Shown here: positions 1 to 64,000 of the stretch, piece after piece
How the letters are laid out: every line of letters starts with the position of its first letter
Position numbering within the stretch: position 1 is the stretch's first letter
Assembly (NCBI GenBank): GCA_015680685.1
Contig: MNCI01000456.1
Location: 433,325-497,324 of the forward strand
DNA length: 64,000 nucleotides
Reading direction: 5' to 3'
Source of the DNA: Gnetum montanum
Taxonomy: Eukaryota; Plantae; Gnetophyta
Notes under the pieces: model-generated
Seen by the model: the letters and a program-made list of their open reading frames with translations, nothing else
Told to the model about the DNA's origin: nothing
Database searches by the model: none
Program-made: the position numbers and the translations under genes

Positions 1-674
1 CCATGATGGTGTCTGCTTCCTTCTCTTCGGTGGTCATGGCCTCGTTCACGGTTACAATCAAAATGTCCATCTTTGCCATGTGTTTGTGTTCCTTTTTCAA
101 ACCATTTGTGTCTAACGATACCAAAATCTGGGTTATGAATAGTTGAGTGAAGATTTTAATACACCACCCTTTGACCGAAGTCAACAAGAGGAACATCATT
201 GTGTGGGAGACTTCCTGAGGTAGGTTCACCACCCTCATTTTCATCTATGACATATAGGACATTCTGAGACAACTTCCCCTTCATGGATTCATAACATCTC
301 TCCTGTTGTAGTTCCCTTTAACGTTGTGCCTCCGTGGGTCGATACTCTCTTGAGTCATGATCATGCACAACGTACTCTGCCTATAAGTGTTGCATACCAA
401 TTCATGTGAGATCACAAAGGAGCATGCTTGGGACTGAGCAATCAAGAGGTAACACTATGTTACCTTCTAAATCACACCAACGTAGTTATTCATCTTGGTC
501 GAGGATAAAGGTAAAGTTTGGTATATACTCATTGAGATGAACGTATACCACACGAAATTGTTGGGGAACTAGTGGATTATCATGTGTACTATGCCTCCGA
601 TTGTTCCCTATATTGGACCTAGGTGGTGAAACACTCTCGTAAGAAGAAGGAGACATAATTATCTATTCAGTGTG
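1..674 (-). mobile_element. Athila-like element E, internal 5'/gag region (degenerate); continues at 41064 after insertion of D
   Basis: Homologous to D internal 39990-40395 (e.g. ttaacgttgtgcctccgtggg vs ttaacgttgcacttctatggg). Joining 674 to 41064 restores the sequence seen uninterrupted in D at 40381-40520. Confidence 0.75.
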
Positions 675-1502
675 TGATGAGTGGCGAGGTACCCCTACAC
701 TCAACCATACGAATACGAGCGTTACACGCGCAATCCGGTCGAACTCCACAGACTAAGTGCCTACACGCCTTATGGAACACCTAAGATTAATCAATCATTG
801 TCCTCCCAAGCTTACTTGTATTTGTCATGGTTGTATGGTTAAGAAAGCTTAAGGCATGTGATTTTTATATCTTTTATGTTTTTATTACCTATGCTAAGAG
901 GGAAAAGGGTGAAGAGACTAAGTAACTAAATTTAACTAACTAAGCCTTAATCATCCTAGCATCAGTATCCATTCCCACTTGTCATTTCACACCCTAAACC
1001 AATGCAATACTATTGGGATTACCAAATGCTATTCGTTACTAGGAATACCAAGCATAACGCATGTGCTCGAAGCGGTCGTACTGAATGCACTTAACTATGA
1101 GAGTTGAGGGTTGAGAGAGATTAAGTCCTTAAGAAAGCATTTAAATAATTAATAATAATTAAATTCCTATTTAGCTTAGTCCATGCATTGCAAGGTTTAT
1201 CCAAAATTTCATCTTTATTGCCATACACAATTGTGTGCTTTGGTACAAAATTACTCAAATAAAGATCTATTCACTTTGGGACTCCTACTGTGGGCACATG
1301 GAAATTATTCTAACTCCTAACTCTGGAATGGAAAAATGGTAATATTTTGGCTAAGTTCTAGATCTCGATGGAGAAACAAGGGAGAGCTACCTCTTATTTA
1401 TAGAACTGATGCCAGGCTGTGATATTGCGTACGCGATATCGCAGGGAAGGACATGATATCACGTATGTGATATCATGGCCCATGCAATATCGCATCCCAT
1501 AA
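675..1502 (-). repeat. 3' LTR of D
   Basis: Starts tgatgagtggcgagg and ends cccataa (degenerate ..catca); near-identical to 40522-41058; TATA-like tatttatag near 1396. Confidence 0.8.
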
Positions 1503-3550
1503 TACCCCCATGACTATATAAAAACTTGTCCTCATGTTCCTTACATAATATTGGGAAGGTATGGGATTATTGACTTAAATGGAACTAATGGTGAATGGGA
1601 TGACATGTGAATAGATCATCATTACAAAACATGATAAAACTGGTGTTCACGACAACAAGAGTGAACACTTTATACATTTGACATTAGGCCTTATTTGGTA
1701 GCTGAGAGAGAAGAGAGAAGAGAGAAGAAGTCTGCTGCTACCAATGCCAAGATTACACCTTTCATTGTNTGGAGATATAATATCGATGACTACCGAAGGT
1801 GCAAGGGCTAGGAGAAAATCAAAAAAATTGGGTTAGGACCCCCATGACTAGGAGCGAACCTCCAGTAGCGATAGAATGGAAAAAGAAAAGGAATAAGGAA
1901 GATGGGAAAAAAGAGACAACTGTAATGTTGATGAAATTGATGTCAAGATGGAAATGAACAAAATAGAGTTGATTGCAAAAATGTTAAAGGAAAGAATTTA
2001 ACTGGTGCACCAAATAGGAATGCCAATGTGTCCTCCCCAAAGCAAGCTCATGCCCTTAATGCCCTAACAAACCCACATTCAAAGAGTTCATAGGCTCTGG
2101 GAATGTCATTTGAAACAAGAGTTAAAGTCTTAAGCATAAGAATTTACCACAATGAAAATGATGCGTCAACCAAAATATACACTAATGATACAACTGGTAA
2201 TGAGGTGAATAATGGAGAGAGAATGATGGAAAGAAGAGAATGGAATGGAGTCTCAAGAACAAGGTGGTGTACAACCCCTTGTGTATTTAATGATTAATGT
2301 GACTTAGTAGATCCCATTCCAAGTTCGGCCTCAAACAAACCACATCCAGTGACTTCGCATTAATGCATTCATCCAATCCATCCACTTGAAGTAATAGGAA
2401 TGCATCCCTCAAAGAGCTACCACCATTCCAACGAAACATGGGAGGAAAAAGTAGGAGGCGAGGAAGGGCCTTGGTTAGAGGGAACATGTTTTTAGTTCCA
2501 TACCCAGTGCTTGTAGCCCAGATGATTATTTTGTCTAAGGGGTATGCTTTGAATCCCTCATTTTTTTTGGTGTTTTTACATGAGAACCACATCATGCAAA
2601 GACTTATGATTTTTATTTACTCAACTTCCTAATAATATGGCAATCGTCGAAATGTTAAGAAAACTCAAGAAGAAAACATCCAACCACCCAAGAGAATGCC
2701 CACCACAAAAGCATCAAGTTCCCTTGAAGTCATACCCTTTTCAATCCTTGAGTCCTTCCTTAGTTTGAGAAATGCCCAATCACCGATTCGTTAATAGTTC
2801 TTATTATTTTGAAGAAAGGGACTATACAATTCTAAGCCAAGAGAGACCAAAAATTTTTATGGATGCATGGATGATGTGGATTGATTGCCTGCTATATCAA
2901 AAGAACCATACCTTAGTATCAACATCGTAACTTAAAGGTAAAATCCAAACATTAGCAAGAAATAGAAAATAGTTCATACCATCATTAAGAGCACTTATTG
3001 GGTGACAACTTAACAAAATGGATAAGACACACACACACACACACAAATAAGAGAAAAAGTATAAACGATGTTGTAAAACAAAAATAAGAAAAGTTAAAGA
3101 AATTTGTAAAACAAAAATATGTAAAACAAAAGCTTAAAAGAATTGAGGGCCTCAATTGATTAGCATAGGTGGCCATCTCCCCCATAACTGAATTGGAAGG
3201 GAGAGATCCAAAATAATGAGTGCTTATTTGAATTTTTTAGAAGTGTCTACCTTCTCCCAATTGATGTTTTTAGATTAAGGATTAGAAGTTGGCGATGCTT
3301 ATATTCCAATGTATCTATGCTTTCGTTGTGGTTGCAAGTTGTTCCCCCAGTTAGTTTCATGCATATTGGTGGGTTGCTCTCTTGATTAGCTATCAACCAC
3401 TAGGTGTTCTCTTATTATGTGGTTGCTACATATAGGCACTTTTGTATGTTAACTTCCTAAGCATACTAGTTGCATGCAGGAGATGCTGAGCATTCCTATA
3501 TGTCATCACCCTCCGTATTATTGTATGTGATGCATGGAACTTTCTTCTTC

Positions 3551-4005
3551 TCAATCTTTCCATAAANCATTGTATGTGATGCATGGAACTTTCTTCTTCT
3601 CAATCTTTCCATAAATATTTTCCTTAGATATTTCCAAGGAAAGATCGCGAATTCCTAGACATGCATTTATGGTACTTAGCCATGCCCTCCCCATTATAAT
3701 TGGGAATTCCCCTTTATTATTGTTGACTTCTATCACTAAGAAATCAACTGGGTATGACCAACCACACATAGTGGCAACAATGTCCTCCACAAGTCCCAAA
3801 GGGACAATGATGGACTGGTTAGCCAGCTCTAATTGAATATTTCTCTTCTTGAGTGGAGGCAGGTTCTAGGCTTTATACATTTTTTGCGATATTAGGTTGA
3901 CTCCAGAACCTGAGTCAAGAAGAGCCTTACATGGTTCCTTCCCAGTGACTTGGACATAGATTAAGGGACTTCCAAGATCAGAGAATTTCCTAGGAAGGTG
4001 GCCTA
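3551..4005 (-). pseudogene. Aspartic protease of D (Athila type)
   Basis: Translation LPRKFSDLGSPLIYVQV...KALLDSGSGVNL...LELANQSIIVPLGLVEDIV...YPVDFLVIE...PIIMGRAWLSTINA, with an internal stop. Confidence 0.85.
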
Positions 4006-4126
4006 CCTTGATCCAGTTAGTAACGGTATGTGTTAACATAACTGTGTGCGTTGACCTCTATTGTTGGTTTGAAGGGAACTCTGGAGCCTTACTTGATGGA
4101 GGAGTGGTCATAAACTCAACCAATTG

Positions 4127-4834
4127 TCATTGTGAGAGCTTGTTTAGACTGTTGGTTCTAAAGAAAGGTCTTCTCTTTATACGGTTGTTAGAACCAGTAG
4201 TGGGTTGAAGGTTTACAGCTCTCGTAGCATTATGTTGTTGTGGTTGAGTGGGGAGTTCCCCTTGCATCGTTAGAGCGAGTGGTAGTGGAACTATCGGCGT
4301 AAGAGATGCAGATGGATTCGGAGGATGGTATGCATGTGGTGTATCTCTCCCAAGAGAAGGAGTCTTAAAATACTCCCAAACTTGGTAGTGGCATTGTTGG
4401 GTTACGTGACCCATAGAGTCACTTGGAGAAACCGACTGCTGCACGTAATAGCCATATAGGTCTGGTTGTCGGTAAGGGTATTATACTCTAGGCGGTGGCA
4501 TCCCCCATGACTGTGCATAGTGCCATTGCTGGTGTTACTCAATAGGTTGTGGCAGAGTTCCACTTGGATAATATGTTAAGGATTGGTGGAACTACCTTGG
4601 GTTACCTTGGGGATAAGGTAACCTTCGAGGTTCTTGCCATTTGTTAAGTCTTGGGTTGAGTGCATACACCCCGAAATCTTACACATGTGAGATTATTGGG
4701 CAACATCCCTTAGGATGGTCATATTGGCAGATATCACATCCACTGTCATTGTCCATATCAAAGTCCACAACCTCATTGGTGATAGTCATTTTTCCCTTAC
4801 CCTTGTTACGTGCATGATCTGAATCTCTCTTCTT
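4127..4834 (-). pseudogene. gag C-terminal region of D with zinc knuckle
   Basis: CDICQYDHPKGCC (C-x2-C-x3-H-x4-C) at about 4700-4740, followed by a Pro/Gln-rich linker to the protease. Confidence 0.6.
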
Positions 4835-5560
4835 NNNNNNNNNNNNNNNNNNNNNNNNNNNNNNNNNNNNNNNNNNNNNNNNNNNNNNNNNNNNNNNNNN
4901 NNNNNNNNNNNNNNNNNNNNNNNNNNNNNNNNNNNNNNNNNNNNNNNNNNNNNNNNNNNNNNNNNNNNNNNNNNNNNNNNNNNNNNNNNNNNNNNNNNNN
5001 NNNNNNNNNNNNNNNNNNNNNNNNNNNNNNNNNNNNNNNNNNNNNNNNNNNNNNNNNNNNNNNNNNNNNNNNNNNNNNNNNNNNNNNNNNNNNNNNNNNN
5101 NNNNNNNNNNNNNNNNNNNNNNNNNNNNNNNNNNNNNNNNNNNNNNNNNNNNNNNNNNNNNNNNNNNNNNNNNNNNNNNNNNNNNNNNNNNNNNNNNNNN
5201 NNNNNNNNNNNNNNNNNNNNNNNNNNNNNNNNNNNNNNNNNNNNNNNNNNNNNNNNNNNNNNNNNNNNNNNNNNNNNNNNNNNNNNNNNNNNNNNNNNNN
5301 NNNNNNNNNNNNNNNNNNNNNNNNNNNNNNNNNNNNNNNNNNNNNNNNNNNNNNNNNNNNNNNNNNNNNNNNNNNNNNNNNNNNNNNNNNNNNNNNNNNN
5401 NNNNNNNNNNNNNNNNNNNNNNNNNNNNNNNNNNNNNNNNNNNNNNNNNNNNNNNNNNNNNNNNNNNNNNNNNNNNNNNNNNNNNNNNNNNNNNNNNNNN
5501 NNNNNNNNNNNNNNNNNNNNNNNNNNNNNNNNNNNNNNNNNNNNNNNNNNNNNNNNNNNN
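4835..5560. other. Assembly gap (N run)
   Basis: Run of n characters. Confidence 1.
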
Positions 5561-5736
5561 AGAATGCCCTCGTCCTTGCTCTCAACTCTCTCATCAAGGT
5601 CTCTCATTTTACTTATCCTTACCCTTATCTTCATGGTTGGGCTCTTAGTGATTGCGTCTGGATGTGGAAGGAGAGGGTGAATGGTGCAATGAAGGGGAAG
5701 AGGAAGGAGAACCATCACCATGATGATGTTTCCTAC

Positions 5737-7049
5737 TATAATGACAAAAAATGTTGGTTGTTGGAAAGACTAAGAGGATTTCTGTGTACACAGTTTCAAC
5801 CCCGGATCCATGTGAGGGTCTTGCTAGAGAAAACGAATCCAAGGTGCCCTGAATGGTCTTGTCAATCAGACAGGGACTTACTTGGTCAGTAAATTTGTTA
5901 ACGATCATGTAACAAGATGACGATTTAATATGAGAACATAATACCAACTAACGAGAAAATGAGATCTACTCCAAGATTAGATCTTGAAGGCAATGAAAAC
6001 AATGTAAACTATGCAAAATGACTATAAAAATCAATGTAAATAGGATGCAATGAATTGAATTTAGAAAATGCACAATCCCAAGATCTGGGATCTGTCTTAT
6101 GGAAAAATATGATAAATACAATGGGATTTGCAAGAAAACTCCAGTTTGGATGAAGTATCTACCACCAATAAGAAGCTATTTAGAGATTAAACAAGCAAAA
6201 GGCCAATCTACCTTGTTCACTAGCCAATCTAGGCACAAGGGAGTTAGGCTCGAAGTAAAATGTTTGCTAAGTTGCAATTTCTGGCCAAAAGGCTTTTCTC
6301 TATCACCATCGATGCTCTTGCCAACTTTCGTCAATTGCCTAAAATTTTTTTCAACCTCTTTTTTTTTGTTGCCAACTCTTTTTTTTTCGCCAACCCTTTG
6401 AGCATTGTCCACTAGGGTATTTATAGGATTAGGGTTAGGAGAAGAACGTGGTTTAGATGACGTGTGTCCTGGGCCTACAGAATGTCATTGACTTGGCGTG
6501 CTACAGCTGAAGTTTGTGACGCTATGCTATGCTACACTCTGAAGCGTAGCATAGCGTAACCACCCTTTAAAGAAATAGCGTAACCACCCTTTTAAAAAAA
6601 ATTTAACCTTATCTTTCACGTTGAAGGATTTCAAAATATTTGGTGAAAAAAGAATAAATTGTCCTGCGCCTACACTGCGATATGCTGGGAAGCATATTGA
6701 CTGCTACTATTTCAATTTTGTTATCCTTGTTGTTACGACTATATCAACTGTGCTGCTTGCATAACATGGCGTAATACACAAAAATTTAAGGTTTTGAAAC
6801 ATGGTTAACTTGCAAAGTTGAAGTGTTGTCGCTGTGCATCCTTTGTTCTGTTCTATCCTCTTGAAGTCTGCTATGCTGAGCTGCGTAGCGTAGCGTAGTA
6901 GGCCCTTAGCCAAAAAAACTTGCTAAGATGTGCAACTATTTTTAGTGCTTCCATCACTCATATGTCTTGATGCTGCACTTGTGGAAAGCCTTGCCTAAAC
7001 TTCAAGACTTTGCTGAATCATCGAAGTCTCGAAATTTCACGGTGTTTCA
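5737..7049 (-). repeat. 3' LTR of A
   Basis: Direct repeat of 38388-39733; starts TGAAACAC on the minus strand after a purine-rich tract (7050-7065); TATA ctataaatacc near 6417-6427. Confidence 0.92.
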
Positions 7050-8289
7050 ATGGTACTTCTTTGTTGACGTTTGGAGGGCTTGCCCGAGAGATGTCGATGA
7101 AGAATTTGAAATACCACAGAGGTAAAGAAACCAACTCCGTTCGTCTACTGCTGCTCAGATGTTGCCTTGTCAACCCTAGAAATGCGAAGGTTGGGAGCGT
7201 AAGAAGCAGAAGAGGGATTTTACAAGTGTGAGGGAGAGAAGTTCGGGGAAGACTCAAGTGTGAGCAGGATACCTCACAAACATGTTATTAGATAACTTCT
7301 TGCTAGTGTTTTTCATGAGAGGTTACGCTATTACACTGTATATGTGTGGCTTGCTTGGGCGAGTTGTGTTACGCCCATATGGCCTGGACGAGTTGCGTTT
7401 CATCCATTTTGCTTGGCTTTTCCTGCTTCTTCTTCTTCTTCTTCTTTTGAGCTGCGTTACATCTATATAGGATCTTAACCTGCCTACAAACGCATTCCAT
7501 GAGGCGAGTTGCATTACACCAGTTCATGGACATGACAGTTATCATGTGCGAAAGGCTCCCTGTACGTTTACATCTTGTACAAATGGGAGGAGAAAGTAAG
7601 GGTAGTTGCAAGGATAAGAGAGGGAAAAAGTAAGGTAAGGTGTTTGGAGGGGAAAGGTAGGGTCTACACTCCCAAGTAGTTAGGCTAGTCTGAGCAGCTA
7701 CCTCGGAACGCTGTGATGCCTTGCCCTTCTAGTGAATACATCTTTGAACAACGTTATTGTAGCAAGTAACTTGCAAAATGCAACAAAGTGCAAAGAACAA
7801 AAGCAACTGTCCTAACCGCTAGGGAGGCTATTGAAATAAGTGTTGTCCGAAGTGGAAAGGGGAGTGTGGGCCATGGAAAGGGGACCACAGCAAAAAAGAC
7901 AAGGGTCCTTTTGTTGACACCACAGCTCAGGAATTCGCAGTCAACAGCTAGGTCCATCTTATCCATCTAATTGGGCAAAGAGCCAGTCAGATGAATCTGA
8001 GAAGCCAAACCCTAACGACGGCGGTGGCTGGAGGCAACCAAGGCTATGGATGACCATAGTTTCCTTGGAGCTCCAATTGGCGATGCTGACCTCAGGAGTT
8101 GCAATTGCTAAGCAACTGTTGTGATGGTAGCTCCGAGGGGTCAATAGTATGCCCTTCGACATATCTGAGAAATCAGTAAAATGTTGGGGGTAGCGGTGTT
8201 GCGTCTGTTCCAATGCCCTACCCATTCTATCTGATGGGGATGTCATGTAAAAATGGTCAGGCCTACTTGTTCCATGGATGGTTTGTTGG

Positions 8290-8700
8290 CAGATCCCAAT
8301 TTTAGGTCATGGTAGACCGTCATTACTAGTTTTAAGTCCCAATGGACCATGGTCCCAGTTTAAAGTCTAGGCAGATTGAAGTGTGCTAGTTTTATGTCGT
8401 AGCGGACGGTGGAAGAGCTAGTTTATGGTCCTAGAAGACCGTGCTGTGGGTGTCAGTTTTGTGTGGTGAGCCAAGGAGAAGTCTATGCTGGTTTAACATC
8501 TCAGCAGACAGATGCTTACCTTGCTAATTTTACGTTGTGGTAGATGGTTGAAAGCCTTGCCAATTTAATGTCATGGCAGACGCATGCAAAAAATGCAAGT
8601 TTTACACCATAGCAAACATATACAACACTGCTAGTTTTACGTCGTAGCGGACATTTGTTATAGCACTAGTTTTACGTTGTATCGGACAATTGTTACCTTG
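8290..8700 (-). repeat. Degenerate tandem array (ctagttttacgtcgtagcggac-like unit) downstream of A integrase
   Basis: About 10 recurrences of (ct)agttt(t)a..gtc at roughly 32-40 bp spacing. Confidence 0.75.
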
Positions 8701-8720
8701 TGTTCTAGCCAAGATGACGT

Positions 8721-11700
8721 CTAAATGTGGTACTGCTTCAGATACATATAATTCACTGGGTTTGCAAGCTTGTTGTCATTAATGTCTGCTAGCCTGAATG
8801 CTCTATTATCATATGTGTTGACCACCAGGAAAGGGCCTTCCCATCTTACAGAGAATTTGCTCACTGGTTCACGAACAACTTTAAGGACCAAGTCTCCTTT
8901 CTTGATCGTTTGCTGATGCAGGTTGCGATGATGCTTCTGCCTTTGCCTGTCTTGATATTTTTCGATGTAGTTAGGTGTTTAGATGTGATTCTCCTCCATT
9001 GAGTCTAGATCCACGATCCTGGACTCATTGTGTTGAGTCTCATTTATAACCATGGAGAGGACCATCCGTAGTGAGGGAACCTGTAGTTCAAGGGGAAACA
9101 CTACTTCAGATCCGTAGACTAGGCTGTATGGTATCCTACTCGTAGTTGTTCTGCATGTCGTATGATAGGCCCATAGCACGTAGAGGATTTTCTCATGCCA
9201 TCGTTTCTTGCTGTTGCCAAGCATCTTTTTCAGTAAATTGATAACCACCTTGTTTGTTGTTTCCGCTTGACCATTTGCTTGCAGGTAATATGGTGAGGAA
9301 AAATATTGCTTAATACCATGGTTATTGCAGAAAGATTTGGTTTCGGTACTACTAAATTATGGTCCACTGTCAATCATAATAGTTATGGGAAGCCCAAACC
9401 TTGTTACTATGTTGTCCAAGATAAAATGGCAAACTTGTTGAGATGTAGTCTTTTGTAGAGGAATAGCCTTGACCCATTTTGTGAAGTACTCAATGGCAGT
9501 GATAATGAAACTATATCTTGCAAAATACTTAGGCTTGATGGGACCTATGATGTCTAGCTCCCATCGTTGGAATGGCCAAGAGATCTTTGTGGTATGCAAC
9601 TCAATTAGTGACAAGTGTATTAGATTTGCATAATGCTAGCATGTATCACATGTCTTAACTTTGGTAACGTAATCTCATTCCATGTATGGCTAGTAATACC
9701 CTAAGCGTCTGATTTTAGTGGCCATGGCTCGCAGGGCTATGTGTCCTCCACATAGTCCCTCATGGACTTCGCTAACTATCCTTTGCGCTTGGTCATTATT
9801 AACGTAGGTTAACAATACCCCATCAAAGGAGAGCCTACATAGATTGCTGTCTCAAATGATGACGTATTGCTTGGCATGCTTGCGAATTATGTCCTTTTGT
9901 GTAGATGTCAACCTATGCAGTGGTTCACCACGTAAAAGGTAGGTTTTAATGTTGTCGTACCATTCTGGCGTTCCTTCTGCACCTAAAGAAGAGATTTGCA
10001 TCGCTTGGATGACAGGATCTATACATTCCATCATTAAAGCAGGCAAGGTGATGAAAAAATGTGGTGGCACGTTTAAAGCTAGCGTAACTAGTGCATCAAC
10101 TACGGTGTTCTCACTACGGGGCACGTGTTGGACGTCAGTCGTTGTAAATTATTTCAGAAGGTCTTTAGCCATATCTCAATAGGGTTGCAAATGCACGGCT
10201 TTGCAAGCATAGACTTTTGTGATCTGATTGACAATGAGCATTGAATCGCCTCAGATTATCAGTTGTTGAACGTTCAGTTCTCTGGCTGCTAATAGTCCCT
10301 TAAGGAGCCCCTCGTAATCTGCCACATTGTTCATATAGGAAAATGCCAAGCGGTAAGCCAATGGGCGAACATCCTCAGGGGAAAGCGTGATGACGGTGGC
10401 GGCACTACCGCCTTTGGTAATCGAAGCTCCATCAAAGTGTAATGTCACTTTGAGGCCTGTTGATATAGGGCTTAAACTATGTACATGTTTGTTTGGAAAT
10501 TCAAGCTCTATCATCACCTGATCGTTAACAGGTGATGCTACAAGTTGGTCGGCTATCGCTCGGCCTTTTGTTAAAGATTGGCCAACGTAGTGTAAGTCAA
10601 ATTCTACTATGATGGCTTTCCATCGGGCTCTTACTGCTCTTGTATAAATTATTCGTGATGGCCCATAAAATGTTGTTCTTGAAAATTATGTTAACCTGGT
10701 TGAGAAAAAGATAGTTTTTACATTTCTTGAGCATGAAAACCACTGTCAAGCAATTATGCTCTACTTTATTGTACCTCGTTTTGTATGCAAATAGAGCACG
10801 ACTTAAATAATAGATGGGGATTTTTGACCCATCGTATCTCTTTTGACACAACAACACAGTTATGGACATATTTGTACTTGCCAGGTAGATGTAGAAGGGT
10901 TGATCCCTTTATGGTGGGAAAACCGTTGGCAAATGTAACAGCTCTTTCTTTAAGTCATCAAAAGCACGTTGATAGTCCTCGGTCCATTCAAAGTTAATCC
11001 CCTTCTTGAGTAGATGTTGCATGGGATGTAACTTATCTGTCAACTTTGAGATGAACCTTCTGATAAACTATAACCTACCTTGCAACCCATGCAGTTCTTT
11101 GAGGTTTGTAGACGGTGCCAGGTTAACGATGGTCCTAACTTTGTTAGGGTCAACTTGTATGCCAGCCTTCGATACTACAAACCCCAACATCATCTGATTT
11201 TGACTTCGAACACACATTTTCTTGGGTTGAGTCGTAGGTCGTGCCTGAGACATCGTTTAAGGATTAACTCTAAATCCTTAGGGTGATCTACTGAATTCCT
11301 AGATTTAACAACTATGTCGTTTATGTAGTCGTTCAATCTCTCTAAGAGATAATTGCTAAAGATATACGTCATGGCATGTTGATAAGTTGCTCCAACATTT
11401 TTTAGCCTGAAAGGCATCATGGTATAATAGAAAGTTCCCCAGGGATCATGAAAGTTGTAGTCAATTGATGTTCTAGGTTGATACGGATTTGATTATATCT
11501 AAAAAACCCATCCATAAAGGATAGTAAAGCGTGTCTAGCTGTTGTATCGATAAGTTGGTCGATACTCAGTAATGGGGAATTTTCTTTAATCATTACCTGT
11601 TCAAATCATGAAAGTCTATACAGATGTGTATTCCTCCCGTTTTCTTAGAAACGACAACGATGTTTGACACCCAATTTGAGTAATCAACTGCGTGGATGAA

Positions 11701-12169
11701 ACCAGCTTGATATAGCTTAGTGATTTCATCACGCACTACCAACGTAATTTCATGCTTAATCTTCCGTGCTCTCTGTCTAACCACTTCGATACATGGGTCT
11801 AACATGATGTTGTGCTGTATTAGTCATGGGTCTAAACCCAGCATGTCTTCGTACGACCATGCTAACACTGCAATGTTATCTTGGAGAACTTGAGACATAT
11901 CGTTCTACATTTGTTGGTCAAGGAGAGAACTAACCTTCAAAGTTTTTCTTTCTCCTTTGTGTGTAACCATAGAGACCTCAGTGAGGGGATCCTCAGTCAC
12001 ATCACCAGCCTCCAGGTCTAGGGCTTGGGCCAAATGTTCTAGCCAGTCTAGGGATACTTTCGAGGTTGCTATGGTTATGTCACAGGAGGAGGCGTCAGTG
12101 ATTACGCTGTGTAAAGGTTTCCCCGTATGGGCTTGTTAGGGCTAAGGGTGCAAGCAAAGCTTCATCCAT
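8721..12169 (-). pseudogene. pol: pol of A: RT, RNase H, additional archaeal-type RNase H (aRH), integrase
   Basis: Fragments WVSNIVVV..KK.GGI.ICIDF.DLN, MPFRLKNVGATYQ, LHFDGAS...NNVADYEGLL.GL, WELDIIGP, YFTKWVKAIPL, WEGPF; many stops and frameshifts. Confidence 0.93.
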
Positions 12170-13412
12170 TTGCAAACTGACCTGCAAAACCACCAAGAAA
12201 GGAAGTAGTTAAATTATTTTTGTCAGCATGGTGAAATGATACAAGGCTTTAGAGGTATGTGTTGAAAAGGCTGCTAGTTCAAGGTCTTAGCGGACCATTA
12301 CAATATACAGAGTTTGTAAGAAAACAACAAGCGATGCTTCCTAGGTGCTAGCTTAAAGTCCTCGCAAACTATGGCTAAAAGTATAACGTGGTGTGTCTAG
12401 TGTGGAAAAACAGCTAGTTTAGGGTCTTTTCAGACCATAGTTAATGCGACTACATTACGAGACGATAAGCTATGCATTAGTTTAGGATCTTTTTAGGCCA
12501 TAATTAATGCGATATCTACAAGATTAATGGTGTGATCTTTACGCTTCATGTCAAACTGACATTACTGCACTTCGAGAAGGTTCTGCGCTAATCGAGCATG
12601 AAAACAGCAAGTTTTCACCATCATGCTTATAAGTAGATGGTTTGTCCTCGAGGTAAACTGCAAGCATAGTGAAGTTGAGTTAGGCTAAAGCAGAAGGAAA
12701 GCATAAGTTGACGATTTCATAAAGGTTATTCAAGTGTAACAATGGCACCGAAGACTAAACGTAAACACGCCAAGTTGGCCAGGATCGATGAAGTATGGGA
12801 AAGTCTAGGGAAAATTTTGAAGGCGTGAGTCAAAACTCAAGAGGCTACTCCACTCGCCCAGTAAGTCGTTCTTCACCTTCCTCGTGTGATATATGTGTTG
12901 GGTCATTTTCGCTGTCATTGTTTTGTAATTTGTATTTGTTTCGAAAATGTGCACTGTGCTGGGTGTCGATACCTGCCTGTGCTAGTTACGCTATGGGAGT
13001 TTGTAATATTACCCTTATCGCCATTGTCAGAGATAGACCTTGCACTGTCGTAAGGGTTTGGGTGATCATGGGTAATGTTGTACAAACACAACACGTAACT
13101 AGTCAGGAGTCTAGGTGTTGTACCCTTGCATAGCGCAAGCGGGGTTCTATTGTCTTACCTGTAATGATCGTGTTACACTAGGGCAATATGCCATATTACC
13201 TTTATCGCCATTGTCATAGACAGACCTTGCACCATCATAAGGGTTTGGGCGGTTTTGGTAGTGCATCTCTAGCGTAACATGTGATTTTCTGGGAGTCAAG
13301 GTAGCGAGAACCTCAGTGTTGCGTAACAGATTCTTGTGAGCTTTTTTGATTTGTTTTGGTGTTGTTAGCATGTCTAAAGTATTTTCTAATGGTAATGTGT
13401 TTTATTTTAAAG

Positions 13413-16400
13413 GATCACGCTAAAGCCCGTCCTGATCATTCTGGACATTGAGGGCGTTCTATGCTATCGAAATGTCCCTGTGGCCAATGTTCCTCCTCCC
13501 CATGCTCGTGTAGTGGGAGAGACGGTTTGGTTCCGAACGAGCGCATGGGAGTTCCTGCAATTTTTGTTGCGTAACTTTAGTGTAATTTTTTGGTCGCATC
13601 TGTTAGCCAAGACGGCTATCACCATTCTGGAAACGCTGCTGGTTGGGTCAACACAGAGCATCTTAACGTTTCTAGTGGATGGGTCAATCGAGGTTGTAGG
13701 TGAGAGGGATCGTGAACAACGCGTTAAGGGTTTGAGGTGCTTATCCTAGATATAGGAAATGCCTAGGTTTAATTGTTATCATGCCTACAACATGTTGTTC
13801 GTTGCTCATCATCTCATCACCTATTTTCAGAACCTACCTGGCACCATGTATTATGCCGGTGGGTAAGTGCTAACAAGGTGCTATGATTTGTTAATTGCTA
13901 TCTAATTTTGTGTTAGATGTAAACAGTTTTCTGTATTTTGTGACATAGGTTCTTTATTAATGAGGATGGTCTCCAAGGTGATATGAACGTGTTATCCATG
14001 ATCCAAATAACCATAAAGGAATTTACTTCCATCAGCAACATGCGTGTTGGTGTCCTGGGACAACTAGGATTTGAAATCCAACACTAGCCTATCTGGTATG
14101 CCAAATTCCTTTTCAAGTGTAGAGACTCTAGATAGCTAGATAGGGAGTGGACTTTGGACCATCCCATCACCGTTGAAGACGTGCAAGTGAACCTCCCACC
14201 ATTTCCTTTGCCTTTTAGACACAGTAAGTTACACTACGCTGATCAACTATGTGACCCTACAAGATGAAAACAGTGTTTAAGATTTTATGGTTTTGTTGTT
14301 TTATCTAACCTGTTTTTTGTATTTTTATGTTTATAGTTAAACAATCACGAGAGGTTACGGTGATAGCCTTTGGGCGTGACGTAGCCACCATCTTCTTTTA
14401 CTATGGTGATATAAATGAGGCACAACGTTGGCTTTGCCACGAAGCAGCCCCAACTGCCATAACCAATAACCTCTGAGAAGCTAGACTAATAAAGCTATTT
14501 CTAGCTATAACCCCTGATGTCCCAGTAGCCAAAATGTTGGCCCTAGTTGACTCCTTAAGCGAACAAGCCGAGCATTTTCACACACGCATGCGTAACGTGC
14601 ACGTGAGTTTTGATATTAATGCTTAATTGTTCGCTGACTTTTTTGGCGTTCCTTCTAATGGCCTCCCAGTGAGAGAGAAATCCAAAAAGAGTTCTAAACA
14701 TCAGGAGCACATGGAGGAGTGGCTAGGGGCTAAAAAAGAGCAGAAAGGCATCTACACTGAGAAGATCCAACTAGAGGTGGTTGGCACCATTTACCCCCTC
14801 TTCAATGCTCGTGCCTTCCCCAAGCTACTCTCCCAAGGAAAATTCCTTGGAATAGAGCAGGCTTGGATCATGTGGGAGGTTATGGAATAGGAGACATGAT
14901 ATAATTGGGCCAAGTACCTTGCTAAAGGCTTGCAGGCTGAAATGGTCAAGCTTCGCAAGAAGCTTAAGTCTCGTTTCAATGTGCATTTTACCTTCTTCAT
15001 AGCTTGTTTACGGCATTTTGCTAAATTCCTGGTGGTTCACAAGGATAGAGTCTGAGTGCAGCAGGATCATAACTAGATCTCCAAGCCATGTATTTGCTAA
15101 TTCTTCCGCACCGTCCGATCCCAGGATCCTCCTAAAGCTATTGGGGAATCATTTTCAAAAATGATAAGGGATCGGGTGGTGCGTACTTTCCGTGGCCAAG
15201 ATAGCATGGGTGGAGCATCCCCTTCTAACACTGGTAGTTCATCAAAGGGTAAGCACCTGGCAGCAGAGATAGTAGCCTCATCAGTTCAACGAAAAAAGTG
15301 TCATTCAGCTGTGGATTCTCCCAGCCTGACCAGTGAAGAGGGGAGAAAATTACGCATTAAGTTTCACAGGAGCCATCCTCCAGCTGGTAAGTAGAGTGAT
15401 GTGTGATTAGTTTATGTATATTACGCTATGTATATACATCGTTTTATCATGTAGTGCTCGTGGGAAGTGAGTAAAGGTTTGCTAACTGTGATGCGTTCTA
15501 CAGGAAGAGGGAAATATGTGGAGGGACTGACCCCTGAAACAGGGGTCATAGTCTTGCGGTGTGGGGAAGGGGCCCTAGTTTTGGAAAAGGAGACCCCTGT
15601 TGACAACATGGAAAGTACGCAGGCTCCTATGCCTAAAGGGAAGACTAGCGTAGAAGATGCCACGACCCTTTTGAATGGGCTAGAAAGGGAGCAGTGGTTC
15701 GTCATTGGTGGGTTTGACCGCTTGCTTGACCTTTCCTCGATGGGCAATCCTCCCACTATTACCCCTGACGGTTTGCTAGATAGGAGCTTTGCATTATTGT
15801 AGCGTTTCAAATTTTTCCTTTGTCTATTGTGTTATGTTTAACTCGTTTTTTTTACGTAGTAGGCACTTCTGATAACAGTGGCGCACCTTCGTTAGCAACC
15901 CCTACTCAACATTGGGCTGAGGGCCCTGACAAATTTACCTTCATGGAGGGAATTGTTTACCATATGATCGGTCGCTTGGAGCGAATCGATCCTAAGATCA
16001 ATACGTCACTGTTCTTATGCAGGAATTGTTGAAACTATCACATTATGTCATCCTATCGCGTCTAACTGTCATCTTCATATTACAGCATCTTGTCTCAAAT
16101 GGGATCCCAAAGAGCCTATCGATATAGATGCTACCCCTGAATCCTCACCAAAGGTGATCGAAGTGCCACACTGCGTTTACGATGAGATGTGTAAATGTGT
16201 GTTGCACTTGGCCCGCTCTCTATGGGAGAGTCAGAACATCAACAAAGATCTCTGGAAGAGGTTGCAGAAAGCAAAAAAATAGAAAATCGCCCTAGCTACC
16301 AGGGTGGAGGATCTTGAGTCCAAGAACAAATTTCTGCAAGCTCAGGATACCAATGATGGGAATTAGTGGATGGCTATGATTGACTACACCAACTATTGGA

Positions 16401-16906
16401 CGATCATCAGGAACAATGTCTAAGCCAGCTGTGAGCTCATTGAGCAACAAATGCAAATGGATCTCCTAGCCCAGAAGAACCAAGACTAGAAGAACTACAG
16501 CGTGAGGATCAAGGAAAGGGGGTAGGCATAAAAAAATCATAAACACATGTATAAGTAGGAATCTGTTGCCTACCGCTGACATTACAGAGATTCCGGGATT
16601 GAAGCGTGGTCCATCCAGTTGTTCCTTGATGTCATCGGTGCTTCTAGAGCATATGAAAAGTTCTAGGAATAAGTGACAGTGAGTGTCTCCCTTGAGAGAG
16701 AGATGACCCTCCCTGGTGGGGAGATCACTATCCCTTCCTTTTTCCCTGGGCCACCTTGGTGGACTCTTGTGGGAAAGAGGAAGGTCAAGGCTAGAACTAA
16801 TCTAGGAGATGGCGTTTGGACAAAGCTCACTGAGGATGAGATTATGCAACGCCTGTCAGTAGGCCTGGAACAAATTCCTTTCGCGGTCAACATAGGACCA
16901 TCACAG
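13413..16906 (+). pseudogene. Antisense multi-exon accessory gene of A (FCP1/NIF HAD-like domain plus plant-transposon-protein-like domain), 3'-truncated
   Basis: KPVLIILDIEGVL...WFRTSAWEFLQFLLRNFSVIFWSH...YHAYNMLFV; GTAAGT/GTAAGC donors near 13863, 14225, 15387, 16907; homologous to the equivalent regions in B and C. Confidence 0.75.
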
Positions 16907-16938
16907 GTAAGCTATGCAACTGTTGTATTTTTCTTATA

Positions 16939-18232
16939 CACAGTTATGTCCAGCATGACACTAAACTGCGACAGTTATCCACCAGAGTTCACTAAGACTA
17001 TAAACTAGCTTGCCTCTTCATAGTCTGCCACGACTATAAACTAACACTGCATGGTCTACTACAATGATAAACAAGCAATGTCCATAGGATTATGACATGA
17101 AACTAATCCACAACAATCCGCTAAGACTATAAACTGGTGACTCCATCAACAACCTGGTGTTATTTGAAAAGACACGTTGCTGCACCCTACTGTACGTGCT
17201 CACCAAAAAACCTGTAGCCTGATTTGTCATATAGACCTTGGTGAAAATGATGTTATTCAAGATTTTGTTTACCTTGAAATTCCACATGATATCTCCATTC
17301 CATCGGCTATGTTCAGGTTTAAAGTGCTTTAGCTAACTGGATCATTTGTGGTTTTCTTGTCTTCTTAGAGTTGCGTTTGTAGGATGACATGCTTAAGGCG
17401 TTCGTGCACAGATGCACTTCATCATGACGATAGGGTATCACGTTCTTCCTGATGCTCGCAACTAGGTTAATCAATCCACTCATAAGTACATTCCCAACCC
17501 CTGATACATTCCCTATTCCCCATCATTCCCCCTTATCCTATTCAATGACATCCCTTGGATACATCATATCCTACTCACCTGAATCTCTTGATACACTGTT
17601 GCACACTGTGATTCTCAAAGTAGTTGCAACGCAAAACACAATATACAGTACATGATACAAATGAAAGCACATGAGCATGAGCACAACAAAAAAAAAACAA
17701 AAAGTAAAAAAAAAAGAACAAAAGGTCAAAGAGCAAAATGCCTGGAAAAGGTCTTCATGACCCTGTGGTCATCATGGACTAAAGACCATTGGCTCTTCTC
17801 ATACAAGCCCCAAGCGAGAAGGTAATTATCTTGGGAAAAACACTCATGTCTCAAATGATCATATTGGACATCATCACATGGCTTTAGCTATTTACAACAG
17901 GCTCCCTTAAACAAGACACAAGGGTCTCATTTCTCCAAAGAACACATCTCCTATGCCTTGATTCCAAGTCTCCTATATATTGGTTGTTGACAAGGACCAA
18001 AAAGTTGGCTCGTTCACATGAGAGCACTCCTCTCCCATAGTTAAAACAACGACACCCTTAATAAAATTCTAATTTCCCCATTTACAACCAATCCCCTTGC
18101 ATCTTAAACTACGATGACATCCAGCCAGGGGCTAACGGACAATGCTTGGTACTTGGTTGTTCATGGTGTTTTGTAATTCTTTGTCGATGTCTCTCAGGTG
18201 GATTCCTCCAAACGTAAACAAAGAGGGACCAA
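16939..18232 (+). mobile_element. 3'UTR and PPT remnant of an upstream tandem copy of family B
   Basis: Colinear copy of 34357-35682, ending in PPT aaagagggaccaa directly before the LTR. Confidence 0.88.
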
Positions 18233-20051
18233 TGAGACACAACAAAATTTAAGCCTAACACTTTGAAACAGGAACGACTCAAGTAGCAGAAACTTAACTA
18301 AGGCATGGAACTTACACCCAACTTGCTCAAGCCAGCTTGCTCATGTTGTCAAGCTAGCTTGCCCTCAACGTGACCAACCCTGATAGCTTCCAAAATCATG
18401 TCAAAATAGTCCTAATTTGAATGGGCAAAGCCCCCTCTAGGCCCAATGATGACTACTCCAAGATTCAGCATCTAGAACCCAAGATTTCAAGTTAGAATCG
18501 CACGAATCTTGCTACTCACACTAAGGTCACGCTGCCTAGAGTGAGTATAGTGTGAGTACAGCTTGACCAACTTTCAGAGCCATGAAACCAACTCCAAATA
18601 GTCTGAATCTGAGCATGCAGACTCTCCTCAAGCTTCCCTAATGTTCATTGCAAGTCCTGACCTCTAGAACCTTGAAAATTAAGCTCAAAATCACATGATT
18701 TGTTTACTTAAGCCCAGGTCATGCTGGGGTCACGCTAGAGCATGAGCCCAGTGTGACCAAAAAAATAGGTCAAATCAAGTATTTCCAAGCACAATTTTTA
18801 GCATAAAATCAACCCTCAAGGACAGGTAACAATTCTACTTGTTCACAGGTTCTAGAAAATCAAAATTCGGGCATGAAACATGGCATTTTGGCTAGGTCAC
18901 GCTGATAGCGTGAGCCTAGCGTGACCTATCAGAAGTGGATTAAATCAATATAAGAACAGACTCAAATTTAGCATCCAAGCTACCCTGGAGAGCAGGTAGC
19001 AGTTACACTTCAAAGAACAGGCATTAGAGGTCAAGATTCAGCTCAAAATGTGTCACTTCTAGATGGTCACATTGAGGTCATGCTGGTAGCGTGAGCCTAG
19101 CGTGACCACTAGTCATGACCAAGCAAAAGCACTTCCGATGCATACTGAGGACACACCAGGACCAAATCAACTCATGTTGGGAGCCCTGATGAAGCAGAGA
19201 TGCCTTAAATAGCCACCGAACCACTCAAATCGATGCCCTACAATAATCGATTCAAAGGATCATGAAGTTTCAAGTGAGCAGGAGTTAATCCCTCTTGGAA
19301 TTTATTTTAAATTTTCATTGTAAGCTTCATCATCTGTGAGCTTGTCAAGCTCTTACGCTTCTTCTATGAGCGTAAGCTAGCTTGCGTTATATGATACGAT
19401 GCACTTGGTCTAAAACGTAGTCTACCCATGTACACCAGTCACTTAATTCATTTTTCGCAAATCTCACAGCCATTGACCTCATTCGCAAATCCCACTCCCA
19501 AGCCTAGCAAAATGTATAAATACCTTGTTCATTGACATAAAGAGGGTCGACAAAATTTGGAAAAAAGAAAACCAATAACCCTGAGCCCGAACGCACGTGA
19601 TTCCCAGCGCTTGCAAACACTGCACATTGAAGCTTAACGTTTGACTTGCAATCCAAAATCGTGACTATGTTTTGACCAGTGCACATCTTGTTAATTGATA
19701 CAACACAGTTTCATTTTTCCTTCCATTGTGATGTTCTTGTTCATTTTCTGCATTATCCCGTTTTATTGCACATTTCTACAATACATTCTCTGTACGTTTA
19801 CACGTTGTATTCCTCGTTTACTTTTGATTGCATTACGTTCTTCATTTTACATTTCGCAACGATAACCGCAGTGCAGGCCATAGCGTACGCTCGGGGAAGT
19901 CCTTGGTTGATCTGCATGCAGACCATCCAAGGCACTCTGCCTTCGTTTTTTCAGTTTTCCCTCACGTGAAGGCAAGGTCATCTGTGTCTCTCCAGAGATC
20001 TTTCAGCGTACATTTTCTTCCAGCCTTACGCCGATGATTTCGGATGGTACA
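18233..20051 (+). repeat. 5' LTR of B
   Basis: TGAGACAC...GGTACA; repeat of 35683-37473; TATA tgtataaatacc near 19513. Confidence 0.92.
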
Positions 20052-20056
20052 GAAAT

Positions 20057-20071
20057 TGGCACTAGGAGGGC
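20057..20071 (+). promoter_or_regulatory. Primer-binding site of B (degenerate tRNA-Asn type)
   Basis: tggcactaggagggc compared with the intact TGGCGCTAGAAGGAGGG in C. Confidence 0.7.
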
Positions 20072-20558
20072 CTTTCTGTTTACATTTCGTACACACACTA
20101 TCACTTTCCCCATTATCCAGCGTCTAGCGTCCAACGTCTAGCGTTTACCAGTTGCCCATGGCCTAGCGTCCATATGCTGCCTATTGTTCAGCATCCATAC
20201 ACTGCCTATTGTCCAGCATCCATATGCTACACTCTCTTCAGCGTTCATACGTTGCACCCGCTTCAGTGTTCATACGTTGCACCCTCTTAACTGTTCATAC
20301 GTGACCCTCAGCGTCCACACGCTGTGCTTTGCCTCCGAGCGTTACCATCTTCCCTAGGTGCTGTGTTCTGCCTATAGACATTGTGCCTTGTCTTCAGACA
20401 TTCTGCCTTGTCTTTTGACATTGTGCCCTATCTTCAGATGTTGTGCCTTATCCTCAATGTATACACGCTATGCCTTTGATCCCAGTGTGCACACGCTATA
20501 TTTTTAATCATAGACACATTGTACGCTGTACCTCCCTCATAAAAGTGCACACGCTTCC

Positions 20559-20654
20559 TAGCTTGCTCAAGCTAGCTTGCATACACTACTTAGCTTGCTC
20601 AAGCTAGCTTGCATACACTACTTAGCTTGCTCAAGCTAGCTTGCATACGCTACT
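20559..20654 (+). repeat. 3 x 32-bp tandem repeat in the B leader
   Basis: tagcttgctcaagctagcttgcatacactact at 20559, 20591 and 20623. Confidence 0.95.
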
Positions 20655-23600
20655 TACACAAATTCAGCTAGTCAAGCCAATTACACATATGGAATCTTCT
20701 CAGATTAAAGTAACATTGCCCGTCACTGACCTTAATGCCGAAATCTTAAATCCTATGACCACAACTGAACCCATAGTCACTATTGGAGAGATGAACCCTC
20801 AAGGGCCAACTCATCGATCACTTGGACTACAAGGCAAGGAACCCGCCTATACAATTCTCACCCCGAAACAATACAATTTCATCTACATAAAGATCCAAGC
20901 TAACCTGCCCATTGATTGCAGGGAAATGGAAGCAAAACAACATTATGAACTCATCTATAAGGGAGGCTATAACTTTATCCCTTCATCATATGATGTGATA
21001 TCCCTCTCTGAATCCCACCACGAACTCATATTCCAGCTCCTCATGGCAAGGAATCAAACCTTACGGCAACCCACTATAGAGCCTCAAAATGGAGACGAGA
21101 AAGATGACTTCACAGCTCAATTCAAACATGGAGATTCATACCACACTCTCAGTCCTCATACTTATGCAAACCCATTATTCCACCCTTTCACAGGAGAGAC
21201 TATGTCTCTTCATGCATTTACAAGCACCTGTCTCTCAATAGGAAGCACCTAGCGTTATGCCTATTTTCCCTACGACCAACACCTAATTCACTATGCCCAT
21301 CCCTACTATTCCTCTGATTACCACTTTACCACTTTACCCTCCCTCTCACAAGGACAATCCCAACAACTCTCCTCTAAAGCTAATATGGGAGCAACCTTCT
21401 GACCCCAAATAATTGGGATGCCATCCATGATACCTGCTTCTACATCTACCCATTACATACCACAAGTGCAAATCCAAGGAACGCCCTTCACTACTTCAAT
21501 TCAAGAGGTTCAAGGTATTTTCTCACAACTTGTAATTGGCCAGTGGCCCGCACCTATCATTCAACAACATCAACCAGCTCATTACGGCATATCGCCTGTT
21601 ACAAACCCATCCATGAATGTCCCTCAAGTACAACCTTCAATAACCCTACAGTCATCTTTCCCACAAATCACACAACAATCTAGCTAGCACCATGCGCAAT
21701 CTAACCAACCAGCTAGTCCACCTAGTGGTCAAGAATGGGCAGAGGCTAGAAAAATGATGCAAGCATTAACCGATGAGGTAAAGCACCTCAAAATTGCAAA
21801 CACTAAAGAAGTCAAGGTGATGGATTTTTATTAGGATGATCTGATTAGCTCTTCAGTGCCACCATTGAATCTACCAAAAGAAATTTCATTACCATTGTTG
21901 ACCAAGTATAATGGAGAGGTGACATTCTGATTAGAGTGTCTATTACTTCAGGCCTGGCCTCATGCAATCTTGTGTGTGTTCGCCATGTCCTTAACTGGGA
22001 AGGCTTTGGACTGGTATCAATCCTTACCATGTAACTCCATATCCTCTTTGGAGGATTTGTTATATCAATTCGTTACTTGTTTTAAGTATAACCTGAAGCC
22101 TGAAGCCACACTAGATAGTCTAACCCAAATAAAACAAGCACCATTAGAGCCCGTACAAAAGTTCATCCAAAGATGGAGCGCTGCTCTTAATGAACTTCAC
22201 ATGCCTATCCCAGAAACATATTTGCTTACAATCCTCAAGAGTTCCGTGAATGATTTCGTTAAGTCAAAACTCTATTATCTAAATGCTCGTGCTTTGAGTC
22301 AAGCGTTTGTCCAAATCAAAAACATAGAAGAGGTAGCACAGACAAGTCATAACCCAGCTTACCTAACTTTCAAAAGCCAACATACGAAGAAAGATAAAGA
22401 AAAGTCTAAAATAACAGTTGCAACAGTGGCAGAGGCATTTCAACCCAAAAATGCAAGGCAGAAAGGGAAACAACCTGTCACCCCCACTAGTCACGAAAGA
22501 ACCACTTCTACTCCTACACCTAAACCCTCCTCTGCCCAAACTGCTAACATGAGTCATACTCATACTTTCAAATGAAAAGACCCTACCGAGTACACACCCT
22601 TACCTATGAAGCCTTCACAATTACTGGACCAACTTCTAAAGGCTGGGTTGATTCAACACAAGCAAATGTCTCCTGCAGCATCTCAAAGACATGACTGATA
22701 CTGTCAGTTAGTTAAAAATCCAACGTTGGCAACAGCTGATGAACCCCTTGTTCCAAGAGGTTTTAGGTTAGACAGATTCTGTGAGTATCACCAATGATGT
22801 GGGCATCGAACCAATTACTTCTTTACCCTAAAAAAAGACATACAACGTATGATTGATAGAGGTTAGATAGTCTTTGACGAGGCCAACCCAGTAAGACCTC
22901 AAAATCAGACTATGGGGGTCTACAAAGACCCTCTTAACACCAAAGAGCTGCCCTATGTGATTAACACCATCCATGTAGGAAATGAACAAGACATCCCACG
23001 AAGGCCTTTTGTGATTCGTGTGCTTGCTAAAACCGTATCTACACTAACACCTCCACAAGCTCCTTTTTCCACATATACACCTCCTACGCCACAAAAACCA
23101 TTCATCATCCGAGTACACCCAACGGTTGAAATAGCAAACGTGCCATCACAAACCTGGTCTACTCCATTTGTAATCTGAGTTCCACAACACTTCGATGTAC
23201 AACCCCTAACAATTCCTCCATGACCCTCGTGAGAATGCCTCGCCAATAGACTGACCAGGGAACATTTGGCAAAAGAGCATCATGGTCATGAGTTAGGACT
23301 ACCAAAACCCACACCATTGAATGTTGTCCCTATGGTTCCAGTTACTAATCAGCCTAGCACGAGTTGTCAAAACTAGAACTTGGGAGTGTCCAGCATCCCA
23401 AGCTCAACAGCTACAACTAATAACGCGAAAACTCTCCTGCAAGAGATACAAATGTTGGGTCAAATGGATCAAGTCTCAACAGATAAAAACATTCCAAATA
23501 GTAAAGACTTGGCCAACGTCCTGACCCAAGTTACACAGACCCTAAAGCAAAAGAACACCTCTCTGAGCCTATATGACCTAGTAATGACCTCCTTGGTAAA

Positions 23601-24453
23601 TTGGGAAGCTCTAGTGCGTATGTTGACTTTAATCCCCGTTAGCAAAGACCTTCCCGTAAATGAGCCATCCATTTACACTGTGTTGTCTCCACATTAGGAA
23701 TCGAGAGTCACATCTCTTGGATTTCATGCGAATGACATTAAGCAAGATGAAAAAATGAGGGTGGTCACTAATTCCCCTATGTTTATAATGATACAAGTTG
23801 ACCAATTTAAGATACATAGGGTGCATGTCGATGATGGGGCGGCAACAAATGTAATACCCTTCTCGGTCATCGAACGACTAGGCCATGCAGAGCAAATGTA
23901 GCCAAAGACAACATATTTCTTGAAATCTTTCAGTGGTTCTCGTGTCGTGGTAAAAGGCATGGTTACCTTGGATTTCATAGTAGGGAACTGGTTCCCCACA
24001 TCGGTCGAATTTGTAGTTGTTGATGAGATGCATGGATTCAATATGATTCTGGGACAACCTTGGTTAGCTCAACTAAAATCCGTATCCTCACTGATCCATC
24101 AAGAAATTCACCTATCTTACAATAGTGGTGAGATCGTCATACACAAGGATGCAGCAACATCACTTACTTCCTCACACGTAGGAGTGAACCAAGGGTTAGA
24201 CATTGAACTCTCTGAACCTAAGCAAGACACCACTAGTGAAACCTTAGACATTGGCCAATCTCCAACCTACAACCTTCCTAAAATAGAAGAGGCATTAGAA
24301 GATGTAGACGTAGGAGCCATTCCCACGGATGTCCCTTGGTCAGAACTACCCTTTAACGTATCCAGCGAGGGGGATGGCGAGTACAAAACCATGCCTACAC
24401 ATCCCACCCTTCACAAAAAATTGCAAAAACTAAAGAAACAGATCAACAACTAA
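20641..24453 (+). pseudogene. gag: gag-protease of B
   Basis: FAMSLTGKALDWYQSLP.NSI.S..DL...F (retrotransposon gag); FCEYH..CGH.T knuckle; protease RVHVDDGAATNVI...FNMILGQPWL...SLIHQEI. Confidence 0.88.
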
Positions 24454-24970
24454 GACAAACTACCATGCGTCCAAAATGACGTTAAACTACCAAGCATCCG
24501 CAGTGACGTTAAACTAGCCACGGTCAGAAATGGCTAGTTCTTTTAAAATTTATTGAAACAAATACAGTCTCCTCCCTTTCTTTAACAAAGATACAATAGT
24601 CCATCATGACTCTAAATTGATACGCATGGCCCAAAATGGCTTTAAACTATAGCACAGTACATCGTCAGTTTACCGAAACTTCGCTACGTCATTATCACTT
24701 ACATTTTGCAAGTTACAATTTTCATTTATTTTATTCTTACCAAACATGATTCCATTTTGCATTCACGTTCATAAATAAACTTGAAAAAGCAAAAAAAAAT
24801 ATATAAATACGTGTAATGTGAAGTGTTAACGTGGCAATAGGATGATAACATATTACACCATGATCATGTTACATTTGTCTTCACATATTCCAAAAACAAC
24901 AAAATAAGATGAAAGACAAAAAAGAAAAACTAACAAAGAAATTACAAACTGACAAGACTAACAAGCCAAA

Positions 24971-27900
24971 TCATGCACTAGTATTAGGAGGGGGTTGGTC
25001 CCCAAACTCCTCTATGTCATCAACTCCCGTCCCACTAGGGCCAGCCTCACCACCATGTCCCTATAAGGATAAAAATAAAAACAAAAACAAAAAAAACAAA
25101 AAAAATAAGTAAACACAGACAAACAGATTAAAAGCGCAAGATACTAAAAAAGAAATGATGACTAAAAGTAATAAAATAATGTAAGCAATAAGACACTCAT
25201 AGGTGGGGAAGGCCTAAGATTAGCTTCCAGGCACCATAGAATCTCTTCTTCAGGCACGCACGCCTAGTCTTTCTCAAGTCCAAGGTCGATATTAGCCAAG
25301 GTTTTTCCCTTGTCCACTGATGACCAGGAAGGGCACTCAAGAGAAAACATGCTTGTTGAAGCTTCCCCAAAGGTGGTGGTAATGGATCTCTCAGGAGACC
25401 CTTCCACTTCTGTACACTCAACGAACTTCTCATAAGAAGAGCGCAAGCCTAACCCCTCCACGAACATCTCCAACCAATGACGTTCAACTGATTCTTCCTT
25501 CAACCACTTTTTGTATTAGTGCTTATGATCTTTTTGATCCTAGCCCCATTTATGTACCTTGGATGCAAAGGACTTCCAGTCGTGGCATTTCCTATTTAAC
25601 AAATCCATCTAGGTCCTCTATTCGGCCAGATCCCGAATCGCCTGCACCTTGCTATTCAAGCCTACCCAATAACATGCATAGGTGATCTCGAATGTACGCT
25701 AGGTACTATCACCTGCCAATCTAGCAGAGGAAAAATCATAATGGGCTTGCAAGTCATTCCTCTCCTCTGTCACCTTCACCAAACTTTCCTTCAATGATTG
25801 GATTTCAAGCCATAACTATTCAATTGAGCACCTGCAGGTCTAGAGAGACTTAGCATTCGGAACAACACAACCCGAAACTGTATCATAAATTCTTCTTGGG
25901 ATCTACTCAATATCTTTGGGCAATTCCTAGAGACCATCAATATGGGTAGCCTCGGAAGGACTCCATTGAAGCTTCGCACCTATAAGTACAAACATTACAT
26001 ATATGAGCCAACAAGAGATCTCCAATAGATGCAAAAACACAATGAACCTAGGTGCTTAGTATAAAGTACACACCTAACTCAGGATGAGCCTATTGCAGAT
26101 GAGCAACAACATCGTTGACAATGCCAATAACAAAGTCTACTTTCTTGGGCATCTCATGCCAAGGCCTCAATGGATCAGTGGATGTTGAATCTATATGGAA
26201 AGGCACCTCAACTGGGGGCTCTAACTCCGACCCATCTGCCGGAGATGCATGTCCTTCGGGTGCTTCAACATCCATGTCTGATATTAAGAAGAGCCATGAT
26301 AATCAAAATAATTTACAAAGCTAAGAAGTACAAAATGCGGATCAAACTAACAAGACTTACCAAGTGGCCCTTTGCTAGTAAGCTCAGGCGGATCACCAAG
26401 GTGTAGAGACCCATCAAAGAAACCGTCAAAGACACCTTTCTCCTCGCTTGAATGCTTAAGGGCATCTAAATCCTTTGCAAGTGTCACTCCCATGGTATCT
26501 GTTTCATCCTCTCCTCGCAAGATGGGAATAGCCCCAACTGCTCCTTCTCTCGATTCCTCCTCTTCGTCACACCCAGTGATAACCGTTTCAGGCTAACCCA
26601 TTGGAGCTAACTCTTCCCTTTCCCTCTCGGGGGTATCCTCTATTAACACCAAAAAATCTAAAGTTAGCATGACATAATAGGTAAGCACATTTAAGTAAGA
26701 AAATAAATTCAAAAAGCAATAAAAAAATACTTAAAGAAAAAAATAATAAAAATACTTACCCACTCCTGGCAAGATGAATCAAATCTTCTTTGACTTCGAC
26801 GGTCACACCTCAATAACAGGTTCCCTTGAATGCTTAGCCTTTTTCACCTTAGCATTGGCCTTCTTGATAGTCTCCTGAATCAAGTGCTCAGCTATCCTAA
26901 CAGTTGTGTGCAGTTTAGGTGGTTCCAACCCTAAGCTATCACGTGAATGGTGGGAACGACTGGCTGCACCCCCTGTCGTGACAGAGACTGATTCTTCGAT
27001 ACCTTCAAGTGGATCTTGGGATCTAGTGGTGTTAAATAGATGATAGATCTAGGGGCAAGACAACTATGAGAAATCCCTTAACACATAATGGTTATCTCTA
27101 TAGACCACTAAGAACTCGGCAAAACTACGGAGATAGCCCATGAAAAATGCAAAGGTAAAATGGGACTTAGCATCAACATTGGAGCGTAGCCTAATAATCT
27201 CTCCAAGGAGGCCTAATACAAGGAATTGCGCCCAATTGTAGCACATGCCAATCTCCAAGACCACGCGCATAACATGGTGCAGACTCAATCCCAAGACTTC
27301 TTGTTTGGGAAAGAGACTTAGGGAATGCTCATGCTCTAAAGAGCGGGTACAAAAAATTTACCTCTGTCAAGCGAGTATTAGCTTGCATGGAAAAATCCTT
27401 AACACCCTGTGGTATACCTAGCTAGTCTTCAAGTTCCTTGATCACACGGCCTTCTCTAGTTCCTCTATCCACCACCACCTTAGCACCATCCGCTGGTATG
27501 CCAAAGAGATCAGAAAAGAATTTGGCAGTTAGGTGGAAAGACACCTTAACTCCCTGAACTCGTGTAGTAAAATAGGAGACATCATCATTAAAAGAGTCAT
27601 CGATGGAAACCATTTCAGTCACGGGAATGCTAGAAGTCAAGGTAGTAAATAGGTCAATCAAGCTTGCATTTTTAAAATGACTAATAATTTGTTCAGGTGC
27701 CTTCTTGTGCAACCACCATTGTGACTCCTCGGTCTCTCCAAACTTCATAAAGAGAGTGGCCTCAGTACGCCTGGATATGATAGTAACCTCATCAAGGGGA
27801 ACGACCGTTGTAGAAAAGACACAAGAGATGCTAAGTAAAAAATTAAGAATACAATAAGCAATGATGTAACAAAAATGAAAACCAAGCCTGGAACACAACC

Positions 27901-30005
27901 ATTTACCGTTAGCAAATGGAGTAGGCACATTTGGTGTAGAATCAACCGTTCGAGGAAAAACAGGCCCATCAGGAGACCAATCCTCATGCAGCCAGCCGCA
28001 AACTCGACAACGTTCAAGGGCCCTAGAGAATTGCCTAGGATAATTGACAATAGCATCCTTGGTCTGGCCTAGCACTGCAACACGAAGAGTGGGGCCCATC
28101 ATGAATGCCTCCAAGGTTGTATGCACTAAGGCAAGCCCACTATCATCCTCATGCAATCCATGCTCAGCAAAACAGGGCCTGCGGAAGAAAAGGATATTCA
28201 TACGTAAGAAATGATATAATGTTAAAGGAACCAAAGTTAATACAAGTATAAAAGAGCAAACTTGTCAACTCTGTATACTGTTCCAGGCAAATTCTAGAAT
28301 AGTGTATGTACACGACAGGCTAGGAAAAGTGTGCTACTATTGTTGTAATGACTGCAAGACGGTAATCCCCACACACGGGTCAAAGGACGCGTTGATCTAG
28401 GACCTTCGGGAGCATCCCCCATCGACTATATACGGTCCCTCGTCTATATCCACAACAAATGCTAATATTCCCCGTGTTGAGCTAGACAACATGGTCTCAA
28501 CAATATCGCGAATCAGTTGCTCACTCAAATGAGACCATATGACAACGTTGAAATTTTGCAAAATAAATGATAAAAATGCATCAACATTTGGACGAAACCA
28601 TATTACATGCCTCCCGATGTCATAACTAGGCATGTTTGGTTCCAAAGGGCCAAACTAAGATAGCACACCAACAAGTTCAACCACAAGGAGAAAAGGCTTA
28701 GCCCCCCTGCATAGAACAAGAACTTTAGGTAAGTGAATTAAAATATATAAAACATATAAATTAAAAACAAAATAAAATAAGGAAAATAAAAAACCCAACA
28801 ACTAAATAATATTCATCACGCATAAGATCACCCCATAAGACAAGGACATCAATGTTTACTTAATGAATCTAATGCTCGCTAGGGTACATTTAAAAATTCA
28901 TTTCACAGTAAACCAATGCACAAGTGCAAATGCAAATCATGTACATTTACTGTCTAGCCCAAGAAAGTAAAAACAAAAAGATACAAATAACCAACAACAC
29001 CAAGCGAATAATTTACTCCTTTCTCATTCACTCACGTGCCAGTTCTAGGGAACTCACGCTGCAGCACATAATGCAGTAAAATGTGACTAAGGAATGCATT
29101 CACAATTCTGCAACCCACAAACGTGACTCAAGCTATAAATCATGTGATCGTGCAACTAATGCTGCAGAAGTAGCTGAGAAGTTGCTGCAGACATAAAAAT
29201 CGTAGACACAAAATCGTAGTTTTTCTCCGGACATGAAAATTGCAGTTTCCTGGGGCACTTATGCCCAGGCAAAAAAATGGACAAAAATCGCAATTTCTTG
29301 GGGTGCTCACGCCCAGGCAAAAAATGGACAAAAACTATAATTTCCTGGGGCACTCACGCCTAGGCAAAAAATTGCCAAAAAATCACTTTCCCTGGGGCGT
29401 TCATGCCCTCTTAGTCCCTGCATCCACGCTCATACCCTAGGCCGCTCACGCTGGGCATACCCTGGGTTGCTCATGCTTAACCCACATCGACTGATCATCC
29501 AAAAATAAACGAATTTGCAAGTTTTGCCATGCCCTAGGTCACTAGGCCACACCCACATCCCTACAATGCACGCCAGGGCTCATACGTGCCTTGCAATACA
29601 ACTCATGCTGAGGCATGCCCTCATTATTCATGCTAGGCATTCCCTCATTCCTCATGCTGAGACGTGCCCTAATTTTCTCACGTCGTGACATGCCCTAGGT
29701 TTCCACGTTGGGCATGCCCTAGGTCTCATCCTCACACTGCTAACTAATCCTTACGCGGCCCATGCTCTGGTCATCACATGGCAACCAAAAAAAATGGTGA
29801 AACTCAAAACCCTAGCAATGTCCCTAACACCTGAAGTTCAGAGTAGCAAGAAAACCACGATACAAACACCAAAATCTAGCAAAATTTTCACTTTGAAACA
29901 TAGCAAAAATGGTAGCCCTAATGGCTCACGCTATTCTTGCACTACAATAGAATTCCATGGAACAAGAACGAAAGAAAAACGTACCTGCGCAGAGTCCCTG
30001 TCCAT
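24971..30005 (-). pseudogene. Antisense multi-exon accessory gene of B (candidate first exon 29985-30005; main exons 24971-28706)
   Basis: KPFLLVVELVGVL...WFRPNVDAFLSFILQNFNVVIWSH...LTRVWGLPSCSHYNNSSTLFL; TRVQGVKVSFHLTAKFFSDLFGIPADG; CYNWAQFLV; AT-rich GT-AG introns at the same positions as in C. Confidence 0.78.
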
Positions 30006-30754
30006 CATGAAATCTTGGGTTGGAGAAGGTGTTGAAGTAGATGTTCGCTCTCCTTCACGAATGATAAGCTAGCATGCTTCTTCCCCTTGCGTTGGTTTAT
30101 TTATGCTTTCCCCTTCATCATCATTACTCATGCTCATGCTACTCTGTATCGTGGTCACGCCGCCCTACCCTGCCTTGTTACTCACGCTGTCTGCCTTGCC
30201 CTGTTGCCCAAACCACATACTTCTTGTTGCTCATGCTACCAATCCCTCTAACTCATGCTACCTGCACTTCTTGTTGCTCATGCTGCACTGTATACTGATG
30301 CCACACTCTCTGGTCACGCTCACCACTCATGCACTAACGCTTGCCAAAATAGCTCATGTTTTGCACCTTTTAAATTCCTTCTACTTTTCCTACCCTTTTT
30401 AAACCCACTGTCCAATGTACCTGCTTTATTTTTATGCTTATTCTATTTTTTTTCATCTTTATTTCTCATTCTTCTCTGGTTAATTTAGCCTAAGCATCAA
30501 AATAAAACAAAACAAAAAGACCTCAAAATTCATGAAACCATAAAAACCCACAACATTATTGTTCACACGAAAAATACCAGTGGCCCGGTAAGGCCTAAAA
30601 CTACCATGCGGTCCCGGTATGACATTAAACTACCCCTACATTCCGTAATTTCATCAGAACATAAATTACATGAAGCTAGTTTACATTTAGCAACTCGTTC
30701 ATTAAGAAAATCTCGTTCACGGTGCCCCCGGTTTAAATTGGCAGGAACAAGCAT

Positions 30755-33700
30755 ATGGACAGCAAGAACCTCTTTTCAACGTTGTCTATCAATGGACCTC
30801 ACGGGGCCATAAAAAGAACGATTAATGTAGAATCCTTAGATCTAGACTCATCTACTCAGGCTAATTTCGTGGCATCCACTCAAGAAACATCAAACTACCA
30901 TGAGGGTATGACTAAAATTTTGGACTTAGAAGCCAACAACATCACTGAAGATCCCCTCATTGAAGTCCCCACCACTATGTCTAGTGGCAAAGTTAAAACA
31001 TTAAAATTGAGTACCCTACTAAATCCACAACTTGCCAATGACATTACATAAGTGTTGAAGAACAACATTAAAATATTTGTTTGGTCATATACCAATATGC
31101 CAAGACTGGACCCTCGAATCATTCAGCATAACATCATCCTCAATGAAAAACTCAGACCAGTAAAGCAAAAAGCACGAAAGGTTAAACTTGAGGTAGCGTT
31201 GGTCATTCATAACGAAATCACGAAGCTCTACCAAGCCAATTTCATCCGAGCTATTGACTATGCCGATTGGGTATCCAACATTGTTGTAGTCCCCAAGAAG
31301 AACGACAGCATTCGTATATGCATTGACTTGCGTGACCTCAACATAGCCACTATAAAGGATGACTTCCCGCTACCCAGTATCGATCAACTCATTGACTCAA
31401 CCGCTAGGCATGCATTGCTATCCTTTATGGATAGATTCTTAGGATACAACCAAATCAGGATCAACCTAGAACACCAACTCAGGATAACCTTCATGACACC
31501 TTGGGGCATGTTTTGTTATACAATGATGCCATTTGGTCTAAAAAACGAAGGTGCTACATATCAACGAGCAATGACATATATATTTAGTGACTACATGTTT
31601 GATTCGCTAAATGATTATGTAGACGACATCCTAGTCAAGTCCAAAACAACCAAGCAACATGCAAGGGACTTAGAATTGATACTCAAACATTGTCTTAAAT
31701 ATGACCTTAGACTTAACCTAAATAAATGTGTCTTTGGAGTTAAGACGGGCAAAATTCTTGGCTTCATAGTCTTAGAAATAGGAATACGAGTAGACCTCGA
31801 TAAGGTTAAAGTAATAACTAGTATGCAACCACCTAGGAACCTTACCAAATTATGTGGTCTGCAAGGTAGACTGCAATTCATCAAACGCTTTATCGCAAAA
31901 CTAACTGATAAGTTTAAATCCATGTAGCATTTACTGTGGAAGAACATCCATTTCCAATGGACTTAACAATGCCAAGAAGCCTTTGAGAACATAAAAACGG
32001 AACTGGCTCAACTACCAACAATCTATCCCCTGCAAAGTGATCAACCTTTTTACATCTACCTTGTCACATCCAATTCATCTATTGCGTCTATGCTTTGCCA
32101 AAAATGAGAAGATGGAGCTGAGATCCCCATTTACTATTTAAGCCATGCATTGGTTGCCTATGAACAACAATATAACGATGTGGAAAGGTCATGTCTTGCC
32201 CTTATCTTTTCATTAAAAAAGGGCGACATTACCTCTTCCACAATCAAGTCAATATCATTTGCAAAGACAACGTGCTTTGAGCTATCACCAACAACATCTA
32301 TGAATCAAGTAGGATAGCTAGATGGAAGGCGATGATTGCAGAGTTTGACCTACATTATGTTACTCAATCCTCCACTAAGGGTCAAGCAATAGCCAATCAG
32401 TTGACCACATCACCAACACAAGATCAAGCAACAATCAACCTTGAATTCCCTGATGAGGATATTAACAGCATAGACACAGTGCCTGATAACTATGATGCAA
32501 TCCTATACTTCGATGGAGCATGCACCTTCCAAAGAGGAAGTGCTGCAGTTGTCATAATGTATCCCTCTAGAGAAATTCTCCCCTTTTCCTACCAGCTAAA
32601 CTTCCCTTGTACCAACAACGTGGCAGAGTACGAAGATCTTCTTAGAGGTCTTATAGCAGCACTAACTTCGAGAATCACACGTCTTGTAGTTCGAGGTAAC
32701 TTACAGTTAATAATCAATCAAGTCACAGAGGTTTACGCATGTAAAGCTTCTCATTTGCAACCATATCATGACCTGACTAAACACTTTCTAAAAAAATTGA
32801 TCAACATAGATGTGCAACATATTCCTAGGAATGAAAATACCATTGTCGATGCACTTGCCACACTAGCCTTGAACATGACACTTGAGATGTTACATGCGTT
32901 GCCTAGTTCTATAACAAATTGTGGCAAACCTGTGACCAATGCTCTCGACGAAATACCCATAGTGTCTGTCAGCACTACACAAGCAATAGAATGGTACAAT
33001 GACATAAAAGAGTACCTTCAACAAGGCGAACTGCCACAACATTTGACAAGTGCCCAAAAAGACGCAGTGCGAAAATGCTCTTAGCAGTATGCATTAATAG
33101 GAGATACCTTGTGTCGCAGATCCTATGAAGGCATCCTGTTAGTGTGTGTTAGTAGCATCAACAGCCAAAAAATTGTGGAACAAGTTCATGAAGGACTCTG
33201 CGAAGGGCATATAGCACCCAAATCAATGGCAACAAAAATTAGATGTTTGGGCTATTACTAGCAACACATGGAGTATGATTGCTTCTCCAGGGTCAGGAAA
33301 TGTAACATTTTCCAAAGGTATAGTAGCCTAATACACATACCACCTAATGAATTGCATACTGCACAAATCACATGGCCATTCCAAAAATGGGAATAAGATA
33401 TAATTGGGCTAATAATGCCACCATCCTCAACAGGACATAGCTTCATCATCACTGCAACCGAATATTTCACAAAATGGGTAGAAGCTATCCCCCTTAGGAA
33501 AACCATGTCTAAACACATTTGCAATTTCATATTAGAAAACATCATGACCTACTTTGGTATTCCAATGACCATAGTCACCGATAATGGGCCACAGTTCAGC
33601 AGTACAAATACTAAAAAATTCTATGAAAGCCTATGCATCAAACACTCATTTTCATCACCATATTACCCACAGATCAATGGTCAATTTGAGTCTACAAATA

Positions 33701-34230
33701 AAACAATCATCATGGTACTCAAAACGATATTGAATCAAATCAAAAGACAATGGCATGAGTAGTTAATCTATGCATTATGGGCATACCGAATAACGCATCA
33801 AACGTCCACAAGTAAAACACCATATAGCCTTGTATATGGGTCTGAAGCTATGTTACCTTTAGAGTTATAGGTTCCCTCGTTGCAAATAACGCTCTCTAGC
33901 CTCCTCGATGAAAGCCAGAATAATGAGCTATGCATTGATGACCTTGACTTGATGGAGGAAGAAAGAGTATGAGTGCTTGATCAAATTGAATGGTACTAGA
34001 GACAAAAATGGTGATGTCATCAACATGATCCACATAAGTGGCTGAACAAGGAAGGTGATCTAGTTCTCAAGACAGCCTGCAAACACTTAGACAAATTCTC
34101 AACTAACTAGGAAGGACCTTACTTAGTCACCAAAGCATATGATAACGGGACATTCAAACTCACAAACATGGATGAAAATGAGTTTGCCAATCCTACAAAT
34201 CACGTGTACCTGAAACCATTCTACATTTGA
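30755..34230 (+). pseudogene. pol: pol of B: RT, RNase H, aRH, integrase
   Basis: RT with YVDD; aRH YFDGAC..GSAAVVI...CTNNVAEYEDLL.GL; integrase HHCC, TEYFTKWVEAIPL, TDNGPQF and GPY motifs; stops and frameshifts. Confidence 0.95.
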
Positions 34231-35682
34231 TGATCTTAAGGTAGGTCACGGTCTAGGCATCATGACCTAAAACTGATACCATAGAACAATCCTAGAGCTA
34301 TGACTTAAAACTAGCACTACAGAACGTCCTAGCATCATGACAGTAAACTAAAACCGCACAATTCTATCTGGCATGACACTAAACTGCCACACTTATCCAC
34401 CAAAGTCCACTAAGATTATAAACTAGCTTGCCTCTTCATAGTCCACCATGACTATCAACTAGCACTGCATCGTCTGCTACAATGATAAACGAGAAACCTC
34501 CAAAGGATTATGACGTGAAACTAATCCACAACAGTCCGCTAAGACTATAAACTGGTGACTCCATCAACAACCTGGTGTTATTTGAAAAGACATGCTGCTG
34601 CACCCGGTTGTATGTGCTCACCAAAAAACCTACCGCCTGATTTGTCATATAGACCTTGGTGAAAATGATGATGTTCAAGATTTTGTTCACCTTGAAATTC
34701 CACATGATGGCTCCATTCCATCGGCTATGTTCATGTTTAAAGTGCTTTAGCTAACTGGATCATTTGTGGTTTTCTTATCTTCTTGGAGTTGCGTTTGCAG
34801 GATGACATGCTTCAGGCATTCGTGCATAGATGCACTTCATCATGATGACATGGTATCATGGTCTTCCTGACACTCGCAACTAGGTTAATCAATCCGCTCA
34901 TAAGTACATTCCCAACCCCTGATACATTCCCTATTTCCCATCATGCCCCCTTATCCTATTCAATGACATCCCTTGGATACATCATATCCTACTCACCTGA
35001 AGCTCTTGATACTTTTCCACACTGTGATTCTCAAAGCAGTTGCAATGCAAAACACAATACACGATACATGATACAAATGCAAGCACATGAGCATGAGCAC
35101 AACAAAAAAAAACAAAAAGTAAAAAAAAAAGAACAAAAGTTCAAAGGGAAAAATGCCCGGAAAAGGTCTTCATGACCTTGTGGACATCATGGACTAAAGA
35201 CCATTGGATCTTCTCATACAAGCCCCAAGTGAGAAGGTAATTGTCTTGGGAAAAATACTCATGTCTCAAATGATCATGTTGCACAGCATCGCATGGCTTT
35301 GGCTGTTTACAATGGGCTCCCTTAAACAAGACACAAGGGTCCCATTTCTCCAAAGAACACATCTCCTATGCCTTGGTTCCAAGTTTGCTATATATTGGCT
35401 ATTGACAAGGACCAAAAAGTTGGCTCATTCACATGAGAGAACTCCTCTCCCATAGTTAAAACAATGACACCCTTGATCAACTTCTAATTTCCCTAGTTAC
35501 AAACAATCCCCTTACATCTTGAACTACATTTCCCCAATCCCGTGTACTTTTGAACACAGTGTGATGACATCAGGCCAGGGGCCAACGGACAATGCTTGGT
35601 ACTTGGTTGTTCCTGGTGTTTTGTACTTCTTTGTAGACGTCTCTCGGGTGGATTCCTCTAGATGTCAACAAAGAGGGACCAA

Positions 35683-37473
35683 TGAAACAGCACAAAATTT
35701 TAGCCTAACACTTTGAAATAGGAACGACTCAAGCGACAAAAACTTAACTAAGGCATGGAACTTACACCCAGCTTGCTCATGCTGTCAAGCTAGCTTGCCC
35801 TCAAAGTGACCAACCCTGACAGCTTCCAAAATCAGGTCAAAATGGTCCTAATTTGAATGGGAAAAGCCCCCTCTAGGCCAAATGATGACTACTCCAAGTT
35901 TCAGCATCTAGAACCCAAGATTTCAAGTCAGAATCGCACGAATCTTGCTACTCACACTAAGGTCACACTGCCGAGTGTGAGTATAGCTTGACCAACTTTT
36001 AGAGCCCTAAAACCAAGTCCAAATAGTTTGAATTCAAGCACGTGGACTTTCATTGAGCTTCCCTAATGTTAATTGCAGCTCCTGGCCTCCAGAACCTCGA
36101 AATTTAAGCTCAAAATCACATGATTTATTTACTCACGCCTAGGTCACACTGGGGTCACGCTGGAGTGTGAGCCCAACATGACCAAATAAAAATAGGTCAA
36201 ATCAAGCAGTTCTAAGCACAATTTTTAGCATTAACTCAACCCTCAAGGACAAGGAAGAGTTCTACTTGTTCATAGGCTCTAGAAAATCAAAATTCAGGCA
36301 TGAAACATGGCATTTTGGCTAGGTCACGCTGACAGCGTGAGCCCAGCGTGACCTGTCAAAAGTGACTTAAATCAACGCAAGAACAGACTCAAATTCAACA
36401 TCCAAGCTACCTTGGAGAGCAGGTAGTAGTTACGATTCAAAGAACAAGCGTCAAAGGTTATGATTCAGCTCAAAATGTGTCAATTCCAGATGGTCACGCT
36501 GAGGTCACGCTGGCAGCGTGAGCCCAGTGTGATCACTAGTCACGACCAAGAAAAAGCACTTCTAATGCATGCTGAGGACATGCTGGGAGCCCTGGTGAAG
36601 CAAAGACACCTCAAATAGCCATCAAACCACTTAAATAGATGCACTGCAGCAATCGATTCAAAGGACCATGAAGTTTCAAGCAAGCTGGAGTTAATCCCTC
36701 TTGGAATTCATTTTAAATTTTCATTGTAAGCTTCATCATCTGTGAGCTTGTCAAGCTCTTACGCTGCTTCTATGAGCGTAACCTAGCTTGCATTATATGA
36801 TACAGTGCACCTGGTCTAAAACGTAGTCCACCCATGTACACCTGTTACGCAATCCATTTTTCGCGGATCTCACAGCCATTGACCTCATTTGCAAATCCCA
36901 CTCCCAAGCCTAGCAAAATGTATAAATACCCTATTCATTGACATAAAGAGTATCAACAAAATCTGGCAAAAAGAAAACTAGTAATCCTAAGCCTAGATGC
37001 ACGTGATTCCCAGCACTTGCAAACACCATGCATCAAAGCTTAACGTTTGACTTGTAATCCAAAATCGCGACTATGTTTTGATCAGTGCACATCTTGTTAA
37101 TTGATACAACACAGTTTCATTTTGCCTTCCATTATACTATTCTGGTTCATTGTCTGCATTATCCCATTTTATTGCACGTTTTTGCAATACATTCTCTATA
37201 TGTTTACACGTTATATTTCTCATTTACGTTTCATTGCATTACGTTCTTCATTTTACATTTTCTTCATTTTACATTTTGTAACGATAACCGCAGTGCAGGC
37301 CATAGCGTACGCTCGGGGAAGTCCTTGGTTGATCTACGTGCAGACCATCCAAGGCACTCTGCCTTCATTTTTTGTAAACAGGATGCAGTGAAGGAAGGGT
37401 CATCTGTGTCTCTTCGAAGATCTTTCAGCGTACGTTTTCTTCCAGCCTTACGTCGACGATTTCGGATCGTACA
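35683..37473 (+). repeat. 3' LTR of B
   Basis: TGAAACAG...CGTACA, preceded by the PPT. Confidence 0.92.
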
Positions 37474-38132
37474 GGTAACATAGGCATAAGTACACAATGC
37501 GATGGGTTGGCTGACTGTGACTGCAGAGGAATGGACTGTGAAGGGATAACATCTGGAAAGGAAGCTAGAGAGAAGAAATGTTGATGTGACGAGTGCGCAA
37601 CATAGTTGGCAGTAGACAACAATAAAGGCATAGTAACCATAAAAAGCGGATTTGCATGGGACGCTGTGGAGGGAGGAGCCATAACAAAGCTAGTGTGACT
37701 GCCTCCCTCAGAGTGGAAATCTAGTTCCTCCTGCCGATCATGGGACACTTCATCACAGAACACCACGTCTCATTGTTCCATTAACACCCTGGCCATTAAC
37801 AGTTGATCCAAGATCCACTGTTGCCAGTCCTTTAGGGGTATGGAATCATTAGGTGAAGGAACGAATTCCTTCCCATTATAGTACATGAACTCATAGTCGC
37901 ATTTCTCTTCTAGTTCCTATGGGTACATAGGAAGATTTTCCATAAGTTTGGCATAAAGGAAGTTGTATTGTTCCGTGTGCTGAGCGTGCCCCTCAGGCTC
38001 TTTGTTTTGAATCCTAAGGGACCGACATGGCCACATCGTACTGGTTGGTGGCTCAATAACAGCAGGTGTAGCCTGTGTCATCAAGGGACTTTCATGACTA
38101 GCGGTGGAAATGGCGATGGTTGTCATAGCCAT
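37474..38132 (-). pseudogene. gag N-terminal remnant of A
   Basis: RSLRIQNKEP..QYNFLYAKLMENLP and HANPLF match the gag N-termini of B (RSLGLQGKEP..QYNFIYIKIQANLP, YANPLF) and C. Confidence 0.75.
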
Positions 38133-38364
38133 TCTCTACGTAGTTAGAAGGTAATGCTAATGGGGATAAAGATCACAAAGGCAAAACTAGACTAAAGGCA
38201 AATGTGGGCTTTCTGTCCAGCTGGATTCTAGAGGAATCGTTGGAGTGACTGATCTATACCACACGATCACGTAAAAAACCATGGAGGTATCACGTTTACG
38301 CTAGTTGATAATGGGTACAGACAACTTACAAGACTACCCATGAAACCCAGATCAAAGGTTCAAG

Positions 38365-38381
38365 CCCTTCTTCTAGTGCTA
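38365..38381 (-). promoter_or_regulatory. PBS of A (degenerate tRNA-Asn type)
   Basis: cccttcttctagtgcta adjacent to the LTR. Confidence 0.75.
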
Positions 38382-38387
38382 GAAAAC

Positions 38388-39733
38388 TATAACGATGGAA
38401 AATGTCGGTTGTTGGAAACACCAAGAGGATTTCCGTGTACACAGTTTCAACCATGGATCCGTGTGAGGGCTGTGCTGGAGAAAACAAATCCAAGGTGCCT
38501 TGAACGGTCTTGTTGATCAAACAGGGACTTACTTAGTCAATAAATTTGTTAATGATTGTGTAACGAGATGACGATTTTATATGAGAACATAATACCAATT
38601 GATGAGAAAACTAGATCTACTCCAAGATCAGATCTTGAAGGTAATGAAAACAATGCAAACTATGCAAAATGACTGTAAAAATCAATGTAAACAGGATGCA
38701 ATGAATTGAATTTAGAAAATGCATGATCCTGAGATCTGGGATCTATCTTATGGACAAATATGATGAATACAATGGGATTTGCAAGCAAATTCTAGTTTGG
38801 ATGAAGTATCCGCCACCAACAAGAAGCTATTTACAGATTAAACAAGCAAAAGGCCAATCTACCTTGTTCATTAGCCAATCTGGATGCGAGTCAGGCTCGA
38901 AGAAAAATTTTTGATAACTTGCAATTTCTGGCCAAAAGGCTTCTCTCTATCACCGTTGATGCTCTTGCCAACTTTCGTCAACTACCTCAAATTTTTTTCA
39001 ACCTATTTTTTTTGTTGCCAACTCTTTTTATTTTTTTGCCAACCCTTTGAGCATTTTCTTCCAGGGTATTTATAGGATTAGGATTAGGAGAAGAATGTGG
39101 TTTACATGACGCATGTCTTGGGCTCGTAGAATCTTGTTGACTTTGCATGCTGCAGCTGAAGCTTGTAACATTACACTGTGCTACGCTCTAAAGCGTAGCA
39201 TAGCATAAACACCCTTTAAAGAAAATTTAACCTTGTCTTTTGCATTGAAGGATTTCAAACTCTTCGATGAAAAAAGAATAAACTATCCCATGGCCACGTT
39301 GCGATATGCTGGAAACTGTATCATGGCATAATGACTGCTACTGTTTGAATTTTGTTATCCTTGTTGTTGCGGCTATATCAACTATGCTTCTTACGTTACG
39401 ATCTACTACGCTACATTGTGTTACGCTGCGCTACACTACATCGCATAACATGGCATAATACACAAAACGTTAAAGTTTTAAAACATGGTTAACTTGCAAA
39501 GTTGAAGTTTTATCACCGTGCATCCCTTATTCTATTCCGTCCTCCTGAAGTCTGCTACGCTGAGCTGCGTAGCGTAGCATAGCAAGCCCTCAACCAAAAA
39601 AACTTGCTGAGATGTGCAGCTGTTTTCGATGCTTCCATCACTCGGATGTCCTGACACTGCACTTGTGGAAAGCCTTGCCTAAACTTTGAGACTTTGCTGA
39701 ATCATCGAGGTCTCAAAATTTCACAGTGTTTCA
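38388..39733 (-). repeat. 5' LTR of A
   Basis: Repeat of 5737-7049, followed by TSD CCTAC. Confidence 0.92.
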
Positions 39734-40502
39734 CCTACCTTCCCTTCGATGATCTCAACCCCGATCGTGATGATGATCAGAATTCTTGCCCTTATCTTGT
39801 GTTTGTGTTCCCTCATTGAACACTTGGTGTTCGTGGGAATCAAAACTAGGGTTGTGAATCGTGGAGCAAAGGTTCTGATACCCTACCTCCTCACTATTGT
39901 TAGGAGGAGGAACATCATTTTGTAGAGAACCTATTAAGATAGGTTCACCACCCTTAATTTCTCTTATGACAGGCAAAGCATTATGGGGTCCTTTTTCCTT
40001 CAACAATGTGTGGTGACTCTCCTACCACAAGTCCCGTTAACGTTGCACTTCTATGGGATGGTATTCCCTCATGTTGAAATCACATGCAACATACTCAGCA
40101 TATAATTATGACATGCCAATTCGTGCAAGGGCACAAGGAGCATGTTGGGGGCAGCTCTATCTGGAGGCAACACTATGTTACCCTCCAAGTCTCTCCATCG
40201 CAGTTGTTCATCTTGATGGAAGACAAAGGTAAAGTCAGGTATATATTCATAATGATGAATATATCCACAGTGAATTACTGAGGAACTGGCGGTTCTTGGT
40301 TATGTATGTTGTGTCATCGACTGTCTCTAGTGTTGGTCCTAGGCGGTGAAGTGCTTTTGTGTGGAGAAGAAGACATTGTTATCTTGTCAGTGTGCGATTG
40401 ACCATTGTTTAAATTTTCTTCTGATAAACCCTAAGGGTTTGTTTAAGATTCCCAATGATGTGGATGATTTCCTATGTTCTACTTAGCACACAAACAACTT
40501 AG

Positions 40503-40520
40503 TCCCAGGCAACGACGCCA
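40503..40520 (-). promoter_or_regulatory. PBS of D (tRNA-Asp type, Athila-like)
   Basis: Minus strand TGGCGTCGTTGCCTGGGA directly next to the LTR. Confidence 0.85.
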
Positions 40521-40521
40521 A

Positions 40522-41058
40522 TGATGAGTGGCGAGGTACCCTTACACTCAACCATACAAATACGAGCGTTACACACGTAATCCGGTTAAACTCCACAGAC
40601 TAAGTGCCTACACGCCTTATGGAACACCTAAGGTTAATCAATCATTGTCCTCCCAAGCTTACTTGTATTTGTCACGGTTGTATGGTTAAGTAAGCTTGAG
40701 GCATGTGATTTTTATATCTTTTATGTTTTTATCGCCTATGCTAAGAGGGAAAAGGGTGAAGAGACTAAGTAATTAACTTTNGCACTGCAAAGTTTATCCA
40801 AAAGTTCATCTTTATTGTCATACATAATTGTGTGCTCAAGTACAGAATTGCTCGAATAAAGATTCGTTCACTTTGGAACTCTTACTGCGGGCACATGGAA
40901 ATTATTCTAACTCTGGAATGGAAAAATGGCAAGATTTTGGCTAAGGTCTAGATCTAGATGGAGAAATAAGGGAGTGCCGCCTCTTATTTATAGAATTGGC
41001 GGTGGGCTGCAATATCACGAACACGAAATTGTGGCCCATGCAATATCACGTCCCATTA
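40522..41058 (-). repeat. 5' LTR of D (shortened at a single-n assembly join near 40781)
   Basis: Near-identical to 675-1502 but lacks about 290 bp, mostly at the n. Confidence 0.8.
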
Positions 41059-41502
41059 GTATGCAATACTTTTCATTTCAATAATTATAAGATAACCAAC
41101 CTTAAGGGTTCATTCCAACAATGTGAACATTTCCTAAGTTCTAGCTAGTGCACAAACAACAAAGTCCCTAACAACGATGCCAATGATGAGTGGCGTGGTA
41201 TCCCTATACTCAACCATATGAATACGAGTGTACATGCACAATTTGATCAAATTCCAAGGACTAAGTGCTTATGCACATTTATAGAACCCAAACAGTTAGT
41301 CAATTGTTGTCTTCCCAAGCTTATTTATATAGCACGATTGTATGGTTAAGTAAACTTGAGGTATATAATTTTTATACATTTTTATGTTTTATGTCCTGGT
41401 GCTAAAAAGAGAGAAGTGAAATAATTAAGTAACTAATTTAATTTAACTAATCAACTATGCTCTAACTAGTACTAACACCAGCATCCATTCCCACTTGTTG
41501 TA

Positions 41503-43595
41503 TGTACTATCTAAAATCGTCGGCATGAGGCTGGAATGAAACGGATGCCAAGAGATCTGCAGAAGGTACAGTAAGACCCCATCTTCGCATGATGGCAAGC
41601 TAGAAATAAGCAAAGGTAGAGTGCCTTGAATGGCCTACACGCAGATCAAACAAGGACTTCCCCTAACGTATGCTATCACGATGCGCCAGGTTATATGTAA
41701 ACGGATGCAAATGAATGCGTAAATTCACAAAATGTGAAACGAAAGCAAAACATAAACAGAGATAATGGAAATTGTAATAAATGTAAATGGCATAAATAAA
41801 GAACAATGGATGGCAAAATTGCAATAATATGTATTGATGGATGATTGCAAAAAAGAGGTGCACCGGTCAGAACGCAGTTGTAGATTAATCGCAAGGCAGT
41901 CGTTTAGCCCCAATGCGAAGAGTGTATAGATGCTGGGAGATTGTAATTTTCTGGTTGCAGTTGTGCAATGTGACCAAAATCACCCCAAACGCTCAACGTG
42001 ACTAAGTCTAGGTAATGCCCAATCGTGCCAGATAATGATGATCTGATTCGCCCACCTCTTTCGATCTTGATGTCCCAAAATTACCAACCCTCTTTAAGTG
42101 GAAAAACAGGGTATTTATAGGGTTTTCGAGTGTGGGATTCAAATCTGGATGATGATCTATGGCCGTGAGATGTGAAACATGTGAATCAAGTGACAGGTGT
42201 GTGCATTGACCGGATGCACGATATGATACAATGTACAGCATATGGCATGACCAAGTCTTACGCTGGCGTGTGGAATCCACAACATAAGAGCTTAGCATCC
42301 TCAAAGAATAATAATAAAAAAATGAATTTACAAAATAATGCCCTGTTACAATGGAGAATTTTGTCTCTGGCCTTCTGAAACTATGGTCTGTCCTGGCGTC
42401 TTAGTGTCAACGTCCACCATCTAGCATGTGAGCATCCAACATATGAAACAAGAAAGATGAACTTGGAGCCCATTTTTGACCTTTGAAGTGTGGTCCAAGA
42501 GTGGATCTGGATGCCTAAGATCTAGAGGGTGTTGTGTGTCAGATTTGGGCTCATTCGGAGGCTGTTTTGGCTCTATTTTGGTTGGTCATGCTGTGGTCAC
42601 ATTGTGCAGCATGACCAAAGTGTGATCCTAGCACGATCAAGTGTTCATGCTCTGTTTTGAACTGATTCTTGGATGCTGATCCCCTTTTTTGATGCCTGAC
42701 TATTTCCTATTCTCTAGGGTGGTCTGGGTATTGATTTTGAGTCCGTTTTGCTTCTATTTTAAGCCTGTTTAGCTTGGTCACGCTGGGTTACGCTGTGCAA
42801 CATGACCTCAGCATGACTAACTAAAAATGCATCATTTGAAGCCTAAATTTGGATTTTTAGGAGCCTGTGAGCAAGTAGACTTGTTTCCTATCCCCTGGGG
42901 TGTAGTCCATTATGAAAACTTGCCTAAAACAGCTTGATTTTGGCTATTTTGGATTGGTCACGCTGTGCAGCATGACCAAAGTGTGACACCAGCATGAACA
43001 ACTGAAAATGTCATGTTTGAGGCCCAAACCTTGATTTTCTAAAACCTGTAGATATGTACAGCTGTTGCCCAACTCTCGAGGGTTCAAACCATGCCAAAAT
43101 TCTGCCTGGAGGTGCTTGAATTGAGCTGTTCTAGCTTGGTCACGCTGTGCAGTGTGACCTCAGCATGACTAATTAAGAATGACCCAAAACATGTCATTTT
43201 GGGGTTGAATCTCAAAGTTCTGAAGGCTGGGAGCTATAGGGGGCACTGGTTAAGCTCATGGAGGGTCCATGTGCTTGAATTTTGGCTGTTTGGACCTAAT
43301 TTTGGGGCTCCAGAAATTAGTCATGCTGTACACACACAGGTCATACGCTGGGCAGCATGACCAAAGTGTGTGTGACCAAACTTGCACTTTTGGGGCTAAA
43401 ACTTTTGATTCTTAATGCTGAGACTTGCTGTAATCATCTATGGGCCCCTAGGGGACCTTGCTTACTCCATTTTGTGTCATTTCATCCTGTTTTGAAGGCT
43501 CTCAAGTTTGGTCATGCTGTACTCATGTTGGGTGACAGGATGACTTAGCTTGAGTCCTGTCTAAAAGTGTTAGGCCAAAATCTTGTGGTGTTTCA
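41503..43595 (-). repeat. 3' LTR of C
   Basis: Repeat of 59998-62107; PPT aaagaggggccaa precedes TGAAACAC on the minus strand. Confidence 0.92.
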
Positions 43596-45090
43596 TTGGC
43601 CCCTCTTTGTTGATGCCTGGAGGAATTCACCTGAGAGGTGTCGACAAAGAAGTACAAAACACCACAAGTAACTTAGCATCCAGCACTGTCCGTCGGGCAC
43701 CTGGCCGGATGTCATCACACCGTGTTCAAAAGTACATTGGATCGGGGAATGAAGTTTTGAGATGCATGGGAAGCAGGTTGTAATTGTGGGATCAGGGTTT
43801 GATCAAGGGATTGTTTTGTTTAATGGTGGGAGAGGAATGCTCTTGTGAACAAGTCATGTTGGTCTATTTCGACAGCCAGTATCTAGCGGACTTGGGACCA
43901 AGGCATGGGAGGTATGTTCTTTGGAGAAATGGGACTCCTAAAGAGTGTTTACGAGGCTTGTTGTAAACATCCAAAGCCACGTGGTGATGTGCAACATCGT
44001 CTCTTTGAGACATAAGTGTAACCATATTTTTTAAAGATAACTACCTTCTCGCCTGGGGCTTGTATGAGAATGGCCAATAGTCTTTTGCTTATGGTGTCAA
44101 CGGAGTCGTGAAGACCGTTTCTGTTCATTTTGTTCTTTGACCTTTTTGTTTTCTTTTTCTCTCTTTTTTTTCCTTTTTTTTTCTTTTCGATATTTTTTTC
44201 TTTTGAAAGAGCTAACTATTTGTGCTTTGCTCATGTTCGAGCGCTTGCATTTGTATCATGTACCATGTATTGTGTTTTTCGTTGCAACCGCTTAGAGGAT
44301 CACAGTGTGCAACAATCTATCAAGGGCTTTGGGGGAGTAGAATGTGTCTAGAGGATGCAATTGGGTAAGGTAGGGAGAACAAGTTGGGGAATGAGGGATG
44401 CATCATGAGCAGATTGATTAACCTAGTTACATGCATTAGGAACAATGTGGTACCTTGTCACTGTGATGGAGTGCATCCGTGCGTGAACACATTAGAGTGT
44501 CATCCTACAAACACAACTCCAAGAGGACAAGAAAACCACATGTGAGTTAGTCTCAAAACACTTTAAACATGAATACTGATGATGGGATGGAGAAACTGTG
44601 TTAAACTTCAGGCAAACAAAATGAGCAGCATCAGAGTCATCATAGTTGATGTGGTGAATCATGCAACAAGTTTTAGATGAAGACCAGGCGTTGATTGCAG
44701 CAACAGATCAGTGGGCCAGTGATGTTGTTGCCAGTTTATAGTCTTAGCAGACTGTAATGAATTAGTTTTACGTCATAACCCTTTGGACATTGTTGGTTTT
44801 GCATCGTAGCTGACGGGGCAACGCTAGTTTAAAGTCGTGGCGGACTACGAAGAGATGAGCTAGTTTATAGTCTTAGCAAACTCTGGTAGGCAAGAATGTG
44901 GTAGTTTTAATGTCATGCTGGATGGAGCTTTGTGGTGTTAGTTTATCATCATGACGCTAGGACGAATCTGTGGTATTAGTTTACCGTCATGATGCCAGGA
45001 TGTTCTATTGTGCTAGTTTTTAAGTCATAGCTCCAAGATTGTTCTATGGTATCATTTTTAGGTCATGATGCCAGGACCGAAACGTACCTC

Positions 45091-48000
45091 ATCAGATGTA
45101 ATGGTTTTAGGTACATATGATTTGTAGGGTTGGCGAACTCGTTTCTGTCCATGTCGATAAGTTTGAATGCCCCATTGTCATATGCCTTTATGACCAGGTA
45201 AGGACCTTCCCAGTTGGCTGAGTATTTTTTTGGGTGGTCATGAACCATCTTGAGAACAAGGTCACCTTCTTTGATTAGACGCTTGTGTACATCGTGCCGA
45301 TGTCATCATCGCTGCTGCTTTTGGTACCATTTGATTTGATCTAGCATGCGTGTACATTCCTCCTCCATCAAGTCAAGGTCAACAATGCGCAATTCATCAT
45401 TTTGACCTTCATCGAGGAGTCCAAAGAAAGTGATCCGCAATGAGGGTACCTGCAATTCCAAAGGTAAAATAGCTTCTGATCCATAAATAAGGCTATAGGG
45501 TGTTTTACCTGTGGATGTTCACTGCATCATTTGATATGCCCATAGTGCGTAAACTAGCTGTTCATGCCATTTTCCTTTGCTCTGATGAAGCATTTTCTTG
45601 AGCACCATCATGACAATTTTATTCGTGGACTATACTTGACCATTGCTTTTTGGGTAGTATGGTGACGAGAACGAGTGTTTGATTCCTAGGCTCTCACAGA
45701 CGTTTTGGGTCTCGGCACTACTGAATTGTGGCTTGTTATCAGTGATTATGGTCATTGGAATGCCAAAATGGGTTACAATGTTTTCAAGTATGAAATTACA
45801 CACTTGTCTAGATGTGGCCTTTCTAAGAGGGATAACTTCTACCCATTTTGTGAAGTATTTAGTTGCAATGATGAAGTTATGACCTGCAGAAGATGGGGGA
45901 GTTATCAGTCCAATGATATCTAATCTCCATTTCTGGAAAAGTCATGTGATTTGTGACGTATGCAACTCATTCGGTGGTACATGTATTAAATTACCATGTT
46001 TTTGATAGATGTTGCATGTTTCGACCTTGGAGAAACAATCGTACTCCATGTGTGGCCAATAATAGCCTAAACGTCGAATTTTTGTTGCCATTGCCTTAAG
46101 CGCTATGTGCCCTCCGCAAAGTCCTTCATGAACTTGCTCCACGATCATGTGACCATCGATGCTACTAACGTAGACCAACAAAATGCCTTCATAGGATCTT
46201 CAACATAACGTGTCGCCTATTAGCACATATTGTTGAAAACGTTTTCGCACAGTGTCCTTTTGAGCATTCGTTAGAAGTTGTGGTGGTTCACCACGTAGAA
46301 GGTACTCTTTTATGTCATCATAACATTCTATTACATGGGTGGTGCTAACGAATTCCATAGGCGTGTCATTGGGAGTGTTGGTTACGGGTTTGGCATAATT
46401 CGTTACAGAAATAGGCAACACAAGAAACATGTTAGGTGTCATGTTTAAGGCTAGTGTTGCAAGTGCATCCGCGATGGTATTTTCGTTCCTAGGAACATGT
46501 TGCATTTCTATTTTTGTTAAACGTTTCAGCAAGTTTTTAGTTAGGTCACAGTACAGTTGTAAATGTGAAGCCTTCCATGTGAATACATCCGTGAATTGAT
46601 TGATTACCAGTTGTCAATCACCCCGAACTACGAGTCGTGTGATCCCTGAAGCTAGTGCTACCAAAATTCCTCTAAGAAGACCTTCGTACTCTGCCACGTT
46701 CTTGGTACAAGGGAAGTTTAATCGATAGGCAGAGGGTCGAATCTCTCTAAAGGAATAAGTTATAATGGCTGCAGCACTTCCTCCTCGGGAGGTTAACACT
46801 CCATCGAAGTATAAGATTGCATCGTAGTTTTCAAATATGGTGTCTATGGTATTCACGTTCTCATCAGGGAACTCGGGATTGATTGTTGCTTGGTCTTGTA
46901 TCGGTGAGGCGGTCATTTGATTGACTATTTCTTGACCCTTCATGGAAGATTGAGCTATGTAGCGTAGGTCAAATTCAGCAATCATCACCTTCAATCTAGC
47001 TATCCTGCTTGATTCATAGATGTTATTGATGATAGCCCTAAGCACATTGTCTTTGTTGACTTGGTTACGGAAGAGATAATGTCACCACTTTTTCAAGGAA
47101 AACCTAAGGACCAGACATGACCTCTCCACATCGTTGTATCTCTTTTCATGGACCACCAAGGCATGGCTTAGGTAGTAGACAGGGATTTCGGTTCCATCTT
47201 CTCATTTCTGATAAAGCATGGATGCGATAGATGAATCTGATGTCGCAAGGTAAATATAGAACGCCTTGTTATTCTGTGGAGGATAACCCATCGGTAGTTG
47301 AGCTAATACCGTTTTGATGTTTTCTAAAGCTTCCTGACACTGTTGGGTCCATTGAAAATGGACATTTTTGCGTAAAAAATGCTACATGGGTCTCAAATTG
47401 TCTGTTAATTTTTCAATGAAGCACCTAATAAATTGTAATCTACCTTGTAGACCGCGTAGTTTGGTAAGGTTGCCAAGTGGTTTCAAATTTGTGATTGCTT
47501 TAACCTTATTGGGATCTACTTGTATCCCTATTTCAAATACTATGAATCTGAGCATTTTGCCTGTTTTGACTCCAAAGACACATTTCTTTGGGTTAAGTCT
47601 GAGCTCATACTTGAGACAATGTATAAGTACCAAGTCTAAATCATTAATGTGTTGCTTAGTTATTTTTGACTTCACCGTGATGTCATCTACATAATCATTA
47701 AGTGAATTAAGCATCTAATCACTAAATATGTAAGTCATTGCTCGCTGATATGTAGCACTAGAATTTTTTAGACCAAATGGCATCATTATATAATAGAATG
47801 TGCCCCATGGCGTCATGAAGGTTGTCCTAAGTTGATGTTCTAGGTTGATCCTAATCTAGTTATATCCTAAGAATCCATCCATAAAGGACAACAATGCATG
47901 CCCAGTAGTTGCAGTTGAATCAACAAGTTGATCGATACCAGGTAGGGGGAAGTAATCTTTTATGGTTGCTATGTTAAGTTCATAGACATCCATGCATAGG

Positions 48001-48560
48001 CAAATGCTCCTATTCTTCTTTGGGACTACAACCATGTTGGATACCCAATCAGCGTAGTCAACGGCTTGAATGAAACTGGCCTGGTAAAGTTTTGTGATTT
48101 CATTACAAACTGCTAGCGCTACCTCAGGTCTAACCTTTCATGCTTTTTTTTTCACTGGTCTAAGTTTTGGATCAAGGATGATCTTATGCTAGACTATTTG
48201 AGGGTCTAGTCCTGGCATATCAATATAAGACCAAGCGAATGCTTTCATGTTGTCTTTCAACACCTGAGCTATGTCACTGGCCAGTTGTGGATTTAATAGA
48301 GTACTCAGTTTTAATATTTTGACTTCGCCATAGGAGATAGTAATTGGGACTTCGGCAAGGGGATCTTCGGTGATGTTATCGACCTCTAAGTCCAGAGTTT
48401 TTGTCATTCCTTTAAAGCAATCAATTGTCTCTTGTGTTGATGCCACAAAATTATCATAAGCTAATGAGTCTAAATCAATGGACTCTAGGTTAATCTCTCT
48501 TTTGATGGCTCGATGTGGTCCATTGATAGACAATGTTGCAAGGAGGTTCTTGCTATCCAT
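45091..48560 (-). pseudogene. pol: pol of C: RT, RNase H, aRH, integrase
   Basis: YVDD; YFDGV...NVAEYEGLL.G; HEGLCGGHIA...C; ANWEGPYLV; disrupted by stops and frameshifts. Confidence 0.95.
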
Positions 48561-49298
48561 GTGTTTATCCCTGCCAGTTTAAACTGAGAGCACCATGAGC
48601 GAGGTTTTTTTGATGGACGAGTTGCTAAGTATAGATTACCTTTGTTTAATTTATGTTCTAATGAGATTACGTAACGTGGGGGTAGTTTAATGTCATACCA
48701 AGACCACATGGCAGTTTTAGGCCTTACCGAGCCATTGCTATTCATTTTTTCATGGGGAATAATAATGTTGTGAGTTTTATGGTTTTATGAATTTTTGGTC
48801 TTTTTCTTTTGTGTTATTTTGATGATCAAGCTAAATTAGCTAGAGGACACAAGAATGAAAAATAAAAATAAGCATAAAATAAGGCAAGTATGTTGGATAG
48901 TGGGTTTTAAAAAAAGTAGAAAAAATAGAAGGGATATAAAAGGTATAGGACGCGCGTTATTCTAGCAAGCATTAGGGTATGAGATGAGTGTGACCAAGGA
49001 GTGTGGTATCTTTTTTCAATGCAGTGTGAGCAACGAGAAGTAAAGGTAGCGTGAGCAAGAGGGATCGGCAACGTGAGTAATAAGAAGTGAAGGCAGCATG
49101 CAACTGGGCGAGGCGGACAACGTGAGGAATAGGGCAAGGTGGGGCAGCATGCAACAAGATGAGGCAGACAATGTGAGGAACAATGATGAAGGGAAGAGCA
49201 ACAACAAACCAACGTAAGGGGAAGAAGTAAGCCAGTTTATTGTTCGCAGAGGAGAGCGAACAACTGCTTCAATGCCTTCCCCATCCCAAAATCTCATC

Positions 49299-52200
49299 AT
49301 GGCTAAGGACTCTGCGCAGGTATGTCTTCATTCCTTGGCATTCAATTGCAGTTCAAGCACAGTGTGAGCCATTAGGGCTGCAATTTTTGATACGTTTCAC
49401 AGTAAAAATATTTGTTGGATTCTAGGGTTTGCGATTTTCTCATGTGCATTTTCGGGCATCAAGGATGTTGGTGGGGTTTTGAGTTTCACAAATTTTTTGT
49501 GGTTGTTGCGTGATGACCTGCATGAGAAGATCAGACCTAGGGCTTGCTCAACGTGGTCACCCAAGGTACACTGCAGCTTGAGCAAATCAAGGCATGTCTC
49601 AGCGTGAGAGAAGGGGGAATGCCTCAGCGTAACTGATGAGGGGAATGCTTCAACGTAACTAACGAGGGGACTGCTTCAACATGAGTTAGATGCAGGGTGA
49701 GGGTTCCCAAAGTGTAGGACAAAGGTGCAGGCTAGGTGTCGATGGCCTAAATGTGGATGCCTGAAAAGGACCGATCTTTGTGCTGAGGGGAGCTGCAATT
49801 TTTGGGTAGTTTTTTTTTCGTGTGAGTGTTGCAAGAACTACGATTTTTTGTGCATTTTTTTACGTGGGCGTGAGCGTTGCAGGAATTGCCATTTTTCATG
49901 CATTTTGTTTTTTACCTGGGTGTGAGCATTGCAGGAATTGTGATTTTTTGTGCATTTTTTACCTAGGCGTGAGTTACCCAGGGAAGCTATGATTTTAGGA
50001 AATTTTTTTCTGGGCGTGAGTGTCCCAGGGAAAGCTGATTTTCATGTTTGGTTCAAAACTGTGATTTTGTGTCTACGATTTTTTTATGTCTGAGGTAAAA
50101 CTATGATTTTTTGTCTGGGGCAAAACTACAATTTTTTTGTCTAGGCCAAAACTCCAATTTTTTTGTCTGGGCGTGACGTAAATGCACTGCACGTAATTGT
50201 CTTGTTTCACGCAGATTAGGATTTAACTACCGAGGAAAGGGATGACTTCGATCAGTTATAGAATATCATCCTAACCTATCATGTTAGCGAGGCTTAGACT
50301 TAACCAAGCAAGTGGAATCTTGGCCAGTGGAATATCGTTTACTATAAGTCATTCAATAATATTGACCAGTGAGCTCAAATGTATTTGAAGTTTTTAAATT
50401 ACGATAATTCTGTTGCAGCCAAAATGACACTAGCATGCAGTTGACGACAATAGTTTGTACCTCTTACATATTTCACATAGGGTTTACAGCCAGGCTAGTG
50501 TCATTGTCCAACAGATTCAGGTAATGAATGACTTAGTTGTTGCAAGTGTCTGGGTGATATACCACTTGATTTGATATTTTGACCGCGCTATCGTTTTTTG
50601 ATCAAGATTACACTTCTCATTCGTGTATGTGAAGCAAATTATTCGTTTGGTGTTGTTGGTTACTTGTATCTTGTTTTTGTTTTTGGGCTAGACAGTAATT
50701 GTACATGTTTTGTGTTTGTATTTGTGCTTTGATTTGTTGTGAAATTGATTTTTAAATGTACCCCAACGAGCGTTAGGCTCATCAAATAAACATTGATATC
50801 CTTGTCCCATGGGGTTGTCTTGTGTGCGCATTGAATGTTATTTACTTGTTAGGTTTATTTACTTATTTGTTTATTTTTTTTATTTAGTTGATATGTTTTG
50901 TACGTTTTAAGTTACCTATCTAAGATTCTGGCTTTGTGCAGGGGACTTAATCCTTTTCTATTGGTGGTGGAACTCATGGGTGTGTTATCATGGCTTGGTC
51001 CTTTGGAACCTTATGCACCTCAGCCTGATATGGAGATCGAGTCTCAAGGATTATGGTTTCATGTGGGTGCTAGTGAATTTTTATCTTTTATCCTGCAGGG
51101 TTTTAGAATGGTGATTTGGTCTCACTTAAGTGAGCAGTTAGCTCATAGTGTGGTTAAGACTATACTACCTAGCTCGTCCCATGACATATTGGCATTCATT
51201 ATTGATGCGGACAAGGGGCTATCTAAAGTTGATGGTGGTCCTGCCGAAGGTCCTCGATCTACCTATCCTCTAACTCATGTTTGGGAGTTACCATCTTGTA
51301 ATCACTACAACAGCAATAACACCCTTTTCCTAGCTTTTCGTGTACATACATTATTCTAGAATCCACCTGGAATAGTGTATAGGGTAGAAAGGTAAGCGCC
51401 TCTTTGATTTATCTTTATTTTGTTTGCTTCGATGTTATACCATTGTTTATGTTTGATTATCTTTTTCTTGGAAGACCTGATTTTGATGAGCACAAAATGC
51501 GCAAGAATGATGATGGACTTAATTTAACACGTATAGCCTTGGAGGATTTCATGGTGGGCCCCACTCTTTGTGGTGCTATTTTGGCTCAAACCAAGGGTGC
51601 TATTGTCCATTATCACAAGCAATTTTCCAGGGCCTTTGAAAGTTGTGAGGCTCATGGGTGGCTTCATGAGGATTGGTCTCGCAATGGACCCACTTTCCCT
51701 CAAGCGGTTGATTTAGTGCCAAGTGTGCCTGATCTGTTTGCTAATGGTAAGTAATTGTGTTCTAAGTTTCATTTTTTTTCTTGCCATCCAAATGTTTATC
51801 ATGATATTGATCTTTTGTTTAATCATGTTTTTACAGCAGATATTGCTCTTGGTGGGATTACCATCGTGTCTGGGTGTATTGAGGGTACCCTTTTCATGAA
51901 GTATAGGGAGACAGAAGATTCGCAACGGTGGTTGCATAGAAAGGCACCTTAACACATCATCACTTGCCTTACCGATGCTGGTTTGATGAATCTGCTCAGT
52001 GCCTTGACTCCTATCGTTCCCACGACTGAAATGGTTGCCATCATTGATTCTTTCAATGATGATGTTACTTATGTTATCACACAAGTCCGGGGGGTTAAGG
52101 TTGTATTTCATCTTACTGCTGAATTCTTTTCAAATATTTGTGGGATACCAGCAGATGGTGTCAAGGTGGTGGTGGATAGGGCAAATAGGGAAGGCTGCAT

Positions 52201-54613
52201 GATTAAGGACCTTGAGAAATGGCTGCGTGTGCCACGAGGTTTAGAGCACGTGCATTTCCCAAGTCTCTTTCTCAAGTGACAACTCTTGGGGTGGAGCCTG
52301 CACGTATTGTGCACTTGATCCTAGAGACTGGTATGTGCTATAACTGGGCACAGTTTCTAGTTTTGGGATTCCATGGGAAGATCATCAGATTGCACTCTAA
52401 CGTGAATGTGCAGTCCCACTTTACTTTTGCATTTTTTGTGGTCTATCTCCATAGGTTTGCCGAGTTCTTAGTGGTCTATTGAGATTATCATTATGTGTTA
52501 AGGGATCGCTCACAGTTGTCTCGCCCCTGGATCCATCATTTATTTGACACCACCAGATCCCAAGATCCACCCGAAGGTATCGACGAATCAGTCTCCCTTA
52601 CCACAGGAGGTGCAACCAGTTGTTCCGACCACTCACGTGATAGCTTGGGGTTGGAACCACCCATACTACACACAGCTACCAAGAGGGCCAAGCGCTTGAT
52701 CCAAGAGACCATTGGAAAGGCCAAGGCTAAGGTGAAAAGAGTTGAGTGTTTAAGAGATCCTGTTACGGAGACGAGGCCACCAAGGGCAAAGAAGATTTAA
52801 TTCACCTTACCAAAGTGGGTAAGTATTATCTTCATTTATTTATTATTATTATTATTTTCTTTTTTAAAAAAATTTTTTATTTTTTGGCCTTTTGAATTTA
52901 TTTTCTTAAACATGCATATCTATTATGTCATGCTAACTTTCTATTTGTTGGTGTTAACAGAGTGTACCCCTGAGAGGGAAAGGGAAGAATTAGCCCCAAT
53001 GGGTGAACCTAAAATGGTTATCATTGGGTGTGATGAAGAGGAGGAAACTAGATAAGAAGCAGTTGAGCCTACTCCCATCTCATGGGAAGAGGGTACAATG
53101 AACTCCATGGACGTGACACTTGCTGAAGCTCTAGATGCCCTTAGACATTTGAGCGAGGAGAAAGATGTCTTTGATGGTTTCTTTGATGGGTCTCTACACC
53201 TTGGTGATCTACCTGAGCTGACCAGCAAGGGGCCTCTTGGTAAGTCTTGTTAGCTTGACTCACATTTCGTACTTCTTAGCTTTGTATATTATTTTGACTA
53301 TCATGGCTTTTCTTAACATCAGACCTAAATGCCCAAGTGCCTGAAGCACATGTATCTCAGGCAAATGGGTTGGAGTCAGAGGCCCTAGTTGAGGTGCCTT
53401 CCCATGCAAATTCAACATCCATCAATCCATTGAGGCCATGGCATGAGATGCCAAATAAGGTAGACTTGTTACTGTCATTGTCAATGATGTTGTTGCTCAT
53501 CTGCAATAGGCCCACCCTAAATTAGGTGTGTACTTTATACTGAGCACTTGGGTTCATTGTATTTATGCATCTGTTGGGGTTTTCTCGTTGGCTCATATAT
53601 GTAATGCTTGTGCTTATAGGTGCAAAGCTTCAATGGAGCCCTTTTGAGACTACCCATATTGATAGTCTTCCAGAATTTCCCAAGGATGTTGAGCAGGTTC
53701 CAAGAAGTATTTATGATGCAGTTTTGGGTTGTGTTATTCCAAATGCAAAGTCTCTCTGGACCTACAGGCACTCAATTGAACAGTTATGGCTTGAAATTCA
53801 ATCATTGAAAGGGAATTTGGCAAAAGTAACAGAGGAAAGGGATGACTTGCAGGCCCATTATGATTTTGCCTCTGTTAGATTGGCTAGTGATAGTACTTGG
53901 CGAACATCCGAAATCACCTATGCACATTATTGGGCAAGCTTGAATAGCAAGGTGCAGGCAATTCGGGATCTGGCCGAACAGTGGGCCTAGATGGATTTGT
54001 TAAATAAGAAGTGCCACAATTGGAAGTACTTTGCATCCAAGGTACACAAATGAGGCCAAGATCAGAAAGATCACAAGCACCAATACAAAAAATGGTTAAA
54101 GGAGGAATCAGTCGAACGTCGCCAGTTGGAGATGTTCGTGGAAGGGTTAGGCGTGCGCTCTTCCTATGAGAAGTTTGTTGAGTGTACAAAGGTGGAAGGC
54201 TCTCCTGAGAGGTCCATTATCACCACCTCTGGTGAAGCTTTAACAAGCATGTTTTCTCTTGAGCGTCCTTCCTGGTCTTTAGTGGACAAGGACAAAATCT
54301 TGGCCAACATCGACCTCAGACTTGAGAGAGATTGGGCATGTGTGTCTGAAGAGAAGATTTTACGGTTTCTGGAGCTAATCTCAGGCCTTCCCCAGCTATG
54401 AGTATTTTAGTCTAATATTGTTTTATTGCCTTTAGTCATCATCATTTTCTTTAGTATTTTTGTTTTGTTCTTTTAATCTATTTATGTTTGCTTACTTATT
54501 TTATTGTTTTTTGGTGATAGGGACATGTTGATGATGAGGTTGGCCCCAGTGGGACCAAATTTGGTGATGCAGAGGACTTTCGGGACCAACCCCCTCCTAA
54601 TGCCAGTGCCTGA
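49299..54613 (+). pseudogene. Antisense multi-exon accessory gene of C (candidate first exon 49299-49319; main exons 50942-54613)
   Basis: PFLLVVELMGVL...EFLSFILQGFRMVIWSH...LTHVWELPSCNHYNSNNTLFL; TQVRGVKVVFHLTAEFFSNICGIPADG; coiled-coil-like IEQLWLEIQSLKGNLAKVTEERDDLQ; GTAAG donors at 51392, 51747, 52819, 53240. Confidence 0.8.
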
Positions 54614-55188
54614 TTTGGCTTGTTAGCCTTGTCATTCGATTTTTAGTTTTTTTTTTTTTTGGATTGTTGTTTTATTTTTTGGAATGTGTGAGGACAGATG
54701 TAACATGATCATGGTGTAATATGCTATCATTTTGTATTGCATAAATGTTGTTTCCTTTTTATTTGTGAACGTAAGTGTAAACTAGAGACACGTCTAGTAA
54801 AATGAAAATTGTAACTTGCAAAATGTCAGCAATAATGACGTAGCGACGTTTCAATGAATTGACAATGCACTGTGTTCTAGTTTAAGGCCATTTCGGGCCA
54901 TGGGTATCAGTTTGGTGGACTATCGCATTTTTTTGTCAAAGTGGTTGAAGAGACTGTAGCCATTTCAGTGAATTTAGAAGAACCAGTCATTTTTGACCAT
55001 GGCTAGTCTAGCGTCATTACGGATGGCTAGTTTAGCGTCGTTACGGACATGTGCTAGTTTAATGTCATTCCGAACATTTGGTAGTTTTACGCCATTTGAG
55101 ACGTTTGGTAGTTTTACATCATTTCGGACGTTTAGTAGTTTTAACAATTTAGTTGCTTTAATTTTTGAAACTTGACATGGTATGTTGG

Positions 55189-58100
55189 TCATGTCAGTAT
55201 AATCGTATATTTAGTGTGTCCATAGCTAATTATGTTAAATGGTAATTCTGACCATGAGATGTCTGGGGGGATGACCCCTATGTCAGCATGTTCTGATTTT
55301 TCCACGTTTTGTAATGTTTCCATATCTTCTAGGGGATCACGATTTGGAGGTTGGTTATCACTTTGGGTTTTATCTGATTTATTGTCTTGTTTAGGCTCAT
55401 CGGTGATGTCATCTTGTTTAAACTCAGGGGTAGTGTTGTCAGGTTTAGGTTCATCACATTCAACCTCTGAGTCTTGGTTTGTGCCTACATGTGAAGAGAT
55501 GTTAGGTGTAGCTGCATCACCATGTATAATGATTTCACCACCTTTGTAAGGTAAGTGAATCTCTTGATGAATGGGCGAGGATACAGCTCTTGATTGGGTT
55601 AACCAAGGTCGTCCTAAAATCAAGTTGAATCCTAGCATCTCATCTATGACTACAAACTTGGCCAAGGTGGGGAACTAATCCCCTGCTATGAAGTCCAAAG
55701 TGAGTGTTCCTTTTACTATGACATGTGATCCACTGAATGATTTTAGTAATGTCGTGGATGTTGGTTTTATCAGCTCTGTGAGCCCTAATTGTTCGATGAC
55801 GGGGAACAGTACCACATTTTTGGTGGCCCCATCATCAACATGCACCCTATGTATTTTAAACTAGTTGACTTGTATGATTATGAACATAGTTGTGGTGGTG
55901 ACTTCTCCTATTTTTTTATCCCTTTTAATGTTATCTTCATGGAAGTCTAGTGATGTGGACTTAGATCTTTGATGTGGAGACATTACTGCATGAATGGATG
56001 GTTCAGTTGCAAGTACATTTTCACTGACAGGGATCGATGTTAACATATGCACTAGAGCTTCACAGTGTACTTGAGAAGTCATCATTAGGTCATACAAGCT
56101 TAGCAAAGTATTCTTTTGTTTGAGGGCCTGTGTGACCTGGGTTAGGGCACTAGCCAAGTCTTTGCTATGCAGCATGTTCTTGTTAGTCAAGACTTGGTCC
56201 ATTTGGCCTAACAGTTGTATTTCTTGATAAAAGGTTATTGGCTGGTCTACTGTAATTGTTGGTTTTGGCTCCTTGGGCATTCCTGATTTTTCAACTTGGC
56301 TACTTGTGCTTGGCTCATTAGTTGTTAGAGCCATTGGTATAGCATTTAATGGAGTGAGTTTTGGGGGCCCCAACTCACGACCTTGATATTCTCTTTTCAA
56401 ACGTTCCCTGGTCAACCTATCCGTAAGGCGTTCTTGCAAAGGACGTGGGGGAACCATTGGGGTTTGAACATCTGGTTGCTTCGGGACCTCAATGACAAAT
56501 GGAATAGGGCAGGTTTGCGATGAAACTTTTTGTGGTTGAATGTCGGGATGTTTAGGCGCCCGGATCACAAATGAAGTGGGACGGATTTGCAATTGAATTG
56601 TTGGATTTTGAACATCAGGTTGTTTAGATTCCCTGATGGCAAATGGAGTTGGTCTGGTTTGGGGTTGTACTTCTACCGTTGCAATAGCAGGTGGTACTTG
56701 GATCACAAAGGGAGCAGGCTGGGTTGGTGATGGTGCATTTTCGGTTTCATCGGCAAAAGGCACATGGATCACAAATGGGACTGGTTTGGTTTGCTGGGGT
56801 ACATTCGTTGTCGCTACTGCAGGAGGCACGCAGGTGATGAACAGTTTTTGCAATGTGGAGGATGTATATATTGGAGGCGAGGTTTGGGGAGATGGTTTTG
56901 ACATTGTAGGAACACAAATCACGAAGGGTTTTCTAGGTATTTCTTGTTCATTGCTGATATGTATTGTGTTGATCACGTAAGGAGCCTCCTTGGTGTTAAG
57001 GGGATCCTTATACACGCCTATAGTCTGATTTTGCGACTTTACAGGGTTAGCTTTGTCAAAAGTTATTTCACCCCTATCAATCATACGTTGTATGTCTTAT
57101 TTTAGGCTGAAACAGTAATCAGTTCCATGGTCATTTCTTTGATGGTATTCACAAAATCTATCCAACCTAAAGCCTCTCGACATAGGAGGCTCATTCGGTG
57201 TTGCCAAGCTTGGGTTTCTAACCAATTCATAGTATTGGTCATGTCTTTGGGCTGTTGCAGGAGACAACTGCTTATGTTTAATGGCCCCGACCTTTAAAAG
57301 TTGATCTAGCAGCTGCGAAGGCTTCATAGGCAACGGTGTATATTGATCAGGTTCTTTTCTCTCAAATGTGCTGGCGTGACTTGTATTAGCAGTTTGCATG
57401 AAGGATGGTTTGGGTGTGGGTGCAGGAACAGTTCTCTCATAGTTAATGGGAATAGTAGGTTGTTTCCCTTTTTTTCCAGCATTTTTGGGTTGAGTTGTCT
57501 CCACTACTGCCGCCACTATTGCTTTAGCCTTGTCTTTGTCTTTCTTCGTGTGTTGATTTTTAAAGGCTGAGTAAGCAGGGTCATGACTATTTTGGGCTGC
57601 CTCCTCTTTGTTCTTTATCTGTACAAAAGCTTGACTCAAGGTGCGAGCGTTTAGATAGTAGAGCCTTGACTTAATGAAGTCATTTATAGCTCCTTTAAGA
57701 ATCGTGAGTAGGTATGTTTCCGGGATTGGCTCGTGAAGTTCATTAAGCGCAGCACTCCATCTCTGAATGAACTTTTGCACAGGTTCTAGCGGTGCTTGCT
57801 TCACCTGGATCAGACTATCCAAGGTCGCTTCAGGCTCCAAGTTGTATTTAAACCTAGTAACAAACTGGTGTAATACATCCTCTAGAGAGGATATAGAGTT
57901 ACGAGGTAAGGATCTATACTAGTCTAGGGCTCTTCTGGTTAACGACATGGCGAACACGTGTAGGATTGCATGGGGCCAAGCTTGAAGCAACACACACTCT
58001 AATCTGACTGTTACTAAGTGGGAATTAGGATCTCCTTCCCCATTATACTTTGTTAATTAAGGCAATGAAACTCCCTTGGGTAAAGTTAAAGGTGGTACTG

Positions 58101-59270
58101 AGGAACTGATCGGATCATCTTGGTAGAAGTCCAATACCTTAAGCTCCCAGTGTTAATAGTTTTGAGGCACTTTACCTCATTAGTGAGCTCTTACATCATT
58201 TTTTTTGGCTTCAGCCCATTCTTGGGCACTCGGTGGGGCAGTAGGTTGTTTGGTTTGAGTATTATACAAGTTAGACTGTTGTATGGTTGGTAAGAACGAT
58301 GACTGTTGAGTTGTTGATGGTTGTACTTGAGTGATGTTCATGGATGGAATTGTAGCAAGTGGTATGCTGTAATGAGCGGGTTGATGTTGTTGCGGGCCAG
58401 ACATGGTCCATTGTCCAATTACAAATTATGAGGGAACACCCTGAACCTGTTGAGTCGAAGTGGTGAAGGGTGTTCCTTGGACTTGCACTCATGGTATATA
58501 GTGAGTAGACATGGTAGCGGGTATCACAGATGGCATTCCAATTACTTGGGATGGGAAGGTCACTCCTGCATTCATTTGAGAGGGGAGTTGTTGGGGTCAT
58601 ATTTGTAGGAGAGGAGATAACGTGGTGATCGGGGGAATAACAGAGATGGGTGTGTTGAATTGAGCATTGGTCATGGAAAGAGTGGGAGTGAGAGTGGGTG
58701 CTTCTGTTGAGATACATGTGCTTGAGTGCTTTTAAATGCATGAAGGGACATGGTCTCCCCCGTGAAAGGGTGGAATAACAGGTTCGCGTAAGTATGTGGA
58801 CTGAGAGTATGGTATGAATCCCCATGCTCAGATTGAGTTGCGAAATTATCTTCCTCATCTTCGTTTTGAGGCTCTACGGCGGGTTGGCGTGAAGTTTGAT
58901 TCCTTGCCATGAGGAGTTGGGATAGGTGTTCATGGTGGGATTCAATGATGGGGATGACATCATAGGTAGTGGGAGTGAATTCATGACCTCCTTTGTGAAT
59001 TAGCTCATAGTGTCTCTTTACTTCTAGTTCAGTTTGGTCGATGGCCAGGTTAGCCTCGATTTTAACACAAATAAAGTTATATTCTTCGGGCGTTAGGATG
59101 GTGAACATGGGATCTTTACCTTGCAATCTCAGTGACTGGCAAGGTGGCCCCTAAAGGTTCATCTTGCCAAGAGAAACTATGGCTTCGATGGTGGTGACAG
59201 GACCCGAGATTGTGATTTTGAAGTCGAAGATGGGCAAAGCGGTGGTGTTGGTCTATGCGAGGTCCATTAT
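55189..59270 (-). pseudogene. gag: gag-protease of C
   Basis: Colinear homology to B gag; FCEYHQRNDHGTDYC knuckle; protease VHVDDGA...FNLILGRPWL...SPIHQEI. Confidence 0.88.
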
Positions 59271-59974
59271 GAGTGATTGTGAGGACAGCGTGTGGAAGGG
59301 ATTAGCGCATAAGAGAGAGAAAATACGTGCTAATTGTCAACAACGTATGAAATATGCAGCGTATGGCAAGAAACTATGAGCAACATGTAAAATATGCAAC
59401 GTATGACAAGTGCAGGCAACGTAAGGAAGAATAGACAGCATATGAAATGATACAAGCAGTGTACGACAATACAGTGTTTCAGCGTGTATCCCAAACAAGC
59501 TAGATTGTGTCCACCCTAAACTGATGCAACAACGTGTAACCATGAAAAGGGAAAATAGCATGTGAATGCTGAAGTAGAGCATGTTGCCGGGAAACTGTAA
59601 TGCAGTGTCTAACCTATGGGACAGTGTGTGGACGCTAAGTGCAGCATCTAGGAGGGGAAACTAAGTTGCTAGACGCTTTCCACGTCGTCTGAGAAGGGAG
59701 AAAATGATGAGAGATGCTGATAACAACGTCTAAAGCTGGAACGGAATGCAAGACACTAGGGGCAGCATCAGGATTTGAGAACAGAGTGCAGGATGCTGTG
59801 GTTTAAACAGCGTCTGGAAATTCAGAAATAGTGTCTGAGGTTGAGAGAGCAGGGTTTAATAGTAGAAAGCAGCACCTGGATGCTGGGAACAAGGGAACAT
59901 GGAAATGCTAGCAACAAGGCAGCGTGTGGAGTCCAGATTTGGGATCTTGAGAAGCAGATGCAGACAGAGAGCAG

Positions 59975-59991
59975 CCCTCCTTCTAGCGCCA
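59975..59991 (-). promoter_or_regulatory. PBS of C, complementary to the 3' end of plant tRNA-Asn
   Basis: TGGCGCTAGAAGGAGGG on the minus strand, 6 nt from the LTR end; the tRNA identity is from recall of the plant tRNA-Asn 3' end. Confidence 0.85.
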
Positions 59992-59997
59992 ATTTAC

Positions 59998-62107
59998 TAT
60001 ACTATCCGAAATCGTCGGCACGAGGCTGGAATGAAACGGATGCCGAGAGATCTACGGAAGGTACAGTAAGACCCCACCTTCGCACAAGGACAAGCTAGAA
60101 ATAAGCGAAGGTAGAGTGCCTTGAATGGTCTACGTGCAAATCAAACAAGGACTTCCCCTAACATATGCTATCGTGATGCACTGGGTTATACATAAATTGA
60201 TGCAAACGAATGCGTAAATGCACGAAATGTGAAATGAAAGCAGAATGTAAACAAAGATAACAGAAATTGTAATAAATGTAAATGGCATAAACAGAGAACA
60301 ATGGATGGCAAAATTACAATAATATGTATTAATGGATGATTACAAAAAAGAGGTGCACCAGTCATAACGCAGTTGCAGATTAATCGCAAGGTGGTTGTTT
60401 AGCCCCAATGCGAAGAGTGTATAAACACTGTGAGATTGTAAGTTTCTGGTTGCAGGTGTGCAGTGTGACCAAAATTGCCCCAAATGCTCAGCGTGACTAA
60501 GTCTGGGTAATGCCCAATCGTGCCAGATAATGATGATCCGATTCGCCCACCTCTCTTAATCTTGATGTCCCAAAATTGCCAACCCTCTTTAAGTGAAAAA
60601 ATAGGGTATTTATAGGGTTTTTAGGTGTGGGATTTGGATCTGGATAATGATCTATGGCCGTGAGGTGCGAAACATGTGGATCAGGTGATAGGTATGTGCG
60701 TTGACCAGATCCATGATATGATACAATGTACAGCGTATGGCATGACCAAGTCTTACGCTGGCGTGTGAAATCCACAGCGTAAGAGCTTGGAATGCTCAAA
60801 GAATAATAATAAAAAAAGAATTTACAAAATAATGCCCTATTACATCAGAGAATTTTATCTCTGGCCTTCTAAAACTGTGTTCTGGCGTGTCCTAGCATCT
60901 TGGTGTCAACCTCCAATGTCCAGCGTGTGAGCATCCAGCATATGAAACAAGAAAGATGAATTTGGAGCCCATTTTCGACCTTTGAAACACGTTCCAAGAG
61001 TGGATCTGGATGCCTAAGGTCTAAAGGGTGTTGTGTGTCGGATTTGGACTCATTTGGAGGCTGTTTTGGCTCTGTTTTGGTTGGTCATGTTGTGGTCACG
61101 CTATGCAACGTGACCAAGTGTTCATGCTTTGTTTTGAACTAATTCTTGGATGCTAATCCCATTTTTTAATGCCTGACTACTACCTATTCTCTAGGGTGGT
61201 CTAGGTGTTGATTTTGAGTCTATTTTGCTTTTGTTTCAGGCCTGTTTTGCTTCTATTTTAGGCCTGTTTAGCTTGCTCACGCTAGGTTACGCTGTGCAAC
61301 GTGACCTCAGCGTGACTAACTAAAAATGCATCATTTGAAGCCTAAAGTTGGATTTTCAAGAGCCTATGAGCAAGTAGACTTGTTTCCTGTTCCTTGGGGG
61401 TGCATTCCATGATGAAAACTTGCCCAAAACTGCTTGATTTCAGCTATTTTGGGTTGGTCACGCTGTGTAGTGTGACCAAAGTGTGACACCAGCGTGAACA
61501 ACTGAAAATTTCATGTTTGAGGCCTACACCTTGATTTTCTGAAACCTGCAGATATGTACAGGTGTTGCCTAGCTCTTGGGGGTTGAAACAATGTTGAAAT
61601 TCTGCCTAGAGGTGCTTGAATTGAGTTGTTCTAGCTTGGTCATGCTATGGTCACACTGTGCAGTGTGACCTTAGCGTGACTAACTAAGAATGACCCAAAA
61701 CATGTGATTTTGGGATTGAATCTTGAAGTTCTGAAGACTGGGAGCTATAGGGGGCACTGGTTAAGCTCACGAAGGGTCCATGTGCTCGAATTTGGGTTGT
61801 TTGGACCTAATTTTGGGGCTCCAAAAGTTGGTCACGCTGTACACACACAGGTCATACACTGGGTGGCGTGACCAAAGTGTGTGTGACCAAACTTGCACTT
61901 TTTGGAGCTAAAACTATTGATTCTTGATGTCAAGACTTGCTGTAATCATCTATGGGCCCCTGGGGGACCTTGCTTACTCCATTGTGTATCATTTCATGTT
62001 GTTTTGGAGGATCTCAAATTTGGGCACGCTGTACTCATGTTGGGTGGTAGGATGACTTAGCTTGAGTCCTGTCTAAAAGTGTTAGGCCAAAATCTTGTGG
62101 TGTTTCA
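59998..62107 (-). repeat. 5' LTR of C
   Basis: Repeat of 41503-43595. Confidence 0.92.
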
Positions 62108-63698
62108 TCATACATATCTTGAACTAGTGTGACACTACTAGGATTAACAAACGCTAATTTTTACTGGGTTACCAAGTGTTCCATGCATGCTCGAAGTGGT
62201 CATATTAAGTGTGCTTACTTGGGGGAGTTAACGAAAAGAGAGAGAGAGAGAGAGAGAACATTAATTAACTAAGAAAAGCATTAAATAACTGTAAATAACA
62301 TTAAATAAGCTATTTTGAATGCTGCAAGGTTTATTGCAAAGTTTTTCTTTATTTTTGACCACAAGGTGTGCTCAAGTACACAATGCTTGAATAAAGATCC
62401 ATTCACTTTATGACTCCTACTGCAGGCACTTAGAAATAATTCTAACTCTAAGGAAGGAAAACTACAAGATTTCAAGTAAGGGACTAAAACTAATTAACTA
62501 ACTATTTCCAAACCAAGTGCACCCACCTCCTATTTATAGGCAACAAGACAGGCCTCGATATCGAATGTCCGATATCATTTGGAAGGCTCCAATATCGCGT
62601 ACCCAATATCACGGATGCAATATCGTGGCCCCGATATCGTAGCTCATCAAATTTCTATAGAATTCCCCTATGGGGGATTCTATATTACTCCCAACTTGTT
62701 CAACCAATGTTGAAATTTCTACTTTTATTGATACAAAAATCTCTATTAATTCTCAAAATGCAAATTTACAAGTTTGTAAGAAAAACGTTGCAACACCTTC
62801 TTCTAGTGATGTTGATGCAATAAAGACACTTGATTTTGTTCTTCTTGATGATGCATATGATTCATTGTTTGTGATCTTTCATCACAATATGTGTTCATTG
62901 AAATTTTGGGTTACTTGCCTCATAATCAAAGTTTCATTTTGTAGTTAATGATGTGATGAAAAGCATGATAGCCAAGTCCTTCATGCTAGGTATTATTCTT
63001 GGTTTTTTTTAGCTTGTTGAGTTAGTCAATGCTTCAATGGTGTAGCATACCTTAGATATAGAATCTTTTATAGATAAGCATGTAGCATTAATTATTTGTA
63101 AGTGGATTCAAAATTTTGATGTCCAATCTAAAGAATATGCTAAAACCCCATGTTTTTTTGAGTTATATAATCTTTTTGTTGATTTTCAAAAAGTTGAGTA
63201 GGAAATCATTAGTCTTCTCAATATCATTAAGCATATGGAGTGTATCTCTACAACTTTCAGTTTTTGTAGACATTTTTTTGTTGAAGTCAACCTTCTCAAT
63301 TGTAAAAAAGAATTGGTATTACAAGTAGGAAGAAAGACTTATATTCAACCAATTACATAATCTTCCTAATTGTAGCAACCTTTGCCATCGTAAAGAACAT
63401 TTGTTTAATGCTTATTCCTTTCTACTTAAAAAAATTTCTAAAAAAAAAAAGAAAAAAAATGTGTGGAAGTTTAAGATAGAAAAAAATAATATGAAGTTGA
63501 AGATATAAAAAATCAAGTTAATGTCAATGATAAGAATGATCAAATGGCAATAAATAATCCAAAGAGGACAAAAGCTCCTATGTATATTTTTACTGATTCT
63601 AAAAATGTATTAAGTAGCCCAAATAAATAGCTTGTAAGGAAAATTTTACTAACTCAAAGATGAAAACTAGTGTTGATAAAAAGCTTACATTTAAGGGT

Positions 63699-64000
63699 TG
63701 ATGAGTGGCGAGGTACCCCTACACTCAACCATACGAAACGAGCATAGCACATGTGATCCAGTCGAACTCCGCAGACTAAATGCCTAAACGCCGTAAGGAA
63801 CACTTGGGGTTAATTAATCGTTGTCTTCCCAGACTTACTGGTTGTTGTCACGGTGTATGGTTAAGTAAGTCCGAGGTATATGATTTTTTTTTGGTCTTTT
63901 CAGGTTTATCTCCTATGCTAAAGGGTGAAGGGTTGAGAGAACTAACTACTCTAACTAATGTCCTAAGTCTAAATTAACTAGTGTCAGCATCCGTTCCCAC
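63699..64000 (-). repeat. Athila-like LTR of the D/E family running off the window
   Basis: tgatgagtggcgaggtacccctacactcaacc; no PBS to its left, so it is a 3' LTR or solo LTR. Confidence 0.85.

Follow-up and report, generated by a model that had tools for sequence, protein, structure and literature searches.

Three nested Ty3/Gypsy elements in the window (the whole 64,000-nucleotide stretch of DNA that was analysed) each carry, in the gap between PR and RT and on the opposite strand, a gene whose second exon very probably encodes an FCP1/NIF domain of the HAD fold. Most of the catalytic residues of this domain are lost and it bears the mark of purifying selection, and it is therefore likely to be a non-enzymatic binding module. 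We put the probability of the whole account, in which a dead FCP1/NIF domain kept under selection would serve as a binding module in the accessory protein of the element, at about one half. An earlier note on this DNA had already taken the domain for a captured, dead phosphatase fold; the fold, the loss of motifs and the selection all uphold this view, and the dead state itself is a prediction from sequence. For most accessory genes in plant LTR elements neither origin nor function is known, and here is a case in which selection preserved such a gene in a lineage of high copy number and in which its domain can be traced to a cellular enzyme family, of which it is now a probable pseudoenzyme.

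By self-comparison, Pfam and tblastn the window was found to be plant-like DNA packed with nested Ty3/Gypsy elements (Table 1). Elements A, B and C share the order RT-RH-aRH-INT, a PBS was seen in all three, and Gag-PR is retained in B and C. Because their Pol contains an archaeal-type extra RNase H (aRH), matched by RVT_3 at E 6e-17 in B and more weakly in A and C, we assign them to the Tat clade of Ty3/Gypsy. Their layout is Ogre-like, with the aRH between RH and INT and the RT split off from Gag-PR, by the features given in Additional file 5 of PMC6317226 (in excerpt). The RT had its best match in a Cryptomeria protein (56%), and the RTs of B and C grouped with two Cryptomeria proteins and one further row (five rows, 97%, FastTree) in a tree without labelled reference elements. 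The LTR pairs show a K2P divergence of 0.11-0.14, no target duplication was seen at the ends of element B, and copies A, B and C are old, dead and broken fossils. Long ORFs at 4679-5900, where there is a run of N, were rejected as an artefact. At least one fifth of the words of the copy B accessory region was contained in eight of 22 listed sequencing runs, which came from four organisms. From a first DNA run, of one organism, 75,961 contigs aligned to 12000-31000, and from a second, of another organism, 3,273 contigs aligned to 13330-14060, in both cases mostly 80-95% alike; contig counts of this size at such likeness indicate high-copy families.

Table 1. Elements A, B and C and the exons of the antisense gene that each carries, in positions of the window
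Feature	Position	Strand	Details
Element A	5735..39733	-	split by element B; LTR parts 38386-39733 and 5735-7049
Element A, inner parts	PBS near 38362-38382; pol remnant ~12042-8724		gag-PR mostly gone
Element B	16939..37474	+	LTRs ~16939-20052 and 34357-37474; PBS ~20057
Element B, coding parts	Gag-PR ~20660-24450; RT-RH-aRH-INT ~30960-34227
Element C	41503..62108	-	LTRs ~41503-44922 and 59958-62108 (truncated)
Element C, coding parts	Gag-PR ~58140-55516; RT-RH-aRH-INT ~48340-45105
Copy A, exon 1	12742..12860	+	candidate first coding exon, predicted from sequence only; 119 nt, ATG, 39 codons, one stop, phase-2 donor GTAAGT
Copy A, exon 2	13413..13862	+	450 nt; NIF/FCP1-like core, HMM positions 4-149 of 197; two in-frame TAG stops; borders aag/G at 13413 and GG/GTAAGT after 13862, phase 2 at both ends
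Copy B, exon 2	28262..28706	-	445 nt, shorter by two codons; phase 2 at both ends; two stops and one frameshift
Copy C, exon 2	50942..51391	+	450 nt; phase as in A, one stop
Copy A, exon 3	13949..14223	+
Copy B, exon 3	28178-27907	-
Copy C, exon 3	51475-51746	+
Copy A, exon 4 (long)	14337..15386	+	conserved domain, then variable tail
Copy B, exon 4 (long)	27807-26760	-	conserved domain, then variable tail
Copy C, exon 4 (long)	51837-52818	+	conserved domain, then variable tail
Copy A, exons 5-7	15504..16906	+	gene interrupted here by element B; boundaries of exons 5-6 unsure
Copy B gene, exons 2-8	24971..28706	-	exons 5-8: 26639-26361, 26277-26074, 25979 to ~25196, 25060-24971; end of exon 7 unsure
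Copy C gene, exons 2-8	50942..54613	+	exons 5-8: 52961-53239, 53323-53525, 53620 to ~54400, 54521-54613; end of exon 7 unsure

The gene occupies a PR-RT gap that measures ~6.3 kb in B, and was modelled by translated comparison of the copies together with the reading of splice sites, all three copies being covered in full. As modelled, it is an intron-rich accessory gene of 7-8 exons and ~1,050-1,100 codons, antisense to the element. Seven exons are common to the copies; their acceptors, donors and phases agree between B and C, and the splice sites and phases of A agree with both at exons 2-4 and at the start of exon 7. The peptides that the earlier note had quoted from A, B and C were all recovered where it had placed them, that of A forming a clean AG..GT exon. 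Its view that the protein begins with the domain had to be abandoned, since exon 2 starts in phase 2 and so is not the first coding exon, and in A it is preceded by the short candidate exon 1. This candidate exon is basic (Lys/Arg 9/39), and no counterpart of it was found in B or C, nor was a promoter identified in either of these copies. The GC content is 28-30% in the short introns and 42-47% in exon 2. Every copy is broken, with frameshifts in B and C and with 22, 18 and 6 in-frame stops in 900, 878 and 855 codons of A, B and C, respectively, compared with 34-95 in the other frames. Three RNA runs yielded 18, 1 and 2 reads on 13330-14060, none of them at least 95% alike. No RNA joint at a predicted intron was found in six RNA runs, the reads of which are few, partial and diverged and hence uninformative on expression; among the 15 joints listed for 12000-31000, from a longer list with 102 more, none lay at a predicted intron.

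Comparison of the exons with Pfam NIF (PF03031), which the earlier note had proposed as a check, returned this family as the sole match on each exon 2 (19.2 and 18.4 bits in A, 21.6 bits for part of B and 13.9 bits in C), although every one of these pieces of single broken exons scored below the NIF gathering score of 21.8 bits. A two-copy query profile made from A and the first part of B, with C left out, matched 160 proteins at E<=0.001 among 1.84 billion (best E 2e-14, one at E<=1e-10). Of 34 proteins scanned with Pfam among the best 150 matches, 33 had NIF above the cut-off and one was a repeat artefact. An HMM of the relatives, comprising 152 domains from 143 of the best 150 matches, scored 65.8, 59.3 and 49.7 bits on A, B and C in the six-frame window, where the next best score was 2.9 bits; C is an independent test, as A and B had picked the members of this HMM. 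Shuffles of the exon pieces, 500 for each, reached a top score of 5.9 bits, and profile-profile comparison with hhalign gave a probability of 99.6% over 141 columns, so that the NIF/FCP1 (HAD) homology claimed in the earlier note holds beyond what shuffled sequence produces. The matched span covers positions 4-149 of 197, from motif I to just beyond the N-P motif. Neither the HMM nor hhalign (0.8%) detected the remaining ~48 positions of the domain of the relatives in exon 3, which was accordingly rejected as the piece that completes the NIF fold; the fold may lack its end, or sequence that has diverged may supply it. A word-seeded protein search with exon 2, restricted to longer proteins, gave no match, no related loci were found in metagenome or viral contigs, and no locus of a host gene was found with which intron positions could be compared.

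Structure prediction pointed the same way. An AlphaFold2 model of the domain (pLDDT 88) had CTDNEP1, SCP1-3 and Tim50 as its top solved folds in Foldseek (E 6e-6 to 4e-4, TM up to 0.69), an agreement that bears out another check named in the earlier note and is partly circular, since 64 NIF relatives were fed into the prediction through the alignment. Among viral models, Foldseek found giant-virus CTD-like phosphatases. When copy A or the two-copy profile was compared by sequence with the solved structures, there were 0 matches at E<=1; a profile of the relatives together with copy A had UBLCP1 as its best match (E 2e-17). SCP1-3, CTDNEP1, UBLCP1 and FCP1 thus have a fold like that of the element model, at 12-19% identity in structural alignments; they differ from the element in that the latter lacks DxDx(T/V) and has no BRCT or ubiquitin-like domain by Pfam on the scanned pieces of exons 1-4 and 7.

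The named relatives come from Sphagnum, Selaginella, Asteraceae, Euphorbia, Stephania and chytrids and are called hypothetical or 'FCP1 domain' proteins, one bearing the name 'FCP1 homology domain-containing protein C1271.03c-like'. Judged by sequence likeness, the closest kin are this uncharacterised C1271.03c-like subfamily, which gives the best matches across motifs I-IV and the N-P motif and has members in plants, in fungi and protists, and probably in giant viruses as well. Among the 152 relatives' domains, 148 begin motif I with Asp, and at the +2 position 138 carry Asn and 7 carry Asp; the motif III Lys is present in 151, and the two motif IV Asp residues in 148 and 132. The C1271.03c-like proteins thus keep D-x-N-G, Lys and DD, whereas the element copies do not (the Gly of the DxNG signature is kept and the Asn replaced in 3/3), and their C-terminal ~48 positions have no detected equivalent in the element. 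The prevalence of DxN in the relatives makes it likely that the donor family was already without DxD, and that it was not a known CTD phosphatase. The link to the Pol II CTD drawn in the earlier note is weakened by this kinship with DxN proteins, only 7 of 152 domains having DxD, and by the missing BRCT and ubiquitin-like domains; attention is drawn instead to an unstudied DxN subfamily of FCP1-like proteins. A phylogeny with FCP1-like relatives, also suggested earlier, placed the three copies in a single clade (SH-aLRT 99) carried by a long branch, which indicates one capture; no reliable sister emerged, this branch pairing with a second long one (81% support) in a tree without canonical DxD families.

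The canonical motif I, DxDx(T/V), and its role are described in PMC8346121 (in excerpt). In the copies it reads DIEG (A), ELVG (B) and ELMG (C), so that the first position stays acidic (D/E/E) and the acid/base position is E/V/M. The Ser of motif II is kept in a W-S-H that is invariant in 3/3 copies, the Lys of motif III is replaced throughout (R/R/Y), and the DD of motif IV has become AH in A, AC in B and AF in C; the earlier note had read DxE in A, ExV/ExM in B and C, and no motif IV DD, exactly as observed. The motif III Lys holds the phosphate in this fold, and the motif IV Asp pair binds metal. At position 13451 a DNA run of a related species had T in 2442.1/2442.1 depth (79 contigs), which codes a hydrophobic residue as in B, and the Glu of the copy A 'DxE' looks private to A. 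Synonymous sites are saturated between A and B/C (A-C pS 0.83), and the Asp-to-Ala change in motif IV that is common to the copies must therefore predate their decay. We predict with considerable confidence that the domain is catalytically dead, and the loss of catalytic motifs across diverged copies, taken with purifying selection, makes it a likely pseudophosphatase.

Evidence of that selection comes from codon comparisons. Between B and C, pN/pS was 0.34 for exon 2 (95% bootstrap 0.24-0.47; 146 codons), 0.27-0.35 for exons 4 and 7 and 0.55 for exon 3, against 0.24 for RT-RH, 0.35 for aRH-INT and 0.86 and 1.00 for a shifted-frame control, with the proviso that protein-guided alignment can somewhat depress pN/pS. 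Compared with A, the values for exon 2 were 0.49-0.53 and those for pol 0.26-0.34, and A-B identity was 37% for exon 2 and 54-59% for pol. The NIF domain thus changes faster than pol, yet is constrained.

For the remainder of the protein the searches were largely negative. Exon 4 had no Pfam match at E<=10 to PF10536, PF04195, PF20167 or PF24924, and hhalign against seven DUF7745 stretches gave 0.1%, in a comparison of three copies whose sensitivity is lowered by stops; with neither Pfam nor hhalign in support, the idea of exon 4 as a PMD/Transposase_32-like domain was rejected. No TRP28 match was found in the accessory protein, and a word search with exon 4 gave no homologs. Of two stop-free exon 4 stretches submitted to the ESM Atlas, one returned nothing and the other a single unusable lead at 0.76, and the exon 4 model (pLDDT 38) was unusable. 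Exon 7 is helical and probably forms a coiled coil, as suggested by a weak Pfam match (E 0.37) and by reading by eye.

These observations can be joined in the following account, which is the one we favour. A C1271.03c-like (DxN) gene would have been captured a single time, before the family of A parted from that of B and C, after which catalysis would have been lost and the fold reused as a module that binds proteins or peptides. In Ogre elements, among them those of pea and Medicago, the PR-RT region is spliced out (PMC6317226, in excerpt), and the gene in its entirety would lie in that region; it would be transcribed from a promoter of its own at the end of the gap nearer to RT. Its introns would outlast reverse transcription because the gene is antisense to the genomic RNA, as we infer from the action of splicing on one strand. 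The product, of ~1,050-1,100 residues, would consist of a basic N-terminus, the dead HAD fold, a helical domain of no known family and a probable coiled coil. It would be a trans-acting nuclear regulator that promoted multiplication of the element, comparable to the eORF proteins of other Tat elements, in which a domain is likewise joined to a coiled coil. A partner may be bound in its former active-site groove. Fungal Tim50 offers a parallel, its core having an FCP1-type fold with an imperfect motif, no activity and a peptide-binding groove (PMC8346121, in excerpt). It is a structural match of the element model (E 2e-4), but as a host-encoded mitochondrial membrane receptor it serves only as an analogy for the way in which an inactive fold of this type may function. 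The gene also offers a handle for finding such a partner.

Along the lines of the earlier note, the domain might instead be a decoy: by binding the Pol II CTD in its phosphorylated form, or whatever the host C1271.03c-like protein acts on or partners with, it would shield transcription of the element from silencing. We think this unlikely: its fold is that of the SCP/FCP1 CTD phosphatases, the motif II Ser is retained and the candidate first exon of copy A is basic, but the closest kin are DxN proteins of unknown substrate and not CTD phosphatases, Pfam and hhalign found no PMD in the protein, and the pocket has been rebuilt, with the motif III Lys turned to Arg in two copies and to Tyr in one. 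Substrate-trap forms of SCP1, on the other hand, retain the pocket. A further point in favour of a decoy is that host PMD proteins partner a phosphatase-family protein in TE silencing (PMC7156037, in excerpt). A wider conjecture would place the elements in a so far undescribed sublineage of Tat, carried by plants of non-angiosperm type, with a spliced 8-exon antisense gene in a PR-RT intron, whose product (a rebuilt pseudophosphatase, a helical domain and a coiled coil) is an anti-silencing or transcription-shielding decoy mirroring the host PMD-PP7L silencing modules; we hold this to be doubtful. PP7L is itself inactive. It is distinctly improbable, to our mind, that catalysis persists in an altered form, relying on Asp/Glu in motif I, on Ser in motif II and on the new, conserved His beside it. 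An acidic motif I residue is found in 3/3 copies (D/E/E) with W-S-H invariant, and the very strict retention of D, K and DD in the DxN relatives suggests that these are unusual enzymes; both motif IV Asp residues and the motif III Lys are nevertheless gone from the element copies, and the replacements differ between them (H/C/F; R/R/Y).

Whether the gene is of use to the element at all is questioned by a reading in which a fragment of a DNA transposon or host gene was inserted into the PR-RT gap and merely copied along. Seven introns are odd in a retroelement gene and would suit an origin at the DNA level, exon 4 resembles transposon-linked plant domains by eye, and nested insertions are common in the window. 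The gene has, however, an identical place and orientation in two families with saturated synonymous sites, a pol-like pN/pS in exons 2, 4 and 7, and a B-C divergence (61-80% identity in the same exons) that tracks those of RT (76%) and INT (67%); no transposase was matched by Pfam, and among 25 of 40 inverted-repeat pairs listed none flanks the gene. We regard such a passenger as rather improbable. Very improbable is the remaining possibility, that antisense transcription over the gap tunes splicing or the Gag:Pol ratio and that the protein is secondary. The region that the gene occupies does serve in Ogre as an intron with partial splicing (PMC6317226, in excerpt), and the gap of ~6.3 kb compares with an Ogre average of 274 bp, but the strand signal of the RNA reads is thin and mixed, and purifying selection at the codon level across ~900 codons requires that the protein had a function.

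Antisense accessory genes of Tat elements are already known, and what appears to be new here is the NIF fold, the place between PR and RT and the introns. The eORFs of other Tat elements, PMD-CC in TatIII/Ogre and TRP28-CC (Tr28-CC) in Retand, Grande and RIRE2, are likewise antisense and selected, with a probable C-terminal coiled coil (PMC4408406, in excerpt). They are described as plain ORFs situated ahead of gag or else in the interval from pol to the 3' LTR (excerpts of PMC4408406, PMC7264820, PMC11963269 and PMC6317226), whereas the present gene, with its NIF fold and about seven introns, is placed between PR and RT and gave no PMD, TRP28 or DUF7745 match. No NIF/HAD domain in an LTR element and no spliced antisense PR-RT gene was found in the literature covered, of which subscription papers are mostly no part and whose supplements could hold a case. 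In the excerpts used, Additional file 4 of PMC6317226 gives 12 eORF domains without NIF, section 12 of PMC9289625 names nine of 15 domains, none of them NIF, and a term search of PMC5348765 had no match. A spliced PR-RT gene would escape such surveys because they sought single long ORFs upstream of gag or downstream of pol, with a minimum of 250 codons for an eORF in PMC6317226 (in excerpt), and the present gene points to an intron-rich class of retroelement genes overlooked by annotation pipelines. The bar in Additional file 4 was E<=1e-10 in at least five elements, and exon 2 would miss it. A host enzyme fold has likewise become fixed in other large plant Gypsy lineages, as the Ogre-related AlkB/2-ODD of orchids and the LOG-like YgdH of Athila; the orchid AlkB is active and keeps its cofactor residues (PMC9289625, in excerpt), whereas the NIF domain of the present elements has lost its catalytic residues.

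The RT of element B, one of three broken Tat-clade Ty3/Gypsy elements (A, B and C), lies within positions 31052–33762 of the window and clusters with conifer Tat proteins in the tree. The domains in the same interval run from RNase H (RH) through the extra archaeal-type RNase H (aRH) to integrase (INT), an order that PMC6317226 gives for angiosperm Ogre/Retand elements. This pairing of a conifer-type RT grouping with an angiosperm Ogre/Retand-type aRH order possibly marks a Tat branch unclassified so far. Ahead of the RT, B and C carry a conserved open stretch that may be the site of a splice acceptor or of the start of the Pol frame. Short tandem arrays (24–52 bp) lie on both flanks of the antisense accessory gene in B and C, and those on the RT side coincide with the expected place of its putative promoter.

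Features located in the window
Feature	Element	Positions	Remark
Tandem array	B	29236-29674	RT side of antisense gene
Tandem array	B	24457-24516	opposite flank of antisense gene
Tandem array	C	49614-50171	RT side of antisense gene
Tandem array	C	54998-55150	opposite flank of antisense gene
Conserved open stretch, ~75 codons	B	30736-30960	5′ of RT; sequence reading
Conserved open stretch, ~75 codons	C	48580-48340	5′ of RT; sequence reading
Further repeat family, pieces 67-95% alike		79-1439; 39798-41498; 62134-64000	window self-comparison

The K2P distances between paired LTRs were 0.143, 0.113 and 0.116 for A, B and C, respectively, with transitions predominating, and the three insertions are therefore old. 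No target duplication was seen at the ends of B (positions 16900–16945 and 37475–38386), and most of gag-PR is missing from A where B sits. Element B may have formed by recombination between two insertions, or its arrival may have been accompanied by a deletion.

Two unnamed Logan proteins, P0128 and P0136, exhibited degenerate NIF (PF03031) motifs, with motif I as E-x-E and D-x-A, and are perhaps further dead copies of the fold; P0128, the only one of the two placed in the tree, did not group with the three NIF copies of the window. A run of N at about positions 4835–5560 produced spurious long ORFs.
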